The position numbers and the translations under genes are program-made. Positions 1 through 61,406 of a DNA stretch of 61,406 bases are shown here, one piece after another. The notes under the pieces are model-generated. The model had not been told where the DNA came from, ran no database searches, and saw only the letters and a program-made list of their open reading frames with translations. Source of the stretch: a bacterium (GTDB taxonomy: Bacteria; Patescibacteriota; CPR2; UBA1875; CAIMLA01); the NCBI GenBank assembly GCA_037140175.1, contig JBAXEY010000001.1, positions 1-61,406 on the forward strand, written 5' to 3'. The stretch's first letter is position 1; the number at the start of each line of letters is the position of its first letter.

Positions 1-4
1 ATAT

Positions 5-1087
5 TCAAGCCGCGATAATCCCACCCCCAAGGACCTCACTGCCTTGATAAAAAACTACAGATTGACCAGGAGTAATCGCTGATTGTGCTTGATCTAGATT
101 TACTACTATTTGTTCACCGAAACTCTGGACCTGACAGGCGGTTGTTTTTGCTTGATACCTAATCCGAGCGTCACATACAAATGGCAAAGATGGCTCCCTT
201 CCACTAATCCAACTAACTTTATCTAAAACTAACTTGTCCTTGTACAATTCCTTTTCTGGCCCAATAATAAGTTCATTCTTCTCTCTATTTGAACCAATAA
301 CAAACATCGGCTCTTTATACCCACCACCCAAACCCTTCCGCTGACCAATTGTATAAAATGCCAAACCATTATGCTGGCCTAAAATCTTCCCGGAATTATC
401 GACAATATTGCCTGACTTTGATTTCTTCTTGGTTTTTAAAAAATCTGCTACTGTAGTTGGGATAAAACAAATATCTTGAGACTCTTTTTTTTGCGCCGTG
501 GTCAAGTTATACTTTTTGGCAATCTCTCTAACTTTGGGCTTTGTCATAGCTCCAAGTGGAAATAAAACGTGTTCCAATTGTTTTTGCGTTAGATTATATA
601 AAAAATATGATTGGTCTTTGTTCTCATCCTTGCCTTTAAGTAACCTATACCCAGCCTGATCCTTCACTATTTGGGCATAATGTCCTGTTGCAAGCAGATC
701 AACACCGAACTCCTGAGCCTTCTTCAACAAATAATCAAATTTAATAAGCTTGTTACATCTAACACAAGGATTGGGAGTTTTCCCTTCCTGATATTCCGTT
801 ATGAAATTTTTGATAACATCCTTCTCAAATTCCTTCTCGGCATTAACAACATAATGAGCTACCCCGAGTCTTCCGCAGACGGCTCTCGCATCCCCGATAG
901 CATCTAGGGAGCAACAACTTTTTTCCTTGATTGTATCCGAGTAACAAAAAAGCTTCATCGTAAGGCCGATAACATTTTCCTTACCGTATTCCGCTACCAT
1001 TAGAGCGGTCGCGACAGAAGAGTCAACACCTCCAGACATCGCCACCCCAACCTTAATTTCTTGTATAACTTTTTTATTCATTATCAA
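5..1087 (-). CDS. mnmA: tRNA-specific 2-thiouridylase MnmA
   Basis: 360 aa. N-terminal PP-loop SGGVDSS and NPCVRCN motif, with a full-length MnmA-like layout. Start overlaps the upstream stop by 4 nt. Confidence 0.9.
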   Translation of the reverse strand: MIMNKKVIQEIKVGVAMSGGVDSSVATALMVAEYGKENVIGLTMKLFCYSDTIKEKSCCSLDAIGDARAVCGRLGVAHYVVNAEKEFEKDVIKNFITEYQEGKTPNPCVRCNKLIKFDYLLKKAQEFGVDLLATGHYAQIVKDQAGYRLLKGKDENKDQSYFLYNLTQKQLEHVLFPLGAMTKPKVREIAKKYNLTTAQKKESQDICFIPTTVADFLKTKKKSKSGNIVDNSGKILGQHNGLAFYTIGQRKGLGGGYKEPMFVIGSNREKNELIIGPEKELYKDKLVLDKVSWISGREPSLPFVCDARIRYQAKTTACQVQSFGEQIVVNLDQAQSAITPGQSVVFYQGSEVLGGGIIAA

Positions 1088-1656
1088 AATATTAGTTCAT
1101 AAAAGTTTTTCATAACTTCGCCCAATGTAAGAAAACGAGCATTAGCATTTTCCCACCAGTTTTGTTTCCTCCATGATTGATCTTTGGCTGAATGATTCAC
1201 TACAACATAGTTTTTGCCCAGCTCTGTTTTGAAGCTATTGTAAGCTCTCCTCTGATGATAAGGCGAAGTAACTAGGATAAAGCTTTTATAATTATTATCC
1301 CGCAGAATTTTTGCCACATTTATCGCATTCTCAGTTGTAGTTTTTGATTTTTCTTCAATTAATATTGCCTCGGCTGGTATCCCCTGTCGAACTGCAATTC
1401 TCTTCATCGCCAATGCATTTGAGATTTCTCCGCTAGCCGCAGCTCCAGAAAAAATTATTTTTGGAGCCCACCAATCTCGATATAGGGCGATTCCCTCCCG
1501 AACCCTCAAATCTGTATCCCCTCCCGATATCACCACGATAGCGTCTGTTCGTTTTAATTTGTCTTGAGGAGATAAATAAAAGGAAATCGCGACCGGTATC
1601 AATATAACTAGCCCAATTGCGATTAAGACAGCAATGATTAATTTCCTTAACATCAA
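1084..1656 (-). CDS. DUF218/YdcF-family membrane-anchored protein
   Basis: 190 aa. N-terminal TM helix, then a YdcF-like pattern VVISGG...FSG...SEA-like...TTTENA...LVTSPYHQRRA. Confidence 0.7.
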   Translation of the reverse strand: MMLRKLIIAVLIAIGLVILIPVAISFYLSPQDKLKRTDAIVVISGGDTDLRVREGIALYRDWWAPKIIFSGAAASGEISNALAMKRIAVRQGIPAEAILIEEKSKTTTENAINVAKILRDNNYKSFILVTSPYHQRRAYNSFKTELGKNYVVVNHSAKDQSWRKQNWWENANARFLTLGEVMKNFYELIF

Positions 1657-2609
1657 TTAGTAAATTCTTGAGAAAACATCTTGCCGTACATACCCCCGTC
1701 CATACACCCCAAGCCAACTTTATTAAATTCAGCTGTCAGGATATTCGCCCGATGACCTGGACTATTCATCAAACCATTATGAGCAATCTCCACATCTGGA
1801 GCAAGAGCTAGATTTTCTCCAGCCTGCAGATATTCTATTCCTGCAGAATCCATTCTATTAAATGGCGTTAATCCTTCTGGAGTATTATGAGCAAAATAAC
1901 CTCTCTTAAACATGTCGGTGGAGTGAGCTCTGGCCACCTTTCTCAACTTTTCGTCCATAGTTAGTGGCTTTAGGTTGTGATTTTTGCGTTCTATATTTAA
2001 TAAAACCAGCATCTTCTCCTCTGACTGAGCATCAACCTGGGGACTATCAACCTTAAATCCGAGATCAATGGATTCATTGCTTTGAGGCTTAACTGTTAGA
2101 AAAGTGATCGTGTCATTGATTGCACTTCCAAAAATTTTCTCGATGTAACCTTCTATAATCGGTGATGTTTTGACTATTGGCCCGCCAATCACAGAGCCTG
2201 TTATTTGTTTTTTTGCATAGACAGGAAGTGGCAGGATCAATATCAGACTAAGCATTATCCAAATAAATAAGACCCCGCGAATCATGGCTGGCAACAAGCC
2301 AAAATATTTATTAAATTTTGAATTTACAATCCTCTCTGGAATCTTGTCATAGAAAATAATGAAAAACGTATAATAAACAAACTCAACAACAAACCAAACG
2401 ATAAAAAAACCAGTAGCGTTAGCAAAACTACTGGCGATTGGAAATTTATTAGCCAGGAATCCACCCAGATGCCGGTACAAAGTAAAGGAGAGCAAGATTG
2501 CGACTATAAAAACGATTAGGTCCATAGATTGACGAATAAACCCTCGCCAATATCCAACTAAGGTAAAGCTCAAAAGAAAAATAATGATTATTAAATCTAC
2601 CCAATTCAT
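1653..2609 (-). CDS. CvpA-like membrane domain fused to a CAP/SCP (YkwD-like) domain
   Basis: 318 aa. About 4 N-terminal TM helices. The C-terminal part carries ARAHSTDM...YFAHNTPEG...GENLA...SPGHRANIL, typical of CAP/SCP domains. Confidence 0.6.
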   Translation of the reverse strand: MNWVDLIIIIFLLSFTLVGYWRGFIRQSMDLIVFIVAILLSFTLYRHLGGFLANKFPIASSFANATGFFIVWFVVEFVYYTFFIIFYDKIPERIVNSKFNKYFGLLPAMIRGVLFIWIMLSLILILPLPVYAKKQITGSVIGGPIVKTSPIIEGYIEKIFGSAINDTITFLTVKPQSNESIDLGFKVDSPQVDAQSEEKMLVLLNIERKNHNLKPLTMDEKLRKVARAHSTDMFKRGYFAHNTPEGLTPFNRMDSAGIEYLQAGENLALAPDVEIAHNGLMNSPGHRANILTAEFNKVGLGCMDGGMYGKMFSQEFTN

Positions 2610-2631
2610 ATCTAACCATTCTATCAGATAA

Positions 2632-4827
2632 TTATATTTTTTTGAATTTTAAAAGAAGTGAATTTGTCACAACAGAAACGCTAGAAAAGGCCATCGCTAA
2701 GCCCGCCAACTCCGGTTTTAAGACTATCCCCCAGATCGGATATAAAAGCCCAACCGCTATTGGAATACCAATAATATTATAAATAAAGGCCCAAAATAAA
2801 TTTTGCTTTATCTTTGCCATAGTAAATCTTGATAATTTAATTGCTGAGAGAACATCTTCCAAATTATCTTTAACCAAGATAATATCACCTGCTTCAATCG
2901 CGACGTCAGTTCCACTGCCCAGCGCAATACCAACATCAGCTTGGGTCAGGGCAATAGAATCGTTGATGCCATCACCAACCATAGCAACAATTCGCCCCTC
3001 TTCTTGTAGTCTTTTTACTTCTTTCGCTTTGTTTTGAGGCAAAACGCCTGCCAAAACCTTTGTGATTCCGACCTGGCCCGCAATAACCTCAGCCGAAACC
3101 TTGTTATCACCCGTAATCATAATTGCCTCGATATGTAACTTTTTCAATGCCGTTACCACCTTAAGTGAGTTACTCCTCACTTGATCCGCAACAGCAATAA
3201 TTCCCAACGCATTGGATTTGCTTGCCAAAATCATGATAGTTTTGCCATCCTTTTCCAAATTCTCAGCCTCAACCTCAAAGAGACTAATCGAGATCTTGTT
3301 TTCCCTAATTAATTTTTTATTACCTAAAAGGTATTTTTTTCCATCAATGTTCCCTGAAACCCCGTGGCCAGTGAGAGATTCAAACCCACTTACATCAGCC
3401 AGATCTAGTTTTTCTGAAACTGATTTTTTTATAATTGCGTCAGCTAACGGGTGCTCACTTAACTTCTCCAAAGAAGCCGCAATTAATAAAACTGTCCTCA
3501 CATCAGGAGCAATAATATCAGTGACCTCTGGCTCTCCTTTGGTGAGTGTTCCTGTTTTATCAAAAACAATAGTATTAACTTTGCGGGTAGCCTCTAAGGC
3601 CTCACCTGATTTGATCAAGATCCCTCTAGCGGCTCCTTTGCCTGTCCCAACCATAATAGCCGTAGGAGTCGCCAGTCCAAGGGCACAAGGACACGCAATA
3701 ACCAAAACCGAGATCCCAGACATCAAGGAAAAAATCAAATCTTGGCCAATTATGAACCAACCCAAAAACGTGAGAAGAGAAATGCCTATAATGGTAGGAA
3801 CAAAATATGATGAGATACGGTCCGCTACTCTCTGGATTGGAGCTTTGGATCCTTGAGCTTCTTCGATTAATCTTATTATCTGGGAAAGGAATGTTCCTTC
3901 TCCAACCTTCGTTGCCCTTAACTCAATAGATCCATTCTTATTGAAGGTAGCCCCGACCACATCACTCCCTATCCTCTTTTCCACAGGAAATGGTTCTCCT
4001 GAAATCATCGACTCATCTATTGTCGTAAGTCCTTTTGTGACCACCCCATCTATCGGTATTTTTTCACCGGGCTTAACAAAAATTAAATCGCCAATTTTAA
4101 CCTCATCGATTGGTATGTTTTTTTCCTTACCATCGACTATGACGCGCGCAGTTTTCGCCTTTAGTCCCATTAATTTTTTGATTGCTTGGCTAGTTTTGCC
4201 TTTAGCTCTCTCCTCTAAAAGTTTTCCTAGTAAAATAAATGTGATTAACAGGGCCGCAGTCTCGTAATAGACATCCCCAGATAACCAAAAGGTATTCAAT
4301 ACTGAATAAAAATAGGCCGCACTCGTTCCCAAAACAATAAGTGTGTCCATGTTAGTTGTTTTTGCTTTTGCGGCCTTGTAAGCCCCCTTATAAAATTGCC
4401 AGCCAGCAAAAAACTGGACAGGAGTAGTGAGCAAAAAAAGGATTAATTTCCTTCCCGAAAAGTCCATTAGTATCTCTGCATTTATTCCAAACAACATCAA
4501 TAATTGAGGCATAGAGATTATCAATATTGGTATTGATAGAATAAGAGCAATAATAAATCGGCTGAAGACTTTCCTGTATGATTGCTCTTTGTCAGACTCA
4601 ATTTCTTTTGCAGTCATATTTGCTTTGGCAGTATATCCAGCCTTCTCAACAACCTTTATCAAGTGTTCTGATTGAATGGATGGATCAGCAAGCTCTATTG
4701 TTGCCTTGGCGGTCGCATAGTTAACATTTGCGGATTTGATTCCATCCTCTTTTTTTAAAGCATTTTCTATATTTAGAGCACAGCTCGCGCAGTGCATATC
4801 TGTGATATCTAATTTGATTGTTTCCAT
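2632..4827 (-). CDS. copA: copper-translocating P1B-type ATPase
   Basis: 731 aa. N-terminal HMA motif MHCASC, membrane CPC motif ([11 protein letters not shown]), phosphorylation site DKTGTLT and hinge GDGINDS. Confidence 0.9.
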
Positions 4828-4836
4828 GACTTTCTC

Positions 4837-6192
4837 CTAAGGAATTACTTCAAAAGTGCCGCTATACATGCCCATAGAGCATGAAAATCTTATCTTCCCT
4901 ACTTGTTCCGGAGTAAATTCGATAACATTCTCTTTTTGATCCAGAAATTTTTTTATATTTAGTTCTGGAACAGTCAAAAAGCTTGAACAAGAACCAATAT
5001 CATTAGCTGTAATCAGCCATTTTGTCGGAATCCCTCTTTTCAAAACAAAATAATTAGGGCTGTATTTTGTCGCAAATTGATCCATTTTAATTATTTGTTT
5101 CCCGTCCACCACTGGAGCAGACTCAGGGTCATTATCAGACTGGGCAGATTTCTGGTTACTTTCAAGTTTCGGAATAGTAACTCCGGCCTGTGTCAAGCCA
5201 TGCCCCAGATTGATACAAGCTAAAAAGATTAATAGGAGTCCAACTGTTTTAAAGAAAATCTTAGAAATATTCCCTTCCTTTAGAAAGGCCGAAAGGCTTC
5301 CAATTGTAATTAGTCCTGGAGTGGTACCTAGGGCAAATACTCCCATCATTATTGCTCCAGTGGTAAATTTACCCGATGCAAGGGCAAAGACTTGGACAGC
5401 TTGAGTAAAGCCACAAGGCAAAAAAAACGTTAAACCTCCCAGGGCAAACGCATTAGTATTCGTATAAGCCTGGTTGCTTTTTTCTCCAATCTTAAATTTC
5501 TTGCTGATTGATTTTGGTAGAGTCAAACGGTCAATCAGATTCGGGAAAAACCCAAGTAATTTGATGCCCAGAAATAAAAGATATATACCCAAGATTAAGG
5601 TTATTATCGCTAGCGAAAAGCCTGACAATTGCAAAACTGATCCGCCCAAACCTAAAATCCCACCAAAAATAGAAAAAAGTACAATCCTACCAAGATTAAA
5701 TATCAGCTGTGGTTTAATCTTTTGGAGTGGTTTTAAATCTGGATGTTGATTTGAATACTTGCTAGAGATACCCAGGACTAGCCCCCCCACCACTGCCATG
5801 CAGGTTGAAAAGCCAGCCGCCAATCCTACCAAAAAAACGGTTATTATGCTAGAACCTATCTTTGGTTTGGCAGAGAAAATATTAATTATGTTTGTTTCAT
5901 AGCCAACTATAAGTAGGGTACCAAAAATCAACAAAGCAATCATAAAGTTTCTATAATCATAGTCAGGTGCCACTTTTGTACCTGCTTTACTCTTGCTTAA
6001 TCTATACTCAGTTTCCTTAATCTTTTTACTAATCGTCTCATCTGAAACTTCATTTTTAGATTCAATCAAAAGTTGTCCTTTTTTCGAATCTGCGGTAACC
6101 TTACTAACTCCAGGAATCTGACCAACCTTTTCTTCGATTAGTATTTCACATGAACGACAATGCATACCCTCTATATCATAGTTTGTTTTCAT
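4837..6192 (-). CDS. HMA-domain / polytopic membrane (TauE/SafE- or DsbD_2-like) / C-terminal cupredoxin-like metal-handling protein
   Basis: 451 aa. N-terminal GMHCRSC HMA motif, about 6 TM helices with FLPCGFTQ, and a soluble roughly 100-aa C-terminal beta-rich domain. Lies 9 nt upstream of copA. Confidence 0.5.
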   Translation of the reverse strand: MKTNYDIEGMHCRSCEILIEEKVGQIPGVSKVTADSKKGQLLIESKNEVSDETISKKIKETEYRLSKSKAGTKVAPDYDYRNFMIALLIFGTLLIVGYETNIINIFSAKPKIGSSIITVFLVGLAAGFSTCMAVVGGLVLGISSKYSNQHPDLKPLQKIKPQLIFNLGRIVLFSIFGGILGLGGSVLQLSGFSLAIITLILGIYLLFLGIKLLGFFPNLIDRLTLPKSISKKFKIGEKSNQAYTNTNAFALGGLTFFLPCGFTQAVQVFALASGKFTTGAIMMGVFALGTTPGLITIGSLSAFLKEGNISKIFFKTVGLLLIFLACINLGHGLTQAGVTIPKLESNQKSAQSDNDPESAPVVDGKQIIKMDQFATKYSPNYFVLKRGIPTKWLITANDIGSCSSFLTVPELNIKKFLDQKENVIEFTPEQVGKIRFSCSMGMYSGTFEVIP

Positions 6193-6197
6193 TTTTC

Positions 6198-6587
6198 CTA
6201 CTTTTTGGATCGATAGTTATTTATGGCATCATGGAGAGCATTCGCTGCTAGATTCGAGCAGTGCATCTTAACGGGGGGCAGCCCTTCAAGTGCGTCAGCG
6301 ACGGCCTGGTTTGAAATTTTTTCTGCTTCATCTATGGTTTTGCCCTTAACCATTTCTGTAACCATGCTCGATGAAGCTACTGCCGCCCCACAACCGAATG
6401 TTTGAAATTTTATATCTTTAATTATCTCCTGACCTTTATTGTTTTTTTCAATTTTCAGATATATCTTCATGATATCGCCACAAGTCGGATTGCCCGTCTC
6501 CCCAACTCCATCCGCGTTTTTTATTTCCCCGACGTTCCTTGGGTTCATAAAATGATCCATTACCTTTTTGCCATATAAATCTGCCAT
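6198..6587 (-). CDS. nifU: Fe-S cluster scaffold protein, NifU N-terminal/IscU type
   Basis: 129 aa. Three conserved cluster-ligand Cys in the contexts GNPTCGD, FGCGAA and HCSNLA. Confidence 0.85.
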   Translation of the reverse strand: MADLYGKKVMDHFMNPRNVGEIKNADGVGETGNPTCGDIMKIYLKIEKNNKGQEIIKDIKFQTFGCGAAVASSSMVTEMVKGKTIDEAEKISNQAVADALEGLPPVKMHCSNLAANALHDAINNYRSKK

Positions 6588-6599
6588 AATTAACTCCTT

Positions 6600-7802
6600 T
6601 TATTTTATCGGTGATATTTTTCTTAATTTATCTACAATCGAGGGAAGATTTTTTAAAAGCTCGTCTATATCTTCTTTTGCGCTTAGCTTGCCCAAAGAAA
6701 AACGAACTGCTCCGTGAGCCTCTAAGTCGGAGAAACCAATCGCAGATGTTACGTGTGATGGTTCGAGCGAGCCTGAAGTACAAGCAGAACCACTTGAGGC
6801 GGCTATATTAACTAAATCAAGGTTGATTAAGATTGATTCGCCCTCAACTTTTTTGAATATAAAAGTAGCTATATGCGGTAGCCTCTTTGTCACATCTTTC
6901 GGCCCAAGAAGTTCGGTTTCTTTTATCCCCCTCAACACACCAGCGATAAGATAGTCACATAATTTGGATACATGTTTTTCGTTTTTCTCTCGCTCCTTAT
7001 CGACAATCTCCATCGCTTTTACCATCCCAACAATGTATGGTACATTCTCAGTCCCCGCCCGTTGATTTCGTTCCTGTGCTCCACCTTGCTGTTGAGGTAG
7101 CATTCTTGTCCCTTGTCGTAGATATAAAAGGCCTACTCCCTTCGGCCCATAAAATTTATGAGCCGTGAGGCTAAGCATATCAACGCCTAGTTTATTTACG
7201 TTACAATCAAAGTATTGGTATGACTGGACAGCATCTGTATGGAAAACAAGTGGAGCCTTGTTTTCTCTGGCCAGTCTGTCTTCTCTTATTCTCTTTATGA
7301 CTTGCCCGATTTTGACGATTGGCTGGATTGTGCCAATTTCATTATTTCCGTACATAACGGAGACAAAAACAGTATTTTCTTTAATCAACTCCCTAACCAC
7401 CTCCGGATCAATTCGCCCATCCCTGTCGACTGGAATAAAGTCGAGCTCATAGCCAAAATATTTTTCTAAATATTTAGCCGCATCTAGCATCGAATGATGT
7501 TCAACAGACGAAACCAAAAGGTGAGGTTTAATTCCTAAAACCCGACCAGCGTAGAAGGCAACACCTTTGATGGCCAAATTATTTGACTCGCTTGCTCCTG
7601 ACGTAAAAATAATTTCACCAGGTCTATCAGCCCCGAGTAATTTTTGTGACAAATGGCGAGCTTGGCAAAGGCTTTCTTTGGCTTCTCGTCCTATTTTGTA
7701 GATACTTGAGGGGTTTCCAAACTTATCCGAAAAATATGGCTCCATATTTTTTAAAACTATTGGACTAACGGGGGTTGTTGCCGCGTGGTCAAAATATATC
7801 AT
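6600..7802 (-). CDS. nifS: cysteine desulfurase (NifS/IscS class)
   Basis: 400 aa. PLP-lysine context SLTAHKFYGPKGVG and active-site loop SSGSACTS. Confidence 0.9.
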   Translation of the reverse strand: MIYFDHAATTPVSPIVLKNMEPYFSDKFGNPSSIYKIGREAKESLCQARHLSQKLLGADRPGEIIFTSGASESNNLAIKGVAFYAGRVLGIKPHLLVSSVEHHSMLDAAKYLEKYFGYELDFIPVDRDGRIDPEVVRELIKENTVFVSVMYGNNEIGTIQPIVKIGQVIKRIREDRLARENKAPLVFHTDAVQSYQYFDCNVNKLGVDMLSLTAHKFYGPKGVGLLYLRQGTRMLPQQQGGAQERNQRAGTENVPYIVGMVKAMEIVDKEREKNEKHVSKLCDYLIAGVLRGIKETELLGPKDVTKRLPHIATFIFKKVEGESILINLDLVNIAASSGSACTSGSLEPSHVTSAIGFSDLEAHGAVRFSLGKLSAKEDIDELLKNLPSIVDKLRKISPIK

Positions 7803-8017
7803 GCTTTCTTCCTTTTAATGACTCCTAAACAAGCCTTGCATTCATGTACCTTATCCATTTCCATGTTTTGAATTTTTTTATAATCTTCATAACAAATCAA
7901 GACGCCTACTGGGTCTGAGTATCTCAAGATTACAATGCCCTCATCCTTTTTCAGATTTTTTAGAATCTTTGATGCGTCATTGGCCAGTTCATTTGTTGAA
8001 ATAAATTTTTCTCTCAT
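7799..8017 (-). CDS. small Phd/YefM-like (antitoxin-fold) protein, no cognate toxin seen
   Basis: 72 aa. FISTNELANDASKILKNL...GIVILRYSDPVGVLICYEDYKKI follows the Phd/YefM N-domain pattern. SD GGGAG lies upstream. The stop overlaps the nifS ATG as ATGA. Confidence 0.45.
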   Translation of the reverse strand: MREKFISTNELANDASKILKNLKKDEGIVILRYSDPVGVLICYEDYKKIQNMEMDKVHECKACLGVIKRKKA

Positions 8018-8049
8018 CTTCTCTCCCGTTTTATATGTAACTAAATATA

Positions 8050-8081
8050 TTAAAGTTACCCTGAATGTAGGGTAACTTTAA
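8050..8081 (-). promoter_or_regulatory. perfect 13-bp inverted repeat (6-nt spacer), operator and/or terminator hairpin
   Basis: TTAAAGTTACCCT-gaatgt-AGGGTAACTTTAA. A third GTTACC half-site is at 8083-8089. On the minus strand a TTGACA lies at 8097-8092, 17 nt before the left arm. Confidence 0.5.
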
Positions 8082-8097
8082 TGGTAACTCTTGTCAA

Positions 8098-8922
8098 CTA
8101 TTTTTTTACTTGAAAAGTATCTAGAACTGGCTTTATTTCCTTAAACTGTGACGCAAGGTCAGTTGGTGTTGCTTGGGCGCTTGACCAAGCAAAAACGTAT
8201 TTATCATTCTGGCCAAGATATGTGGGTTTTATCCCTTCGGAGTTTTTGACTGTATCCCATTGTGCTTGAGTCAAAACAGAAATAGCAAACATAGAGGCAT
8301 AGCCAGGATCACTTGAGCTCCCCTCGGCATAGGCGGCATCCTTAGTTGGCAACTCCGCATATAAAACAATGCTTCCATCATCCATAGCTTTTTTGTAAAA
8401 CTTATAGCCAGACCAAGAACTAGGAAAGGTAAGGCTGAAGCCATATTCAGAATTTTCATAAGCTAGTGAGTTTTTCTCGGTGGTAAATTCCTTGGAAACC
8501 CAACCAGTCTGTCCGCTATATTCTACTTTGTACCAACCATCTTTTTCCTCCAAAACAATTAGCTTGGTATCGTTTGGAATGGTTGCTATTTTTTCAGCAG
8601 TAGGGGCTGGTTCTTTGCGTAAGTTTAGCCCACCCTCTGCATTGACATAAATTGTTTTTTGAGTCGTCGTTTCTGTTTTTTTTGCTTCTGGAGACGTCTG
8701 GATTTTTTGTTCGTCTTGCTTCAAGTCTTTATCGGCTTGATATGTTCTCCAGATAGCATAGCCTCCTCCAGCCAACACCAACAAAACGATAATGGCGCCG
8801 ATTACCCACCAAAGTGTTTTACTCTTCCCTCGAGCCTCTTTGATCTCTCCCTTTAAATCCGCTTCACCGCTCTCATCTTCCTTCATAAGATCTTCGATTG
8901 TTTCTTTGTGCTTTTTATTCAT
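8098..8922 (-). CDS. membrane-anchored SH3b-domain protein
   Basis: Start refined to MNKKHK (8922), which overlaps the upstream stop by 8 nt. One TM helix, then SH3b-like GGLNLRKEP...DGWYKVEYSGQTGWVSKEF. Paralogue of 24704-25543. Confidence 0.6.
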   Translation of the reverse strand: MNKKHKETIEDLMKEDESGEADLKGEIKEARGKSKTLWWVIGAIIVLLVLAGGGYAIWRTYQADKDLKQDEQKIQTSPEAKKTETTTQKTIYVNAEGGLNLRKEPAPTAEKIATIPNDTKLIVLEEKDGWYKVEYSGQTGWVSKEFTTEKNSLAYENSEYGFSLTFPSSWSGYKFYKKAMDDGSIVLYAELPTKDAAYAEGSSSDPGYASMFAISVLTQAQWDTVKNSEGIKPTYLGQNDKYVFAWSSAQATPTDLASQFKEIKPVLDTFQVKK

Positions 8923-10513
8923 TGTCAATCTTGTCTCCATATTTAGCCAAAATCTTGTTAAGCTTGTTCTTCTTACGAGCATAACGAGTGAATAATCTTG
9001 AGATTACATAGGAGATTACAAGACTGATAAATGCCCCTGCGACGAAAACCCAAACAGTCTCACCACTATCTAGGTAGCCCACAGAATAAAAACTGCTCGA
9101 TGTCGAAACGAATAGACCAAACAGAAGTAGAGACAAGACAAAGACGGCAGGTGCCATCAAGTAGGTTTGTAGTACGGTACGCAAAATATGATGTTTATCC
9201 GGGTTTTTTATCGACCTTACGATGGTTATAATATATAGAATCATATAGATTACTCCGACCAACAAAGCGGCTACTAACCCTTGAGAAAGAAGTAAGGTTA
9301 TTGGGAAGTACAGAAAAACAAAGATTGCCAAAAAGACTAATTGAAATTTTTCATTGATGGTCATCTTACCCGAATTGATATCTTTGTTATCTTCAACTTT
9401 TACGAATAGAAGGTCTTTGTTCATGCTATCCTTCCGTATAGAGGTCAAATCAATTTTCGTCAAAAAAAGGCTTTTTGATTTGTTTATCGTCCCATTAAAA
9501 AATGAGTTTATTTTTTCCGCCGAGAGATTTTCGGCATAGCTTTGGTAACCCTGATAATTTTCGGCGTTGTATTTCCCGTCCCCAAAGACATAGAGGTAAA
9601 TATTTTGATAAGGATCATCATAATACTGATCACAGGTTAATTTGCCGTTAATGTTTTGGACAGTTGATTTACATTGTTTTAAGTTTATCGTAGCCTGTGT
9701 CCACTCTTGGTCTATCTTTTGGCACTCTGCCTGAAGAGTATTGTTTTCGATTTTTTCGTTTCGGCAAGTTACTTTCCAACTACCTTTTGGGACTTCCACC
9801 GAGCCAAAATCTAAAGACGAAATTTTGAGAGGATAAATCATTTTATCTGAATCAAAGCTTAAGATAATCGGCGCAATGGTTCCGGTATTCAAATCTCCAG
9901 AAATCTTCTCGGTTTGATAGTCATTATTAACCTTCATTGCTACAAAATACCATCCATTGTCAATATATTCCTGGATGACCTTACTTGTCGTGATAGTGCC
10001 TGTTTGGAAGTCGTTCTCTTTGAGCCAAGTCTCTAGATCTGCACTATTTTCCGCTTTGAGAGTGACCGTATCAAAAATGCCCACCTGTTTTTCTGCCACT
10101 ACCTCAACCTTTAATTTTTCTGCCACACCCGTCTTGATAGAGTCTGCCTGCATGGGTACTATCCCCTCGTTGTAGCCATAATCCGTGCCTCTATTTGTGA
10201 GCCAGTTGATAAATCTGTTTAGTAAAGTTTCTTTTGGCTGAGTATAAGTCTCTAGATTAAAAAAGGTTTTATCTGAACCTTTCTTTACCTCTGGCTTATT
10301 CGGCGTCGGCACAATCCAACTAAATTTATCAGCCGTTCCCTTAAAACCTACAGATAAAACTAAATCCTCTCTTCCGTTATCATAAAAGATGGCGGCCTTC
10401 TGGCCTGTTTCTGCTATCTCATAGTCATGTGGTGGGATAACCATCCCATCCGCCAAGGCAAAAGCTGGCACCAGCACAAGCCCAAGTAATATCAAAAATA
10501 TTTTGTTTTTCAT
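8915..10513 (-). CDS. secreted/membrane protein, possibly DUF2330-like
   Basis: 532 aa. Signal peptide (LVPAFALADG), a large extracytoplasmic domain with a Cys-containing insert, and 3-4 C-terminal TM helices. The family assignment is tentative. Confidence 0.4.
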   Translation of the reverse strand: MKNKIFLILLGLVLVPAFALADGMVIPPHDYEIAETGQKAAIFYDNGREDLVLSVGFKGTADKFSWIVPTPNKPEVKKGSDKTFFNLETYTQPKETLLNRFINWLTNRGTDYGYNEGIVPMQADSIKTGVAEKLKVEVVAEKQVGIFDTVTLKAENSADLETWLKENDFQTGTITTSKVIQEYIDNGWYFVAMKVNNDYQTEKISGDLNTGTIAPIILSFDSDKMIYPLKISSLDFGSVEVPKGSWKVTCRNEKIENNTLQAECQKIDQEWTQATINLKQCKSTVQNINGKLTCDQYYDDPYQNIYLYVFGDGKYNAENYQGYQSYAENLSAEKINSFFNGTINKSKSLFLTKIDLTSIRKDSMNKDLLFVKVEDNKDINSGKMTINEKFQLVFLAIFVFLYFPITLLLSQGLVAALLVGVIYMILYIITIVRSIKNPDKHHILRTVLQTYLMAPAVFVLSLLLFGLFVSTSSSFYSVGYLDSGETVWVFVAGAFISLVISYVISRLFTRYARKKNKLNKILAKYGDKIDNE

Positions 10514-10564
10514 TCCTCCCCCTTTTAATATATTCTACTCGCTTATTAATAGATAAAAAAGATT

Positions 10565-11344
10565 TTATATTTTAAATAGCCCTTCTGCATTTTTTGTAGT
10601 TTCAGCTGCAACCGATGAGTACGTAATTTCTTTAATATCCGCTATTTTTTGAGCGACCTCTGTCTCATAGCTCGGCTCGTTTCTTTGGCCACGATATTTT
10701 TGGGGTGCTAGATAGGGACTATCAGTCTCAACTAAAATTCTATTTAGAGGAGTAACATGAGCAGATTCAGAGACCAATGTTGCATTTTTATAGGTTACAA
10801 TCCCGGTAAAGCCCAGGTGGAAGCCCAAATCTAAATACTTTTTGGCCCATTCTTTACCCAAGGTAAAGCAATGAATAACCCCGCGTTCCACCATGTTTTC
10901 TTTCAAAATTTTGTAACCATCCTCTGCGGCAGAATTGTCGTGACTGTTCCGAATATGTATTACCAGTGGCAAATCAAACTCACGAGAAATATCAATCTGA
11001 AGTTGGAAAAGAGTTTTTTGTTCTTCTGTCTTGGAGCCACTATGAAAATAATCAAATCCACATTCACCGATTGCGACAACCTTTTTAGATGAATTTACTA
11101 GCTTTATAATCTTTTTCTTAGCTTTGTGTAAATCTACATCAACGTCTTCTGGGTGGATTCCAACTGTTGCCCAAACATTATCAAATTTCTCAGCAATTTC
11201 GATTGCTTTTTGGCTTCTAGCCAAATCAGCACCCACATTGATAATTTTAGCAACATCGGCTAGCTTTGCTCGCTCAATCACATTTTGAAGATCATCATCA
11301 AAATCATTAAAATCTAAGTGAGCGTGTGAATCAATTAATGGCAT
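10565..11344 (-). CDS. tatD: TatD-family metal-dependent hydrolase/DNase
   Basis: 259 aa. IDSHAHLDF start motif, plus GECGFDY and VETDSPYL. Confidence 0.85.
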   Translation of the reverse strand: MPLIDSHAHLDFNDFDDDLQNVIERAKLADVAKIINVGADLARSQKAIEIAEKFDNVWATVGIHPEDVDVDLHKAKKKIIKLVNSSKKVVAIGECGFDYFHSGSKTEEQKTLFQLQIDISREFDLPLVIHIRNSHDNSAAEDGYKILKENMVERGVIHCFTLGKEWAKKYLDLGFHLGFTGIVTYKNATLVSESAHVTPLNRILVETDSPYLAPQKYRGQRNEPSYETEVAQKIADIKEITYSSVAAETTKNAEGLFKI

Positions 11345-12521
11345 TTTTTTCGTTTTTGGCCGCTGGCATGAGAGTCAGAAGGAAGGTAAAGACAGCTCCA
11401 ATTAGGAGCGCCCAAACCAGTAGCTGTGGACCAGTAAGATAAAAACTTATTGCAAATAAAATAGCAAAGAATAAGACTCTCATCAAATCGATCCCAAACT
11501 CCATCAGGAAAATATATTCGGTTCGACTCTGTTCATCAGCATGTAGATAATATTCTGCGACAAACGGTGATTCATACATAGAATGAGTCACACCTCTTAG
11601 TAGATTTACAATTATCGCCGTGGTCAGTGAATAAACAAAGATTCTAAGCGCGCCAAGAGCGGCAGTCAAGAGCCCGCCAACATTAATAAAGTACTTTTTA
11701 CTTTTCCTGTCCGCAACATGACCGATTAAGTAAGTCACTATAACTGTCACTGCTAAGGATGCGGCAACAACAAAACCAACCTGCTGATATGTGCCAAGCA
11801 CAAAAAAGAGAAACAAAGGCCAAAAAATCATGGTTGTGCTAGCCTCTACCCCACTACCACCATATGCTACGATTTGTCTCAAAATATTTTTATTAAAGAT
11901 TTTTCTGATCTGAGGTTTGTGTTTGATGTGGGGTTCTCGTTGAACAAAAAGCGGAAATATTGTGAGCAAAACTAGCCCAGTCACAATACCAAATAGCATA
12001 TTTAAACCAAACTTTTGAGCAATTATTCCACCAACCAAGGGCCCAAGCGCACTCAAAAAAGCAATAATTATATATAGAGTACTAATTTGTTTCGTGGTTC
12101 GTTTTTTTTCTTTGCTTTTAGAAAAGTCGTAATGATAAGCTTGCCAGAAAAAAGCCATTGTCACAGAACCCAATATAGCTATCAACCAGATCGGCCAATG
12201 ATATTGTGGATATGTCCACAAAGTCCAAAAGTTCAGAACTAGAAAGGGCAAGCTAAAGGCAATCGAATGTTTGGGCCCAAAATGAGCGATTAGTCGCATC
12301 GCTGGATATTCTAGGATGGCCTCCACGACAAACATAATTAAATAATAAAGAATTATGGCTTGGATCGAATATGTGATTGTGTAGAGATATATCGGAATGA
12401 AGATATTAATCAGTGAGACGATTGTAGATCGAACGCTCATAACAGCATATATTTCATTGATTTCAGTGTTTTTTATCCTGAATAAATGATGTTGACTCAA
12501 ATGAGATTCTGATACTAGCAT
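11331..12521 (-). CDS. MFS-type transporter
   Basis: 396 aa with about 12 hydrophobic helices in a 6+6 arrangement. Substrate unknown. Confidence 0.55.
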   Translation of the reverse strand: MLVSESHLSQHHLFRIKNTEINEIYAVMSVRSTIVSLINIFIPIYLYTITYSIQAIILYYLIMFVVEAILEYPAMRLIAHFGPKHSIAFSLPFLVLNFWTLWTYPQYHWPIWLIAILGSVTMAFFWQAYHYDFSKSKEKKRTTKQISTLYIIIAFLSALGPLVGGIIAQKFGLNMLFGIVTGLVLLTIFPLFVQREPHIKHKPQIRKIFNKNILRQIVAYGGSGVEASTTMIFWPLFLFFVLGTYQQVGFVVAASLAVTVIVTYLIGHVADRKSKKYFINVGGLLTAALGALRIFVYSLTTAIIVNLLRGVTHSMYESPFVAEYYLHADEQSRTEYIFLMEFGIDLMRVLFFAILFAISFYLTGPQLLVWALLIGAVFTFLLTLMPAAKNEKNAIN

Positions 12522-13952
12522 CTATTTCTCCATCCTTGGAAAGAGTGGCTCTGGTTTCTTGCACTCCAGCTGGTTATTTATTTTTGCGACAGTCTCTGGC
12601 ATAAAACAATCTAGTGAGTCTGCTATTCTATATAAATCATTATAAACTTTTTCCAGAACTTCTGTTAACTGTTTTTTGTCGGTTTTTGCCAAAACCCACG
12701 GCGCTTTAGCTTCAATATGTTGATTGGCATTTTTTATTTCTTTCCAAATTTTGATCAAAGCACCATCAAAGCTAAGTTTTTTTATCTCTGGCTCGATATC
12801 AATCGAGTTGCCCTTAACTTTTTTAACCTTCACTTCATATTTATTTATCATGATCAATGTTCTTTGTAGCAAATTGCCTAGCTCGTTGCCCAGATCAGAT
12901 ATATATCGCTGAGTAATCTTTTCCTCTGAAATATCCCCGTCCTGACCAAAAGGAAACTCTCTCAAGACTGAATAGCGGACTGTATCCGCTCCAAATTTTT
13001 CAATCAATGTATTCGGCTCCAATACGTTTCCTAAAGACTTGCTCATCTTTTTCCCATTTAAAGTAAAATAGCCGTGGATAAAAAGCTCTTTTGAGGTTGG
13101 TAAATTTAGAGCTATCAGCATCGCTTGCCAAATGGTGGAATGGACACGCATGATATCTTTGGCCATAAGCTGAATGTCTGCCGGCCAGAACAAATCAGCT
13201 TTTGTGGTCTCTGTTGGCCAGCCCAGCCCCGTTAAATAATTTAAAAAAGCATCTACCCAGACATAGATTGTATGATTGTTATCAAAGGGCAGATCGACAC
13301 CCCAAGATACGTTTTCTTTTTTTCTCGAGACTGCAATATCTTCCAATCCTTCGGTGTTAATAAATGAGAGTACTTCGTTTTTACGTGTTTCGGGTCTTAT
13401 CTTTAGAGAATCACTTACGATTCTATTTTTGATTTCCTCCTCATATTTTGAAAGTCGGAACAGATAGGCTTCTTCTTCGTGAATCTCGCAAGGTCGATTG
13501 TGGTCAGGACAAATATTATTATCAATTAATTCTGACTTTGTTTTATATTGTTCGCAACCGACACAATAGAGGGCTTGGTAGACTCCTTTATAGATATCTC
13601 CTTGATCAAATAATTTCTGGACAACCCACTGGACCGCCGCTTCGTGATCTTTATCAGTCGTTCTCAAAAAATTGTCATAAGAAATATTTAAGTTTTTCCA
13701 CGTTTTTTTATAACCGGCAACAATCTCGTCTGTAAATTGCTTTGGGCTTTTGCCTTGTGCTTCTGCGCTCTCTTGAATTTTGGCACCGTGTTCATCCGTT
13801 CCAGTCATAAAAAAAACATTTTCCTGTCCGTACTTATTACGATAGTACCGAGCCAAAACGTCGGCCGCAATTGTGGTGTAAGCGCCACCTAAATGAGCTG
13901 GAGCATTTACATAATATATCGGCGTTGTAACATAAAACTTATTTTTATTCAT
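12522..13952 (-). CDS. metG: methionine--tRNA ligase (short form)
   Basis: 476 aa. PIYYVNAPAHLGG (HIGH region), zinc knuckle CVGCEQY...CPDH and KMSKSLGN. Confidence 0.9.
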   Translation of the reverse strand: MNKNKFYVTTPIYYVNAPAHLGGAYTTIAADVLARYYRNKYGQENVFFMTGTDEHGAKIQESAEAQGKSPKQFTDEIVAGYKKTWKNLNISYDNFLRTTDKDHEAAVQWVVQKLFDQGDIYKGVYQALYCVGCEQYKTKSELIDNNICPDHNRPCEIHEEEAYLFRLSKYEEEIKNRIVSDSLKIRPETRKNEVLSFINTEGLEDIAVSRKKENVSWGVDLPFDNNHTIYVWVDAFLNYLTGLGWPTETTKADLFWPADIQLMAKDIMRVHSTIWQAMLIALNLPTSKELFIHGYFTLNGKKMSKSLGNVLEPNTLIEKFGADTVRYSVLREFPFGQDGDISEEKITQRYISDLGNELGNLLQRTLIMINKYEVKVKKVKGNSIDIEPEIKKLSFDGALIKIWKEIKNANQHIEAKAPWVLAKTDKKQLTEVLEKVYNDLYRIADSLDCFMPETVAKINNQLECKKPEPLFPRMEK

Positions 13953-14610
13953 CTAAATTTCTTTCTATGATCAAGACAAACTCCCCTTTTTCTTTTATGG
14001 TTGGCAGTACTGATGATATTTTGCCGCGATATATTTCCTCAAATTTTTTTGTTATTTCCCTACCAACAACAATCTTCTGATCCCCAACAGCCACGAGCAA
14101 CTCATTGAGCAATTTTTTTATGCGATATGGCGATTCGTAGATTATGACTGGCATCTGACTTTGAGCGATTTCTTTTAATTTTGTTTGGCGACCTTTCTTA
14201 TGAGGAAGAAAGCCAATAAATTCAAACTCGCTATTTTTTAAGCCAGAAACAGAGACAAGAGCCGTCAATGCAGATACGCCCGGAATCGGTATAACTCTAA
14301 TATTATCTTCATGAGCCGCACTTATCAAGACTTGGCCGGGATCGCTAATCCCTGGCGTCCCCGCATCGGTCACGAGAGCAACCTTCTGGCCACTATTTAT
14401 TGAACTAATTATTTGTTCAACTTTTTGGATCTTCGAGTGTTGATGAAAACTGATAAGTGGCTTTTTTATTTCAAAATGATTCAACAATTTCAAGGTATGC
14501 CTCGTGTCTTCACAGGCTATCAAGTCAACTTCCTTTAAGGTTTCTATTGCCCGCAGGGTAATATCCCCCAAGTTTCCAATCGGTGTGGCGACAACATACA
14601 AAACGCTCAT
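13945..14610 (-). CDS. rsmI: 16S rRNA (cytidine1402-2'-O)-methyltransferase RsmI
   Basis: 221 aa. LYVVATPIGNLGDITLRA...ACEDTRHT, tetrapyrrole-methylase fold. Confidence 0.85.
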   Translation of the reverse strand: MSVLYVVATPIGNLGDITLRAIETLKEVDLIACEDTRHTLKLLNHFEIKKPLISFHQHSKIQKVEQIISSINSGQKVALVTDAGTPGISDPGQVLISAAHEDNIRVIPIPGVSALTALVSVSGLKNSEFEFIGFLPHKKGRQTKLKEIAQSQMPVIIYESPYRIKKLLNELLVAVGDQKIVVGREITKKFEEIYRGKISSVLPTIKEKGEFVLIIERNLDE

Positions 14611-14879
14611 CTGACCTCAAACTTTTTATTCAGACTTTCTTCTTCTTTCTCGTCATTCACTTCAATTTTTTCCACTCTGGCCATCGGCGGACCTTCTTTG
14701 GCCCATTCTACAAATTTGTCTACATTTTTGTCTTCGCCTTCGACTACTATGTGTACAGAACCATCACCTTCATTTTGACACCAGCCACATAGACCAAGCT
14801 TCTTGGCCGTTTTTTTTGTGGTGTAGCGAAAAAAAACACCTTGGACATCACCATAGACCCGAACTCTAACTCTCTTCAT
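14607..14879 (-). CDS. acyP: acylphosphatase
   Basis: 90 aa. V.GDVQGVFFR...GWCQNEGDGSV signature. Confidence 0.8.
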   Translation of the reverse strand: MKRVRVRVYGDVQGVFFRYTTKKTAKKLGLCGWCQNEGDGSVHIVVEGEDKNVDKFVEWAKEGPPMARVEKIEVNDEKEEESLNKKFEVR

Positions 14880-15705
14880 TAAATAGCTCCTGATAACCTT
14901 GATATAAACGATGCCAGTCCGTCATAGATAGAGCTTCTGCTCTCATCTGTGAATCAATTCCAGATTTCTCTAGCCAACGCTCGACGTCAGTACGACTCAT
15001 CTGCATTCCTCCTGCAAGTGAGTTTATAAGTTGTTTTCTTTTTTCGCCGAAGCCTGATTTTACTATTCTGAAAAAAAGTTTTGTCTCTGCTTCAAAGAGA
15101 GGTTCTTTATAGACTTTTATTTTAATAATGGCCGAGTCTACCCTTGGTGCCGGGAAAAAAGAAGTTCTCGGGACCACATCGACGACAGTCGGTGCACCAT
15201 AATATTGGACCGAGACAGCCAGGATACTCATTCTCGATGGTTTGGCGGCAATCCGTTCGGCCACCTCTCTCTGAACTAACAAAATCATTTCCTCTGGTTT
15301 GTTTTCTGCCTCCAAAAATTTACGAATAACAGGTGAGGTTATGTAATACGGCAGATTTGAAACAATTTTATATTTGCCAAGCTTTGAGGTATCAAATTTT
15401 AAGATATCGTGGTTTTCAACTATTAAATTGTTATATTTAATGCAAGCCGTTTTGACAACAGTTAGCATCGCGGTATCGAGCTCGACGGCAATCACGGTCC
15501 CCGCCTTTTTGCAAAGTTCGCGTGTTAATATTCCCATCCCCGGTCCAACTTCAACAATCTGATCAACTTTAGTCAGATTGGCTGTCTCAACAATTGTATC
15601 CAGGGCTTTCTCGTCTATTAAAAAATGTTGCCCAAGGTCTTTTTTGGTATGGGCGCCAAAAGCTTTGAGCGTTTTTTTGATATTTGTTATATCGGTTAAA
15701 TCCAT
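14866..15705 (-). CDS. rsmA: 16S rRNA dimethyladenosine transferase RsmA/KsgA
   Basis: Start refined to MDLTDI (15705), because the long ORF would overlap the upstream gene. LGQHFL and VEVGPGMGILT SAM motifs. Confidence 0.85.
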   Translation of the reverse strand: MDLTDITNIKKTLKAFGAHTKKDLGQHFLIDEKALDTIVETANLTKVDQIVEVGPGMGILTRELCKKAGTVIAVELDTAMLTVVKTACIKYNNLIVENHDILKFDTSKLGKYKIVSNLPYYITSPVIRKFLEAENKPEEMILLVQREVAERIAAKPSRMSILAVSVQYYGAPTVVDVVPRTSFFPAPRVDSAIIKIKVYKEPLFEAETKLFFRIVKSGFGEKRKQLINSLAGGMQMSRTDVERWLEKSGIDSQMRAEALSMTDWHRLYQGYQELFNEES

Positions 15706-15763
15706 AAATGAAGCCCCTCTTTTGGCTTCATTATAAAGGAATGTGCTCAATATATGAATAAGT

Positions 15764-16969
15764 TTATGGTTTACAACCCCAGGCTGACCAGCCACCTCGT
15801 GAAACTTTCCAAGCTGTGACATTAATCTGAGCATTGCCATCAGTAATAGCTACCCCTCGATACGCTCCTCCTGGATAGCTAGCACTTGCGCCAGACCAAG
15901 TGTCGGGACTGTATTGAAACAAGCCTTTATAATACGAGCCAGAAAACGGATTACCACCCGACTCACAGATCATGACATTGTAAAGTCCCAATGGATCAAC
16001 GCCCCAAGTACCACCCGCCGTAACTATAGTATTCCACCACATTCCAGCATTATAAGGTTTGACACCTTCACCAACTATCTTAGTTTTAGTATTTTTTATA
16101 ACCTCTATACTTAGGATAATTCGATCAACGATTTGTCCGTTGTGATAAACAATCCGTATCTTTTGGTTTTTTTGACCATTTTCTCCTTCTTGTAAAACTT
16201 TCGTCTGACCTTTATATGTTGTGTAATCTTTTTGAGTGACGGTGTCAAAAGGTATAGTCACCCCCTCTTCGGTTTCAACAAAATTAATACGTGTCACTGT
16301 AATTTCTCGTGCACCCTCAGAGCTCGTGCCAACTGACGGTTCAATAATATCTCTTTGCCCCAAGGTAACTTTATCCTTTATAACTTCTCCGACTGTGGTG
16401 CCCCAACTATGAATAATTTGATCGTTGCCGTCAACATGTACTGTGTAGACTGGAGCTCTCTCAATTGTAACCTTCTGCCCAACGGCATTCTCGTCAGCTG
16501 GGTCCATAATCAAGCTAGAGCTCACTCTATCTTCGGGGGAGATCTCAATGTTTAGCTGTTTGAGAATATCCGATTCATTTTCATAGGCAGAATAAGCTAA
16601 ATGTTCTTGGTTATTATCAGAGATAAGAACAGGCAAAGCTCGTATTATCGAAATGTTTTGGTTTTGGCCATTTAACAAAGTATTCAAGGGTGGCTTGGTA
16701 ATATCATTTTTCTGTAAAGAAATTCCTGCTTGAGAAAGGGCCCCTTCGATTGTGTTTTGGTTGGTTGTGAGTGTCTTTTCTTGGTTATCAAAAGATATTT
16801 TAACTTGAGTATTGACCTCCGCGATGATACTACTCCCCAAGACTTGTGGGGATTGGCTCATGGCTAAAAAGATAATCGCACAAAAGATTGCCAAGGCCGC
16901 ATAGCGTTGCTTTAAAAATAATGAATGTATTGAGTGAAAAAATGTATGAATCTTATAGTTTATTTCCAT
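15764..16969 (-). CDS. DUF348/G5-domain protein with C-terminal Rpf-like transglycosylase domain
   Basis: 401 aa. N-terminal TM helix, G5-like region (YKGQTKVLQEGENG) and C-terminal CESGGN...GLFQYSPDTW...GGWSAWGC. Confidence 0.65.
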   Translation of the reverse strand: MEINYKIHTFFHSIHSLFLKQRYAALAIFCAIIFLAMSQSPQVLGSSIIAEVNTQVKISFDNQEKTLTTNQNTIEGALSQAGISLQKNDITKPPLNTLLNGQNQNISIIRALPVLISDNNQEHLAYSAYENESDILKQLNIEISPEDRVSSSLIMDPADENAVGQKVTIERAPVYTVHVDGNDQIIHSWGTTVGEVIKDKVTLGQRDIIEPSVGTSSEGAREITVTRINFVETEEGVTIPFDTVTQKDYTTYKGQTKVLQEGENGQKNQKIRIVYHNGQIVDRIILSIEVIKNTKTKIVGEGVKPYNAGMWWNTIVTAGGTWGVDPLGLYNVMICESGGNPFSGSYYKGLFQYSPDTWSGASASYPGGAYRGVAITDGNAQINVTAWKVSRGGWSAWGCKP

Positions 16970-16996
16970 CTAGCCCAATTAATAGATGCAAAAAGT

Positions 16997-17026
16997 ATTG
17001 TAGGCTTTTTTTAGACCCATTGTCAA
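16997..17026 (-). promoter_or_regulatory. sigma70-like promoter for the Rpf-like gene
   Basis: Minus strand TTGACA (17026-17021), 18-nt spacer, TACAAT (17002-16997). Lies about 30 nt upstream of the ATG at 16969. Confidence 0.45.
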
Positions 17027-17033
17027 ACGGGTT

Positions 17034-19196
17034 TTACTTCTTTCTCAATCGAGCATAAGTTAACGAAAGCCACTTCCGTCCAGCCGTATCGCCAAAGTCA
17101 ACTTTGACGTCATCATCATCAATGTCTATCACTTTGCCTTCGCCGAATTCCTCATGGACAACCTTGTCACCGATTCGATAAAAACCAACCATTTTATCTT
17201 CGGCGATTGGTTTAATAATATTTTCGCTAGTGTTGATACTTTTATGACTCGTGATTAAATGCTCTGGAATGTCGGCCAAGAATCGACTGGGAGAATTATT
17301 ATGAATCCCACCATAAAGCATCCTTCTTTCTGCTAGAGTCAGGTAGACTCTCTCTTTGGCTCTTGTCAGGCCGACATAGCAGAGACGTCTCTCTTCCTCT
17401 AATTGCTCAGGGGAAAAAGAGCTATTCGAGTGTGGAAAAAGATTTTCCTCCATCCCAATCATAAAAACAGCCCTAAACTCTAGACCCTTAGCAGCATGGA
17501 GTGTCATAAGCGTCAGAGCCTCCTCGCTTGGGTTCCAATTATCGATATCGGCCACTAATGCAATTTCCTCCAAAAACCCCTCCAGATCGGCTGTACCGTG
17601 GATCCCAGTGTAATCAGCGGCTACAGATAGAAGTTCTTTGACGTTCTCAAGTCGTTCCTCCCCTGTCAGGGTTCCATCACCAAGATATTCTGCATAATGG
17701 CACTTCTCTAGTATTAGCTCGATTAGTTCTTTTAGCGTGACCCCGTCTTTGGCCCGACGGATTGTCTCTAGGGCATAGCCAAATTGTTTTAAACCTTGGC
17801 TTACTTTTGGTGATAGGCCCATCTCGTCAACTAGCTCCAAAGTTCGAGAGATAGAAAGTCTATTTTTGTGAGCAAAATCAGTAACTTTTTTCAGGGAGAT
17901 ATCTCCGACTCCTCTAGGTGGAACGTTGACGACTCGATCAAAAGCAACCCAATCATCGTTAGAATTTATTATTCTCAAATAAGCTAAGACGTCTTTTATC
18001 TCCTTGCGCTCGTAAAATCGTACGCCGCCGACAATTCGATAAGGTAGATTGAGACGAATTAACTCGGTCTCAACCGCCCTTGATTGAGCATTTGTTCGAT
18101 ATAAAACAACCATATCATTCAGCTTGTAACCATCTTCACGAACCAGGCGACCAGATTCCTGGATCAAAAACCGAGCCTCTTCCTGCTCATTGTACGTTTC
18201 TGCGACAACAATCGGCAATCCCGCATCGTTTTCAGTCCAAAGCTCTTTGTCGCTTCGATTCTCGTTTTTGGCAATTACCCGATGAGCTGCGTCTATGATA
18301 GATTTGGTATTACGATAGTTTTGCTCAAGTTTAATTACTTTTGCTTCCGGATAATCTCTCTCAAAGTCTAAAATATTTTGGAAGTTCGCGCCTCGCCATG
18401 AATAAATCGATTGCCAATCATCCCCAACAACGCAAAGGTTATGGTTCTTGGCCGAAAGTAGCTTTATGAACATATACTGGGCGTGATTGGTATCCTGATA
18501 TTCATCGACATGAACATAGGGCCAAAGCTTCTGATAGCGATCCAAAACCTCTGGAAACTTTTGGAATAATTTGACTGTCTCAGAGAGTAAATCGTCAAAA
18601 TCCAGGGCATTGTTACGAAGTAAGTCTTCTTGATAGATTGGATAAACTTTGGCTGACAACTCCTCAAAATAGCCACTCGCTAGCTTTGCATATTTGGTTG
18701 GAGATAAAAGCTCGTTTTTGGCATTAGAGATATTGGACTTGATTCCTTGTGGTGAAGTTTTCTTATCAAAAAGCTCGAGTTTTTGTAGAGCCTTTTTGAT
18801 CGTCGATAGACTGTCAGACTCATCATAGATAGTAAAGCTCCGCTTATAGCCCAAATAGTGACCATCTTCACGCAAGATACGAGCACAGATAGAGTGAAAA
18901 GTACCCATCATCGGGAAATGGTTTGAAAAAGTTCCACCATAGTTAATTTTTTCTAGTGGATTGCCACCCAATAGTGCAACAACTCGCTCAGTCATGGATT
19001 TGCTGGCCTTGTTGGTAAAAGTCACTGCCAAGATATTTTCAGGCTGGACTTTTTTCTCTCTAATCAGATACGCGACGCGGTGGGTTAGAACTTTGGTTTT
19101 GCCACTCCCTGCACCTGCCAAAATTAAAACAGGTCCTTCTGTTGTCAGGACCGCTTCTTTTTGTTTTTCATTTAAGCCGCGTAAAATTTCACTCAT
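17034..19196 (-). CDS. pcrA: ATP-dependent DNA helicase PcrA/UvrD family
   Basis: 720 aa. Walker A AGAGSGKT, DEYQDT, and the remaining SF1 helicase motifs through the C-terminal region. Confidence 0.9.
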   Translation of the reverse strand: MSEILRGLNEKQKEAVLTTEGPVLILAGAGSGKTKVLTHRVAYLIREKKVQPENILAVTFTNKASKSMTERVVALLGGNPLEKINYGGTFSNHFPMMGTFHSICARILREDGHYLGYKRSFTIYDESDSLSTIKKALQKLELFDKKTSPQGIKSNISNAKNELLSPTKYAKLASGYFEELSAKVYPIYQEDLLRNNALDFDDLLSETVKLFQKFPEVLDRYQKLWPYVHVDEYQDTNHAQYMFIKLLSAKNHNLCVVGDDWQSIYSWRGANFQNILDFERDYPEAKVIKLEQNYRNTKSIIDAAHRVIAKNENRSDKELWTENDAGLPIVVAETYNEQEEARFLIQESGRLVREDGYKLNDMVVLYRTNAQSRAVETELIRLNLPYRIVGGVRFYERKEIKDVLAYLRIINSNDDWVAFDRVVNVPPRGVGDISLKKVTDFAHKNRLSISRTLELVDEMGLSPKVSQGLKQFGYALETIRRAKDGVTLKELIELILEKCHYAEYLGDGTLTGEERLENVKELLSVAADYTGIHGTADLEGFLEEIALVADIDNWNPSEEALTLMTLHAAKGLEFRAVFMIGMEENLFPHSNSSFSPEQLEEERRLCYVGLTRAKERVYLTLAERRMLYGGIHNNSPSRFLADIPEHLITSHKSINTSENIIKPIAEDKMVGFYRIGDKVVHEEFGEGKVIDIDDDDVKVDFGDTAGRKWLSLTYARLRKK

Positions 19197-19256
19197 AACA
19201 GATGGTATTATAGCTGGTTTTTTAAGATTATTTTAGTGTACAAATCGATAATAGTG

Positions 19257-19493
19257 CTAGTCTTTGACCCTTATCGCTATATCTGGACAGGTCTTTTCAC
19301 ATTTTTTGCATTGGATACATTTTGTTATGTCGCATTTAACGCTCGGCTGGCCATAGTAGCCAAGGATTTTCTCATCTTGCGATAAACATTTTTGCGGACA
19401 AACGGCGATACAGAGATAGCAGCTTTTGCATTGTTCCGGAAATTGAGTCCATACTTTTCCCTTATCTTCAAATGTCTTTGGATTATTTGCCAT
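19257..19493 (-). CDS. 2-oxoacid:ferredoxin oxidoreductase delta subunit (2x[4Fe-4S] ferredoxin)
   Basis: 78 aa. CKSCYLCIAVCP and CIQCKKCEKTCP motifs. Overlaps the gamma subunit gene. Confidence 0.75.
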   Translation of the reverse strand: MANNPKTFEDKGKVWTQFPEQCKSCYLCIAVCPQKCLSQDEKILGYYGQPSVKCDITKCIQCKKCEKTCPDIAIRVKD

Positions 19494-20064
19494 TTTTGTA
19501 TACCTCTTGGGCTAGCTTTTGCCCCATATCTAGAGCCTTTAAATTCAGATTTCTTAGCTGTGGCTTGAGAACATATTTGTCAGCGAAGTTCTCACCTAAT
19601 GCGTTCTCGACCATTTTATTTTTGATTATCCCTATCTCATTTACAATTGCGCCTAGCAGAATAATATTAAAAACCTTCGGATCAAGTTTCTTTGAGGCGG
19701 TAGAGGTCGCTGGAATAGGCAATTTTTCGGCACGAATCCCAGATAATTTAATCGAGGAGATCAAATCAGCATCATATAGATACAAGGTTTCCTGGCTGAT
19801 ATATTGCTCTGTTCTCTCTATCGCCCGCTCACACATTACAACCAAAAGGTCCGCCTTCGCGAACTTGGGAAAACCGATAGGTCCTTTCCCCAATTGGATA
19901 AAACCGAGTGAGACCCCACCGCGTTGCTCGACGCCATAGTTTGGCATATACGAAACGTTATGGCCACACTCATATGCTGCTTTGGCTAGAATGTGTGCGA
20001 TGCTTTGGATCCCCTGTCCACCTTCGCCTGCAATTAATATTTTGTATATGTCTTTTTTAACCAT
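19483..20064 (-). CDS. 2-oxoacid:ferredoxin oxidoreductase gamma subunit
   Basis: Start refined to MVKKDIYK (20064), 8-nt overlap with the beta stop. ILIAGEGGQGIQS motif. Confidence 0.8.
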   Translation of the reverse strand: MVKKDIYKILIAGEGGQGIQSIAHILAKAAYECGHNVSYMPNYGVEQRGGVSLGFIQLGKGPIGFPKFAKADLLVVMCERAIERTEQYISQETLYLYDADLISSIKLSGIRAEKLPIPATSTASKKLDPKVFNIILLGAIVNEIGIIKNKMVENALGENFADKYVLKPQLRNLNLKALDMGQKLAQEVYKNGK

Positions 20065-20770
20065 TGATGACACCGAGTTTAAATGTTTCTTCGAGTTTTT
20101 CGAGAGCTTCAATCGATTGCTTGGCGTCTGTTTTCCAGTTTGTGGGACAATATGACATTATCTCCACAAAAGAAAAATGTCCGCCAATCTGCCTCTCAAT
20201 CGCACTTTTTAGCATCTGTTTCATCTGAGGTATGTTTAGGATGCTTGCCCTCGCCAGGTAAGCGCTTGGACCAGCCATGTCTTTTGCTAACTCTGGGCCC
20301 AAAACTGGCTTTTCGTATGTAAATTTTCCTTCAGGTGAAGAGTCTGTAATCTGACCATAAAGTGATGTTGGAGCTAACTGTCCACCAGTCATAGCATAGA
20401 TCGTGTTATTTACTCCAATAATCGTAACTGGATCATCTCGATGAGCGGCATGGAGAAAACTTTGAAGACCGATCGCGTAGAGCCCACCATCTCCAGCAAT
20501 ACCAATCGTGACACTTTCACGATTCGCTCTCTTGTATCCGACCGAGAGGGGCGTTACCCGTCCATGATGAGTCTGTATTGTGTCTAATTTATAATAATTC
20601 CAAGCCAATAGATTGCAGCCAATATCGACGGCAAAGACAGTTCTGGGCGCAATCTCGAGCTCGTCGATGACTTCACCGAGAGTTTTTAGGATGATTCCAT
20701 AGCCACAGCCAGGACAAAAATTACTTGGCTTTGTCTTTGGATTAACGCAATGCGGGTATCTTGGTTCCAT
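20057..20770 (-). CDS. 2-oxoacid:ferredoxin oxidoreductase beta subunit (TPP-binding)
   Basis: 237 aa. FCPGCGYG and GIAGDGG TPP motif. Confidence 0.85.
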   Translation of the reverse strand: MEPRYPHCVNPKTKPSNFCPGCGYGIILKTLGEVIDELEIAPRTVFAVDIGCNLLAWNYYKLDTIQTHHGRVTPLSVGYKRANRESVTIGIAGDGGLYAIGLQSFLHAAHRDDPVTIIGVNNTIYAMTGGQLAPTSLYGQITDSSPEGKFTYEKPVLGPELAKDMAGPSAYLARASILNIPQMKQMLKSAIERQIGGHFSFVEIMSYCPTNWKTDAKQSIEALEKLEETFKLGVING

Positions 20771-21810
20771 TAGTAAACTTCCTTAATCTTGGCTTCAATT
20801 TCTTCGGGGGTAATCCCCTCGGCTGGTTTGTATAATCTAATATATTCTGCGTCTGTTGATTGAGTTAGGGTCTCTCTGACAATTCTCCCAAATTGTCCTC
20901 CGCTTGATTCGGCAATTAATATTTTGTCAGCATTTTTGACAGCCTTGATCGCCCCCCTATCATCAAAAGGCCTCATAGTGATTGGCCTGAATAACCCGAC
21001 TCTCTTGTTCTCTTTTCTAAGGTTGTGGACTGCTACTTTTGCCGCAAAGCCGACCGTGCCCCAAGCAAAAATAACTACTCTAGCGTCATTCGTCTTGTAG
21101 GATTCAGACTCTACTATTTGTCGGCTAGCTGAAGCATATTTGGCAAATAAAATATTGAGATGTTCAGCGAGTTCGTCTTCTCTAGAAAAACAGTTTCGCA
21201 AGTTTTTGACCTCTTTATTCAAAAATATTGCCTCGGCTGGCTCCTGGGGCAGAACCCGTGAAGTGTCGACTGGACTTAATGTCTTAGTCAAATAACCGTC
21301 ACCTAAAATAATCGTTGGCAAACGATACCGCCAAGCCGTATGAAAGGCTTTTTGAGTTATTTCGAATAATTCCTGGATGTTACTTGGAGCATAGACAACT
21401 CGTAAGCCCTCACTGTTACCGCCATAGCGGGCCAGGTTTAGCTCCTGTTGAGAGTAAATGACTGTACCGGTCGATGGACCGCCTCGTTGTCCTACGTACA
21501 TAACAAAGGGTAATGAGAGCGTCTCCGCCAGCACAAGTGGATCTTGGATTAATATGTGACCGACGCCAGAGGTAACTGTCCAGGTTTTTTTGCCAGCGAG
21601 CAAGCCTCCGATGACAGCCATTCCCGCCGAAGTCTCATCCTCTGTTTGCAAAAAAAGTAGTTTTGGATTTTTGGCCGCTTCTCTCGCCCAGCCATTCATG
21701 ATTTCTGTCGATGGAGTGATGGGATAACCAGCAAAATATTCGGCACCTGCTAAAAGGGCCGCTTTTAATACGACATCATTCCCCGTTAATAATTCTTTTT
21801 TTACCGACAA
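20770..21810 (-). CDS. 2-oxoacid:ferredoxin oxidoreductase alpha subunit
   Basis: 346 aa. GNDVVLKAALLAGAEYFAGYPITPSTEI. Apparent TTG start. Confidence 0.85.
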   Translation of the reverse strand: MSVKKELLTGNDVVLKAALLAGAEYFAGYPITPSTEIMNGWAREAAKNPKLLFLQTEDETSAGMAVIGGLLAGKKTWTVTSGVGHILIQDPLVLAETLSLPFVMYVGQRGGPSTGTVIYSQQELNLARYGGNSEGLRVVYAPSNIQELFEITQKAFHTAWRYRLPTIILGDGYLTKTLSPVDTSRVLPQEPAEAIFLNKEVKNLRNCFSREDELAEHLNILFAKYASASRQIVESESYKTNDARVVIFAWGTVGFAAKVAVHNLRKENKRVGLFRPITMRPFDDRGAIKAVKNADKILIAESSGGQFGRIVRETLTQSTDAEYIRLYKPAEGITPEEIEAKIKEVY

Positions 21811-21830
21811 ATCCCCTCCATAAAACTATT

Positions 21831-23978
21831 TTACTCTGACTTCTCCAAATCAAAAACAACTTTAGCATCCAGTGCGACTATTCCGCCATTATCTTTGGCC
21901 AAACGGATTGGGTTGATATCGACTTCTTTGATATTGGGAAAGTCTATCATCAAGGCCGATAAACCCGAAATCGCCTTTGCTATTGCATCCAAATCAAACT
22001 TTTCGGTATTCCTGTAGCCGAGTAGAAGTTTGTAAGAACGAATTCTTTCCATCATATTGTGTGCTTCTTCCAGACTGACCGGCGCCAGTCTAATACGAAA
22101 ATCATTTAACACCTCGATGTAGATACCCCCCATCCCAAACATAATGACTGGTCCAAAAATAGGGTCTCTCTTTGCCCCAAAGGCTAGCTCCACAGAGGAA
22201 CGAATCATATGATAGACGGTCACTCCCAGAATATTGGCCTCAGGAAAATGTTTCTTGGCATTGGTCAATATCTCTTGGTAGGCAGACTTTAGCTCATCTT
22301 CCGAACTTATTCCGAGCTTGACCGCGCCGGCTTCTGTTTTGTGAAGAATATCAGGAGATGTAACTTTCAAAACTACTGGATAACCGAATCTCTCTGCCGC
22401 CGCTATCGCTTCATCGACATTTGCTGTTAGCTTTGAATCCGCCATTGGAATCTGGTAGGCGGCCAATAATTTGGCCAGATTTGCATCATCTAAAATCGAA
22501 TTTCTGGCGATAAGCTTCTCTGCCGCCTTTTTCAATCCTTGAGTATATTTCTGCTTGGTGGTTTTTTCTTTTTTGTATTTTCCGTAACGCGAAAGCTGAT
22601 CAAGCGCAGTCACGGCTTCTTCTGGATAGAGAAAGGTTGGTATTTTGGCCTCAGCTAAAATCTTGGATGCGTTGTCGAAACTTTTGCCCCCAATAAAAAC
22701 GACGACGGTTCTGTGGTCGCTATTGTCGGCGATAACTTTCGCTATATTGTCTATGTCTGTATTTGATTGTGGTGTAATAAGGACAATCTTGAAATCAGGT
22801 GTTTTGTCTTTTTTGTTCTTTAGTATTTCAAATATATTTGAGAATTCTTTACTCGTTGCATCGCCTAGCAAATCCAAAGGATTGTTGGCCATAACACGAT
22901 TCTCAAAAGTTGATTCTATTTTTTCTGTTTGACTTTGACTAAATTTATAAAATTTTAAGTGATGTTTTGTCGCTATCTCGTCCGCCGCCATGACTGCTGG
23001 ACCACCTGCGTTTGTAATAATTAATATATCTTCCTTCTCTGGCAATGTTATCTCCGAAAAGACCATACTCCACTCAAATAGATCACCCAGGTTCTCTGCT
23101 CTAATAACACCAGCCTCCTGTAATGCCTCTGTCAAAACCAAATCGTCTGACGACATAGCTGCGGTATGAGACCTGGCCGCCTTCTGTCCGGCCTCACTTC
23201 GACCAGCTTTTAGTAAAATAAACGGCTTTTCTTGGGTCAATTTCTTGGCTAGATGGAGAAACTTTGGCCCACTAGAGATTGACTCTAGATACCCTAAAAC
23301 AACCTTTGTATTCGGATCATGTGCAAAAAATTCAACAAAATCATTCTCATTCAGATCAGCTTTGTTGCCCAAACTTACAAAATGCGAGAAACCAACTCCT
23401 CTTAGGTTGGCCCAATCCAAAATAGCTGTACAGGTCGCTCCTGATTGCGATAAAACAGCAATATTTTTTTTATCTGGCATATTGAGTGAAAAAGATGCAT
23501 TTAACCTGTTTATCGGACTAATAACTCCCAGGCAATTGGGGCCGAGAATCCTAATCTCATTTCTCTCTGCTACTTCTAGAATTTGTTCCTGAAGCTTTTT
23601 TCCCTTTGCACCAATCTCAGCAAAGCCAGCAGAGATAATGATAACTTGGCCTATCTTTTTGTAACCACATTCCTCTATTACCTCCGGCACCGTCTGGGCC
23701 GGGGTTGCAATTATCGCAAGTTCTATTCTTTCAACAACATCTTGTACACTTGGGTAGCATTTTAAGCCCAGGATATTTTTTTCGTTGTAATTGATCGGAT
23801 ATATCTTTCCCGGAAATTGTCCATCTAGAAGGTTTTTAATCAAACTAAAACCAATTTTACCTGGTTTGGCAGACGCTCCAATTACAGCAACTGATTTTGG
23901 CTTCAATAAATCACTGCCGATCAAATTTCCCTCCTCTATATAATAAGAATCATTAACCTTGTGCTGATTGACTGCCAT
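21831..23978 (-). CDS. ADP-forming acetyl-CoA synthetase (fused alpha/beta, NDP-forming acyl-CoA synthetase family)
   Basis: 715 aa. N-terminal CoA-binding motif VAVIGASAKPGKIG, a ligase-CoA domain, and a C-terminal ATP-grasp domain. Confidence 0.8.
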   Translation of the reverse strand: MAVNQHKVNDSYYIEEGNLIGSDLLKPKSVAVIGASAKPGKIGFSLIKNLLDGQFPGKIYPINYNEKNILGLKCYPSVQDVVERIELAIIATPAQTVPEVIEECGYKKIGQVIIISAGFAEIGAKGKKLQEQILEVAERNEIRILGPNCLGVISPINRLNASFSLNMPDKKNIAVLSQSGATCTAILDWANLRGVGFSHFVSLGNKADLNENDFVEFFAHDPNTKVVLGYLESISSGPKFLHLAKKLTQEKPFILLKAGRSEAGQKAARSHTAAMSSDDLVLTEALQEAGVIRAENLGDLFEWSMVFSEITLPEKEDILIITNAGGPAVMAADEIATKHHLKFYKFSQSQTEKIESTFENRVMANNPLDLLGDATSKEFSNIFEILKNKKDKTPDFKIVLITPQSNTDIDNIAKVIADNSDHRTVVVFIGGKSFDNASKILAEAKIPTFLYPEEAVTALDQLSRYGKYKKEKTTKQKYTQGLKKAAEKLIARNSILDDANLAKLLAAYQIPMADSKLTANVDEAIAAAERFGYPVVLKVTSPDILHKTEAGAVKLGISSEDELKSAYQEILTNAKKHFPEANILGVTVYHMIRSSVELAFGAKRDPIFGPVIMFGMGGIYIEVLNDFRIRLAPVSLEEAHNMMERIRSYKLLLGYRNTEKFDLDAIAKAISGLSALMIDFPNIKEVDINPIRLAKDNGGIVALDAKVVFDLEKSE

Positions 23979-24702
23979 CTGGCTGGACCGTTGGTGTCGC
24001 TGGCGTTGGCTCTGGTGTAACTGGTGTGGTCGGCTGAACTACTGGTGTTTCAACCTTTTTTACCTCTGGTACTGTGACGTCGCTTTGTGGAGGCGCTACG
24101 ACTGGCAACTCCAAAACTGCTGGAGTTTCTTTTAGTTTAGCCAAATCGCTTTGTAATTTTTTGTATTCCTGGTTTTGCTGAGTTATTTTATTTTGGTTAA
24201 TCGTCCCAGCAACGAAATAGGTAGTCACCCCAGCGATGACGATCAATACCAATCCACCCAACAAGGCAAATATAGGCCCTTTGCCGCCTCCTTTTGGAGG
24301 GGTTGATGTTTGTTGGTTAGATATCGGTTCGCTAAAGTTGGCCACTCCTTGGTTGCTCGCTGGAGCACTGCTCGTCGTTGGCTGAGAGACACTTACTGGA
24401 TTGATTGCTGCCTGTGCAGGTTTAACGTCCTGGTAAACTGGCCTTGGCGTCGGATCAGAATTGACTGGCTGTGGAGACGCTGGGAGCTGTTGTGGTTGCG
24501 CGCTTGGAGTTGGTTTGGGCCCATCTGTCGGTGCCGTGGTCGGCATCTGTGGTGTCGATACTCCTTCTTTGTGATCCCCCGCCAAGTTTACATGAACCTC
24601 GTCTGGACGATTAAATCCGCTATAAAAAGAGTTTCCCGGCGTATTTGCTGGTGGATTCTGGCCAGACCCATTACTATTTGGTGAATTAATTGTATCAACC
24701 AT
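23953..24702 (-). CDS. Pro/Thr/Ser/Gln-rich low-complexity protein with one TM helix
   Basis: 249 aa. Compositionally biased, with a single central TM helix (IFALLGGLVLIVIAGVTTYFVAG). Confidence 0.4.
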   Translation of the reverse strand: MVDTINSPNSNGSGQNPPANTPGNSFYSGFNRPDEVHVNLAGDHKEGVSTPQMPTTAPTDGPKPTPSAQPQQLPASPQPVNSDPTPRPVYQDVKPAQAAINPVSVSQPTTSSAPASNQGVANFSEPISNQQTSTPPKGGGKGPIFALLGGLVLIVIAGVTTYFVAGTINQNKITQQNQEYKKLQSDLAKLKETPAVLELPVVAPPQSDVTVPEVKKVETPVVQPTTPVTPEPTPATPTVQPDGSQSAQG

Positions 24703-24703
24703 C

Positions 24704-25543
24704 TTATGCTCCTAAGGTAAAGGTATTTGCCATCTTGACTAGATCTTCGGCATAACCTCCTCCTTCACTTAATATAAATGTTTTTCCGTTTGCTGAAAAG
24801 ACTATTCCCGTGGTTTGGGTGTTTGACATAACAGATGTATATGTATATTTTGTAGCAGAGATCCCGGCTACAGTCATTTTTTCACCCACAACACCAGTAA
24901 TCGCTGTGTATTCTTTCGTAACTTCATCTATAGTTCTTCCACTCACCTGGATTATTATCGGAGCAATAAACTCACTTCCTTGTGGCAAGGTGACGGGTAG
25001 CTCTTGATTGCTAAAAGCAGTCATAGAGAGTGATTTGGTCGCTTCATTTCCACCATAATCTTGGTATTTCCATCCAGGTGGATATTTTACTTTATAACCT
25101 TGATTGGTATTGGTGTACTGTGACCAGCCAGTGGATGGGTCCGCGGCTGGTGCCTGGATTGTGGTGTATTCCTTTGAAATCCAACCTTCTTTGCCATCAA
25201 AACTAACCTTATACCAGCCATCAAGTTCTTCGGTCGCTTCTAGTTTGGTTCCATTTGGGATCAAGACTAGTTTTGCCGACTTGATATTGCGGTCCTGACG
25301 AAGATTCAAACCTCCGTCTGCACTAATAAAAATGGTGGTAGTCTTTTTGAGCGGCCGATCTCCCGTCTCTATCTTTACAACTTCCTTTTTCCCACTATCT
25401 GGCTTATAGGAGTTTATTTTATAAATAGTATAAATAACAAAAAATGAAACAACTACGATTGCAATGCTGATAATAATTTTCTTACGCTTAGAAAATTTCT
25501 TTAGATTGAACTTCTTTTTTTTGCTGTAACCGCGAGAAAGCAT
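24704..25543 (-). CDS. membrane-anchored SH3b-domain protein (paralogue of 8098-8922)
   Basis: 279 aa. TM anchor, then GGLNLRQDR...DGWYKVSFDGKEGWISKEY. Confidence 0.6.
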   Translation of the reverse strand: MLSRGYSKKKKFNLKKFSKRKKIIISIAIVVVSFFVIYTIYKINSYKPDSGKKEVVKIETGDRPLKKTTTIFISADGGLNLRQDRNIKSAKLVLIPNGTKLEATEELDGWYKVSFDGKEGWISKEYTTIQAPAADPSTGWSQYTNTNQGYKVKYPPGWKYQDYGGNEATKSLSMTAFSNQELPVTLPQGSEFIAPIIIQVSGRTIDEVTKEYTAITGVVGEKMTVAGISATKYTYTSVMSNTQTTGIVFSANGKTFILSEGGGYAEDLVKMANTFTLGA

Positions 25544-26022
25544 TAAACTCCTTTTATCTCATTGATCTTCCAGAGCCCGTCTTCTTTGACTAAGTTAATT
25601 GTTTTTTCAAAGGTAGCATCCTCCGTCGGCCAGCTCCCTTTTAAATTCACGGTTGCCATATCGTTTTCGACTGTATAAGTCGTCTCAATCACATTGACTT
25701 TATCGAACTCCTTGTCAACTGATAGAACTGTCTTAACGTCCATGTTCTTCTGGCCAGACGATAGATAAAGTTTCGTCTTTTCGGCTGAGTCAGCTTTAAA
25801 CTCGACGATGAAATTTTTTACAACATCGCTCGGCAAATAGTCTTTGCTGTCTTTATCTAATTTTAATTTATCAATATCAATCTTCACTGTTGCGGCTTTA
25901 TTTGTAAGGTCCTTCGACTCAGTTACAAACGCTTTGTTTCGCAATGAATAAATACCGACAATCGTGCCTGCGAGCAAGATTACCTCGACACCCAATAAAA
26001 TAAAAAAAACTTTCCTATTCAT
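25543..26022 (-). CDS. membrane-anchored hypothetical protein
   Basis: 159 aa. N-terminal TM helix and a soluble extracytoplasmic domain. No recognisable motif. Confidence 0.4.
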   Translation of the reverse strand: MNRKVFFILLGVEVILLAGTIVGIYSLRNKAFVTESKDLTNKAATVKIDIDKLKLDKDSKDYLPSDVVKNFIVEFKADSAEKTKLYLSSGQKNMDVKTVLSVDKEFDKVNVIETTYTVENDMATVNLKGSWPTEDATFEKTINLVKEDGLWKINEIKGV

Positions 26023-26024
26023 TT

Positions 26025-26621
26025 CTACTCTCCTATAAAGGTTTTTACATCGTTTATTAATGCTCGATCTACTGTGATTGGCTTCGAAGTGGCTACTTTC
26101 TGGCCATTAGCCATTTGGTAGACCAAATATGTCGCTTTTGATTCACCGGAGGATAATAAGGCAAAAGCTAAGCCACCATGGCCGCTATAGCTCTGGTTCG
26201 TAACAACACTAGCCCAGCCTGGGGCACACTGTCCAGATTGATAGGAGCTACATTTTTCAACCGAATAAACGCCTTGCGGACCATATAGACTAAGTCCGAT
26301 CGTATTATCCTGGTTCTTGATAGCTTGGATAGTGACATCATTGATAACTGTTTGTGTTGATTGCGGCGTCGACGTTGATGTACCTGCTTGAGGGCTGGTT
26401 GTACTCGTGGCAGCACTTTCTTGTTGTGCTTCTTTGCCCGCAAGGTTCTCCTGAACTTTTTCTTCACCGGTTATTTGTTTAATCTCGTCTTTGTCAGACT
26501 TGGTCTTCTCGTTTGATCTCTGAGAAAAGATATAGCCACCAACCAAAATAACCACAATTACAAACCCCAGAGCCAATAAGACTTTTCGTTTTTTTACAAA
26601 ATTATTTATTTTCTTGCTCAT
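26025..26621 (-). CDS. membrane-anchored hypothetical protein
   Basis: Start uncertain: MSKKINN at 26621, other starts up to 26654. One TM helix, a Ser/Thr/Gln-rich linker and a Cys-containing C-terminal domain. Confidence 0.4.
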   Translation of the reverse strand: MSKKINNFVKKRKVLLALGFVIVVILVGGYIFSQRSNEKTKSDKDEIKQITGEEKVQENLAGKEAQQESAATSTTSPQAGTSTSTPQSTQTVINDVTIQAIKNQDNTIGLSLYGPQGVYSVEKCSSYQSGQCAPGWASVVTNQSYSGHGGLAFALLSSGESKATYLVYQMANGQKVATSKPITVDRALINDVKTFIGE

Positions 26622-27594
26622 CCTCATTTTCAATTTTAGCACGAAGTGCATCAAAATTCATCAAGCCTTTTTGTGCCCCGACGTTTTGAATTACACTTGC
26701 AGCGTTGTGGGCCGCCACCCTTATCGAATATTCGATACTGCAACCCAAGAAACGGCAAGCAACAAAGGTTGCCCCATAGCAATCCCCAGCCCCGGTTGTT
26801 TCAACTACCTCTGCTTTGCATGCAGGTTGATGATACATCTTTTTTTGATCATAACAATAACTCCCGTGTTCGCCATCGGTTATTAATATTAAACCTTTGG
26901 TCATCAAAGACAGTGAGTCAATTATCTGTCTCACATCGTGAACTTTTGAGCGATTATTTTTGGTCAGCACAAGCTTTTCGGCTTCTTCCCGATTCAAAAT
27001 AAGTATATCTGTGATCTCTAAAAATCGAGATATATCATGGAAGCCCATTTCAAGCTGTTCGTTTCCTGGATTCCAAGCAATACAAATATTGTGGGCCGAG
27101 GCATATGCAAATAGCTCTGGGATTACCTCGGTTGAGTCACCAGTTAAGGAAGAGACGTAAAACCATTTGGTTTTTATTGAACGCCAGTCGTGAATTGCTA
27201 AATTATTGTTGGCTCCACGATACAAGAACATTGTATGATCTTTGGCTGGGATGCCCACAACTAGAGAAAGGGCTGTGTGGTGCTCACGACTCCTCATCAC
27301 ATAGCTAGTATCGACTCCGTCTGATTCGAGCTCGTGAACTAGCAAACTTCCCGTGCCTTCTGCGCCAATACTCAGTATTGAGGAGACCTTCAACCCAAGC
27401 CTAGCAAAACAGATAGCTGAGTTGGCTCCGCCTCCTCCATAGGTAAATTCAGTTGTTTCGGGAATAATCTTTGCGCCGTATTCGAAGGCAATCAAATGTT
27501 TCAAACTTGAGTGAGGATCTTTCATTACCCTACCTTTTGAGGTTATGAAGAAAACATCCCTCGAGGCTCCACCAATTGTAATAATATCAAACAT
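26602..27594 (-). CDS. PfkB-family carbohydrate/nucleoside kinase
   Basis: 330 aa. N-terminal GG dipeptide region (YGGGGANS) and C-terminal TTGAGDCYGATF anion-hole motif. Confidence 0.8.
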   Translation of the reverse strand: MFDIITIGGASRDVFFITSKGRVMKDPHSSLKHLIAFEYGAKIIPETTEFTYGGGGANSAICFARLGLKVSSILSIGAEGTGSLLVHELESDGVDTSYVMRSREHHTALSLVVGIPAKDHTMFLYRGANNNLAIHDWRSIKTKWFYVSSLTGDSTEVIPELFAYASAHNICIAWNPGNEQLEMGFHDISRFLEITDILILNREEAEKLVLTKNNRSKVHDVRQIIDSLSLMTKGLILITDGEHGSYCYDQKKMYHQPACKAEVVETTGAGDCYGATFVACRFLGCSIEYSIRVAAHNAASVIQNVGAQKGLMNFDALRAKIENEDEQENK

Positions 27595-27600
27595 AATTTC

Positions 27601-29115
27601 CTATTTATTTATCTTTTCTTCACTCATCTGCGACGGCTTTTCTATCCCCATTATATCAAGGATAGTTGGCGCAATATTGCCTAATTTTAAGTCAGTTGTT
27701 TCTTTGAGCTTTAAATTTTCTGCATCAATTAATATTAATGGAACCGGATTTGTCGTATGTGCTGTTTTGGGAGTCCCATCCATCTCCAACATTGACTCGG
27801 CATTGCCATGATCGGCTGTAACTATAACTGTCATTTGAGACTCAACTGCCCTAGCTACTACTTTGCCCAGACACTCATCAACAACTTCCGCTGCCTTGAC
27901 TGTCGCCGGTATATTCCCAGTATGTCCAACCATATCTAAATTCGCATAATTTACTACAATAAAATCATAAAGGCCTATTTTTTCTAAAAGTGTTTCAGAG
28001 ATTTTGCCCGCACTCATCTCGGGCATAAGATCGTATGTCTTGACTTTCGGCGATGGTATCAAAAGGCGATCCTCTCCCTTAAAAGCTTTTTCACTTCCAC
28101 CATTAAAAAAGTAAGTTACATGAGCATATTTTTCTGTTTCGGCCAAGTGGAATTGAGTAAACCCTTCGCCTGACAACGTTTCAGCTAAACCTTGGTGGAC
28201 TATTTGTTCTGAAAAAGCAACCGTTGCTGGAAATTTTTTCTCGTATTCTGTCATGGTTGTCATCTTCAGCTTTTTGAGGACTTTCTTTCTTCTAAACCCA
28301 CCGAATCCAGGTCGACCAAGAGCTTCGACTATCTGTCTAGGTCTGTCCGACCTTAGATTATAGACAAAGACCGCATCCCCGTCTGAAATCAATCCATCTC
28401 GTTCTACTATAATCGGCAAGAAAAATTCATCATCCAACCCCTGCTGATAAGAAGCCTTTACTGCCTTGATTGGATTGGCTTGCTTGATCCCGTGGCCGAG
28501 AGTCATGGCATCATAAGACACTTCAGTTCTGTGCCATCGCTTGTCTCGATCCATCGCATAATAGCGGCCCACTATGGTTGCGATCTGGCCAATTTTATAT
28601 TTGTGCATTTCGTGTTGAAGCTCAGTAATATACTTTGTGGCCGATTTTGGGCCTACGTCTCTACCGTCCGTGATGACATGGATATATACTTTTTTTAAGT
28701 TCTCGTCCTTGGCCTTTTTTAGTAAAGCAAAAAGATGCTTTTGATGAGAATGGACACCACCATCACTCAATAAGCCGATTAGGTGAAGAGGTTTATTTTT
28801 TTCCTTTGCATATTTAAAGAGATCATTGATTACGATATTTTCAAAAAATGAACCATCTTCGATGGATGCAGTTATCCTGGGTAAGTCTTGCCGGACAATC
28901 CTGCCAGCGCCAATATTGAGATGGCCCACCTCTGAATTGCCAATCTGTCCCTTGGGTAGACCGACGCTTTCTCCTGATGCAGTTAGCTTGGTATGAGGAT
29001 ATTTTGACCAATAATAGTCAAAGTTGGGCGTTTTGGCCAAACTAATAGCATTGCCCTTTCCCATTGGAGCAAGACCATAACCATCCAAAATAACTAGAAG
29101 TACCCTCCTTGACAT
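27601..29115 (-). CDS. gpmI: 2,3-bisphosphoglycerate-independent phosphoglycerate mutase
   Basis: 504 aa. VILDGYG, NSEVGHLNIGAGR and TADHGNAE. Confidence 0.9.
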   Translation of the reverse strand: MSRRVLLVILDGYGLAPMGKGNAISLAKTPNFDYYWSKYPHTKLTASGESVGLPKGQIGNSEVGHLNIGAGRIVRQDLPRITASIEDGSFFENIVINDLFKYAKEKNKPLHLIGLLSDGGVHSHQKHLFALLKKAKDENLKKVYIHVITDGRDVGPKSATKYITELQHEMHKYKIGQIATIVGRYYAMDRDKRWHRTEVSYDAMTLGHGIKQANPIKAVKASYQQGLDDEFFLPIIVERDGLISDGDAVFVYNLRSDRPRQIVEALGRPGFGGFRRKKVLKKLKMTTMTEYEKKFPATVAFSEQIVHQGLAETLSGEGFTQFHLAETEKYAHVTYFFNGGSEKAFKGEDRLLIPSPKVKTYDLMPEMSAGKISETLLEKIGLYDFIVVNYANLDMVGHTGNIPATVKAAEVVDECLGKVVARAVESQMTVIVTADHGNAESMLEMDGTPKTAHTTNPVPLILIDAENLKLKETTDLKLGNIAPTILDIMGIEKPSQMSEEKINK

Positions 29116-29163
29116 AATCTAATTTTACCAGAGTATGAGTATTATTAAATAGCTAAAGGGTTT

Positions 29164-29910
29164 TTATTTTGCCGAGAGATCTTTATATATTAGGTATGAG
29201 TAGATAATTCCATAGAAGGCTAATATAAAGTTTACTATCATTAATATAGCAGTTTGCAGCAACTGTATCAGAATAAAATCTGGCGTGACATATTGGATGG
29301 AGGAAACGGCGACGGATATTAGACCAAGAAGCAAAAATCTCCCAAGAACTGGCCAGAAATAACCTTTTACCAATCCTCTACTTCGTTTTAGGACACTCAA
29401 ATTATGTTTTTCTTCCAAAATAAAGATTGGGGTAACCAAACTTAGAAATATTCCAATAATGATCCCTGGTATTATCAAGAAGATATAGCCCAATAAAATT
29501 AACAGTCCAGCGACAAAGGATATCCACAGAAATTTCCCAAAATGTTTGAAGCCATATTTTAAGGCATCGGCTATCCCGCCATTATCTTTCTCGCAAACAC
29601 TATAGGCAATTTTTATCGTAGCCAGGTTAACCGCCACGGCAAGGATAACAACCGGAATTAGGACTAGAACGATCCCAACCGTGATACCAATTACCCCTTT
29701 TAGCAAGAAAAATGGGATTAGGAATAATGCTAATGCACAAATCGCTAATCCGATAAAAACCCCGATGCTAATCAAAAACATTAGCAAAAATTTGACCCAA
29801 CCCTCGGTAAAGATCTTCCACGCGTCAGTAAACAAACTACCGATAGGTCTTAATTTAGATTTACTTGCCACTGTCTCTGACACGACTGTTTTATTTGGTT
29901 CTTCTTCCAT
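29164..29910 (-). CDS. polytopic membrane protein, function unknown
   Basis: 248 aa with about 6 TM helices. Confidence 0.4.
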   Translation of the reverse strand: MEEEPNKTVVSETVASKSKLRPIGSLFTDAWKIFTEGWVKFLLMFLISIGVFIGLAICALALFLIPFFLLKGVIGITVGIVLVLIPVVILAVAVNLATIKIAYSVCEKDNGGIADALKYGFKHFGKFLWISFVAGLLILLGYIFLIIPGIIIGIFLSLVTPIFILEEKHNLSVLKRSRGLVKGYFWPVLGRFLLLGLISVAVSSIQYVTPDFILIQLLQTAILMIVNFILAFYGIIYSYLIYKDLSAK

Positions 29911-29945
29911 TTTTGTCCTTTCTTTGTAAGGGATATTCTCTACTT

Positions 29946-31229
29946 TTATCGAGCAATTTCTTTCTCGATCTCTATCAAACGATTATATTTGCTGGTTCGT
30001 TCCCCTCTGGCTGGAGCCCCTGATTTTATCTGGCCAGCGTTGACCGCCACTGACAAATCAGCAATAAAACTATCATCAGTCTCACCACTTCTATGGGATA
30101 TCATGATTTTATAATTATTCTTTAGGGCGAGTCGAATCGCCTCAAATGTCTCTGTGAGAGTCCCAATTTGATTCATTTTAATCAAAACTGAGTTGCCTGC
30201 ATTTAACTCAATTCCCTTTTTGATCCGTTCAACATTTGTTACAAAAAGATCATCACCAATCAATTGGACTTCTTTGCCAATCCTTTCAGTCATCATCTGC
30301 CAACCGTCCCAATCTTCTTCGGCTAGGCCGTCCTCGATCGAAATCACTTGATAGTTTGCTACCAAATCTTTATAGAGACTGACCATTTGCATCGCCGAAA
30401 GGCCAATGTTTTCAGATGCCAAAATATATTTTTCATCTGTGTTTGGATCATATATTTCAGACGCCGCCACATCTAGAGCCATGCAAACATCTTTGCCCAA
30501 TTTATATCCTGCTTTTTCAATCGCTTCCGCGACCAAATCAAGCGCCTTTGTGTTCGATTCAAGGTCTGGGGCAAAACCACCTTCGTCGCCCAAACCAGTC
30601 GAAAGGTTGCGGCCTTTAACAATTTCTTTCAAGCAATGATAAACCTCGCTTCCAATACGAACATTTTCGGAGGCTTTGTCATCCTGAGGTACAATCATCG
30701 TCTCTTGGATATCTAGCTGATTCTCTGCATGTTTCCCACCGTTTAGGATATTAAAAAACATCTTTGGTAGTTTATAGCTATATTTATCCATACGGACACT
30801 AGGTTCCCAAACACCATTTTGCTCATAAATATTTTTTAGATATCGATAGAGTGGGAGGTTTAATGATTTTGCCGCCGCTCTAGCAACTGCTCCAGAGACC
30901 CCCAGGATAGCATTCGCTCCAAGTTTTGATTTGTTGGCTGTCCCATCTAGGCTTATCATTTTTCCATCAATTGCTTTTTGGTTAGTGATCTCCATCCCAA
31001 TCAAGGCCGGCTTGATCAAAGTATCGATATTTTGGATTGCTTTCTCCACCCCCAGACCAGAAAACCCTTTTTTGTGATCTCGAAGTTCAAGCGCCTCGAA
31101 AGTTCCAGTTGAGGCGCCACTCGGTACACTAAAATCTCCGGCTACTGTCCCTACTTGAACAGAGGCTTTAATAGTTGGATTCCCCCGAGAATCTAGTATT
31201 TGGATTGCTGTGATATCTGTTATTTTCAT
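29946..31229 (-). CDS. eno: enolase
   Basis: Start refined to MKITDITAIQILDSRGNPT (31229). SHRSGETDDSFIADL. The upstream stop is 1 nt away. Confidence 0.9.
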   Translation of the reverse strand: MKITDITAIQILDSRGNPTIKASVQVGTVAGDFSVPSGASTGTFEALELRDHKKGFSGLGVEKAIQNIDTLIKPALIGMEITNQKAIDGKMISLDGTANKSKLGANAILGVSGAVARAAAKSLNLPLYRYLKNIYEQNGVWEPSVRMDKYSYKLPKMFFNILNGGKHAENQLDIQETMIVPQDDKASENVRIGSEVYHCLKEIVKGRNLSTGLGDEGGFAPDLESNTKALDLVAEAIEKAGYKLGKDVCMALDVAASEIYDPNTDEKYILASENIGLSAMQMVSLYKDLVANYQVISIEDGLAEEDWDGWQMMTERIGKEVQLIGDDLFVTNVERIKKGIELNAGNSVLIKMNQIGTLTETFEAIRLALKNNYKIMISHRSGETDDSFIADLSVAVNAGQIKSGAPARGERTSKYNRLIEIEKEIAR

Positions 31230-31230
31230 T

Positions 31231-32004
31231 TTAGGCGTTATAAAAATAGCCAACCAAAAGCCCAATTATTAAAAAGAGGATCCCACCACCACAGATTGCA
31301 GAGATTATGATCATTTTCTTCTTTTTCCCCAAGCCTTCTTCTTCCTGGGGTGAGCTACTAACAGCTTGGTTGGTAAGAATTGAGGCATTAGGAGGCTGAA
31401 CAAGATTTGTGTTCATTGTTTGAGTTGTTGGGGTAGGCGTAGCCACGCTTATATTTGGGGGTGTTTCTTGATTTGGTGGCGCAGGAGACACAGGCGTGAC
31501 CATAGCTGGTTCAGCTATATTATTAACTAAAGTTTCGCTTACTGGGCTTGGAACTGTAGCTGAAGGTTCAGCTGCACTTATTGCTTCACTTTCTACTGGA
31601 TTAATAATTGGAGCCACACCTTCCTCTGGAGTCTTTTCTACTGGCACATTCAGGATCTCTTTTGACTCCATTTCTGGCTGGACCATTTTAGACACAGGAT
31701 TGGGCTGTGCTGGTTGTGAAACCTCAGCTTCGACAATTGGCTGAGATATATCAACCGTCTCTGGGATGGAAGAGTTAGACTCAATCTCAGGTTCAGCGAG
31801 GTTTGGGGCGCTTGGAGTCGGCGTAATGTTTTCTTCTGCGCCAGGGGAGGCAACTTCAGTTACTTCAGTTGACTCGACAACCACCGGTTCTACAGTTGGT
31901 TGGCCAGAAACTGCCTGGTCTTCGGGAACCTCTATTCCACATTTAGAACATAGGTATTTCCCGTTTACGTTTAGTAACTCTTCGCCACATTTTGGACAAT
32001 TCAT
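31231..32004 (-). CDS. N-terminal zinc-ribbon, Pro/Glu/Ser-rich, C-terminally TM-anchored protein
   Basis: 257 aa. MNCPKCG...CSKCG, a long low-complexity region, and a C-terminal TM helix. Confidence 0.5.
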   Translation of the reverse strand: MNCPKCGEELLNVNGKYLCSKCGIEVPEDQAVSGQPTVEPVVVESTEVTEVASPGAEENITPTPSAPNLAEPEIESNSSIPETVDISQPIVEAEVSQPAQPNPVSKMVQPEMESKEILNVPVEKTPEEGVAPIINPVESEAISAAEPSATVPSPVSETLVNNIAEPAMVTPVSPAPPNQETPPNISVATPTPTTQTMNTNLVQPPNASILTNQAVSSSPQEEEGLGKKKKMIIISAICGGGILFLIIGLLVGYFYNA

Positions 32005-32042
32005 CGTTTCTCCATTCTACAGATAAATTATAACTCTTTTAA

Positions 32043-33098
32043 TTATTTATTTAACGCTTTTTTCATTAATTGCTGTAAATCAAATGCCCCACCACTACAT
32101 TTCGCCTCGGGCTGAGAATTAGTTTTCCCTAGAGTTGTATAAAATTGTCCGTTAGTAAAACCGAATACTTCCTGGAAAACTTCATCTTTTGTATTTTCAA
32201 AATTACAGCTCATTCCTTTACCATTAAAGTCAAATTCTTTAACGTCTGGCAAAGGTGCGGGCGTTTTGAGATATGCGATTTTCACAGTACAGAGATTATT
32301 GTCTGGTCCAACGACTTGATACTCTATTAGGGTCTCTGGAGCTGGCTTTGAGGCCGTTGAATCCGCAGTCGCTCCGTAGCTTGCAAAGTTTACTTTTGCT
32401 GGCTTACATTGAAGAAAACTCTCTTTTATACAAGTTTGATTTTTGCCAGTAGGGTCAGAGATTTGTTTGCTGGGCCCAATCTCGTCACAGTTCGTGATTT
32501 CAACCTCAGTAAATTGACCAGTTGGTTTATCACCAATCATAGTCACTTTGGTTAATTTACTATAATAAATCAACCCTACCACAATCGTAATGATGATCAG
32601 AATCACTATTATGGCTACTATTGCTATCAGTTTGAAATTAATTTTTACTTTTGCGTCGTCGTCGATGGTCCGATCATTCTTTTGACCTAAATATGGAGCA
32701 GCTTGAGCCGTAGCGCCAATTTTTACTTCCTTCTCTTTCACGTCAAGCCCAGTCATCTGCGCGCCGGGAATTGGCTTTTTATCCTTTTGCTCAGCTGAGA
32801 CCAAGAATGGATTTTCTGAGACCGGAGTGGCTTCATTCGGCTTAATCGGCAGTGGTTCAGCGGTAGGTTTTTCGCTTGAAGAAGCGTTTGGAAGCGACGC
32901 TTCTGGCATTGGAGTGGCTGGAATGGTTTCTGGTGTTTGAGGATTTATCGATTGCTCTGGTGAAGCTGAAGGAGGCAAACCAACGGCTGGCTCTACGGGA
33001 ATCTGACCGGGAAAAGTTTCTCGGCCATAACCACAGCTTTGACATATTTGTTTGCCATTTTCATCGACTAATTCTTTGCCACAATTAGGACAATTCAT
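32043..33098 (-). CDS. N-terminal zinc-ribbon, single-pass membrane protein with Cys-containing extracytoplasmic domain
   Basis: 351 aa. MNCPNCG...CQSCG (paralogous to the neighbour), a Pro-rich linker, a TM helix, and a roughly 170-aa C-terminal domain. Confidence 0.5.
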   Translation of the reverse strand: MNCPNCGKELVDENGKQICQSCGYGRETFPGQIPVEPAVGLPPSASPEQSINPQTPETIPATPMPEASLPNASSSEKPTAEPLPIKPNEATPVSENPFLVSAEQKDKKPIPGAQMTGLDVKEKEVKIGATAQAAPYLGQKNDRTIDDDAKVKINFKLIAIVAIIVILIIITIVVGLIYYSKLTKVTMIGDKPTGQFTEVEITNCDEIGPSKQISDPTGKNQTCIKESFLQCKPAKVNFASYGATADSTASKPAPETLIEYQVVGPDNNLCTVKIAYLKTPAPLPDVKEFDFNGKGMSCNFENTKDEVFQEVFGFTNGQFYTTLGKTNSQPEAKCSGGAFDLQQLMKKALNK

Positions 33099-33106
33099 TT
33101 CTATCT

Positions 33107-35488
33107 CTAGTTTTCATTATTCACCTTATCTTCAAGATTATGTAGCTCTTCCTTCATTTTTGTAAGTTCAGAAAGCATTATTCTCTCCTCAGCCGCCGCT
33201 ACAAGCCTCCTCGTTGAATCGACAACATCCGGATTGACTGATATCGATGTGGCACCATATTCAACCATTTTTTGAGCTACCTCTGGGTAAACACTAGGAG
33301 CTTGGCCACATATGGAACAAGTGACTCCATATTTCCTACAAACCTCACAAGTCCTTTGGATCATCCACTGTACTGCATTATAACGCTCGTCAAATTCTTC
33401 GGCTACCGAGCTAGAATCACGATCGAGCCCTAATGTTAACTGACATAAATCATTTGAGCCGATCGAAACTCCATCGATACCCATCTCGCAAAATTTCTCA
33501 ATCTCAATTACTGCTGATGGGACTTCAACCATAATCCAAAGTTTGAAATCCGGATCTTCTTGTTTGTTTAAACCAGCGTCTTCTACGATTTTTTTAACCT
33601 TGGCAAATTCATCTGTTCGACGAACAAAAGGAATCATCAGCTGTAGATTATTGTAGTTGGCGCGAACTCTTTTGATTGCTTCTAGCTCTAGCCCAAATTC
33701 CTCTGGATCTTTTAGGTAACGAAAACAGCCGCGGTAGCCAATCATCGGATTGTCTTCCTCTGGCTCAAATTCTTCCCCACCTTTTAAGCCCCGGTATTCA
33801 TTAGTCTTAAAATCAGTCGCTCGATATATTACTGGACGAGGATGAAATGCTCGGGCAAAAGTCTCCAGCCCCTCAGCTAATTTGGTAATATACTCTTCCT
33901 GGCGTTTCTCTTTGATCATTTTCTTGGGGTGTTCACCAATCGTTTCCATAATTATAAACTCTGCTCTCAAAAGCCCGAGCCCATCAACATTCATTGCCGC
34001 AACCTTCTCTGCCAGCTCAGGCTCGCCCAAATTTACATAAATTTTGGTTGCAGTAACGGGTGCTGATTCAGAGACGGCTGAACCTGCCTGCTGATTTGCG
34101 TCCACCTTTGGTGCTTCTATTTTTCCTTCATAGACAAACCCGCCTTTACCATCAACCGTGATTATTTGTCCAACTTTTAGCGCTGTTGTGGCTGTTTCTG
34201 TCCCAACTACGCAAGGTATCCCCAGCTGACGAGAAACAATCGCGGCGTGACAAGTTCTGCCCCCCGCATCTGTTACAATGGCCGCCGCTCTTTTCATGGC
34301 AGGTACGTAATCGGGGGTTGTCATCTCGGTGACCAAAACATCGCCATCTAATATCTGATCAATCTCGTTTGGGCTATGGATAATTTTGACTGGCCCAAAA
34401 GCCATTCCAGTACTCGCCGCCTGACCTTTTAGAATCATTTTTCTTTCTGTGTTCACTGCCTGATCGGAACCATCCTCTTTTTTGGTTGATTCGTCGAGAG
34501 TTGTGACTGGGCGGCTTTGAACCATAAATATCTTTCCTTGGTCTATTGTCCACTCTGTATCTTGTGGCGAACCATAATGATTTTCAATATTTAGAGCTAT
34601 TTTGGCGAGGGCAACAATCTGCTCATCAGTAATTTTTTGTTTTTCCTGTAATTCTGGTTCGACTGGAATACTCGCTTTTTTTAAATCCGACAAATCGTCA
34701 GTATCACTCGAGCCAGAGTCTCTGGTTAATTTCCAGGTTTGTTTAAAAATTTCTTTCTCTGTAATCTCTAAAGTCTTTTTATCTACCAAATAACGATCTG
34801 GAGTGACAGCGCCCAAAACTACAACCTCACCCAATCCATACGCCGCTTCGATCGAAATATGATCAAGGTCGTTATTGCTCGGATCCATCGTGAACATAAC
34901 TCCTGCTGCCTGAGAGTCAACCATTTTTTGGACAGGGACTGCAATGCCCACCTCTAGCTGACCGAAACCTTGTTCAGCACGGTAATAGATAGCTCTTGCT
35001 TCGAATAACGAGGCCCAACATTTTCGAACTGAGTTAATGATTGCTTCCTTGCCAATAACATTCAAATATGTCGCTTGTTGTCCTGCAAAAGAGGCCCCAG
35101 CCAAATCCTCTGCAGTTGCGCTTGACCGAACGGCGACATACAGATCTTCAACTTTAGTATCACTGTCCTTTGCAAGCTTCTCATAGGATTCTATAATTGC
35201 TTTTTGTAGCTCATCGGGTAGAGGGGTTTCAACAAAAGTCTGCTGTATCTTCTGCGCCCTAGCTTGTAGATCTTTTGAGTCCTCTTTATCAAAGCCTTCG
35301 AGCATTGAACTAATTTTTTGTTCAAGACCTGTTTCCTTGATATGATTAAAATATGCCTCGCTGGTAACGATATATCCTGGAGGCACCGGAAGTCCTGCTT
35401 GCGTCAACTCGCCTAGATTTGCACCTTTTCCACCAACTAAAGCTCCGTCTCCCTTGCCTACCTCATTAAACCAAACTATATTTTTCAT
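33107..35488 (-). CDS. ppsA: phosphoenolpyruvate synthase (pyruvate, water dikinase)
   Basis: 793 aa. GGKGANLGEL, phosphohistidine motif GGRTCHAAIVSRQLGIPCVVG, and C-terminal PEP-utilizer TIM domain (GSNDLCQ). Confidence 0.85.
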   Translation of the reverse strand: MKNIVWFNEVGKGDGALVGGKGANLGELTQAGLPVPPGYIVTSEAYFNHIKETGLEQKISSMLEGFDKEDSKDLQARAQKIQQTFVETPLPDELQKAIIESYEKLAKDSDTKVEDLYVAVRSSATAEDLAGASFAGQQATYLNVIGKEAIINSVRKCWASLFEARAIYYRAEQGFGQLEVGIAVPVQKMVDSQAAGVMFTMDPSNNDLDHISIEAAYGLGEVVVLGAVTPDRYLVDKKTLEITEKEIFKQTWKLTRDSGSSDTDDLSDLKKASIPVEPELQEKQKITDEQIVALAKIALNIENHYGSPQDTEWTIDQGKIFMVQSRPVTTLDESTKKEDGSDQAVNTERKMILKGQAASTGMAFGPVKIIHSPNEIDQILDGDVLVTEMTTPDYVPAMKRAAAIVTDAGGRTCHAAIVSRQLGIPCVVGTETATTALKVGQIITVDGKGGFVYEGKIEAPKVDANQQAGSAVSESAPVTATKIYVNLGEPELAEKVAAMNVDGLGLLRAEFIIMETIGEHPKKMIKEKRQEEYITKLAEGLETFARAFHPRPVIYRATDFKTNEYRGLKGGEEFEPEEDNPMIGYRGCFRYLKDPEEFGLELEAIKRVRANYNNLQLMIPFVRRTDEFAKVKKIVEDAGLNKQEDPDFKLWIMVEVPSAVIEIEKFCEMGIDGVSIGSNDLCQLTLGLDRDSSSVAEEFDERYNAVQWMIQRTCEVCRKYGVTCSICGQAPSVYPEVAQKMVEYGATSISVNPDVVDSTRRLVAAAEERIMLSELTKMKEELHNLEDKVNNEN

Positions 35489-35508
35489 TTTCTTCCCTCC
35501 TTTTACTT

Positions 35509-38010
35509 TTACTGCATGTCACTTAAACTTATCACAAATGGCGTACCTTTGACAATTTCGTTTGATAGGATTTTTTTCGCCAAATAGTTCTCTATCTTAT
35601 CCTGCATTATTCTTCTCATCTGGCGAGCTCCAAATTCTGGCTGATATCCAACCTCTATCAAATATGTAAGTGCTTCAGGCTGGATATTGATTACATACCC
35701 TTGTTTTTTCATATCTGCAGTGACTGATTTGAACATCAGATTAGCAATCTGGAGTAATTGATCTTTGGTCAGCGGCCTAAAGACAATTACCCCGTCAAAT
35801 CTATTGATAAATTCTGGCCTATAGATATTTTCGGTCTGTAAATACTCAAGTAAATTCCCCTTCAAAGTCTCTGCGTCAACCTCGTTTGCGACAGCTTCTC
35901 GGATTAGATTTGCCCCCGCATTCGAAGTCGCGATAACAATAGAATTTGTTAAGATAACCTTTTCTCCCATACCATCAGTGATATAGCCCTCATCAAGCAT
36001 TTGCAAAAATAAATCTAGGATGTTTTTATGGGCTTTCTCTAGCTCATCCAACAAAACTACGGAGAAAGGACGTTGACGAATATTTTTTACAAACTCTCCA
36101 CCTTCAAGTTGTTCAGACCCCGGAATCTTACGACCAATAAAACGATCTATACTGCTTTGATCTTGATACTCGTTCATGTCCATACGAACCATATTCTCTT
36201 CATCTCCAAAATATACCGCGGCTAAAGCCTTCGCCAGTTCTGTTTTACCAACTCCCGTAGGACCCAAGAAGAGAAAGCTTCCAACGGGTCGTTTGGTATT
36301 TGACATTCTCGTTCTGGCTCTTCTCAACGCATCTGCAACTGCCTGTACGGCTTCTTCTTGTCCTATAACTCGCTCGTGTAAATTTTGTTCCATGTTGAGC
36401 AGTTTTTCTTTTTCTTGACCACCAGCTTCTGCAACGGGAACGTTCAAAAGAGTCTCAGCCACTTTGTCCATTGCCCCCTTATCCAAGATACTCATTCCTT
36501 GGTTCCCTCCGACTGAACAAGCATTTGTCAACATGTCCACCGCTTTTGCTGGAAACTCTTTATTCGTAATAAATCTTTCCGCCAATGAATATATTTCCTT
36601 TAGAGAAGAGTATGTAATACGAATATTATATTTATTCGAAAAATGTAGGCTAAGATCTTCTAATATTCGGAGAGTTTGACTCTCATTCATGGGTGGTATA
36701 TCAATTTTTTCGAAATTTGAAGAAACTTGCGATTTGGCTTCTATATAGGTTTGATAATAATTGTTCGTCGTTGTGCCAATCACTCTGATAGATGATTGCT
36801 GTAAATAAGGTGCTAGTATCTCAGTTGCATCGATTGTGCCAACTTTATCCTGCCCTTCAGTAAACAATTTATGGATGTCGTCAATAAATAGAATGACGTT
36901 GCCGGCATGAATTGCATCACCCAAGACTCCCAGAAGTCTTTCGTTCGCCTCCCCCCTGTCCTGAATTCCAGATAAAAGGGTTGAAACGTCTAGATAGACT
37001 ACTCTCTTGTAGGCTAGTTGTTTGACAGTATTCCCCCAATAAACTCTTTCGGCAAAACCATAGACAATCGAAGTTTTTCCGACGCCAACGTCTCCTGTTA
37101 GGATACAGTTGTTTTTGCCTTCTTTTGTTAAAACTGCTTCTATTTGAGCAATGACGTTTTCGCGTCCTTCAATTGAAAAACTGCCAAAAAGATTAGGATT
37201 TGTAACATCTTGTCCAAACTGATTTAGATAATTTGTATAGCCCGAAGTCCAGTCTTGAGCAATACCAGATTTTGAGGCCTTAAGCTTTTCAATTTTTGTT
37301 TTCGGATATTGGTATTTGTCGAAGAGGTTTCTGGCCCAGAAAATAACATTTCGCACATCTTCGTCACCAATCTCTAGAGTAGTTAAGGTCTGTTCATAGC
37401 TCAAGCAAGTCTTCATTAAGCCGTACAAAATTTCACCCGATGCTAGCCGGCTTACCTTGGATTCAAGTGCATATTCAACAGAATTAGCAAAAATCTGTTT
37501 TAGCACCTTATCTGTGCCAACGTCTTTTGGTAAAGTGCTTATTAATCCACTGATATCTTCTTCCGAAAGATTTAATTCTGAAAGAACAAAATTCGTTCTT
37601 CTAGTTTTAAATAAATTATCAACAAAAATCGACAAATCAGGGCTTTCAGGATTAATCTTTGATAAAATTAGCGCTAGTTCTAAATCTACCATTGAATAAA
37701 TATCAATAGTTGGCTTGGTAGGGTCTATAAAAGTTAAATCTTCGACTTCTCTAAAATAATTTTTTATGAATATATAGAAGGCGCCTGATATCATTCCAAC
37801 TGAGACGAATAAGGCAGCAGGAAGACGAAGAAGTGTTGGAACGTTCTCTACCTGATAACTTAATATCAATATTAAAACAGCCAATACACCGACAATTGCC
37901 AATATTTGCAAAATCGTTGGCAAGAGGCCTTGTCCAAAACTTGAGCGCATTTTAGCAGCGCTTATCTTGGTTTTGTCTTTATTAAGGTTTATTTTTTCTA
38001 GATCAATCAT
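35509..38010 (-). CDS. membrane-anchored double-AAA+ Clp/Hsp100-family ATPase
   Basis: 833 aa. Two N-terminal TM helices. D1 Walker A GDVGVGKTS at about residue 305. D2 Walker A GPTGVGKTE at about residue 583. D2 Walker B LLDELEKAH. Confidence 0.8.
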   Translation of the reverse strand: MIDLEKINLNKDKTKISAAKMRSSFGQGLLPTILQILAIVGVLAVLILILSYQVENVPTLLRLPAALFVSVGMISGAFYIFIKNYFREVEDLTFIDPTKPTIDIYSMVDLELALILSKINPESPDLSIFVDNLFKTRRTNFVLSELNLSEEDISGLISTLPKDVGTDKVLKQIFANSVEYALESKVSRLASGEILYGLMKTCLSYEQTLTTLEIGDEDVRNVIFWARNLFDKYQYPKTKIEKLKASKSGIAQDWTSGYTNYLNQFGQDVTNPNLFGSFSIEGRENVIAQIEAVLTKEGKNNCILTGDVGVGKTSIVYGFAERVYWGNTVKQLAYKRVVYLDVSTLLSGIQDRGEANERLLGVLGDAIHAGNVILFIDDIHKLFTEGQDKVGTIDATEILAPYLQQSSIRVIGTTTNNYYQTYIEAKSQVSSNFEKIDIPPMNESQTLRILEDLSLHFSNKYNIRITYSSLKEIYSLAERFITNKEFPAKAVDMLTNACSVGGNQGMSILDKGAMDKVAETLLNVPVAEAGGQEKEKLLNMEQNLHERVIGQEEAVQAVADALRRARTRMSNTKRPVGSFLFLGPTGVGKTELAKALAAVYFGDEENMVRMDMNEYQDQSSIDRFIGRKIPGSEQLEGGEFVKNIRQRPFSVVLLDELEKAHKNILDLFLQMLDEGYITDGMGEKVILTNSIVIATSNAGANLIREAVANEVDAETLKGNLLEYLQTENIYRPEFINRFDGVIVFRPLTKDQLLQIANLMFKSVTADMKKQGYVINIQPEALTYLIEVGYQPEFGARQMRRIMQDKIENYLAKKILSNEIVKGTPFVISLSDMQ

Positions 38011-38011
38011 A

Positions 38012-38386
38012 TCAAAACAACATCACTAAAATTATGGGGAAGAATATCGCAAAAGGTAGGGTCATCCACAAGAAAATTGCTAATCCGGCAAATACCATTA
38101 ATGCAATAAATATCACGAAAAAAGCGGCGATTAGTCCCGACCTCATGACTACAGCTACTACCCTTGAGACAAAATTGTCTAGAAGCCAATCCCTTAGGCC
38201 ATCAATGCCCGGCCGCCTCTCTTTGACTAGCCTTTTCCATGGTGAAAAAAAGGTTCTCAGAATATCTACAAGTGAAAAAGACCTAGCAAAGTAGCTAATC
38301 AAAGCCTCAAGATAGGCAAATAATTTTCTTAGCCCTCCCTTATACCACCAGCCAAAAAAAGTTGGTAAAAAATTTAGTGTACCCAT
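38012..38386 (-). CDS. small membrane protein
   Basis: 124 aa with 2 C-terminal TM helices. Ends 1 nt before the Clp ATPase start. Confidence 0.4.
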   Translation of the reverse strand: MGTLNFLPTFFGWWYKGGLRKLFAYLEALISYFARSFSLVDILRTFFSPWKRLVKERRPGIDGLRDWLLDNFVSRVVAVVMRSGLIAAFFVIFIALMVFAGLAIFLWMTLPFAIFFPIILVMLF

Positions 38387-38431
38387 AAACTCATTATAGA
38401 TTGATAACTCTCCAGAGTAAACCTAGTTAAC

Positions 38432-39286
38432 CTAGGCCTTTCCTTCTGATCCAAAAAGTTTTATTTTTTGTTCAACTACGTCCTCAATTGCCTCTATTTC
38501 TTCAGGTAAAAATTCGTATGGAACAATCTCATCTGGATTTTCGTCTAATTCTGCTCGCAGAGTATTTGTATAGGCCATTCGTAGCTCTGTATTTACGTTT
38601 ACTTTTGTAATCCCTAGGCTAATGGCTCGCCTGACTTGCTCCTCTGGTATACCAGATCCACCATGCAAAGACATCGGCAGCCCAATCTCTTTTAATTTTG
38701 ACAGTCGCGTAAAATCAAGATTTGGCTCTGAAGAATAAACTCCGTGGATATTGCCAAGAGAGACGGCTAAGATATCAATCTTTGTTTCAGCAGTAAATCT
38801 TTTTGCCTCATCAGGGTCAGTCAGAGCTCCCTCCTCGATGGTGATCGCCTCCGCGTGTTGTTCACTTGAGCCGGGTATTTGTCCCAATTCCCCTTCGACG
38901 GTGATCTGTTTTGATCTGGCAAAATCTACAACTTCATTTGTCAGGCTGACGTTTTCGGCAAATGATAACTTCGAACCATCTAGATGAACTGATGTATATC
39001 CAGCTTGGATCGCTTCTTTGACCATTTCTAAGCTTTTGCCATGATCCAAATGTAACCCAATCGGAATACTAAGTTTCTCGCCAAGCTCACGGACAATATC
39101 AAAAACCAGGGCTGGCTCCAGAAAATTCATCTCTTTCTCGCTAGTCTCAATCACCACAGGAGATTTCAAACGAACTGCCGCCTTAATAATCGCCTTGATT
39201 GCCTCCAGAGTCGAAACATTAAACGCTCCGACCGCATAGCCTTCTTTCTGAGCCTTAAGATATAGATCTTTTGTATTTACTAGCAT
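38432..39286 (-). CDS. fba: class II fructose-/tagatose-bisphosphate aldolase
   Basis: 284 aa. LHLDHG, VHLDGS and SLHGGSG motifs. Confidence 0.85.
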   Translation of the reverse strand: MLVNTKDLYLKAQKEGYAVGAFNVSTLEAIKAIIKAAVRLKSPVVIETSEKEMNFLEPALVFDIVRELGEKLSIPIGLHLDHGKSLEMVKEAIQAGYTSVHLDGSKLSFAENVSLTNEVVDFARSKQITVEGELGQIPGSSEQHAEAITIEEGALTDPDEAKRFTAETKIDILAVSLGNIHGVYSSEPNLDFTRLSKLKEIGLPMSLHGGSGIPEEQVRRAISLGITKVNVNTELRMAYTNTLRAELDENPDEIVPYEFLPEEIEAIEDVVEQKIKLFGSEGKA

Positions 39287-39294
39287 TCTTTTTT

Positions 39295-40056
39295 TTACTT
39301 TTTTGTATCGTATGCTTTTACAATTTCAGCAAATTTTTTGTGATCAAGGCTTGCCCCACCAACCAAGACACCGTCAATTTTTTTGGATTTAGCAAAATCT
39401 TCAACGTTTTTTTCATCAACGCTGCCACCGTATAATAACCGCATCCCCTTGGCCGCTCGTTCTCCATAAAGCGCCTTAGTGACGTTCCTAATATTTTCAA
39501 CAATTTTCTCTGCATCTATAACCTTACATATATGGCCCGTTCCGATTGCCCAAACTGGCTCATAGGCGATGACGATGTTCTCAATTTCAGAAGCGGTCAG
39601 ATGGCTTAAAGCCGTCTCGACTTGATTTACAACCACGATCTTTGACAGACCATCTTCTTTTTCGTGTAATGTTTCACCCACACATATTATTGGAGTCAGA
39701 TCATGGGCAACGGCCACTTCTGCCTTTTGTGAGATAACTTTATCTCCTTCGTTAAAAAGAAGTCTTCGTTCTGAATGGCCTACAATTACATAATCTACAA
39801 AATGCGCCAACGAGACCGCTGAGACTTCGCCCGTGTATGCGCCCTCCTCTTTTTGGAAAACATTTTGGGCACCAAGAATAATATTTGTGTTTTTTAGCTC
39901 AGCAGAGGCAGGATACAAATCAATAAAACCGGGACAGATAACAATCTCAACATTTTTTACTTTATTTAGTTCTTTTTTCAGTTTTTCAATCGCGATTGTG
40001 CTTTCTGGCACCGTAAAATGAACCTTCCAATTTCCAACCACCAATTTTTTATTCAT
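39295..40056 (-). CDS. tpiA: triosephosphate isomerase
   Basis: 253 aa. GNWKV, VGHSERR, AYEPVWAIGTG. Confidence 0.9.
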   Translation of the reverse strand: MNKKLVVGNWKVHFTVPESTIAIEKLKKELNKVKNVEIVICPGFIDLYPASAELKNTNIILGAQNVFQKEEGAYTGEVSAVSLAHFVDYVIVGHSERRLLFNEGDKVISQKAEVAVAHDLTPIICVGETLHEKEDGLSKIVVVNQVETALSHLTASEIENIVIAYEPVWAIGTGHICKVIDAEKIVENIRNVTKALYGERAAKGMRLLYGGSVDEKNVEDFAKSKKIDGVLVGGASLDHKKFAEIVKAYDTKK

Positions 40057-40130
40057 ACTTTAACTCCCCCCCCACTTAATCAGAGCTTTGAAACTACAGT
40101 TATTATACTCCAGGATTCTTAAAAATAAAA

Positions 40131-41294
40131 TTATTCTAATGCTTTTATTCCAGGCAAAATTTTCCCTGATAAAAATTCCAGTGAAGCGCCGCCCGCCATC
40201 GAGATATAACTAAATTGCTTTTTGATGGAGTCATCAACCGCCGCGATGGTATCTCCTCCACCAATGACACTATACGCATTTGAGTTTGCAATTGCTTGCC
40301 CAACCACCCGCGTTGCCTTTGCGAACGCAGGTGTTTCAGCATAACCCATTGGACCATTCCAGAATATAGTTTCTGCATATTTAAGTTTCTCGATAATATT
40401 ATCAACCGTCTCTTTCCCTATATCCAGGACCAGCTCGTTTTCAGTAACTGCACCAACCTCTTTGGCCTGCCCTTCTGACGAGTTTATATCTTTTGAAACC
40501 ACGCAATCTTGGGGTAAGAGAACTTCAACTCTATCATCCCTAGCTTCTATAAGAATCTTTTTGGCAGTATCCAAGGCCTCTGGCTCAACTATAGATTTCC
40601 CAAGATAATATCCCTTGGCCAGAAGGAAGGTATTGGCAATGGCGCCACCCAAAACAAGGGTATCGATCTTACCCATCATATTATCAATCAAAGGTATCTT
40701 GTCAGCTATCTTTGCTCCACCCATAACCAAAACGAATGGTCTTTTTGGATTAATCAAAACTTTTGTCAGGTTTTCTACCTCTCTTTGCATCTGAAAACCG
40801 GCAAATGATGGTAGATAATCTGTCACGCCGACAATTGAAGCATGTTCTCGGTGTGAAGCAGAGAAAGCATCGTTAACATAAATATCGCAACCTTGAGTCA
40901 ATTTTTTGGCAAAGGCTGGATCGTTATTCTCTTCCTCGGGATGAAAACGAAGATTTTCCAACAGAATAATATCCCCGCTTACTAATTTAGAAATTTGCTT
41001 CTGTCGATCCGTACCGATACAATCATCACAAAAATGAACACTTTCTTTGATCAGTTTTTCTAATATAGGGACTAGCGGCTTCAAAGAGCATTGTTGGTCA
41101 TTTTTACTTTTGGGTCGTCCCAAATGTGAACACAACATAACAGTTGCTCCATTTTTTAGGAGATATTTGATCGTTTCTAAACTAGCTTTAATCCGTTCGG
41201 AGTCAACCACCTTTCCATCTTTGATCGGAACATTGTAATCAGCCCTGACTAAAACTTTTTTATTACGAACTTCTGCTTCTTGGACTATATTCAT
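40131..41294 (-). CDS. pgk: phosphoglycerate kinase
   Basis: ATG at 41294 (MNIVQEA) is preferred over the GTG at 41321. VLVRADYNVP, CSHLGRP and GGGDT motifs. Confidence 0.9.
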   Translation of the reverse strand: MNIVQEAEVRNKKVLVRADYNVPIKDGKVVDSERIKASLETIKYLLKNGATVMLCSHLGRPKSKNDQQCSLKPLVPILEKLIKESVHFCDDCIGTDRQKQISKLVSGDIILLENLRFHPEEENNDPAFAKKLTQGCDIYVNDAFSASHREHASIVGVTDYLPSFAGFQMQREVENLTKVLINPKRPFVLVMGGAKIADKIPLIDNMMGKIDTLVLGGAIANTFLLAKGYYLGKSIVEPEALDTAKKILIEARDDRVEVLLPQDCVVSKDINSSEGQAKEVGAVTENELVLDIGKETVDNIIEKLKYAETIFWNGPMGYAETPAFAKATRVVGQAIANSNAYSVIGGGDTIAAVDDSIKKQFSYISMAGGASLEFLSGKILPGIKALE

Positions 41295-41380
41295 TTCACC
41301 TTTGTTATAAATGCGAGCCACTCAAAGAGAAAATATCTATTTACGATAAAATTCGCCACTCTCGCAAAAAATCTTATTAT

Positions 41381-42376
41381 CTATTTGTTAATAAATACCG
41401 CTAATTCTGCTAGCCGACAGCTATAGCCCCATTCATTATCATACCAGCCAATAATCTTGAAAAAGTTTTTGCCGATACTTTTTGTAAGTAAGCTATCATA
41501 AATTGCTGAATATTCACTTCCTTTGTAGTCCATTGACACAAGAGGATCTGTTGCGACGAACAGATAACCTTTCATCCTTCCTTTGGCCGCCTCCCACATT
41601 TTCTCGGTAATTTCTTCAACTGAGGTCTCTTTGTCTAGTTCGATCACTAAATCATTAACTGAAACCGTTGGAGTCGGGACTCTTAAGGAAATCCCGTCTA
41701 ATTTGCCCTCAACCTCTGGTATTACTTCTTTTAATGCCTTGGCCGCTCCAGTTGTCGTCGGAACAATATTTATAGCGGCGGCTCGCGCTCGACGAAGATC
41801 TTCATGAGGTAGGTCTAAGATGCGTTGATCGTTTGTGTATGAATGGATCGTTGTCATTAATCCCTGCCTGATACCAAAATTATCTAACAAAACTTTGACT
41901 ATAGGCGCCAAACCATTAGTCGTACATGAAGCATTTGAAACAATTTGGTGTTTATTAAAGTCATATTTTTCTTCATTGACCCCAAGTACAATTGTCAGGT
42001 CGTGATTCTTGGCTGGAGCCGAAATCAAAACCTTCTTTGCGCCAGCATCCAAATGAGCTTTGGCATTAATCCCATCTGTAAACAAACCCGTACACTCTAA
42101 TACTACATCCACGCCCAATTCCTTCCACGGTAGATTGACTGGGCTTTTCTCGCTAAAGACTAATACTTTTTTGTCATCAACTTCGATATATTTGTCATGG
42201 GGCGTAATCGTTGATTTAAATGTGCCATAATTTGAATCAAACTTTAAAAGATGGGCCAAAGTATTGTTATCAGTTAGATCGTTTACCGCTACAATTTCGA
42301 CGTTTGGATATCTTTCATGTAATATTTTAAAAACTTGTCGACCAATTCTGCCAAAACCGTTTATTGCAATTTTCAT
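41381..42376 (-). CDS. gap: type I glyceraldehyde-3-phosphate dehydrogenase
   Basis: 331 aa. INGFGRIGR, active-site [17 protein letters not shown]. Confidence 0.9.
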
Positions 42377-42453
42377 CTAGTCTCCCTTCGGGCTCTCGTT
42401 GAGCTTATTAGCTTTTGAATTTATTTTAACCTTTTGAGTAATAAAAAAGAAGC

Positions 42454-42672
42454 TTAAATCTGGTTTTTTCGGTTTATCTTTTTTCTGACATATTTTTTTA
42501 TCCGTTCTACATAATAAATTTGTATGCCCAAAAGACCCAATCCAATAAAAATTAATATCCAACCTGGCAAAATCGGCAAAATAATACCCGCAATCCCAAC
42601 AAGAATGAGAAATATACCAAAAACTTTCCTTACGAGTTTTAATTCTTTTGTTTGGTGTTTCGATAGTCTCAT
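42454..42672 (-). CDS. small two-TM protein, PGPGW-like
   Basis: 72 aa. ILPILPGWILIFIGLGLLG resembles the PGPGW family. Preferred over the overlapping 103-aa ORF. Confidence 0.4.
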   Translation of the reverse strand: MRLSKHQTKELKLVRKVFGIFLILVGIAGIILPILPGWILIFIGLGLLGIQIYYVERIKKYVRKKINRKNQI

Positions 42673-42694
42673 CAGTCCATTCTAACAAAGAATA

Positions 42695-42723
42695 TTGATA
42701 AATGGGTTAAATTTTGATATACT
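42695..42723 (+). promoter_or_regulatory. sigma70-like promoter of tRNA-Glu
   Basis: TTGATA (42695-42700), 17-nt spacer, TGa-TATACT (extended -10, 42715-42723). Lies about 13 nt upstream of the tRNA 5' end. Confidence 0.5.
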
Positions 42724-42736
42724 TTTGACGTTCTGC

Positions 42737-42811
42737 GGTCCCATCGTCTAGGGGTTAGGACGCCAGGTTTTCATCCTGGTAACAGGGGTTCGAATCCCCT
42801 TGGGACTGCCA
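42737..42811 (+). tRNA. tRNA-Glu (anticodon UUC), CCA encoded
   Basis: Cloverleaf folded by hand. Acceptor GGTCCCA/TGGGACT, anticodon stem CCAGG/CCTGG with loop TTTTCAT, T-arm AGGGG-TTCGAAT-CCCCT. Close to the canonical bacterial tRNA-Glu sequence. Confidence 0.9.
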
Positions 42812-42830
42812 AAGTTAGCAACAGATAGAG

Positions 42831-42865
42831 AAAGGTTCCATAATATATTTTATGGAACCTTTTTG
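42831..42865 (+). terminator. rho-independent terminator after tRNA-Glu
   Basis: AAAGGTTCCATAA-tatatt-TTATGGAACCTTT followed by a T run. Confidence 0.65.
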
Positions 42866-42948
42866 CTTACGCTTATCTGTTAAACTGGTTCGCTTCCACG
42901 TAGGTACAAATGTATCCGTATCTTTTTATGATTTGAGATTCTTATGCT

Positions 42949-42976
42949 TTGAAATAATTCATTATGGGTTTATTTT
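42949..42976 (+). promoter_or_regulatory. possible promoter of the 82-aa ORF
   Basis: TTGAAA, 16-nt spacer, TATTTT. Ends 9 nt before the ATG at 42986 and there is no SD. Confidence 0.3.
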
Positions 42977-42985
42977 AGAAACACT

Positions 42986-43234
42986 ATGAATATCCCAAAA
43001 TTATCATCAGGCTCAGAAGAAGAAATGCAACTCATTTTGGCAGAATGGAAGGAGCGTGCCGAAATATATAATCTGCCTTTTGCAAAATATATCAATACCG
43101 ACAATAAATCATTTTCTAAAACTAGAAAACTTTGTGAAAAAATCGAAAACGATGCCGAAAAAGAGGGTACTGACTGGATTCATTATTTAGCAAAAGATAA
43201 GGATATGCGAGATATCTTGAAACGTATGGCATAA
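42986..43234 (+). CDS. hypothetical small acidic/basic protein
   Basis: 82-aa ORF, no recognisable motif. First plus-strand gene after the tRNA. Confidence 0.35.
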   Translation: MNIPKLSSGSEEEMQLILAEWKERAEIYNLPFAKYINTDNKSFSKTRKLCEKIENDAEKEGTDWIHYLAKDKDMRDILKRMA

Positions 43235-43296
43235 GCTGAGATGGCTTACGCAAAGCATCATAAGTGATATCCAGCTCGAATAAGTAAGGTCATAAA

Positions 43297-43364
43297 CGTG
43301 AATTTTATGTAATATTACGTTAAATTCACGGTATATTGACATTATCACGTGAATTTGATAAAAT
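43297..43364 (+). promoter_or_regulatory. promoter with three copies of a CGTGAATTT operator-like motif
   Basis: CGTGAATTT at 43297-43305, inverted at 43322-43330, and again at 43348-43356. The third copy lies inside the 17-nt spacer between TTGACA (43336-43341) and TGa-TAAAAT (43356-43364). Confidence 0.55.
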
Positions 43365-43370
43365 AGTCAC

Positions 43371-44240
43371 ATGATTAGCGAACAAACAAAGTATAAGATT
43401 AGGGCGCTCAAAAAAGAGTATGAACAGCTAAAAGCCGGAAAAGAATCCCTCCTGGCTCTTTTACGAGAGGCTGAGTTACCAGAACTTGTCTATAACTCAA
43501 ATGCCATAGAGAACTCAACACTAACTCTGAAAGAAACCGAGAAGATTCTTTTAGAACAAGAAGTTATGCGTGATGTTTCTGTTCGAGAACTTTTTGAAGC
43601 GAAAAATTTGGCACGTGTTCTAGAGTATCTTGAATCTCGACCGAATCTCGAGTTAAATATTGACAACATTCTATTATTACATCGCATGTTGATTGGTGGC
43701 ATAAATGACAAGATTGCTGGCAAACTTCGTCAGCCAAATGAGTACGTTCGAGTCGGATCCCACATTGCACCAGCGCCCGAACATGTAGAACGATTGTTAG
43801 ATAGCTTACTAAGCGATTATTTAAGTAATCACGAACAATATTTCATAGATAATATTGGACAATTTCACACCGAGCTCGAGTTTATCCATCCATTCGTCGA
43901 CGGTAATGGGCGAATTGGTCGAGTGGTAGTAAATCTACAGTTGATGTCTTTTGGCTATCCGCCAATTATTATTCGCAGCAAAGGCAAACAAAATGACTAT
44001 TACCCATTATTTAGAGATTATCAAAACAACAAGGATTCGAGCGGGATGTCGGATCTTTTCGCGCTTGCACTGCAAGAGTCTTTGCATAAACGACTCGCTT
44101 ATCTAAAAGGCATGAATATCGTAAAACTAGTAGTTTATGCAAAAGAGCATAATTTAGCACCCAATGGACAACTCAACGCAGCAAAACGTCAAACAATACC
44201 AGCATTTCGTGAAAAAGGTGTTTGGAAAATAGGGGAATAG
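43371..44240 (+). CDS. Fic-domain protein (AMPylase-type motif) with N-terminal inhibitory motif and C-terminal HTH-like tail
   Basis: 289 aa. Canonical HPFVDGNGRIGR, SNAIEN at residues 43-48 matching [ST]xxxE[GN], and a C-terminal ...RQTIPAFREKGVWKIG tail resembling an excisionase-type HTH. Confidence 0.85.
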   Translation: MISEQTKYKIRALKKEYEQLKAGKESLLALLREAELPELVYNSNAIENSTLTLKETEKILLEQEVMRDVSVRELFEAKNLARVLEYLESRPNLELNIDNILLLHRMLIGGINDKIAGKLRQPNEYVRVGSHIAPAPEHVERLLDSLLSDYLSNHEQYFIDNIGQFHTELEFIHPFVDGNGRIGRVVVNLQLMSFGYPPIIIRSKGKQNDYYPLFRDYQNNKDSSGMSDLFALALQESLHKRLAYLKGMNIVKLVVYAKEHNLAPNGQLNAAKRQTIPAFREKGVWKIGE

Positions 44241-44424
44241 AACACATCAATCAGGTGTCTATGCCGCCTCGTGCACCAAGTTCATCTATTTTTTTATGCA
44301 CCAACAATAGACTCGCCCACAAAGTGTTCCAACTGGAGTCATCTAGGCCTACCAATGAGGCAATGATTTCTTAGGAAGTCGTTGTCTCATTTTGTTACAC
44401 AGAGCAAGAAGACCCGTACTCGAA

Positions 44425-45519
44425 TTATTCCTCGGTTAATCTGAACTTATATAGTGATATTGTTAATGTTATCAAAATCCAACCAAGCACTATTAATATA
44501 TTCGCGGGGTTAGCAAAGGGTGAACCAGCCTCGATCGCAACGGTTCGCATCATTCTGAGCAATGGTGCTAGTGGTAGATACTGAACAATGTTTGATAACC
44601 AAGTTGGCAATGAATCAATCGGGAAGAAAATTCCAGCGAGAAACATCATCGGGATAGAAACAGCTTGTGCCATCCCTTCGGCCGCATCCGTTGTTTTAGC
44701 AAACGAGGCAATCGTAAACCCAACTAGTTGAAATAGGATGCCGCCCAACAAAGAGAGCATGACCACGACAAATATATTTCCATTGATATGTCCGTTGAAA
44801 CCATAGATACCAATAGATAGAATTAGAGCAATCTGAACTAGATTTAATACTAACCTTGAGGTAACCTCTGCTAATACAAACTTCCAAGTCTTCAAAGGAG
44901 TCGAGATAATTCTCTTTAATATTTTATCTTCACGATATTTGGAGATACTGACTGCAATCCCAATAATTGAGCCATTCATCAAAGCTAGGCCCAGTATCCC
45001 CACCAAAACAAAATCAAAATAGGTAAAGTCGTTATTTTTTGAATTGTTATTGATAAGTTCCTGCTCGGTCACAAAAAGGGGTTGGACGTTTTGAATCTTG
45101 AAACTAGCCTCCGTCAAAATCTTATCGGTTATAGTCCTAAGTACCCCACTGGTTTGGACGCTCGCTGGATCAACATAAATCTTGATCTTATTTGTTGTAT
45201 CTGGTCCAGCAACTCCAAAGTTTTCGGGAATATAAACCGCCGCAGATAACTTCCCTTTTTTTATTTCGCTCTTAGCCTTATCTATTGAATCAATTTTGGT
45301 TATCTTAAAAACCTTTGACTCGGTAATCCCCCTATCCACCCCTATAGAAATTTCATTTTTGGACTTATTGATAATTGTAATAGTCCCACTCGAGGTGTTG
45401 TCGTGGCCAAAAAACAAACCAAAGATAACAATAAAGATTACAGGGAAAGCGATGCTCCAAAATAATGCTTGTCGGTTACGAACCATCATCTTCAGGTTGG
45501 CTTTAAAAAGTTTAAACAC
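44425..45519 (-). CDS. ABC-2 type transporter permease
   Basis: 364 aa. One N-terminal TM helix, a large extracytoplasmic loop, then 5 TM helices. Overlaps the ATPase gene by 8 nt. Confidence 0.75.
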   Translation of the reverse strand: MFKLFKANLKMMVRNRQALFWSIAFPVIFIVIFGLFFGHDNTSSGTITIINKSKNEISIGVDRGITESKVFKITKIDSIDKAKSEIKKGKLSAAVYIPENFGVAGPDTTNKIKIYVDPASVQTSGVLRTITDKILTEASFKIQNVQPLFVTEQELINNNSKNNDFTYFDFVLVGILGLALMNGSIIGIAVSISKYREDKILKRIISTPLKTWKFVLAEVTSRLVLNLVQIALILSIGIYGFNGHINGNIFVVVMLSLLGGILFQLVGFTIASFAKTTDAAEGMAQAVSIPMMFLAGIFFPIDSLPTWLSNIVQYLPLAPLLRMMRTVAIEAGSPFANPANILIVLGWILITLTISLYKFRLTEE

Positions 45520-46486
45520 TCTCTTCCTCCGTAATATTCCGCCCGGTAAGCTCGATAAACACGTCCTCTAGGGTCGCTTTACTAACCGTCAACTCATCTG
45601 GTTTATATGCGTGGATCTCCTTCAGCGCCTTCTGTAATTCTGATTGCTTATTTAAAATCAATTCACAGTGATACTCTTTACCAGCAATATAGCTAAGCTC
45701 ACCAATCCCAGCTAGTTTTGTTTTTAAGCTTTCGATATTTTTGGCTATGAATTTGATTCTGATCGGATGTTTGGCGTGCTTTATCAGCTTGTAAGTATCG
45801 TCAATGGCTACGATTTTACCGGCATCCATAATCCCAATTCGATCACAAAGGATTTCAGCCTCTTCCATATAGTGAGTGGTCAAAATAATTGTTTTGTTGC
45901 GTTTTTTTATCTCAGCGATAATTTCCCAAAGGTGGCGCCTCGAAATAGGATCTAGGCCTGTAGTAGGCTCATCTAGAAAAACAATCTCGGGATCATTGAT
46001 AAGGCTTGCAACGATTGAAAACCGCTGTTTTTGACCACCAGAGAGATTGTTTACAAACGAATCTATCTTTTGCTCTAGACCAACTTGTTTCAGCAATTCT
46101 TTCGGATTTGTCTCCTGACCATAAAAGCTGGCAAAAAGATCAATAATCTCGCCTAGTTTTAAATAACGATAGTATGCCGATGATTGAAGCTGAATGCCAA
46201 TCTTGCTTTTGATTTCACTCAAATTTTTGTTGAGATCAAGGTCTAATATTTTAATATTACCCGAAGTCGCCTTCCTCAAGCCTTCTATTATTTCCAAAGT
46301 TGTGGTTTTTCCTGCGCCGTTTTCTCCTATCAAGCCAAAAATCTCCCCCCTATTTACTGTAAAGGAAATATCGTTAACGGCCGCAAAGTTGCCATATTTT
46401 TTGACTAAATTTGTTACTTCGATAGTATTTTTCATATTTTGGTTTTTATCTCCGTTGTTGGACGCGTTAGTATTGGCCTGACTCAC
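45512..46486 (-). CDS. ABC transporter ATP-binding protein
   Basis: Walker A GENGAGKTT, signature LSGGQKQR, Walker B VFLDEPT. GTG start at 46486, or ATG at 46435. Confidence 0.85.
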   Translation of the reverse strand: MSQANTNASNNGDKNQNMKNTIEVTNLVKKYGNFAAVNDISFTVNRGEIFGLIGENGAGKTTTLEIIEGLRKATSGNIKILDLDLNKNLSEIKSKIGIQLQSSAYYRYLKLGEIIDLFASFYGQETNPKELLKQVGLEQKIDSFVNNLSGGQKQRFSIVASLINDPEIVFLDEPTTGLDPISRRHLWEIIAEIKKRNKTIILTTHYMEEAEILCDRIGIMDAGKIVAIDDTYKLIKHAKHPIRIKFIAKNIESLKTKLAGIGELSYIAGKEYHCELILNKQSELQKALKEIHAYKPDELTVSKATLEDVFIELTGRNITEEESV

Positions 46487-46521
46487 GAGAATATCGTGGG
46501 CCAGGCCGGCTGTATGGGCAA

Positions 46522-46905
46522 TTAAGCCTCCACAAGAAGGTTTTTGGCCGAGGCCGCTCCTTTGATCGTCAGATCAGCTAGATATTCGGCACAAGCTCGA
46601 TCTTTCTGGGAATAATACCAAATCGCTTCACCCACAAGCCAGGTGGCTCGGGCCAGAGTTCCGCTAATGGTATCGAGTGATTTGAGGTTCCCTGCTTGGT
46701 GGTATATCCGCCAAGCCTCGCCCTTGCTTTCGATCGCATCATGTAGGTTATCCGGAGATGGATTCTCTAGCCAGATAAAGAAAGAACCTGAGATGGAGAC
46801 GAGTTGACTAGCGTTGAAGGTTTCATGATTTTCACGAAGCGCTTTCACGACGACTATCGCCGCTTCTTTGATCTTTTTCTGCTCATGATCCAGTTCAGTA
46901 GACAC
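46522..46905 (-). CDS. hypothetical protein
   Basis: 127 aa. GTG start preceded by AGGGGG. Only 35 nt upstream of the ABC ATPase gene. No motif recognised. Confidence 0.4.
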   Translation of the reverse strand: MSTELDHEQKKIKEAAIVVVKALRENHETFNASQLVSISGSFFIWLENPSPDNLHDAIESKGEAWRIYHQAGNLKSLDTISGTLARATWLVGEAIWYYSQKDRACAEYLADLTIKGAASAKNLLVEA

Positions 46906-46923
46906 GGTCGCCCCCTAACTCAG

Positions 46924-46956
46924 AAAATTAAAAAAGCTCTACATTATGTGAGCTTT
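46924..46956 (-). terminator. hairpin plus U-tract located inside a 5' leader (attenuator-like), usable on both strands
   Basis: AAAGCTC-10 nt-GAGCTTT, followed on the minus strand by TTTTTTAATTTT. Sits between the promoter at 46991-47018 and the SD of the 127-aa gene. Confidence 0.4.
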
Positions 46957-46990
46957 CTTTTCAAGTTACTTTTGCCCAACAGCAATATAA

Positions 46991-47018
46991 ATTCTAAACA
47001 TTATTACTAAATTTTCAA
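46991..47018 (-). promoter_or_regulatory. sigma70-like promoter
   Basis: Minus strand TTGAAA (47018-47013), 16-nt spacer, TAGAAT (46996-46991). Confidence 0.4.
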
Positions 47019-47073
47019 GTCTTTTGGTTCGACTATCAAACAAATTATGTTTATTCCTATCAGAAAGGTTTAA

Positions 47074-48264
47074 CTATTTTTCGATAAGTGCTTTTGTCTC
47101 TTGTTCTTTCAAGAACATTGCCTTTGAAAAAGCTTCTTCATAGCCATCTACATTGTGCCGAGGTGAGAAGAGAAACTCAGCTCTTTTACGAGGTACTTGT
47201 GGTGGAATGCTATCTACCTTTTTCATATACTTGGCAATCCGGTCTATATATTTGAGCTGAGAATCCGTGACCTCAGTATCATTTTCGTTTATGCCCAAAT
47301 CATCGACTGGAACTAAAACTCCACTCTGATCAATCATCTCGGTCAACGAGCCTAAGGCTGGACCGACTACTGGTGTGCCCGAGGCCATCGCTTCTGCTAC
47401 TACCAAGCCAAAGGGCTCTGCCCAAAGGTTGGTCATCATCACAGCTTTGGCGTTTCTCATCAACTTCGCTTTTTCGTCTAGTGTACTCATTCCTAAATAT
47501 TCATCATTAGGGCCAAGTCGTGGAGCCACAAATTTATCATAATAATCGGTTTCGTGCTTTTCCGCTTTTTTACCAATCAATTTGATCGGCATCCCGATTT
47601 TATGCGCTACTTCTATCGCGATATGTGGACCTTTTTCCATACAAAATCGACCAACCCAAAGCAGATAATCACCTTTTTTGTTGTAATTGACGGTGTAGAA
47701 ATCAGTATTAACCGCATTATAGACCGTGCCTAGATGGTTTTTGATGTTGAAACATTCAAGGTACCGCCTCGCCTGATCTTTACTGATACTTACAAAGTAT
47801 TGACCTGCATCTGATAAATCGTGGATTAGTTTTGGCAGGTGATCCTTGGCTGGACCATGCCAGGTCTGAACGATTGGAGTATCTCCCGTATTTATTAATT
47901 CTTCTGGTCGAAGTACAATATCTGCCTTAAAAAGAAATTTCGATTTGTTTTCCCTCATCTCCTGGGCGTACACGGCCAAGGTATTATCCCAGATAACATC
48001 TGGCCTCTCGGCAAGCGCTAGCTCATAAGCAATCCGGTTACATTCTTTCTCTTTGGCAAATGACACTCCTTGGCCAAGCGCTGTTGGTGTTGTGGCTACT
48101 AATTTGGAAGTAACCTTGGAATCACCCGAAGCAAATACATAGACATCGTGGCCTCTTTTGACCATTTCTTCCTCGGCAATTGAAACCACAGTTTCAATCC
48201 CACCATATTTTTGATCCCGACCCAGAATTGGGATTACAACCGGCCCAATAATACAAATTTTCAT
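47074..48264 (-). CDS. GT4-family (GT-B fold) glycosyltransferase
   Basis: 396 aa. N-terminal GGIETVV and a C-terminal EX7E-type motif EPFGLVVAEAMASGTPVV. Confidence 0.8.
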   Translation of the reverse strand: MKICIIGPVVIPILGRDQKYGGIETVVSIAEEEMVKRGHDVYVFASGDSKVTSKLVATTPTALGQGVSFAKEKECNRIAYELALAERPDVIWDNTLAVYAQEMRENKSKFLFKADIVLRPEELINTGDTPIVQTWHGPAKDHLPKLIHDLSDAGQYFVSISKDQARRYLECFNIKNHLGTVYNAVNTDFYTVNYNKKGDYLLWVGRFCMEKGPHIAIEVAHKIGMPIKLIGKKAEKHETDYYDKFVAPRLGPNDEYLGMSTLDEKAKLMRNAKAVMMTNLWAEPFGLVVAEAMASGTPVVGPALGSLTEMIDQSGVLVPVDDLGINENDTEVTDSQLKYIDRIAKYMKKVDSIPPQVPRKRAEFLFSPRHNVDGYEEAFSKAMFLKEQETKALIEK

Positions 48265-48324
48265 TATTTTCCTTTTTTAGACTCTAATTATTTTAATATA
48301 GAACCCAACAAATTTCAAACTCTC

Positions 48325-48352
48325 TTGATTTTTTGTCTTTTTGGCATATAGT
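48325..48352 (+). promoter_or_regulatory. sigma70-like promoter, divergent from the GT4 gene
   Basis: TTGATT, 16-nt spacer, TATAGT. Confidence 0.4.
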
Positions 48353-48401
48353 AGGGCCTAGAACCGAACCTTGTCATCGTCATTATGAGGAGATGATGAT
48401 C

Positions 48402-48803
48402 ATGCAGGATATCATAGAAGGTCAAGAAAAGGATAACGGGAACGAGTGGTTTTGGATTATCGGCACAGTCGATGATTCGCGCATTGTCACGGCAAAATAC
48501 GACCTGTCTTATTTTGATGATCATCGAGACATCATCTACGGCTCCGTGGCAAAAAGCCTAGCGGTTCGCTTTGTCGACGACAACATGTCAAAAATCGTTG
48601 TTTTCTCCCTAGAAAACCTCGTTCACAAACCGGCGGGCTATTTCGAAAATGGCATGATCAACACAGTGACTTACATCGTAACCCCAAGCGGTCTACAAGT
48701 CATGAATTGTCATTCTCATTACGAGTTCGCTCAGGAACAAGGGATTGACCCCTGTTTGATCGGCATAGATCTAGAGCATACCTACAAGAAAAAATCCAAG
48801 TAA
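48402..48803 (+). CDS. hypothetical protein
   Basis: The long ORF starts at 48333, upstream of the predicted transcription start site. GAGGAG at 48387-48392 favours the ATG cluster at 48393-48402. No motif recognised. Confidence 0.4.
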   Translation: MQDIIEGQEKDNGNEWFWIIGTVDDSRIVTAKYDLSYFDDHRDIIYGSVAKSLAVRFVDDNMSKIVVFSLENLVHKPAGYFENGMINTVTYIVTPSGLQVMNCHSHYEFAQEQGIDPCLIGIDLEHTYKKKSK

Positions 48804-48816
48804 TATTGGAGGAAAA

Positions 48817-49008
48817 ATGTACTGCAAATGGACTCTTCCACTCTCAGTTTATTTCCTTCTCATGGTCTGCCTATATTTTTGGTATCTTGTCTTTGAAATC
48901 TACTCCGCGGCCTTCCATCTCTCCCCTCTTCCTGCCCTCGCTTGCACTGTCGCTAGTGCCCTCGGGCTTTGTACGATTACTATGTACTTGTGTTTCCGGT
49001 CCTCATAA
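48817..49008 (+). CDS. possible small hydrophobic Cys-rich membrane peptide
   Basis: 63 aa. GGAGG lies 4 nt before the ATG, and the ORF starts 13 nt after the upstream stop. Two predicted TM helices and 5 Cys. Competing overlapping ORFs exist. Confidence 0.25.
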   Translation: MYCKWTLPLSVYFLLMVCLYFWYLVFEIYSAAFHLSPLPALACTVASALGLCTITMYLCFRSS

Positions 49009-49026
49009 TGCCGAAGAAGTTCGGGT

Positions 49027-49063
49027 GCCAGTTGAGAGTCCAGATTTTTGGCTCTCAACTGGC
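49027..49063 (+). other. perfect 12-bp stem / 13-nt loop RNA hairpin without U-tract
   Basis: GCCAGTTGAGAG-13 nt-CTCTCAACTGGC, about 20 nt after the sORF stop. Confidence 0.5.
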
Positions 49064-49084
49064 TAACCCCTTTGTAACAAAGCT

Positions 49085-49112
49085 TTGTAATAATAAATAT
49101 TCTTTGTATACT
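49085..49112 (+). promoter_or_regulatory. possible promoter
   Basis: TTGTAA, 16-nt spacer, TATACT. Confidence 0.3.
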
Positions 49113-49149
49113 ATGGACGTCTGGCAATATTTTAGGAGGTGGAAGTACC

Positions 49150-49452
49150 TTGATTGGAACAGATGATGTATATACCTTGGCTCAAGGCCCAAGTGAAGCC
49201 GCGCTACGTAAATATTATCGTGAATGGGTCGAACTCAACAAGATTATTCATCTCGTGACTGAAAAAGAACATTTTGAGATAAAGGTTGTCTCGATTTCCA
49301 AACCTATTCACGACGAATCTCCTTGGATCATCACTGGTCTACTGCCCAACAATCGCTATATCTTCATCAAATACCACGCGGGAAACAGCGCCGAGAATGG
49401 CGAGCCGGTTAATGCGATCGCATATTTTTGGTCCAGTCCTGAATCCCAATAA
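49150..49452 (+). CDS. hypothetical protein
   Basis: 100 aa. TTG start preceded by AGGAGGTGG. No motif recognised. Confidence 0.4.
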   Translation: MIGTDDVYTLAQGPSEAALRKYYREWVELNKIIHLVTEKEHFEIKVVSISKPIHDESPWIITGLLPNNRYIFIKYHAGNSAENGEPVNAIAYFWSSPESQ

Positions 49453-49455
49453 CAA

Positions 49456-49516
49456 AACGCCCTAAACACAACTCTTGTCTAATAAGAGATCGTCTGTGTT
49501 TGGGGCGTTCTCTTTT
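49456..49516 (+). terminator. long-stem terminator
   Basis: 15-bp stem (49456-49470 / 49495-49509, one G-U pair) enclosing a nested 5-bp hairpin, followed by CTCTTTT. Confidence 0.5.
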
Positions 49517-49567
49517 AAAAAATGAATAACTTTTAAACTATAAATTTATGTAGTGTCGGTTTTGAGC

Positions 49568-49596
49568 TTGAAAAAAGTTCTCTTCCGTGCTAAAAT
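49568..49596 (+). promoter_or_regulatory. sigma70-like promoter of the RlpA-like gene
   Basis: TTGAAA, 17-nt spacer, TGc-TAAAAT (extended -10). Confidence 0.5.
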
Positions 49597-49639
49597 CACC
49601 GAGGACATAGGGTGAAGCAACTTTACAACTCCAGAGGCC

Positions 49640-50218
49640 ATGTTATGGGGTCCTGACAAAACTGTCGGGATACCCAAACCAACTGAAGGAGACGTTTTGT
49701 CTTCTAAATTCAAAGTTCTCTACCTGGTAGTTGTCGCTCTGAGCGTGATTGCGCTCCTCGGCACAACGGCCGCCACCACCATGGCTCACACCAAGACCAT
49801 TCATTCGGTCACAGGTGATTTTCGAGCTGTGTCTGGGTGGCAAAAAACTGTATCGACCTGGTATGGACCAGGGTTCTACGGCAATCACACTGCATCGGGC
49901 AAGGTCATGCTCAGCAACTGTGGCAGGAACGTGCAAATGTGGAAGAAGAATCCACACAAGTACATCCTCTTTGGTGCCGCCAACCCAAACCAGTCATTGC
50001 CTCTCGGTACCTGGGTGGAGATCAACTACAACGGTGTTCGAATTGTCATCGAGGTCGCAGATCGTGGACCCAATTCCAGAACACTGGAGCTGATGGGCGC
50101 TACGAGAAGCTATCTCGACTATTTCGGTAAGAAGTACGTAAGACAAGGCAAGCTCAAGCACTACACTATCTTTTCTGGCAATCAGTCGCTAAGTTGGCGG
50201 ATTGTCAAAAAGATCTAA
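49640..50218 (+). CDS. membrane-anchored RlpA-like double-psi beta-barrel (DPBB) protein
   Basis: 192 aa. TM anchor, then TWYGPGFYGNHTASG...LPLGTWVEINYNGVRIVIEVADRGP, matching the RlpA/DPBB pattern. Confidence 0.7.
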   Translation: MLWGPDKTVGIPKPTEGDVLSSKFKVLYLVVVALSVIALLGTTAATTMAHTKTIHSVTGDFRAVSGWQKTVSTWYGPGFYGNHTASGKVMLSNCGRNVQMWKKNPHKYILFGAANPNQSLPLGTWVEINYNGVRIVIEVADRGPNSRTLELMGATRSYLDYFGKKYVRQGKLKHYTIFSGNQSLSWRIVKKI

Positions 50219-50270
50219 CCACGTCTGACCACACAATGGCCTGACGTTTCACCCACAACACCATGTCCAA

Positions 50271-50313
50271 GCCCCGACCTGAGTTCACTCTCAGGTCGGG
50301 GCGCTTCATTTTT
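50271..50313 (+). terminator. rho-independent terminator
   Basis: GCCCCGACCTGAG-ttcact-CTCAGGTCGGGGC followed by a T run. Confidence 0.8.
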
Positions 50314-50338
50314 AATATCAAAGCCCGTCTTAATATAG

Positions 50339-50367
50339 TTGACTAAAGGTTTGTTTAGTTTTATAAT
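50339..50367 (+). promoter_or_regulatory. near-consensus sigma70 promoter
   Basis: TTGACT, 17-nt spacer, TATAAT. Confidence 0.55.
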
Positions 50368-50408
50368 ATCGTAGTCCTATCCTGTATATCCTGTCGGGAG
50401 GTAGCTTG

Positions 50409-50777
50409 ATGTTTGAACTATTGGTCAAAATAGTTGGTCTCAATTTGGAAATTGGGCCGACAGTCTATTCTCCATCACAGATCGCTCTCGAAAGTGGAGC
50501 GCTACACGGCATGGAAGCAATGTTGGTCACCCAAGCTCTGCCAAAGCGGCGAATCAGATACAAAATCTTGATAGACACATCCAAAATTGACACCAATCCA
50601 AATGGAGCGGATACAGCCCTAATGTCTGGTGAGATCCTCAACGACACGGGTCAGCAAGTTGGTCATTTCGATGCCAAGGTCCAGCTCTTTAGCGGGAGGT
50701 GGATCGGAAATGCCCAGTTGATTTATTCGGATAAACCTCCGGCTCCTTCCATCCTCAGATTCTTGGAGACCATATGA
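50409..50777 (+). CDS. hypothetical protein
   Basis: 122 aa from the ATG at 50409. GGGAGG lies 7 nt upstream. No motif recognised. Confidence 0.45.
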   Translation: MFELLVKIVGLNLEIGPTVYSPSQIALESGALHGMEAMLVTQALPKRRIRYKILIDTSKIDTNPNGADTALMSGEILNDTGQQVGHFDAKVQLFSGRWIGNAQLIYSDKPPAPSILRFLETI

Positions 50778-51079
50778 CAACCATCACTGAGGCCGTCTCA
50801 AAACATGGAGATCTGTGGCCTTACGATAAGCTCGTACCTCTCGATCAGCTCCAAATCGGCGAGACCATCTTTGTCGACTTTGACCTCAACAGTCACCCCG
50901 TTTCACTACCATTCACTGTCTCCGAGATCATCCAAGACGCAACTTATCCCACTCTCGGCTTCGCTCGAGGCACTATTTTCGAAAAGTGTGCTAAGGGCCA
51001 ATTTGAGCACGGGGTAGTGATCACTTATGGTAGGTTCCCAACAATGCGACTCGGCAAGAGCCGCTATATCGGTCCCTGA
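50774..51079 (+). CDS. hypothetical protein
   Basis: 101 aa. ATGA overlap with the upstream gene. No motif recognised. Confidence 0.45.
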   Translation: MTTITEAVSKHGDLWPYDKLVPLDQLQIGETIFVDFDLNSHPVSLPFTVSEIIQDATYPTLGFARGTIFEKCAKGQFEHGVVITYGRFPTMRLGKSRYIGP

Positions 51080-51095
51080 TGTGATCTGGAGCAAG

Positions 51096-51132
51096 AAAAA
51101 GCCCCAGACTCTCATTGGGGGCTTTTTCTTTT
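51096..51132. terminator. bidirectional rho-independent terminator between convergent genes
   Basis: AAAAAGCCCC-12 nt-GGGGCTTTTT, with A/T runs on both sides. Confidence 0.7.
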
Positions 51133-51150
51133 GGTGAGTAATTAAATTAC

Positions 51151-53355
51151 TTATTCAGAAGAGACGTCCAATATCTTTGGCTCTGGTGTATGGTTGTCTT
51201 TTTCTGGCATTGCGTGCTTGCGATACGGAATCTTGAACCCAAAGGTTGAGCCATGGCCTTCTGATGATTCAAAGAATATTTCTCCACCATGATCCTCTAC
51301 GACTCTTTTGGCTAGATAAATACCCAGACCAGTCCCATCAGGTCGAATCTTGCGAGCATTACCCGCTCTAAAAAATTTCTCAAATATTTTCGGCTGTTCA
51401 GCCTTGGGAATGCCAACCCCAGTATCAACGACTGAGTAGATTACCATATCTTTTATTTTTTCTAATTTCACGGTCACACCACCTTCCTCGGTATAATAAA
51501 GTGCGTTGTCGATAAAATTCATTACAACCTGTCGAATCTTAGTCTCATCAACCCAAACATGAGGTATTTTGCCTGTTTTGGCAATCTTCAGATATAAACC
51601 CTTGTCCCCTGCTTGCTTTTGCAATTCTTTGACTTCCTGACTAACCAGCTCCTCGATATCAACCTCAGTCGGCTCGATGAAAAACCGTCCGGTATCCATC
51701 CGAGAAACATTCAAAAGATCATTGATAAGACCGACCATCCGACTCGATCCATCAAAGGCTTCATGGACAAATTCTTCCTGGCCCTTAGTAATCTTACCGA
51801 CATCGCCCTCCAGAAGCATCGAGAGGTAGCCTTTGATAACCGTCAGCGGAGTTCGCAGTTGGTGTGAAGCCATCGAGATAAACTCATCCTTGGCCTGATC
51901 AAGCTCACGAAGCTGGGCATTCTTTTCCTCCAGCCTTTTGGTTGCATGTTTGACTTCGTTTTTAAGGGTGACATTGAAACGGCTTATTTCCTCGTATGAT
52001 TTAGCATTTTCGATCGCAACCGAGACTTCGGGAGCGATAATCTCCAAGATACGAAGATCCTGCTGGTTAAACATATCACCTGAGTTTTTCTCTCCCAGAA
52101 GCAAAACACCGACGATTTCCTTCTCTGTCTTGAGAGGCAGAGAGATCGATGCTTCGAACTTACGGAGTGGCTCCTTATATTGAGAGTCCTCGTCTAGTTC
52201 ATCATAGACTGCTGTCCCGTTTCTGGCTAGACTCACGGCATCTTTCATGTCAATTTTTGGCTCGTCCTTGTATCCGCTCGTCTGAGTTGTATAGAGAGAG
52301 TAGTCTTCTTTAAAAAGGACAAAGATGCCTCGAGAAATTTTCATATCGCTAATCAGTATTTCTAAAACTTTGACCAAAAGTGCATCCAAAACTATGGTCG
52401 AGCTCATCAAATGAGACAGGTCGTCTAATAGCTTCTGTGGATCATAAGCATTTTTGAAAAATATTCGGTCAGTTTTGCGAGTGATCCAGCGACGCAAGGG
52501 CTGGAAAGAAAAGGCCATAATAACAGCCAAAACAGTTCTGATGGCCCCTTGGGTAAGATTGATCTGATCAAAGCTATCAGTGAAAAATATTCTTTCGATC
52601 GCGAGAACTGAACCAGCATAAAACAGAGCCAGTGTTGCTAAAAGAATGGCATAAGTTATTGATCTAGCAACTACAAGTCGAATGTCCATTAAGCGATGCT
52701 TTATAATGGCATAGGAGGTAAAGCCTAAAAAGAAAATCAAAGAGGAGGACACTATAGTTGCACCAACAATTTTATTTAAAAAGACTGATGCCACGAGTAA
52801 AGCCAATACAAACAGCACGGATAGAGTAATACCAAAAAGCATAAATTTTAGTTGAGCCTTAATTGCTCCTTGCGATTTTTTATATTTTATTATCAAAAGA
52901 CACAAGGCTGCAACCACATAAATAACAAAGTAAATTGGAAAATACGAGTAAATTGGGCCAGGGACGAGAGCATCAATTGAACCTGAATTCGTTAATGTTA
53001 TGGATAGGTTATAGTTTGTGAGCACAAAAGGAATAAATAATAAGGTAGGTACAAATATAAATATTTTTATCAAACTGCTTACCTTGGGTTTTTGGAATGG
53101 GAAATAAAAAGCAAACAATAACAACATAGGTGCTAGGAATATCGGTGCTATAATCGTTAGCCTGCTTAATGTTAACTCTAAATTTGGCTCTTGAGCAAAG
53201 TCAGCTAAAATATTAGTTGTTGTCCAAACAACCATTGAAGCACCAATTCCAGCAAAACTAAGGTTGATTGGATTATTAAGATTCCGTCTTAAAACCAAGC
53301 CAGTGATAACCATGGCTGCAAGCAAAACTGTTATAGATACTATAGAAGTTATCAT
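51151..53355 (-). CDS. polytopic sensor histidine kinase
   Basis: 734 aa. About 300 aa of TM helices, a GAF-like linker, H-box SMASHQLRTPLT, and N/G boxes (DNALYYT, GTGLGIYLAKR). No response regulator in the window. Confidence 0.85.
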   Translation of the reverse strand: MITSIVSITVLLAAMVITGLVLRRNLNNPINLSFAGIGASMVVWTTTNILADFAQEPNLELTLSRLTIIAPIFLAPMLLLFAFYFPFQKPKVSSLIKIFIFVPTLLFIPFVLTNYNLSITLTNSGSIDALVPGPIYSYFPIYFVIYVVAALCLLIIKYKKSQGAIKAQLKFMLFGITLSVLFVLALLVASVFLNKIVGATIVSSSLIFFLGFTSYAIIKHRLMDIRLVVARSITYAILLATLALFYAGSVLAIERIFFTDSFDQINLTQGAIRTVLAVIMAFSFQPLRRWITRKTDRIFFKNAYDPQKLLDDLSHLMSSTIVLDALLVKVLEILISDMKISRGIFVLFKEDYSLYTTQTSGYKDEPKIDMKDAVSLARNGTAVYDELDEDSQYKEPLRKFEASISLPLKTEKEIVGVLLLGEKNSGDMFNQQDLRILEIIAPEVSVAIENAKSYEEISRFNVTLKNEVKHATKRLEEKNAQLRELDQAKDEFISMASHQLRTPLTVIKGYLSMLLEGDVGKITKGQEEFVHEAFDGSSRMVGLINDLLNVSRMDTGRFFIEPTEVDIEELVSQEVKELQKQAGDKGLYLKIAKTGKIPHVWVDETKIRQVVMNFIDNALYYTEEGGVTVKLEKIKDMVIYSVVDTGVGIPKAEQPKIFEKFFRAGNARKIRPDGTGLGIYLAKRVVEDHGGEIFFESSEGHGSTFGFKIPYRKHAMPEKDNHTPEPKILDVSSE

Positions 53356-53370
53356 TTCCTCCGTTTCTTA

Positions 53371-54090
53371 CTACTTTTTAGCGGTTATTAGCCAATCTTG
53401 TCCAGATAAGGTTTCACCTATAACTATATTAACTAACCCCGTTTCTGTTAATAATTTCTTATATTCTTCTTTAGAATGAAAATGATAATTTCCTTTTTTT
53501 TCGAGTAACACTATAACGGAACTGGAGATTAATACAACAAGAACAAAAGGCGCAATAATAAAAGTTTTAAATATCCCTAGAAGTTTTCTTTTTTTTGTTT
53601 TACCCTTCAGAAAGTTAAAATAGGCCTTGATTACTTCTTTCATAGTGGAATCTGGTCGAGGATCAGCTATAACAACTCTTCCCCCTGGTTTTAATAACCT
53701 ATAAAATTCCTTTAATACTAAATCATTTTCATTGATAGTAAATAAAGCATTTATACAAGTTATTCTATCAAAACTACTTTTCTCAAAATCAATTTTTTTT
53801 CTTAGGTTTGCCCTTTGAAAGCTAACGTTTTTGAATTTTCTGCAATTTTTTTTTGCTCTTTTAATCATTTTATTTGAAAAATCCAAACCAATTATTTCTA
53901 TTTCAGACTCGTGCTCTGCTAAAAATTTTTCAAAATTACCTGTACCACAACCAGCATCTAAAATCTTATGGCCAACATCAAGGTTTAGCGCTTTTAAAAT
54001 GTCAAGAAACTGGAGTTGATGAGAAACAGAATTTTTAATAGTTCTATTATAGGCAAAAGCACAATAATCCCATAACTTAGAAGTGGTCAT
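53371..54090 (-). CDS. class I SAM-dependent methyltransferase with C-terminal TM segment
   Basis: 239 aa. Motif I ILDAGCGTGNF and a hydrophobic helix FIIAPFVLVVLISSSVIVLL. Confidence 0.75.
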   Translation of the reverse strand: MTTSKLWDYCAFAYNRTIKNSVSHQLQFLDILKALNLDVGHKILDAGCGTGNFEKFLAEHESEIEIIGLDFSNKMIKRAKKNCRKFKNVSFQRANLRKKIDFEKSSFDRITCINALFTINENDLVLKEFYRLLKPGGRVVIADPRPDSTMKEVIKAYFNFLKGKTKKRKLLGIFKTFIIAPFVLVVLISSSVIVLLEKKGNYHFHSKEEYKKLLTETGLVNIVIGETLSGQDWLITAKK

Positions 54091-54890
54091 TTTTGTCCCT
54101 TTAATAGTTCGTAAAAATCAATAAACATGTAATCTGGGGTTAGCGGTAGTTTATCAAGCTTGAGGATGTGTAAAATAATTGCCATTTCAAGTAAGGAAGC
54201 AGCTGCCATAACACCTAAGCTGCAACTTGGAATATAATTTTTTCTTAAAGCGACGTTTAATGCTGTTATTTTGGGGACGTATTTTGGTATTTTTGGACAA
54301 AACTTTAGCATGGGTATCTTAAAATTGTTAATTTCTATTGCTGTCATATGCTCTGGATTTTTTAAGCCAATATAGTCCGCAAAACTAATGCTTTTGTCAT
54401 TAAAAACATATAAACTTGCACCAAAGCCTAAAGCCTGAGCTGCCAGAACAGTCTTTTTTTTATTTCTTGCTGTTTCATGAAGAAGATACATCGGAAAGGT
54501 TAGGTTATATTCAATTGCATCAATTACAATATCAGCTTCAGTAAACTCCTCAACATTTTCATTATTCACGCCTTGCTTATACACTTGAACTTTGATATTT
54601 GAGTTTATTTTTTTGCATTCTTCTACAATTACTTCGACTTTTTGTTCTCTTATATTTTCTAAGTTTGAAAAAACCATCCGGTTAAGATTCGATATCTCAA
54701 AACTATCAGGCTCTGCTACTTTGAAGTTTTCAATGCCCAATCTCACTAATCTTTCAAACAGAATACCTCCAATACCGCCAAGACCGGCAATAGACACCAT
54801 GGAATTTCTTAAACTCTCTTGTTGTCTTTTTTTAAGAACTCCTATATTGCGCTGGAATATTTCATCATATGTATATTTTTGTTTTTCCAT
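54087..54890 (-). CDS. ThiF/MoeB/HesA-family E1-like adenylyltransferase
   Basis: 267 aa. SIAGLGGIGG nucleotide loop and SNLNRM motif. No CxxC zinc motifs and no obvious catalytic Cys loop. Confidence 0.7.
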   Translation of the reverse strand: MEKQKYTYDEIFQRNIGVLKKRQQESLRNSMVSIAGLGGIGGILFERLVRLGIENFKVAEPDSFEISNLNRMVFSNLENIREQKVEVIVEECKKINSNIKVQVYKQGVNNENVEEFTEADIVIDAIEYNLTFPMYLLHETARNKKKTVLAAQALGFGASLYVFNDKSISFADYIGLKNPEHMTAIEINNFKIPMLKFCPKIPKYVPKITALNVALRKNYIPSCSLGVMAAASLLEMAIILHILKLDKLPLTPDYMFIDFYELLKGQK

Positions 54891-54904
54891 TATACCTCTG
54901 TCAA

Positions 54905-54935
54905 AATTATAAACTTCCCTTGACTATAAAACAAC
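54905..54935 (-). promoter_or_regulatory. 31-nt promoter box, copy 1 (upstream of the ThiF-like gene)
   Basis: Minus strand GTTGTTTTATAGTCAAGGGAAGTTTATAATT, read as TTGTTT, 16-nt spacer, TATAAT. 27/31 identical to 56150-56180. Confidence 0.5.
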
Positions 54936-54965
54936 CGAGAGAGGCCATCCCTCTTTAGCCATAAC

Positions 54966-55325
54966 TTAATTTATTTTTTTAAATATTTTTTTATAAAATA
55001 TATATAAAGTAATTGAAAGGTAAAAAATCAAAAGTGCCCAAATCCAGATTGGAATATTCTTGCCCCAAATTATCACATATACATACGGCCCGAACCAGGC
55101 AACTTGATTTATAATAAATGCCCTAACAAACTCATGATGCTTTAAAATCTCTTTTCCTTTTAGATTATGATTTTTCTTTAGCTTGATAATAACTTTTGCC
55201 ATCACAAACAAACCATAATAATAAAATGGGATAGAAATTAGAATTAAGACAATAAATATATACGGGTCAACATCATATGTGTTTATAGCTAGATCTCTAT
55301 AATAATTAATTAAATTAAAGTCCAT
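54966..55325 (-). CDS. small three-TM membrane protein
   Basis: 119 aa, very hydrophobic. Overlaps the upstream gene by 11 nt. Confidence 0.4.
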   Translation of the reverse strand: MDFNLINYYRDLAINTYDVDPYIFIVLILISIPFYYYGLFVMAKVIIKLKKNHNLKGKEILKHHEFVRAFIINQVAWFGPYVYVIIWGKNIPIWIWALLIFYLSITLYIFYKKIFKKIN

Positions 55326-56127
55326 TAGGAATCTCTTTCTTCGCAGTAAAGACTTTCCATATATTCAATATTGCCCTCACAACCACGTCACGACCTTTGT
55401 TTTTATAAACATAATATTCACCAAAATCATTCACTCGTTTATCGCTATGGGTAATTTTTTTACTAAAAAGAAGCTGGGGCTTGTCATCATAAAAACCCTC
55501 CATAATGTTACCTTCTCTGTCTAATGATCGGTATAATTCCCCTTCTTCCTGAAGAAATTTTTTAACCGTTCGCCACGTTTCGGCATCTGCTTTTTCAATT
55601 TTATGATTTTTTGGATCAATCATATATGGATTTGGGTAAATAAAATCAGCCACGCGAGCAATTGCCCCCAAAGTACGGATATTGGGGGTAATAAAAACAA
55701 ATTCAACTTTAAATTTTCCCTTTATAGCATTTTCGATTAATACTTTTCTTCCTAAAATATAGTCCATCGTCTTTAATACTCCACAATTCTGGTATTTTGG
55801 CGTTGTCGCGGACAGGCCAAATGTGTAAATATCTCTGCCAAATATTTTATGTTTGCGAATCGGTGCAATACCTATCAAATCTCCTTCTTTATTCCGCACG
55901 ATACATAACAAATAAGATTGGATACAGCCCTTACGGATGTATTCCGAATTGTATTCCCCCCAGGCTTCAGCAACTAAACCTTTTATTTCTTTGAGTGCGA
56001 TATCTTTGGCGACCTCGCCTATTTTGACATCTGGGTCCTTAATAATCTCGGCGAAGACTATTTCTTCTGTATTATTTCTACGTATTTTAACTTCTTTTAT
56101 TTTGCTTTTTTGTGTATATCGAGTCAT
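55315..56127 (-). CDS. uncharacterised 270-aa protein (only a weak GNAT-like hint)
   Basis: Long intact ORF. YQNCGVLKTM only loosely resembles the acyl-CoA-binding motif of GNATs, so the family is not assigned. Confidence 0.35.
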   Translation of the reverse strand: MTRYTQKSKIKEVKIRRNNTEEIVFAEIIKDPDVKIGEVAKDIALKEIKGLVAEAWGEYNSEYIRKGCIQSYLLCIVRNKEGDLIGIAPIRKHKIFGRDIYTFGLSATTPKYQNCGVLKTMDYILGRKVLIENAIKGKFKVEFVFITPNIRTLGAIARVADFIYPNPYMIDPKNHKIEKADAETWRTVKKFLQEEGELYRSLDREGNIMEGFYDDKPQLLFSKKITHSDKRVNDFGEYYVYKNKGRDVVVRAILNIWKVFTAKKEIPNGL

Positions 56128-56149
56128 TTATTTGCTTATTTATAAGCTC

Positions 56150-56180
56150 AATTATAAACTTCCCCAAGCTATAAAACAAC
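56150..56180 (-). promoter_or_regulatory. 31-nt promoter box, copy 2 (upstream of the 270-aa gene)
   Basis: Minus strand GTTGTTTTATAGCTTGGGGAAGTTTATAATT. A partial third copy, TATAAAACAA, is at 56196-56205. Confidence 0.5.
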
Positions 56181-56290
56181 AGGCGGATTCAGGTTTATAA
56201 AACAATATTTGTCCTGAAATTGCAGGTATTTATGCTATAATAAGCCAAAAGGATTACTAAATATGCAAGAATACAAAGAATATTTTATAC

Positions 56291-56332
56291 AAAAAGAAAA
56301 GCCGTAACAGCGGATAAATCCACTGTTACGGC
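56291..56332 (-). terminator. rho-independent terminator after the amidohydrolase gene
   Basis: GCCGTAACAG-12 nt-CTGTTACGGC, followed on the minus strand by TTTTCTTTTT. Confidence 0.75.
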
Positions 56333-56335
56333 AAA

Positions 56336-57253
56336 TTATATACCAAGATAAGCCCTTGTGTTTAACCAAGCAATATCTTTTCTGATACTTACGGTGAGAG
56401 AGTCGAGAAACATTTTCTCTCTTTCATAATTAGTGCCTCTAGCCTCTCTATCTTTCCACGTCCTCGTAACTTTCGTCCAAGGCTCATCTGTCCCCCATAG
56501 AAGTCTTTTTGGAATCAAATTGTTCAGCTCAATAATTACTTTTTCTGGTGAATTGTAGTCTAGCGGAAGTAAGCCAATTTCGTCTTTTTCCGATGCATCC
56601 TTGCAAAGCAACAGAAATGGAGAGACATCAACATATATGTTTGGATGTTGAATAACCTCACACCAGAATTTCTTAAGAAAGCGTCCACAGTGAGCAACAC
56701 AGACTCGTACCTCAGGATATTTTTCTGCAAATCTTATTACATTGAGAGGATGGCTTGCTAAGTCTCTGCCGGAATGAGTTAATATCGGCCAGTTATTTTT
56801 ACTTGCCAGTTCTAACAAAAGTGGGTTTATTTCTGTGACCCCACAATTAGTTTCTAGGGTGAATAGCTTTAGCCCATAAAGACCAAACTTAGCGTGTAGG
56901 CTTTCGAGTAAATCACATTGCTTTCTAACGTTTTCTGTAGGATGGTATGCCGCAAAGGGTAAAACATTAGCCCCAAATAGCGCAGTTTCCATCATCAGAT
57001 AATTGTTGGATAGTTCATATGGAAACTGTTTTTTACTCTCGACAGCTTCGAAAGGAAGGTACATACTCATACTGGTACAAATTAACCAGTTTACATTGTT
57101 ATATAATGCCTTTCTAACTAAATCTTCAATACTTTGTACACTTGGGTATATCGTTCTGGCATAGTTGTAAACCGAAATTCCTGCATGAGTATGACAATCA
57201 ATAACCCCAGTTTGCTGACCCTTGATCTCTGCTAATTTGTTTCTGCAGTCCAT
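56336..57253 (-). CDS. amidohydrolase_2-type metal-dependent hydrolase (TIM barrel)
   Basis: 305 aa. VIDCHTHAG, HCGR and WGTDEPW motifs. The start overlaps the tyrS 3' end by 22 nt. Confidence 0.7.
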   Translation of the reverse strand: MDCRNKLAEIKGQQTGVIDCHTHAGISVYNYARTIYPSVQSIEDLVRKALYNNVNWLICTSMSMYLPFEAVESKKQFPYELSNNYLMMETALFGANVLPFAAYHPTENVRKQCDLLESLHAKFGLYGLKLFTLETNCGVTEINPLLLELASKNNWPILTHSGRDLASHPLNVIRFAEKYPEVRVCVAHCGRFLKKFWCEVIQHPNIYVDVSPFLLLCKDASEKDEIGLLPLDYNSPEKVIIELNNLIPKRLLWGTDEPWTKVTRTWKDREARGTNYEREKMFLDSLTVSIRKDIAWLNTRAYLGI

Positions 57254-58494
57254 CCTCTCTCACCTGCTTTCGCTCTGTGAGAGTTAACCTTAAACCATTT
57301 TCTTTTACCAACTTTAACCAAAATATTAGTTTTTGTCAGATCTACTTTGTCATCTATGTCTACTGTTCTACCCTCTATAGTCATAGCTCCTTGTTCAATC
57401 AGACGACGAATCTCAGAGTTACTACACTGATCTTTTGGCAAGCAGAGTCTCAACAGTTCAAAACCCGTTAAGCTTTTCCCCATAACAATTACTTCTGGAA
57501 TATCTTCAGGAATCTGTCTTTGACTAAAAGTTTTCTTAAACCAAACATATTCCTTGTTGGCAACAATTTCACCGTGATAACGTTTGACAATTTCCCGCGC
57601 AAGCATTAGTTTATACTTCATAGGATCGTCGACGTAAACTTTTTCTATTGATTGAATTTCTGTTAGAGAAACGTCTGTGTAGACCTCAAAGTATTGGTGG
57701 ATAAGATTGTCGGGCATGCTCATAACCCTACCAAATTTTTCTCTGGGGGTATGTGCAAGCCCTATGTAGTTACCCAGACTTTTGCTTTGCTTGGCCCGGC
57801 CATCGATGCCCGGAGTGATTTTTGTTGTTAAAATCACTTGAGGCCTTTGGCCAAACTTAACTTGCAAGGATCGACCCATCATCTCATTAAAAAGTTGATC
57901 GGATCCAATGATGGTCAAATCAGATTCTAATTGCACAGAATCGAAACCTTGCAAAACTGGATAAACCAATTCGTGCTCGTAGATCTCTTTCCCTTCTTTA
58001 ATGCGCTTTCTGAACATATCGCGAGAAACAAGAAAGTCATGAGTGACGCCTGACAAAAGAGACAGTAATTCCCTGGCCTTTAATGGTTCTAGCCACTCAG
58101 AATTGCGTCTTATTTCTAATACTTCTGGGTCATTCAACAACACCATTTTTGCTTGTCGCAAAAATTCGTCAGAGTTTCGCTGGATATCTTCTTTTGAGAT
58201 AATTGGTCTAAGTTTGTTTTTACCAGTCGGATCGCCAATCTGTGTTGTAAAGTCTCCTATAAGAAATATTATCTTGTGGCCCATTTCCTGTAGTTTTCGA
58301 TACATCCAGAGGTTAACTGCATGACCGATGTGTAAATCAGAAGCTGTAACATCTACTCCATATTTCATACGCAGCCTCTTACCCGAAAGAAGTCTTGTTT
58401 TCAACTCTTCCAAAGTAAATACATCGTCGGTTGTCCGCGTAAAACAATCTAGAAGACGATCAACTGCTTCTTCGTTAGAAATAATTTTTTTCAT
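57232..58494 (-). CDS. tyrS: tyrosine--tRNA ligase with C-terminal S4-like domain
   Basis: 420 aa. HIGH motif (LHIGHAVNL), GDFTTQIGDPTGK, KMSKS variant KQSKSLGN, and an S4-like C-terminal region. Confidence 0.85.
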   Translation of the reverse strand: MKKIISNEEAVDRLLDCFTRTTDDVFTLEELKTRLLSGKRLRMKYGVDVTASDLHIGHAVNLWMYRKLQEMGHKIIFLIGDFTTQIGDPTGKNKLRPIISKEDIQRNSDEFLRQAKMVLLNDPEVLEIRRNSEWLEPLKARELLSLLSGVTHDFLVSRDMFRKRIKEGKEIYEHELVYPVLQGFDSVQLESDLTIIGSDQLFNEMMGRSLQVKFGQRPQVILTTKITPGIDGRAKQSKSLGNYIGLAHTPREKFGRVMSMPDNLIHQYFEVYTDVSLTEIQSIEKVYVDDPMKYKLMLAREIVKRYHGEIVANKEYVWFKKTFSQRQIPEDIPEVIVMGKSLTGFELLRLCLPKDQCSNSEIRRLIEQGAMTIEGRTVDIDDKVDLTKTNILVKVGKRKWFKVNSHRAKAGERGWTAETN

Positions 58495-58570
58495 TTTACC
58501 AGCACTCCTTTTTGAGAGGTATCTATTGTCAAAGAGCGAACAAGCCTTGAAAGCTCCTGTCTGATGAATG

Positions 58571-58600
58571 ATTGTATGCCATTTCCCTCACTTTTGTCAA
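58571..58600 (-). promoter_or_regulatory. sigma70-like promoter of tyrS
   Basis: Minus strand TTGACA (58600-58595), 18-nt spacer, TACAAT (58576-58571). The leader is about 70 nt and ends in AAAGGAG. Confidence 0.5.
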
Positions 58601-58677
58601 GTCCATTATTGTTGCTTTCTCTCACGATTCTCCTTTTATAATATTCGAGTAATAATTATAGCAGGGAAAAATTTATT

Positions 58678-59646
58678 TTAACATAATAATTCTTTTGGGA
58701 TCCCAAGACATGATTCTTTAAAACTGCATTTAGCACATCGGGGCAATCTAATAAAAAGCTTATCGTTTAAATTAACCGCAGTTTGTTGTAAATTTTTGCT
58801 TACAATGTGCATGTCTGAATCTATGAAAACATAATTAATTTTTTTCCCCGAAAGCTCCACTGATGTTTCGACTGTGCTTTTCGCTTGTTCCCATAATAGA
58901 TCAATATATCGATTCGTTGTCCCGTTTTTTATTTCAAGAATACAGGCTACTGAGGGATGGATATAAATGCTTATTTTTGAACTATACTTTTTAACAATTT
59001 CTCCTAGCTGAGACGCAACAGATAAATAATCATCTGGTAAAATCCAGGGGTATTCTCTAATTCTATCTTCTGTGCCAAAAGGAAAGCGGAATTCAATCCC
59101 ATGGACTTTTCTCTTAACAAGATAGTCAGCTATACGGCTTAGTTCACTTTGGTTTGGCTTCATTATCAATGTATTTGCATCAACAGTAAGACCCATTTTT
59201 ATATAATTGTTTAGATTTTTTTTTATCTTATCTAGTGTCTTTGTTTGTGTGAATAAACGGTGTGTATGATTTGATAGAGTATGAAAAGAATTAAAAATAA
59301 TTGTATTAAACTTTACTAAATTTTTTATATCACTTTCTTTTGATATGGCCAGCCCGTTTGTGTGTAGCACAATTTCTTTTGGCTTAATATAAGTTTCAAT
59401 ATCTTCTAAAATTTTCCGGAAATCTGGTCTAATAGTTGGTTCACCTCCAGAAATAATTACTCTCTCTAGGTTGGGGTACTGATTCTTAATTTTTTTAAAT
59501 ACTAGTACGAATTTATTCCGACTTTGAGACAACTGGGGCTTTTTACGGTGAGCAAAAACACAAAAACTGCAATTCAAGTTGCAGAAATAACTGACTTTTA
59601 TCTCAAGAAATGTCTTTTCCAAAAATATATTTTCAGGTTTATTCAT
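58678..59646 (-). CDS. radical SAM protein with short C-terminal Cys motif
   Basis: 322 aa. CNLNCSFC (CxxxCxxC), GGEPT, and C-terminal CAKCSFKESC. Lies 6 nt downstream of the SPASM enzyme gene. Confidence 0.8.
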   Translation of the reverse strand: MNKPENIFLEKTFLEIKVSYFCNLNCSFCVFAHRKKPQLSQSRNKFVLVFKKIKNQYPNLERVIISGGEPTIRPDFRKILEDIETYIKPKEIVLHTNGLAISKESDIKNLVKFNTIIFNSFHTLSNHTHRLFTQTKTLDKIKKNLNNYIKMGLTVDANTLIMKPNQSELSRIADYLVKRKVHGIEFRFPFGTEDRIREYPWILPDDYLSVASQLGEIVKKYSSKISIYIHPSVACILEIKNGTTNRYIDLLWEQAKSTVETSVELSGKKINYVFIDSDMHIVSKNLQQTAVNLNDKLFIRLPRCAKCSFKESCLGIPKELLC

Positions 59647-59652
59647 AAATAT

Positions 59653-61173
59653 TCAATCAAATTTATTAATTATCTGATCTATACTTTTATTTTGCAAAGG
59701 GTAAAAACCATTTTTATTAATATATGTGGAAATAATTTTCTTGTTTTTTCTATCCAAAAGTGGCCAAATTGTTACCTCGGCCCGTGATAGCAAGTTACAG
59801 GCACTATTGTCCTGGCCATACTCTGTGTCAGGGGCGAAAGGATTATTCTTTTTTATGGCCCTATCATTGACACATTGGCCCTGACAAAGGTGTTCATATC
59901 GGCAATTATTACATTTATTTGAGACGATTTCTTCGGTTAGGTCATAAAAACTGTTTTCTTTGATACTTTGAAGCATTACTTCTAACAAATCTCCGTCCTT
60001 GATATTTGCGTTAGTCTGCGGCTTTGCTAGCAGGCATTCCATAATTTCTCCTTTTGGTCCGATAATCAGATACGAACCATGGCAAGGAAAACAGGGATGG
60101 TTGTCAAAACATTGAGTTGCTACTGTATACCCTTTATCAAACATTTCATGCTTAAAAAGCAAAGGAATAGATAGTTGGAACGGATACCCTTTATCACGAT
60201 GTATCTTGACTAAGTAATAAGTGAGCTTCACTACTTTTTCATAGTCTGGAATGTATTTATGGTTTCTTTTTAGGGCATTTTTTAGTTCATCAACAATGTA
60301 TGGGAAGCTAATCGTCCACCTATCCACCTTATTTTCAATAGCAAATTGATATATTTTATTTAACACTTTTTTTGAACAAAGATTTTCTGTCCACATTGAA
60401 TTGATACTAATTTTAATACCAGGAAGCTCTTTACGTATATTTATTAGTTTCTTGTAATGAATTTTGGAATATTTTGTATTAGAAAGTCCTTTTTCTGTAC
60501 TCAGCCCATCAATAGATGAATGCAAATGAAACTTGTTAGCCTTATGTAGGGTAATTTCTTTTAATTCTTGCAAGTGTTCAGTTATTAGTGACGAATTACT
60601 TAATAGCTCCACTTCATTCAAGCTTTCTTTTGATAAAGCATATTTTACTAAAGATATTACGCCTTTCTTTGTCAACGGCTCACCTCCCGTTATTTTTATG
60701 CTGCCCGACCCTAAAATGGCGGCTTGATCGATTATTTTTTTTAACTCATCGATACTCAATTCATAATATTGCGCTTTTCTAACAAGTTTTTCCCAGTCTG
60801 TGTCTCTTGAGCGTTGATAACAATATTCGCATTCATAATTACAAATGGCCGTAACATTTAAGTCTAGTTTACGCCTCAATTTGTCTAACAAAAGTCTTGT
60901 TGGCCTGTCAGGATGGAAAAGAGCAATAAATTCAGCAAAAGTTAGGCTCTCAAATTTTGCATTAATACTTCTTTGCTGCGCTGGCTCATAGTTTAAAAAC
61001 CACCCATCTCTAATTTTTTTGTAAAAAAAACCACTTTCTACTGAAATATGATTACTTTTAAGAATTTTTTCAAGATTTGTATAACTGCTTTTAAACAAAA
61101 TTTCTGAGTCTTTAAACTCCCGAAATATATGATTATAGCTATAATAAAATATTTCTTCTAAAGTATTCTTCAT
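59653..61173 (-). CDS. radical SAM/SPASM-domain enzyme with about 100-aa N-terminal extension
   Basis: 506 aa. CNYECEYC, GGEPL, and C-terminal CFPCHG...ECL...CNNCRYEHLCQGQC, typical of SPASM auxiliary-cluster domains. Confidence 0.85.
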   Translation of the reverse strand: MKNTLEEIFYYSYNHIFREFKDSEILFKSSYTNLEKILKSNHISVESGFFYKKIRDGWFLNYEPAQQRSINAKFESLTFAEFIALFHPDRPTRLLLDKLRRKLDLNVTAICNYECEYCYQRSRDTDWEKLVRKAQYYELSIDELKKIIDQAAILGSGSIKITGGEPLTKKGVISLVKYALSKESLNEVELLSNSSLITEHLQELKEITLHKANKFHLHSSIDGLSTEKGLSNTKYSKIHYKKLINIRKELPGIKISINSMWTENLCSKKVLNKIYQFAIENKVDRWTISFPYIVDELKNALKRNHKYIPDYEKVVKLTYYLVKIHRDKGYPFQLSIPLLFKHEMFDKGYTVATQCFDNHPCFPCHGSYLIIGPKGEIMECLLAKPQTNANIKDGDLLEVMLQSIKENSFYDLTEEIVSNKCNNCRYEHLCQGQCVNDRAIKKNNPFAPDTEYGQDNSACNLLSRAEVTIWPLLDRKNKKIISTYINKNGFYPLQNKSIDQIINKFD

Positions 61174-61197
61174 TTAGATCTTTTTGGTACCGTCCAA

Positions 61198-61223
61198 CGT
61201 TTGATAGCCAATACTATCAAACG
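61198..61223 (-). promoter_or_regulatory. perfect 10-bp stem / 6-nt loop hairpin between the sORF and the radical SAM gene
   Basis: CGTTTGATAG-ccaata-CTATCAAACG. No U-tract follows on the minus strand. Confidence 0.45.
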
Positions 61224-61225
61224 AG

Positions 61226-61315
61226 TTAGTTTAGGTAGCGCGAAACAATTGATGTACTCTCATTGCTCTTTTTGCTAATGAATACACCCTTCATGAAAAG
61301 AATTAGTTTTTGCAT
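61226..61315 (-). CDS. 29-codon sORF, candidate precursor/leader peptide
   Basis: Hand translation gives MQKLILFMKGVFISKKSNESTSIVSRYLN, with AAAGGG 4 nt before the ATG. It sits between a strong promoter and the radical SAM genes. It is too short for the ORF track and has no other support. Confidence 0.25.
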   Translation of the reverse strand: MQKLILFMKGVFISKKSNESTSIVSRYLN

Positions 61316-61345
61316 TTTTCCCTTTGCTTATCTCTAATATAGAAC

Positions 61346-61373
61346 ATTATAGTGCTAATTATTTTAAAGTCAA
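61346..61373 (-). promoter_or_regulatory. near-consensus sigma70 promoter of the radical SAM operon
   Basis: Minus strand TTGACT (61373-61368), 16-nt spacer, TATAAT (61351-61346). Confidence 0.5.
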
Positions 61374-61406
61374 TGTGGAACTTGATAAACATTAGTAATA
61401 ATATAT

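Follow-up and report, generated by a model that had tools for sequence, protein, structure and literature searches.

In tiarin RiPP clusters, immunity is given by a second aminoacyl-tRNA synthetase, its specificity corresponding to a residue that is conserved in the core (bioRxiv 10.64898/2025.12.02.691738), and the ThiF enzymes of RiPP pathways carry an N-terminal peptide-binding domain (PMC12150305). The same logic as that of tiarins and microcin C, with a different chemistry, is proposed here for a cassette (module 1) located in a 61,406-nucleotide stretch of a Patescibacteria (CPR) genome, hereafter the window. This cassette appears in no curated family and in no paper, and is undescribed. 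A second set of genes (module 2) lies next to it and includes a ThiF protein reduced to the adenylation domain, without the N-terminal domain of the RiPP enzymes.

Two modules in one AT-rich block

A previous sequence-only reading had grouped the last 10 kb of the window as one extremely AT-rich block, whose nine to ten genes would form a single peptide- or metabolite-tailoring system. The nine genes and the short open reading frame (sORF) that it called are all present where it placed them, on the minus strand, and its G+C counts for two 60-nt stretches (8 and 38) are exact. Likewise, the bidirectional terminator that closes the block (51096-51132) displays the expected A-run, GC stem and T-run, the terminator after the amidohydrolase gene (56301-56332) is strong, and the four proposed transcription units fit promoter-like sites at 61346-61373 and 58571-58600 together with 31-nt elements at 56150-56180 and 54905-54935. 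The AT-richness itself is real but modest and patchy, so that neither the word "extremely" nor its extension to the whole block can be kept. More precisely, the GC content of the block is 0.354 versus 0.407 for the remaining 51 kb, in which 1-kb intervals have a standard deviation of 0.026 and never fall below 0.354. The block contains two AT-rich patches, 53356-56335 (GC 0.319) and 58495-61406 (GC 0.324), which are separated by tyrS and the amidohydrolase gene, of genome-typical GC (0.390), and bounded by a kinase gene that is equally typical (0.404), while a low GC3 (0.21-0.31) is confined to the two radical-SAM (rSAM) genes and the GNAT-like, 3-TM, ThiF and methyltransferase genes. None of tyrS, the amidohydrolase gene and the kinase gene is AT-rich, and composition does not define the system.

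Comparison of gene neighbourhoods splits the block, and the single-system claim finds no support. Module 1 (56301-61373, minus strand) comprises the sORF, an rSAM/SPASM enzyme, a second rSAM enzyme, a tyrosyl-tRNA synthetase (TyrRS) and an Amidohydro_2 hydrolase, whereas module 2 (51151-56180, minus strand) comprises a divergent GNAT, a 3-TM protein, a cysteine-less ThiF, a methyltransferase and a 7TM-GAF kinase, the genes of which were confirmed as a conserved unit. It is very probable that these are two independent conserved modules, adjacent by chance in this one genome. The single-system view is unsupported because the closest relative, L012, possesses the GNAT-like (89% identical), 3-TM, ThiF, methyltransferase and kinase genes, while rSAM, tyrS and amidohydrolase genes are absent from the 10 kb retrieved on either side, and because no module-2 gene was found beside the module-1 relatives L026-L038 (seven distinct lineages searched, with retrieved flanks of at most about 6 kb). 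It is further weakened by the 31-nt element, which within the window fronts module-2 units only, and by the lack in this ThiF of the peptide-binding domain of RiPP ThiFs. The two-module account, proposed functions included, is overall the best explanation, with about an even chance of being correct.

The GNAT, ThiF and kinase module

Module 2 is specific to Patescibacteria and was found in 19 loci with conserved gene order. The 31-nt promoter/operator element GTTGTTTTATAGCTTGGGGAAGTTTATAATT (56150-56180, minus strand) precedes the GNAT-like gene, and a second copy (54905-54935, minus strand) precedes the ThiF gene. These are the only copies in the 61 kb with up to three mismatches, none being expected, and a third one stands ahead of the GNAT189 gene, just past the window end. 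The element is kept ahead of the orthologous GNAT-like gene in L012 and L011, and none was detected ahead of the sORF or tyrS. The two copies link both module-2 transcription units, which would be co-regulated.

The first gene (55315-56127, minus strand) encodes a 270-aa protein without Pfam match, which the sequence-only reading had left as unknown, proposing structure prediction and a Foldseek search. The AF2 model (pLDDT 90) matches GNATs, among them NatD and YhbS (E about 1e-6), in alignments limited to some 135 residues, and the family bears a specific C-terminal extension of about 100 aa as well as invariant residues. A weak Acetyltransf_1 signal is found in 8 of 20 members of this family, which counts 92 representatives in 1.84 billion proteins, and in one natural fusion (P0074) the GNAT-like domain is joined to a UbiE-like methyltransferase. 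The next gene (54966-55325, minus strand) encodes a 119-aa 3-TM protein that matched no Pfam family; the 11-nt overlap between its start and the end of the GNAT-like gene suggests translational coupling, and the two genes co-occur in 12 of the 19 loci. It is followed by a short GC hairpin with a T-rich tail (54938-54954, minus strand).

The second unit begins with the 267-aa ThiF-family adenylyltransferase (54087-54890, minus strand; PF00899 at residues 13-256). Its best curated match, NF006077, scores 158 bits, under the cut-off of 266, and its closest solved structures are 9egb/9egc (E 3e-16), followed by ThiF, TcdA and MccB. The ATP-site residues are invariant and no cysteine is. The stop of this gene overlaps by 4 nt the gene of a UbiE/COQ5-like class-I SAM methyltransferase (239 aa, 53371-54090, minus strand), which has a C-terminal hydrophobic segment and is present in 11 of the 19 loci. 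The unit ends with a 734-aa sensor histidine kinase (51151-53355, minus strand; HisKA_7TM, GAF, HisKA and HATPase_c domains), a kinase following the GNAT-like gene in 15 of the 19 loci, including relatives that are only 26-31% identical; no response regulator resembling those of relatives was found within the window.

As for function, module-2 neighbours in relatives are phospholipid enzymes and include a PlsC acyltransferase, an acyl-CoA-synthetase-like gene, a lysophospholipase-like hydrolase and a patatin, and a phosphatidylserine decarboxylase (155.7 bits) occupies in relatives the slot otherwise held by the 3-TM and ThiF genes. From these neighbours only, one may speculate that module 2 acts on a membrane-lipid head group, although this is rather doubtful. 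In this weakly grounded scheme, the head group would be acylated, carboxyl-activated and methylated: the cysteine-less ThiF could only adenylate a carboxylate, the UbiE-like methyltransferase would be membrane-anchored, and the 7TM-GAF kinase would sense the membrane state or the product. Against the lipid reading, rSAM/peptide cassettes that are not orthologous to module 1 are repeatedly found immediately upstream of module 2 (in L007, L009, L011 and L015), and the kinase module may thus be connected with peptides after all.

The peptide, radical-SAM and TyrRS cassette

Module 1 starts with a promoter-like site (TTGACT, 16 nt, TATAAT; 61346-61373, minus strand), recognised by consensus match only (11 of 12 positions), upstream of a precursor-like sORF of 29 codons, MQKLILFMKGVFISKKSNESTSIVSRYLN (61226-61315, minus strand). 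The N-terminal part of the peptide is hydrophobic and Lys-rich, and its C-terminus, S-R-Y-L-N, is conserved. Homologous sORFs of 26-34 aa ending in Y-L-[N/S]-stop, most of them preceded by Shine-Dalgarno sequences, lie a few genes from a homologous rSAM/SPASM gene in eight of nine lineages, and the ninth, L039, has two paralogous sORFs that retain the Tyr. In the latter, the Tyr is not close to the C-terminus; the Shapirobacteria peptides have Asn instead of Arg before it. The L026 and L036 sORFs differ by 13 nucleotides in 90, with only two amino-acid changes plus the start codon, and the sORFs evolve under purifying selection. The sORF probably encodes a genuine peptide, which serves as the rSAM substrate. 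A 10-bp hairpin between its stop and the rSAM/SPASM start (61198-61223, minus strand) forms in the MFE fold as well as in the centroid fold, with a z-score of -1.9 for the region, and was not seen at the equivalent position in the relatives compared; it could possibly be an attenuator or processing site setting the precursor-to-enzyme ratio.

The 506-aa rSAM/SPASM enzyme (59653-61173, minus strand; PF04055) carries CxxxCxxC at C111/C115/C118 and exceeds the SPASM cut-off (TIGR04085, 35.7 bits versus 27), with a complete and invariant SPASM cysteine set (C361, C364, C380, C421, C424, C430, C434 and C459), while no curated equivalog family reaches its cut-off. In the AF2 model (pLDDT 83.6), the N-terminal 100 aa are all-helical, without recognisable RRE, and the best fold matches are SuiB, SkfB, MoaA, viperin, anSME and PqqE, of which SuiB and SkfB are peptide maturases. 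The second rSAM enzyme (322 aa, 58678-59646, minus strand; C22/C26/C29) has a conserved C235 and a C-terminal C304-x2-C307-x5-C313, these C-terminal cysteines probably binding an auxiliary cluster; in L026 and L028, the SPASM enzyme is followed by an orthologue about 44% identical to it, and L036 has an orthologue too.

Another promoter-like site (TTGACA, 18 nt, TACAAT; 58571-58600, minus strand; 11 of 12 consensus matches) precedes tyrS, upstream of which an Rfam search returned neither T-box nor riboswitch. The 420-aa TyrRS (57232-58494, minus strand; TIGR00234, 271.9 bits versus a cut-off of 113.8) is full length with HIGH and KMSKS-like (KQSKS) motifs, and its best structural matches are 6bqy and 1h3e, the latter being the Thermus thermophilus TyrRS. 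The end of tyrS overlaps by 22 nt the gene of the metal-dependent Amidohydro_2 TIM-barrel hydrolase (305 aa, 56336-57253, minus strand; PF04909, 50.7 bits), in which H21, H23, H160, H188 and D256 are invariant and which occurs in CPR cassettes (L026, L028) and is absent from high-GC versions. An intrinsic-terminator-like hairpin with a 14-bp stem and a T-run (56301-56332, minus strand) ends the module. The promoter-like site agrees with tyrS and the amidohydrolase gene forming their own unit, as first read, but conserved linkage, which that reading did not propose, ties both specifically to the rSAM pair and the sORF, and no other association in the block is conserved as well. The peptide-tailoring idea itself is supported for module 1, given the conserved precursor-like sORF beside a SPASM-type rSAM, and is not supported for all genes as one system.

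The rSAM/SPASM enzyme is rare (19 clusters in 5.8 billion proteins), and a TyrRS gene lies a few genes from it in all nine lineages carrying this family: the window, the L026 group (Shapirobacteria), L036, L028 (Microgenomates), L037, L029 (Frankia sp. Mgl5), L030, L031 and L039 (30% identity). Identities are incongruent (51% for rSAM and 37% for TyrRS between the window and L026; 35% and 58% between the window and L037), and the cassette parts have therefore been reshuffled and yet remain linked. In L031, the cassette lies downstream of a tRNA-Met and an integrase, as an integrase-borne island, and in L029 and L030 it lies among MmeI, SNF2, ArdA and TIR genes, these surroundings making the TyrRS there mobile-element cargo; in Frankia, the TyrRS of the cassette is named from one strain only. 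In the window, the cassette TyrRS could instead be the sole TyrRS of a small genome, in which case the linkage could come from shared regulation of a housekeeping gene and not from immunity. The GC of tyrS is genome-typical (0.392), and the active-site motifs of the TyrRS look ordinary. That the TyrRS is both target and immunity copy is a tentative prediction, somewhat short of an even chance.

The best reading of module 1 is that of a peptide-maturation cassette making a new rSAM-derived peptide with a Tyr warhead aimed at TyrRS. The SPASM enzyme would bind the peptide and either crosslink the terminal Tyr-Leu-Asn/Ser by radical chemistry or modify it in another way, this being a sequence that formally matches the aromatic-X-X cyclophane motif, and the second rSAM enzyme and the hydrolase would tailor or trim the peptide; no conserved exporter was found in the cassette. 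The product, or a proteolytic fragment exposing the Tyr, would mimic tyrosine or tyrosyl-adenylate and thereby block TyrRS, the linked TyrRS being the insensitive, resistant copy of the producer. The peptide, the SPASM enzyme and the TyrRS move as a set across phyla, from tiny CPR bacteria to Frankia.

Composition of the block and its division into two modules

The ten genes of the block at 51151-61406, all on the minus strand, fall into two sets. Module 1 (56301-61373), the cassette, comprises a small ORF (sORF), a 506-aa radical-SAM (rSAM)/SPASM enzyme, a 322-aa rSAM enzyme, a TyrRS (tyrS) and an Amidohydro_2 protein, and module 2 (51151-56180) comprises a 270-aa GNAT-like protein, a 119-aa 3-TM protein, a 267-aa ThiF-family enzyme, a methyltransferase (MT) and a 7TM-GAF kinase. 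The gene calls and domain assignments of the sequence-only reading all hold, and the 29-aa sORF at 61226-61315, the terminator after the amidohydrolase gene and the bidirectional terminator at 51096-51132 were confirmed. The same reading had described the block as extremely AT-rich, on the example of 8 against 38 G+C in 60 nt; these counts are exact, and the GC content of the block is indeed 0.354 compared to 0.407 in the other 51 kb (standard deviation of 1-kb windows 0.026) and 0.398 over the whole window, but the dip is uneven. More precisely, the genes of the kinase (GC 0.404), the TyrRS (0.392) and the amidohydrolase (0.387) are genome-typical, whereas those of the MT (0.294), ThiF (0.330), the 3-TM protein (0.253), the 270-aa protein (0.357), the 322-aa rSAM (0.318) and the 506-aa rSAM/SPASM enzyme (0.329) are AT-rich, with a GC3 of 0.21-0.31 in these six genes.

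The contig recurs in other metagenomes and in the MAG GCA_964597635.1, where the block continues past the window end with a 189-aa Acetyltransf_3 GNAT (GNAT189) and a divergent M16 peptidase. In the spacer between rSAM and tyrS, a 44-aa ORF with a GTG start (58491-58625, minus strand), which overlaps the tyrS start by 4 nt and is called as a gene in the metagenome copy L005, is probably spurious. At the other side of the block, the genes of GAPDH, PGK and TIM directly follow the kinase gene in L008, a relative of module 2, and the window has GAPDH and PGK at 40131-42376, so that about 9 kb have apparently been inserted at 42400-51100. This stretch holds a tRNA-Glu (42737-42811), a Fic protein (43371-44240), an ABC-2 transporter pair and a GT4 glycosyltransferase, as well as a GC-richer patch (0.44-0.46) at 48.3-51.1 kb with small plus-strand genes without known family.

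All ten genes had been proposed to form one peptide- or metabolite-tailoring system; in such a system, ThiF would activate a carboxylate of the sORF peptide, such as that of the C-terminal Asn on the model of MccB in microcin C, the MT and the GNAT would tailor or detoxify the product, the 3-TM protein would serve export or immunity and the kinase would act as regulator. The ten genes do adjoin on one strand, the window peptide ends in Asn, the residue that MccB needs, and rSAM/peptide cassettes, although non-orthologous, adjoin module 2 in its relatives L007, L009, L011 and L015. In the same line, the streptococcal grc RiPP cluster joins the ThiF-like GrcB to two radical-SAM enzymes, GrcC and GrcD, and a precursor (PMC12596934), which is the combination that the sequence-only reading had noticed, and ThiF-like enzymes, methyltransferases and GNATs are frequent in tiarin clusters (bioRxiv 10.64898/2025.12.02.691738). 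The claim of a single system is however contradicted by the gene neighbourhoods in relatives, the two gene sets occurring apart in every other locus examined. In L012, the closest relative of module 2 (89% identity in the 270-aa protein), module 2 is present and neither rSAM, tyrS nor amidohydrolase was found in the 10 kb retrieved on each side; conversely, module-2 genes were not found near the cassette loci L026-L038, for which flanks of up to about 6 kb were retrieved. Besides, the ThiF domain starts at residue 13 of the 267-aa enzyme, which has no RRE or peptide clamp, while the characterised RiPP ThiF-like enzymes MccB, PaaA, GrcB (with an N-terminal RRE) and IndF carry one (PMC12150305; PMC12596934). 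Several cassette peptides have a C-terminal Ser, and the 31-nt promoter element shared within module 2 is missing from the module-1 promoters. The ten-gene single system was rejected on synteny and appears highly improbable; in contrast with the situation in grc, the ThiF and rSAM genes of the window sit in separately inherited modules. An MccB-like action of ThiF on the Asn-terminal sORF peptide, prompted by that residue, was also discarded, since the enzyme has no clamp and does not lie beside the peptide in the other lineages searched, and since several peptides end in Ser.

Module 2, a kinase-linked enzyme set restricted to Patescibacteria

Gene order around module 2 was compared in 19 distinct loci, from CPR2 and from MAGs labelled Saccharibacteria among others. 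A recurrent arrangement is GNAT-like, 3-TM, ThiF, (MT), kinase; 15 loci have the kinase, 12 the 3-TM gene, 11 the MT and 10 ThiF. The 270-aa family is tiny: among 5.8 billion proteins it has 39 clusters (90% identity), a profile search of 1.84 billion retrieves 92 representatives, and its named members belong to Patescibacteria. Module 2 is an apparently co-regulated and translationally coupled set, restricted to Patescibacteria, of a GNAT-fold enzyme, a 3-TM protein, an adenylating ThiF, a membrane-anchored UbiE-like MT and a 7TM-GAF kinase, which we rate as an undescribed conserved module. No Pfam, NCBIfam or PADLOC model covers its 270-aa and 3-TM proteins, nor the peptide and, at the family level, the SPASM enzyme of module 1.

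For the 270-aa protein, which the sequence-only reading had left without a family, structure prediction followed by Foldseek highlighted a GNAT fold over about 135 residues (AF2 pLDDT 90; Foldseek probability 1.0 to many GNATs), beyond which lies a family-specific C-terminal part. Weak Acetyltransf_1 matches were recorded in 8 of 20 members, and the motif V-x-P-x-Y-(Q/R)-x-x-(G/S/D), in which the last G/A of the acyl-CoA pyrophosphate loop Q/R-x-x-G-x-G/A is replaced, is found in most members without being invariant; a profile search of solved structures with this family gave no sequence match. In one member retrieved by profile search (P0074, 494 aa), the GNAT-like domain (residues 13-256) is naturally fused to a UbiE-like methyltransferase (about residues 296-475).

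In the ThiF family, the ATP-site residues R14, N15, G36-G42, R50, N68, N70, R71, K84, D120 and D124 are invariant or nearly so, and the alignment shows no invariant Cys, be it a thioester/persulfide Cys or a CxxC zinc site; the enzyme should therefore be able to adenylate a carboxylate but not to form an E1-type thioester. Its closest solved structures are 9egb-9egd, it scores below the cut-off of all named equivalogs, and it leaves no room for an N-terminal peptide-binding domain. Two possible sources of a substrate were rejected, namely an mccA-like mini-ORF hidden in the gap from the 3-TM gene to ThiF, which is only 10-46 nt long in relatives, and a C-terminal Gly-Gly or Asn of the 270-aa or 3-TM proteins, which is not conserved. 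The kinase matches PF16927, PF13185, PF00512 and PF02518 (sensor, HisKA and HATPase_c), and no homologue of the 128-aa receiver that relatives carry about 7 kb upstream was found in the window.

Exactly two copies of a promoter-like element of 31 nt, GTTGTTTTATAG-N3-RGGGAAGTTTATAATT, lie in the window (0 expected by chance), both on the minus strand, before the GNAT-like gene (56150-56180) and before ThiF (54905-54935). A third copy precedes GNAT189 just outside the window (2141-2171 of L001, which holds this adjoining DNA). The element, with the consensus GTTGTTTTAT(A/G)G-N3-(G/A)GGGAAGTTTATAATT and a conserved spacer, is also kept upstream of the orthologues in L012 and L011, and a dedicated regulator may bind to it.

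Just upstream of module 2, L007 (6379-8976) and L011 (2928-7170) carry other rSAM/SPASM genes and then Cys/Asp-rich peptides of 43-59 aa (e.g. SSGSSSSCDECYSGDSGCECYGEQCDCDRTPCDD), together with paralogous no-family proteins of about 230 aa, and rSAM genes related to these adjoin module 2 in L009 and L015. This region looks like a variable hot spot for peptide cassettes. Orthology of these rSAMs to those of the window was rejected, as they belong to different families and are at most 25% identical. L011 also carries two 3-TM-family genes (2273-2704 and 9552-9908), one of them beside an rSAM/peptide cassette.

Other neighbours include phospholipid enzymes. Relatives with 26-31% identity keep the GNAT-like gene, an MT or a phosphatidylserine decarboxylase (Psd), and the kinase, with a PlsC-type acyltransferase gene just upstream, and many closer loci carry, a few kb upstream, a thioredoxin, a 128-aa response regulator, a lysophospholipase-like hydrolase and an acyl-CoA-synthetase-like gene. 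In L020 (10719-11328, split into two ORFs), L021 (10713-11393; 155.7 bits) and L024 (554-1246), the Psd gene (PF02666) separates the GNAT-like gene from the kinase and so occupies the place that 3-TM and ThiF have in the window. From these neighbours in relatives only, it can be proposed that module 2 would act on a membrane-lipid head group, a role that we consider possible though rather doubtful. PlsC, Psd, acyl-CoA-synthetase-like, lysophospholipase-like and patatin genes recur around the module, and a carboxyl group is the substrate site for both Psd and ThiF, whose slot Psd takes in the distant relatives. The OlsB/OlsA or OlsF N-/O-acyltransferases, Psd and the PmtA-type methyltransferases are enzymes of aminolipid and phospholipid head groups, and relatives of module 2 similarly bring together a GNAT-fold acyltransferase, a PlsC-type acyltransferase, Psd and a UbiE-like membrane MT. 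However, the 270-aa family has no sequence match to the OlsB type (Acetyltransf_5) or to any other named family, and we know of no aminolipid or phospholipid pathway with a ThiF-family enzyme or a dedicated 7TM kinase. As an unlikely alternative to a head-group function, the GNAT-like enzyme, ThiF and the MT would make a small diffusible or membrane-bound signal with the 7TM-GAF kinase as its receptor, in the way of LuxM/LuxN and CqsA/CqsS, or the kinase would sense the peptides of neighbouring rSAM cassettes. The GNAT-like gene and the kinase are indeed the tightest pair, kept at 26-31% identity without ThiF and 3-TM, acyl-homoserine-lactone synthases have a GNAT-like fold, synthase genes adjoin polytopic sensor kinases in Vibrio and Legionella, and the rSAM/peptide cassettes that recur upstream are varied. 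Nevertheless, autoinducer synthases appear neither among the sequence matches nor among the top 50 fold matches of the GNAT-like protein, the genes that recur nearby encode phospholipid enzymes, and the closest relative, L012, has no rSAM cassette nearby. Module 2 is a compact, lineage-specific and kinase-linked enzyme set in organisms unable to make their own lipids, and its function could bear on the remodelling of scavenged membranes by CPR bacteria.

A conserved peptide linked to a SPASM enzyme and a TyrRS

Only 19 clusters related to the 506-aa rSAM/SPASM enzyme were found, and a TyrRS gene lies within a few genes of the rSAM/SPASM gene in every locus retrieved, which overturned the view of tyrS and the amidohydrolase gene as unrelated housekeeping insertions. 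The module-1 loci represent nine independent lineages. In Candidatus Shapirobacteria (the L026 group, rSAM/SPASM 50-51% identical to that of the window), the order is tyrS, sORF, rSAM, rSAM, amidohydrolase; Candidatus Microgenomates (L028, 45%) show the same gene order with the amidohydrolase on the opposite strand, and two metagenome loci keep tyrS, sORF, rSAM, rSAM (L036, 50%) or tyrS, sORF, rSAM/SPASM (L037, 35-40%) up to the contig end. In three high-GC loci (GC 0.57-0.67; rSAM/SPASM 37-41%), the rSAM/SPASM gene faces two no-family genes, which stand in place of the second rSAM and the amidohydrolase (L029 7759-9472; L030 6908-8702; L031 8615-10412), and a TyrRS gene, and in L030 and L031 also the sORF; in L029 the sORF lies past the TyrRS gene on the opposite strand. 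One of the two no-family proteins (266-271 aa) has a Walker-A P-loop, GPxxxGKTS; an HprK-like identity was rejected for it, the Pfam E-value being only 0.22. L029, from Frankia sp. Mgl5, lies near MmeI-type and SNF2 genes, and L030 has ArdA and TIR genes nearby. In L031 (5317-11942), a tRNA-Met and a tyrosine-type integrase directly precede the rSAM/no-family/P-loop/TyrRS/sORF cassette, which looks like cargo of an integrated element. The most distant relative is L039 (1426-4909), where a 30% identical SPASM enzyme is followed by a TyrRS of 390 aa, among many small ORFs and a DUF1353 gene.

The identity matrices of rSAM and TyrRS are incongruent: between the window and L026, the rSAM is 51% and the TyrRS 37% identical, whereas the respective values for L037 are 35% and 58%. 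Parts of the cassette have therefore been exchanged while their linkage was kept. The rSAM pair of the window is AT-rich and the adjacent tyrS and amidohydrolase genes are genome-typical, a composition which would fit replacement of the rSAM part by transfer. No tRNA-Tyr was found in the cassettes, no T-box or other RNA element before tyrS by Rfam match, and no cassette copy in plasmid, phage and IMG/VR collections.

The sORFs were located by pattern search in each cassette locus, and most are preceded by good Shine-Dalgarno sites. The sORF ends in Y-L-[N/S] in eight of the nine lineages, as illustrated by the peptides of the window (MQKLILFMKGVFISKKSNESTSIVSRYLN), L028 (MSAFFYLIKGIFSINKKSREITSFISRYLN), L026 (MKTFFYFLKGLLFSKQRKEITSLISNYLN), L037 (MMKLLKKIYKKLVSKREFSFSSRYLS), L030 (MTTFIGNLFRSLFKKPVDRKGLTTSTASRYLS), L031 (MMKFAANLFRSLFRKSADRKGLTTSTASRYLS) and L029 (MSPLARFTAILRSYTKTRRSTRVRVTSAGSRYLS). 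In the ninth, L039, two paralogous sORFs, MLKMIALFASKQKRTLNITSDYCDMADAPIA and MLKRIAKFIGSQKHPLNLNCSYCGD..., flank the SPASM enzyme-TyrRS pair and keep a Tyr (..ITSDYCD.. and ..NCSYCGD..). The aligned cassette peptides contain no conserved Gln. Between L026 and L036, 13 of the 90 nt of the sORF differ and only two residues change besides an ATG-to-TTG start codon, so that the sORF is under purifying selection in this comparison. A conserved peptide, with an invariant Tyr usually three residues from the C-terminus, is thus tied to a SPASM enzyme and a TyrRS in at least three very different kinds of genome.

The 506-aa enzyme matches PF04055 (60.6 bits) and TIGR04085 (SPASM; 35.7 bits, cut-off 27), with invariant C111/C115/C118 (CxxxCxxC), C361, C364, C380, C421, C424, C430, C434 and C459, and has a radical-SAM core and a complete SPASM cysteine set for two predicted auxiliary clusters. 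In its AF2 model, the N-terminal 100 residues are all-helical and not winged-helix, and no RRE, a domain common but not universal in such enzymes, was seen; there is also no PqqD Pfam match. In the structural comparison, the peptide maturases SuiB and SkfB rank first, ahead of MoaA, viperin, anSME and PqqE. The enzyme remains below every curated family cut-off, including those of MftC (TIGR03962, 39.8 vs 265) and PqqE (TIGR02109, 36.7 vs 381), and among the matches listed no cyclophane-maturase family reaches its cut-off (NF041707 YhhB, 34.8 bits vs 445). As for the partner enzymes, the 322-aa rSAM has the radical-SAM motif together with a conserved C235 and C304-x2-C307-x5-C313, and the amidohydrolase keeps its metal ligands HxH, His, His and Asp. 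The TyrRS of the window is full length (TIGR00234, 271.9 vs 113.8, residues 13-404), carries HIGH and KQSKS motifs and aligns end to end with 6bqy, the Thermus thermophilus TyrRS being among its closest solved relatives; by sequence it appears to be a canonical TyrRS, including the C-terminal tRNA-binding domain. Membership of the block in a defence system was rejected, as similarity to the PADLOC anti-phage models was only of a generic kind, in the rSAM core for pVip (45-57 bits) and otherwise to E1 enzymes.

Possible functions of the cassette

Past domain content and co-occurrence, the functions of both modules are what we infer. In the case of the cassette, the SPASM enzyme would modify the Y-L-N/S end of the peptide, partner enzymes would tailor or trim it (the rSAM and amidohydrolase in CPR, the P-loop protein and the second no-family protein in high-GC loci), and the product would interfere with TyrRS, the linked TyrRS being an insensitive copy. 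Module 1 is rated as a putative rSAM RiPP system with a cluster-borne target copy, comparable in its logic to described aaRS-targeting RiPPs but operating by other chemistry. The TyrRS specificity matches the conserved peptide Tyr in all cassette lineages. That the TyrRS would be both target and immunity copy has, in our estimation, somewhat less than an even chance; more tentatively, the cassette could define a new RiPP class, in which the SPASM enzyme would turn the C-terminal Tyr-X-Asn/Ser into a TyrRS-specific inhibitor and a resistant TyrRS would be carried along. In L029-L031, the mobile-element context suggests that the TyrRS may be a second genomic copy, and the CPR cassette TyrRS may double as the sole housekeeping TyrRS of minimal genomes; on actinobacterial mobile elements, the cassette TyrRS would be an extra copy. 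Nevertheless, the cassette loci have no exporter in common, the active site of the TyrRS seems unremarkable, and the immunity reading is also weakened if the CPR TyrRS is the only copy of the cell, as it may be.

Among described systems, tiarins, triceptides, microcin C, PQQ/mycofactocin and streptococcal grc come closest, and each differs from the cassette in at least one tested defining feature. Tiarins are trifolitoxin-like RiPPs that act as Trojan-horse aaRS inhibitors and whose clusters encode a second aaRS matching a conserved core residue, with GNATs as further immunity (Travin et al., bioRxiv 10.64898/2025.12.02.691738). The cassette likewise combines a precursor, tailoring enzymes and an aaRS that matches a core residue, here TyrRS and the invariant Tyr, and it shares the spread across phyla, Actinomycetota included. 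A GNAT, often nearby in tiarin clusters, also lies just upstream of the sORF in the form of the Acetyltransf_3 gene; the latter cannot be assigned to the cassette because a look-alike is present in L012, which is without module 1. In contrast to tiarins, the FMN-dependent dehydrogenase pair TfxB/TfxC that defines them and the conserved Gln that becomes the fluorophore are missing, no TfxB/TfxC-type domain being found in any block gene or related locus, and the cassette has radical-SAM/SPASM chemistry with a C-terminal Y-L-N/S motif; the text of the tiarin paper names neither TyrRS nor radical SAM (bioRxiv 10.64898/2025.12.02.691738). Module 1 is no tiarin, but it might work like one. Like triceptides, the cassette has an rSAM/SPASM maturase beside a short precursor, and its Y-L-N/S end formally fits their aromatic-X-X core motif, which carries an aromatic-to-C-beta crosslink (PMC11499958), a crosslink that is only predicted here. 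Unlike in triceptides, the 506-aa enzyme falls far under the YhhB cut-off. To our knowledge, no triceptide cluster contains an aaRS gene. With microcin C (MccA/MccB/MccD/MccE), the window shares a RiPP aimed at an aaRS, a target that is predicted here, an Asn-terminal precursor, and ThiF-family, methyltransferase-like and GNAT genes, but its ThiF (domain 13-256 of 267) is devoid of the N-terminal peptide clamp of MccB, belongs to module 2 and is absent beside the peptide in the other lineages searched, and several homologous peptides end in Ser.

PQQ and mycofactocin are peptide-derived small molecules built on a C-terminal Tyr, and a biosynthetic or metabolic role of the TyrRS, rather than immunity, has to be weighed in this context. 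Either a Tyr-tRNA-dependent step would take place, or the peptide would be the scaffold of a tyrosine-derived small molecule or cofactor, whose C-terminal Tyr the SPASM enzyme would crosslink and which the amidohydrolase would excise, the TyrRS being linked for supply or co-regulation. This appears improbable to us, even though the cassette parallels PQQ and mycofactocin in its short peptide (about 30 aa), whose Tyr near the end is conserved, its SPASM enzyme and its metal-dependent hydrolase, PqqE is among the fold matches and the MftC and PqqE models give weak matches, no exporter is conserved, and the CPR TyrRS resembles a normal housekeeping enzyme. An M16 (PqqF-like) peptidase gene also lies just past the window end, but it is found in relatives without module 1 as well. 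The MftC and PqqE scores are far under the cut-offs, no PqqD/MftB-like chaperone domain or RRE accompanies the enzyme, and we know of no aaRS in the PQQ and mycofactocin pathways. Although aaRS genes occur in clusters with tRNA-dependent steps such as that of valanimycin (bioRxiv 10.64898/2025.12.02.691738), the cassette has no conserved family that uses aa-tRNA (PEARL/LanB-like, CDPS), and a Fem-like Acetyltransf_6 gene was found only beside the L026-group loci. Moreover, the high-GC versions have a complete, presumably extra TyrRS on mobile elements with other tailoring genes, which immunity explains more easily.

The sORF could alternatively act in cis, as a regulatory leader or an arrest peptide that responds to tyrosine or Tyr-tRNA and thereby regulates the tyrS/rSAM operon; the rSAMs and the hydrolase would then act on another substrate linked to tyrosine, tRNA-Tyr or TyrRS. 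The sORFs with a Y-L-[N/S] end have a single Tyr codon, three codons before the stop, arrest peptides of the TnaC type likewise have conserved C-terminal residues, the sORF immediately precedes the TyrRS gene in L030 and L031 and lies upstream of the rSAM genes in CPR loci, and a hairpin follows it in the window. This hairpin is however not conserved in relatives, one Tyr codon makes a weak sensor, and the position of the sORF relative to tyrS varies, since L026, L028 and L037 have it downstream of this gene and L029 has it on the other strand. A SPASM enzyme with a short conserved ORF is, in addition, what typically marks peptide maturation, and peptide maturases give the best fold matches, all of which makes a leader peptide quite improbable.

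Full-text literature searches for TyrRS together with radical SAM and a precursor peptide, or with a gene cluster and self-resistance, returned no report, and we know of no earlier TyrRS-directed RiPP. If the preferred reading of the cassette, a modified peptide directed at TyrRS, is true, it would be the first such RiPP and the first target-predictable antibiotic-like gene cluster family in CPR/Patescibacteria. A TyrRS inhibitor would hit a target with few natural inhibitors and would extend to radical-SAM chemistry the tiarin rule that the cluster aaRS matches the conserved precursor residue. The combination of Y-L-N/S-COOH, SPASM and TyrRS offers a handle for mining similar peptides, and since the cassette has only four or five genes, a test by heterologous expression is feasible. 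For the episymbiotic CPR bacteria and their chemical interplay with hosts and competitors, the cassette would provide a rare predicted bioactive product with a predicted target.

Follow-up and report, generated by a model that had tools for sequence, protein, structure and literature searches.

Among the closest described counterparts of the locus reported here are the SuiB/streptide and SkfB systems, in which a short precursor gene lies directly upstream of an enzyme with an N-terminal extension, a radical SAM core and auxiliary clusters in its C-terminal part. Other systems share parts of this layout. The cyclophane (triceptide) maturases XyeB and YhhB are SPASM enzymes that act on aromatic-X-X motifs, and mycofactocin biosynthesis (MftA, MftB, MftC and MftE) joins a short peptide with a Tyr in its C-terminal region to a SPASM enzyme and to a hydrolase able to release a small product. 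In the His-Xaa-Ser systems (HxsA, HxsB and HxsC) a small peptide gene is accompanied by a tandem pair of radical SAM genes, one with SPASM and a smaller one without. A different kind of likeness is offered by the tiarins/trifolitoxin and by microcin C, ribosomal peptides in which one residue is the amino acid for which an aaRS is specific; for the tiarins, an extra aaRS gene in the cluster, of the same specificity as a residue conserved in the precursor, has been proposed to be an immunity copy, in a paper from which radical SAM and tyrosyl-tRNA synthetase (TyrRS) are both absent (preprint 10.64898/2025.12.02.691738).

The locus lies on the minus strand of the window, by which we mean the whole 61,406-nt stretch of DNA that was analyzed. 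Its first gene is a 29-codon sORF (61226-61315) that encodes the precursor peptide MQKLILFMKGVFISKKSNESTSIVSRYLN and has AAGGGA 5 nt 5' of its ATG. The initial annotation had proposed this sORF as the partner peptide of a radical SAM/SPASM enzyme, and had named its conservation upstream of orthologous enzymes as the point to check. When this check was run the sORF proved to be kept: all ten distinct relatives of the 506-aa enzyme encoded downstream (37-51% identity, from hosts of 33-69% GC) have a homologous sORF of 26-34 codons nearby, which is the co-occurrence of precursor and modifying enzyme across genomes that is expected of a RiPP system. A GGAGG-like RBS precedes every sORF copy, and the relatives' sORFs share the C-terminal end T-S-x-x-S-x-Y-L-[N/S]-stop, represented in the window by the core T21-S22-x-x-S25-x-Y27-L28-N29. 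M1, S22, S25, Y27 and L28 are invariant across the peptides (alignment A2), the last residue is Asn or Ser, and conservation is densest in the final nine codons, up to the stop, in support of the C-terminal aromatic-X-Asn triad as the key site that had been proposed. Variants in a phage-like contig (L013) carry Y-C-D and Y-C-G in place of Y-L-[N/S].

We asked whether the sORF could be a chance ORF beside two unrelated housekeeping radical SAM enzymes. The window does hold many ORFs of 25-30 codons, and a single chance S-x-Y-L-S-stop occurs at 47243-47260. Against this reading, protein-level conservation of the sORF spans the whole range of host GC, with an RBS each time, and the codons for its invariant residues differ synonymously between copies; the sORFs of loci L001 and L004, for instance, are separated by 9 synonymous and 2 nonsynonymous codon differences. 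In a six-frame translation of 357 kb the C-terminal motif occurred 25 times (1.08 expected), and 24 of these occurrences adjoin the enzyme or cluster. The peptide alignment, the synonymous codon variation and the motif count effectively refute a chance ORF, to which we assign almost no credence; conserved in sequence beside every relative, the 29-codon ORF counts as a genuine small gene.

The enzyme gene that follows (59653-61173, minus strand) encodes a 506-aa radical SAM/SPASM protein, a putative peptide maturase. PF04055 matches it with 60.6 bits (cut-off 29.5), with CNYECEYC at residues 111-118, and the SPASM model TIGR04085 with 35.7 bits (cut-off 27). The C-terminal domain predicted from the letters alone was borne out in full, in that the seven-Cys SPASM motif of residues 364-459 (C364-x10-G375-x4-C380, C421-x2-C424-x5-C430-x3-C434 and C459) is complete and is invariant in 13 sequences (alignment A1). 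The enzyme is rare, with about 7 full-length clusters (50% identity) among 1.84e9 representatives. An AF2 model (pLDDT 83.6) found its best Foldseek matches in the RiPP maturases SuiB (5v1s; E = 2e-11, target-normalised TM 0.58) and SkfB (6efn), and PqqE was also among the matches.

These structural likenesses have limits. Sequence identity of the 506-aa enzyme to SuiB and SkfB is only 17-19%, and no aaRS partners either of them. Because the window peptide has no Cys, it cannot carry a thioether of the SkfB type, and the Lys-Trp pair of streptide is likewise missing from it. The N-terminal domain of SuiB is a PqqD-like RRE, and the approximately 100 residues before the radical SAM motif had been suggested to leave room for such a recognition element here; that suggestion did not hold. 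In the AF2 model residues 1-101 form seven helices and no beta strand (pLDDT mostly 73-96), the N-terminal domains of four of the enzymes gave no Pfam match to PF05402 (PqqD) at E <= 10, and a domain search of the transcription unit found no separate PqqD gene. The enzyme does not, on these grounds, belong with the RRE/PqqD-dependent maturases.

Every NCBIfam equivalog fell far under its cut-off for the 506-aa enzyme, so that its closest homologues are not the sulfatase maturases or cofactor-biosynthesis enzymes whose presence would have spoken against a peptide maturase. We rejected an anaerobic sulfatase maturase (TIGR03942, 56.9 bits versus a cut-off of 349; no sulfatase gene in the unit), mycofactocin MftC (TIGR03962, 39.8 versus 265), the PQQ enzyme PqqE (TIGR02109, 36.7 versus 381) and the three-residue cyclophane family of YhhB (NF041707, 34.8 versus 445). 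Formally, Y-L-N and Y-L-S do fit the aromatic-X-X motif of the triceptides; known triceptide substrates, however, usually repeat their motifs, whereas the window peptide has a single one at its extreme C-terminus, and the L013 variants do not fit easily either, Gly having no beta carbon. Comparison with the PADLOC defence models gave no specific system; viperin models were hit, but only through the generic radical SAM core.

Six nucleotides past the stop codon of the 506-aa gene begins the second radical SAM gene, as the initial annotation had described it (58678-59646, minus strand; 322 aa; PF04055, 71.7 bits versus 29.5). The protein has an HxsC-like architecture and carries CNLNCSFC together with four further Cys, C235 and C304-x2-C307-x5-C313, that are invariant in alignment A5 and would, from their number in the sequence, suffice for one auxiliary cluster. 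With the cluster-motif cysteines invariant in both alignments (A1 and A5), both proteins are members of the radical SAM superfamily, and the 322-aa protein is present in all of the CPR-type loci that are sufficiently long. The HxsC and HxsC4 models give a weak full-length match to it, below cut-off (HxsC, TIGR03977, 56.5 bits versus 267.9; HxsC4, 50 versus 500). We therefore rejected a His-Xaa-Ser system, which would also differ from this locus in having HxsD and a peptide with H-x-S repeats.

The initial annotation ended the operon here. All of the elements that it listed are real, but it stopped too early, and two further genes also belong. The first (57232-58494, minus strand) encodes a 420-aa TyrRS of the TyrZ-like bacterial type, which matches TIGR00234 with 271.9 bits (cut-off 113.8) over model positions 6-404 of 406, has its HIGH and KMSKS-like KQSKS motifs intact (alignment A3) and retains the C-terminal tRNA-binding domain. 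Its start is overlapped (ATGA) by the stop of a 44-codon ORF (58491-58625, minus strand). In close TyrRS relatives a similar sequence is fused in frame (SNNNELDK, versus SNNNGLDK in the 44-codon ORF), and the small ORF is either a detached N-terminal TyrRS extension or an upstream ORF. The second gene (56336-57253, minus strand), the start of which overlaps the 3' end of the TyrRS gene by 22 nt, encodes a 305-aa metal-dependent hydrolase of the Amidohydro_2 family (PF04909, E = 2.8e-13). Its metal ligands H21, H23, H160, H188 and D256 are invariant (alignment A4), and it is conserved in loci L001, L004, L007 and L024. An intrinsic terminator (56301-56332, minus strand), with a 14-bp stem of 8 G-C pairs followed by TTTTCTTTTT, begins 4 nt past the hydrolase stop codon; it is a strong predicted end of the transcription unit. 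As read from the sequence, peptide, SPASM enzyme, second radical SAM enzyme, TyrRS and hydrolase form a single minus-strand unit from 61373 to 56301.

No other conserved partner in the cassette is as informative as the TyrRS. Wherever flanks are available, the enzyme has a TyrRS gene no more than about 3 kb away, and the linkage persists through several gene orders: peptide-rSAM-rSAM-TyrRS-hydrolase in the window; TyrRS-peptide-rSAM-rSAM-hydrolase in L001, L004, L007 and L024; peptide-TyrRS-266aa-342aa, convergent with the radical SAM gene, in L010 and L011; a peptide gene divergent from the TyrRS in Frankia (L009); and rSAM-TyrRS between two paralogous sORFs in the phage-like contig. Peptides that end in Asn occur with the second radical SAM enzyme and Amidohydro_2, and those that end in Ser with a P-loop protein and a 342-aa protein of no known family. 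Three unrelated TyrRS types have been recruited (TyrZ-like, TyrS-like and archaeal), of which the TyrZ-like and TyrS-like cluster enzymes are only 26% identical. All of the cluster TyrRSs are full length (TIGR00234, 272-357 bits over the whole model), with catalytic motifs and tRNA-binding domains intact.

L011 and L012 have 13.3 kb in common at 99.99% identity, starting from an integrase, and their left flanks differ. Since TyrRS is an essential gene, one would expect any copy that a mobile element carries to be surplus, and a second TyrRS is thus implied for the hosts of this integrative element. Two TyrRS genes do lie on the 5.6-kb contig of L025, one matching TIGR00234 with 288 bits and the other NF006330 with 389, and we infer that the Frankia TyrRS is a paralogue. 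The window itself is less telling: no second TyrRS was found within its 61 kb, its TyrRS is an ordinary CPR enzyme to which hundreds of relatives are 60-75% identical, and the hydrolase does not follow the nearest of these (75%). The window TyrRS may be the sole TyrRS of its genome, and an immunity paralogue accordingly fits less well there. Taken across loci, the sequences show peptide, SPASM enzyme and TyrRS to be co-inherited as a core trio, which is seen in the ultra-small CPR bacteria, in Frankia, on an integrative element and on a phage-like contig.

The best reading of these comparisons is a new, very rare RiPP-type family built around an invariant Tyr. We consider it probable that the sORF encodes a RiPP precursor, the basic, hydrophobic N-terminal half of which would serve as a leader that docks on the helical N-terminal domain of the SPASM enzyme, and that this enzyme would modify the peptide's invariant C-terminal S-x-Y-L-[N/S] by radical chemistry. 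Less firmly, the accessory enzymes may finish or release the C-terminal fragment. The product, built from the C-terminal Tyr-Leu-Asn/Ser, would keep an intact Tyr as its specificity element and block the TyrRS of competitors in the style of a Trojan-horse aaRS inhibitor, and the co-inherited TyrRS would be the producer's protected or surplus copy. This logic is drawn by analogy with the tiarins, because an invariant Tyr goes with a TyrRS every time (ten distinct loci and, in addition, the L013 variant), and the second TyrRS seen in L025 recalls the extra aaRS of the tiarin clusters. The chain from RiPP precursor through TyrRS inhibition falls, in our estimate, just short of an even chance. The inhibition of competitors' TyrRS through an intact Tyr, with the linked TyrRS for self-protection, we put forward tentatively, at somewhat below even. 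Rather more doubtful is the specific form in which the cassette, moving horizontally among CPR bacteria, Actinobacteria and a phage-like element, would make a new class of radical SAM-tailored peptide antibiotic, its Tyr-Leu-Asn/Ser warhead mimicking tyrosyl-adenylate and poisoning TyrRS, with the TyrRS gene as immunity determinant; if true, no natural TyrRS inhibitor of ribosomal origin would precede it, and it would come with a new radical SAM peptide chemistry.

Several differences bear on the analogy. The enzymology is of another kind altogether, the conserved core has no TfxB-type or MccB-type enzyme, neither an exporter nor an acetyltransferase immunity gene is conserved, and TyrRS inhibition is here a hypothesis. 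The tiarin case was built on covariation between residue and aaRS, whereas here every member pairs with TyrRS. If the chemistry were to fall on the Tyr ring, as in a cyclophane, recognition by TyrRS would also become less obvious.

The TyrRS might instead be biosynthetic, in that some step on the peptide would depend on tRNA and draw on this enzyme for Tyr-tRNA(Tyr) or Tyr-AMP. There are precedents in the PEARL pathways, which add amino acids to a scaffold peptide, and in the EF-P system, which pairs an aaRS paralogue with a radical SAM aminomutase. The intact catalytic motifs and tRNA-binding domains of the cluster TyrRSs are in keeping with such a role, as is a FemAB-like Acetyltransf_6 gene near the cassettes of L001-L003, and aaRS genes are known in clusters with tRNA-dependent steps (10.64898/2025.12.02.691738). 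That Acetyltransf_6 gene, however, is absent from the window and from L004, L007 and L009-L013, and no gene for an enzyme that uses aminoacyl-tRNA (PEARL/LanB-like, Fem-like, CDPS or L/F-transferase) is conserved across the loci. A dedicated copy would be needless where the housekeeping TyrRS already gives Tyr-tRNA, and the minimal, phage-like version consists of peptide, radical SAM enzyme and TyrRS alone. We regard a biosynthetic TyrRS as unlikely.

We think it equally improbable that the locus makes a peptide-derived cofactor or other small molecule, along the lines of mycofactocin or PQQ, for which the SPASM enzyme would cross-link or decarboxylate near the Tyr and the amidohydrolase would excise the product for intracellular use. 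The TyrRS would then be linked only because it is co-regulated or because the gene order is ancestral. The set of SPASM enzyme, hydrolase and short peptide, the last with its invariant near-terminal Tyr, does resemble MftA/MftC/MftE. The intact metal ligands of the hydrolase, the PqqE structural match and the lack of a conserved exporter in the cassette point the same way. Yet the MftC and PqqE models lie far below their cut-offs, as given above, no dependent redox enzymes are conserved nearby, and the cassette departs from mycofactocin in its Tyr (third from the end, not terminal), its hydrolase (Amidohydro_2, not creatininase family), its want of an MftB/RRE protein and its TyrRS, which has no counterpart there. 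The recruitment of three TyrRS types, the linkage despite changes of gene order, and the integrative element and phage-like contig would all be left unexplained.

Finally, the sORF could act in cis, as a TnaC-like leader or arrest peptide that senses tyrosine or TyrRS status and governs the genes downstream, with the radical SAM enzymes acting on tRNA(Tyr), TyrRS or something else. We hold this to be very unlikely, even though the sORF is the first cistron in most loci, stands immediately before the TyrRS in L010 and L011, and is most conserved in its last nine codons to the stop, as arrest peptides are. In Frankia, transcription of the sORF leads away from the TyrRS operon, and the next gene on the sORF strand is 558 nt off and unrelated, and the second L013 copy comes after the TyrRS with no cluster gene downstream. 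One Tyr codon would also make a poor attenuator. In favor of a RiPP precursor, SPASM enzymes with folds like those of SuiB and SkfB act on peptides, and no peptide other than the sORF product is conserved.

A hairpin 3' of the sORF stop in the window would suit a cis-acting leader as well. The initial annotation had made it part of a classical precursor, stem-loop and maturase layout, and it is present, in the gap that separates the sORF from the first enzyme gene (61198-61223, minus strand), with a 10-bp stem, no U-tract and a free energy of -15.9 kcal/mol (z = -3.5 to -3.6 versus shuffles). It is nevertheless specific to the window, the gap from sORF stop to enzyme ATG in L001, L004 and L024 being only approximately 19-24 nt. 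This lack of conservation tells against the arrest-peptide reading too, and the hairpin may be a local element of mRNA stability or attenuation.

The candidate promoter TTGACT-16-TATAAT was found where it had been described (61346-61373, minus strand), 31 nt 5' of the sORF ATG, and matches at 11/12 positions of a sigma-70-like pattern that may not be this lineage's own. Because the region as a whole shows no enrichment of promoter-like sites (24, versus 19.1 +/- 4.4 in shuffles), the promoter alone is weak evidence. Only two 11/12 sites occur within 5.4 kb, the second of them inside the 44-codon ORF (58600-58571).

The promoter, 29-codon ORF, hairpin and two radical SAM genes that the initial annotation had proposed as a RiPP-type locus on the minus strand are all present in the window. 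The promoter (TTGACT-16-TATAAT, 61373-61346) matches 11 of 12 consensus positions; promoter-like sites are not enriched around the cassette (24, versus 19.1 +/- 4.4 in shuffled sequence), and such a match would on its own count for little. It is followed by the small ORF (sORF; 61315-61226), which has a purine-rich ribosome-binding site (RBS), and by a 10-bp hairpin lacking a U-tract (61223-61198; z = -3.5 to -3.6). The 506-aa radical SAM protein carries CNYECEYC at residues 111-118 and a SPASM domain that passes the NCBIfam cut-off (TIGR04085, 35.7 bits against 27), and the gene for the 322-aa radical SAM protein starts six nucleotides past its stop codon. The same strand continues downstream with two further genes. 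One encodes a complete tyrosyl-tRNA synthetase (TyrRS; 58494-57232; TIGR00234, 271.9 bits against a cut-off of 113.8); the other encodes an Amidohydro_2 hydrolase (57253-56336), and its start overlaps the 3' end of the TyrRS gene by 22 nt. Starting 4 nt past the hydrolase stop codon is a strong intrinsic terminator (56332-56301, minus strand), which has a 14-bp stem and a T-run. The transcription unit therefore comprises the sORF, the rSAM/SPASM gene, the second radical SAM gene, the TyrRS gene and the hydrolase gene.

Immediately before the TyrRS gene is a 44-codon ORF (58491-58625, minus strand) with a GTG start, an AAGGAG RBS and a stop codon that overlaps the TyrRS ATG (ATGA). Because the nearest relatives of the window TyrRS (P0140, P0142 and P0144; 445-450 aa) have similar sequence as an in-frame N-terminal extension, this ORF is either an extension separated by a frameshift or an upstream ORF that has been conserved. 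A second promoter-like site matching 11 of 12 positions (58600-58571) lies inside it.

Relatives of the 506-aa enzyme are few. A search of 5.8 billion protein clusters returned only 15, the best at 51% identity. A profile search run exhaustively over 1.84 billion representatives yielded about seven full-length clusters at 50% identity; below these, scores dropped to the generic radical SAM level. Within the GTDB species set, the family is confined to one Candidatus Shapirobacteria (CPR) MAG. There was no match in 2.9 million viral contigs, one weak match (22.8% identity) among 50,697 phage records, and only MoaA-level matches on plasmids.

We compared the gene contexts of all relatives that could be looked up. 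Four CPR-like loci (L001, L004, L024 and the Shapirobacteria locus L007; GC 33-40%) have the order TyrRS, sORF, rSAM/SPASM, second radical SAM, Amidohydro_2, and two more (L022 and L026; GC 33%) have TyrRS, sORF and a radical SAM gene before the contig ends. In L025, also CPR-like (GC 34%), a bacterial-type TyrRS gene is divergent from the sORF and two radical SAM genes, which are followed by a convergent archaeal-type TyrRS gene. Four metagenomic loci (L010, L011, L012 and L027; GC 59-60%) encode the sORF, TyrRS, a 266-aa P-loop protein and a 342-aa protein of unknown family, in an array that converges with the rSAM/SPASM gene; Frankia sp. Mgl5 (L009; GC 69%) has this mobile-element order except that its sORF is divergent from TyrRS. 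Finally, a phage-like contig (L013; GC 33%), which also encodes tail-chaperone, HNH and DprA families, carries an sORF, an rSAM/SPASM gene (30% identity), a TyrRS gene and a second sORF. The hairpin that had been read as part of the operon layout is not conserved among these loci: it is significant in the window only, marginal in L010 (z = -2.1) and L009 (z = -1.8), and L001, L004 and L024 leave no space for one.

L011 (8315-21647) and L012 (5126-18458) have in common 13.3 kb at 99.99% identity, which includes the whole cassette and starts at a 124-aa gene and a tyrosine integrase gene, while their left flanks are different. From this arrangement we conclude that the cassette rides on an integrative element and that, as judged by sequence, the two loci are one such element in two contexts of one metagenome. 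The mobile-element copies are surrounded by ArdA, TIR, restriction-modification and transposase genes.

The initial annotation had asked for conservation of the sORF beside orthologous enzymes, and we found a peptide of the same family, 26-34 residues long, in every locus with flanking DNA at hand. The peptides are MQKLILFMKGVFISKKSNESTSIVSRYLN in the window, MSAFFYLIKGIFSINKKSREITSFISRYLN in the Shapirobacteria locus, MKTFFYFLKGLLFSKQRKEITSLISNYLN in L001, MKSILFLIRGLLFSKKQGEVTSLVSNYLN in L024, MKIFKLFLKGIFSSNQRKELTSIVSNYLN in L025, MMKLLKKIYKKLVSKREFSFSSRYLS in L022, MTTFIGNLFRSLFKKPVDRKGLTTSTASRYLS in L010 and MSPLARFTAILRSYTKTRRSTRVRVTSAGSRYLS in Frankia. In their alignment (A2), M1, S22, S25, Y27 and L28 are invariant, T21 is nearly so, and the final residue is Asn or Ser. 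This conservation across loci establishes the sORF as a genuine gene. All copies are preceded by a GGAGG-like RBS. Synonymous codons differ between loci at the invariant Ser, Tyr and Leu, and between the closely related L001 and L004 nine codon differences are synonymous and two nonsynonymous; this synonymous variation indicates selection on the protein rather than the RNA. In a six-frame translation of all 357 kb analysed, the motif S-x-Y-L-[N/S]-stop occurred 25 times against 1.08 expected, and 24 of these matches adjoin the enzyme. The lone stray, S-x-Y-L-S-stop at 47243-47260 (plus strand) of the window, runs antisense to a gene for a glycosyltransferase and provides an empirical false-positive control. 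With cross-locus conservation, RBS, synonymous variation and motif enrichment all against it, a chance ORF has a negligible probability.

The two paralogous sORFs of the phage-like contig, at 1520-1615 and about 4775-4909 (both plus strand), flank its rSAM/SPASM and TyrRS pair. They have a shifted motif, with Y-C instead of Y-L-N-stop, and a C-terminal follower that is acidic in the second copy (C-terminal parts ...ITSDYCDMADAPIA and ...NCSYCGDIYTDEDD..., respectively), and by their sequences are probable relatives of the cassette peptide. The position of the second copy after TyrRS also bears on whether the sORF could be a TnaC-like regulatory peptide. Both that placement and the divergent orientation of the Frankia sORF contradict such a role, which we regard as improbable.

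In the 506-aa enzyme the seven-Cys SPASM signature is complete, and its cysteines, together with C361, are invariant in the homologue alignment. The AF2 model of the enzyme is confident (pLDDT 83.6, pTM 0.88), and in structural comparison it comes closest to the peptide maturases SuiB and SkfB, with MoaA, viperin, anSME and PqqE behind them. The initial annotation had allowed that the closest homologues might be sulfatase maturases or cofactor enzymes. The enzyme scores far under all NCBIfam equivalog cut-offs, including those for anSME (TIGR03942, 56.9 bits, cut-off 349), MftC (TIGR03962, 39.8, 265), PqqE (TIGR02109, 36.7, 381), YhhB (NF041707, 34.8, 445) and PapB (NF047865, 39.7, 340), and therefore falls outside every named family. 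The PqqD-like RiPP recognition element (RRE) suggested for its N-terminal ~100 residues is not there: residues 1-101 are modelled as seven helices with no strand, and have no Pfam match even at E <= 10. This helical domain may still bind the peptide, though it is not a PqqD-type RRE.

We consider the peptide to be probably the substrate of the SPASM enzyme, because it is the sole conserved peptide and because SPASM enzymes with SuiB-/SkfB-like folds modify peptides. The accessory genes appear to follow the peptide's last residue. The second radical SAM gene is beside all six distinct Asn-ending peptides, and Amidohydro_2 is present in five of these six loci, the exception being L025, where the convergent archaeal-type TyrRS gene takes its place. 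The P-loop and 342-aa proteins are beside all three distinct Ser-ending peptides (those with downstream DNA at hand). This tracking suggests that the accessory enzymes may act at or near the C-terminal residue. The 322-aa enzyme has four invariant Cys besides the SAM cluster, enough for one auxiliary cluster, and aligns over its full length, albeit weakly, with HxsC-type models; the hydrolase retains the amidohydrolase metal ligands H-x-H, H, H and D. The P-loop protein (266-271 aa; L009 12657-13472, L010 7902-8702, L011 12612-13412, L027 3129-3932) contains FHAVAV and then a Walker A motif (GPxxSGKTS), and faintly matches the Pfam HprK C-terminal family (E = 0.22). Some lasso-peptide precursors are phosphorylated on their C-terminal Ser by HprK-like kinases, and an HprK-like kinase beside peptides ending in Ser is a lead that these sequence features offer. 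PDB sequence searches with the hydrolase, the second radical SAM enzyme and the 266-aa and 342-aa mobile-element proteins returned nothing informative.

Comparison of the loci shows a five-part cassette conserved, at the level of sequence, with an invariant peptide Tyr and an obligatory TyrRS. The linkage of enzyme and TyrRS persists through three gene orders and host GC from 33 to 69%. The CPR cluster TyrRS are TyrZ-like and those of the mobile elements and Frankia TyrS-like; these are ~26% identical to each other, and their rSAM partners ~40%. The window TyrRS is 57% identical to that of L022 and 37% to that of L001, while the enzyme identities run in the opposite order. Cluster TyrRS genes come from several lineages; what has been retained, or recruited again and again, is therefore TyrRS function rather than a particular gene. 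Each copy is full length and has the catalytic motifs as well as a tRNA-binding C-terminus. The two L025 genes (263-1450 and 4358-5482, minus strand), of different type, lie within 5.6 kb and flank the peptide-rSAM-rSAM operon, and the TyrRS on the L011/L012 element would be supernumerary. Among the matches listed, the Frankia cluster TyrRS belongs to a small distinct group at 82-99% identity (Parafrankia 91%, one other record 82%), beyond which identity is at most 58%, with ordinary actinobacterial TyrRS at ~50%. Counting against a special role, the window TyrRS is a mainstream CPR enzyme with hundreds of relatives at 60-75%, including those of Nealsonbacteria, Kerfeldbacteria, Komeilibacteria and Uhrbacteria.

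Kitasatospora nipponensis has two TyrRS genes (P0092 and P0095) on one 49-kb contig, each 49% identical to the Frankia cluster copy, and this contig may be another cluster with a duplicated TyrRS.

To explain the link, we tentatively propose that the product would target TyrRS and that the linked TyrRS would protect the producer. Resistance aaRS genes in producer clusters or on mobile elements are well known, as for mupirocin, indolmycin and albomycin. In the tiarin family a cluster-encoded aaRS, proposed as immunity, matches one conserved precursor residue and a second, housekeeping copy exists; the tiarin paper differs from our case in having neither radical SAM enzymes nor TyrRS (preprint 10.64898/2025.12.02.691738). 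Weak points of a TyrRS-targeting product are that no exporter is conserved across the cassette loci and, for immunity, that the genome of the window may have a single TyrRS, no second one being found in the 61-kb window. SB-219383, which inhibits TyrRS, is a tyrosyl dipeptide with a ribose-phosphate mimic as its second residue. By analogy, we speculate that tyrosyl-adenylate could be mimicked by Tyr-Leu*-Asn/Ser*, trimmed N-terminally and tailored at its C-terminus; the chemistry would then be expected on L28 or N29, not on the Tyr ring. Two other explanations seem unlikely to us, and about equally so. The TyrRS could supply Tyr-tRNA for a tRNA-dependent step, but an enzyme using aminoacyl-tRNA is not conserved across the loci; or the product could be an internal cofactor like mycofactocin or PQQ, which leaves both the recruitment of TyrRS and the mobility of the cassette unexplained.

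The core of the initial annotation, a RiPP-type locus around the sORF and the rSAM/SPASM enzyme, is supported, with the modification chemistry and biological role as hypotheses, and the finding gains from including TyrRS and conservation across phyla. NCBIfam, Pfam and PADLOC have no dedicated model for the enzyme, the peptide or the system as a whole, and no PADLOC model of a known defence system matched specifically. No account of a radical SAM-TyrRS-peptide system turned up in full-text literature searches. What is new in this radical SAM/SPASM RiPP system is the obligatory aaRS partner, which is unprecedented, and the lack of an RRE. TyrRS is a validated antibacterial target for which, to our knowledge, natural inhibitors are few. 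If our proposal is true, the gene neighbourhood of this RiPP family reveals its target, the family offers a natural scaffold aimed at TyrRS, and the mining rule that a cluster aaRS matches a precursor residue extends past the tiarin family. It would also mean new radical SAM/SPASM chemistry on a Cys-free C-terminal Tyr-Leu-Asn/Ser motif without a recognisable RRE, and minimal-genome CPR bacteria that retain a five-gene specialised-metabolism cassette common to Frankia and mobile elements. Were the TyrRS link regulatory or biosynthetic, a SPASM maturase obligatorily accompanied by a full-length aaRS would remain without precedent in the literature searched.

Directly past the terminator is a separate unit (53371-56127, minus strand) of overlapping or tightly spaced genes, encoding a 270-aa protein without a family match, a 119-aa membrane protein, a ThiF-family adenylyltransferase (PRK08223-like, 157.8 bits, under the cut-off) and a class I methyltransferase. 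ThiF-like enzymes act on the C-terminal Asn of microcin C-type peptides and the window peptide ends in Asn, so we considered a similar adenylation here. It was not upheld: no relative of the cassette has these genes, leaving a link unsupported, and their position beyond the terminator and absence from all relatives' loci rule them out as cassette core. A 734-aa histidine kinase with 7TM and GAF domains (51151-53355, minus strand) is encoded 15 nt downstream of the methyltransferase gene, with no response regulator beside it among the ORFs inspected. At 10-15 kb from the cassette are a non-adjacent ABC-2 transporter pair (ATPase and permease; 44425-46486, minus strand), tRNA-Glu(UUC) (42737-42811, plus strand) and a Fic/DOC-family gene (43371-44240, plus strand); L001 has a Fic gene near its cassette too.
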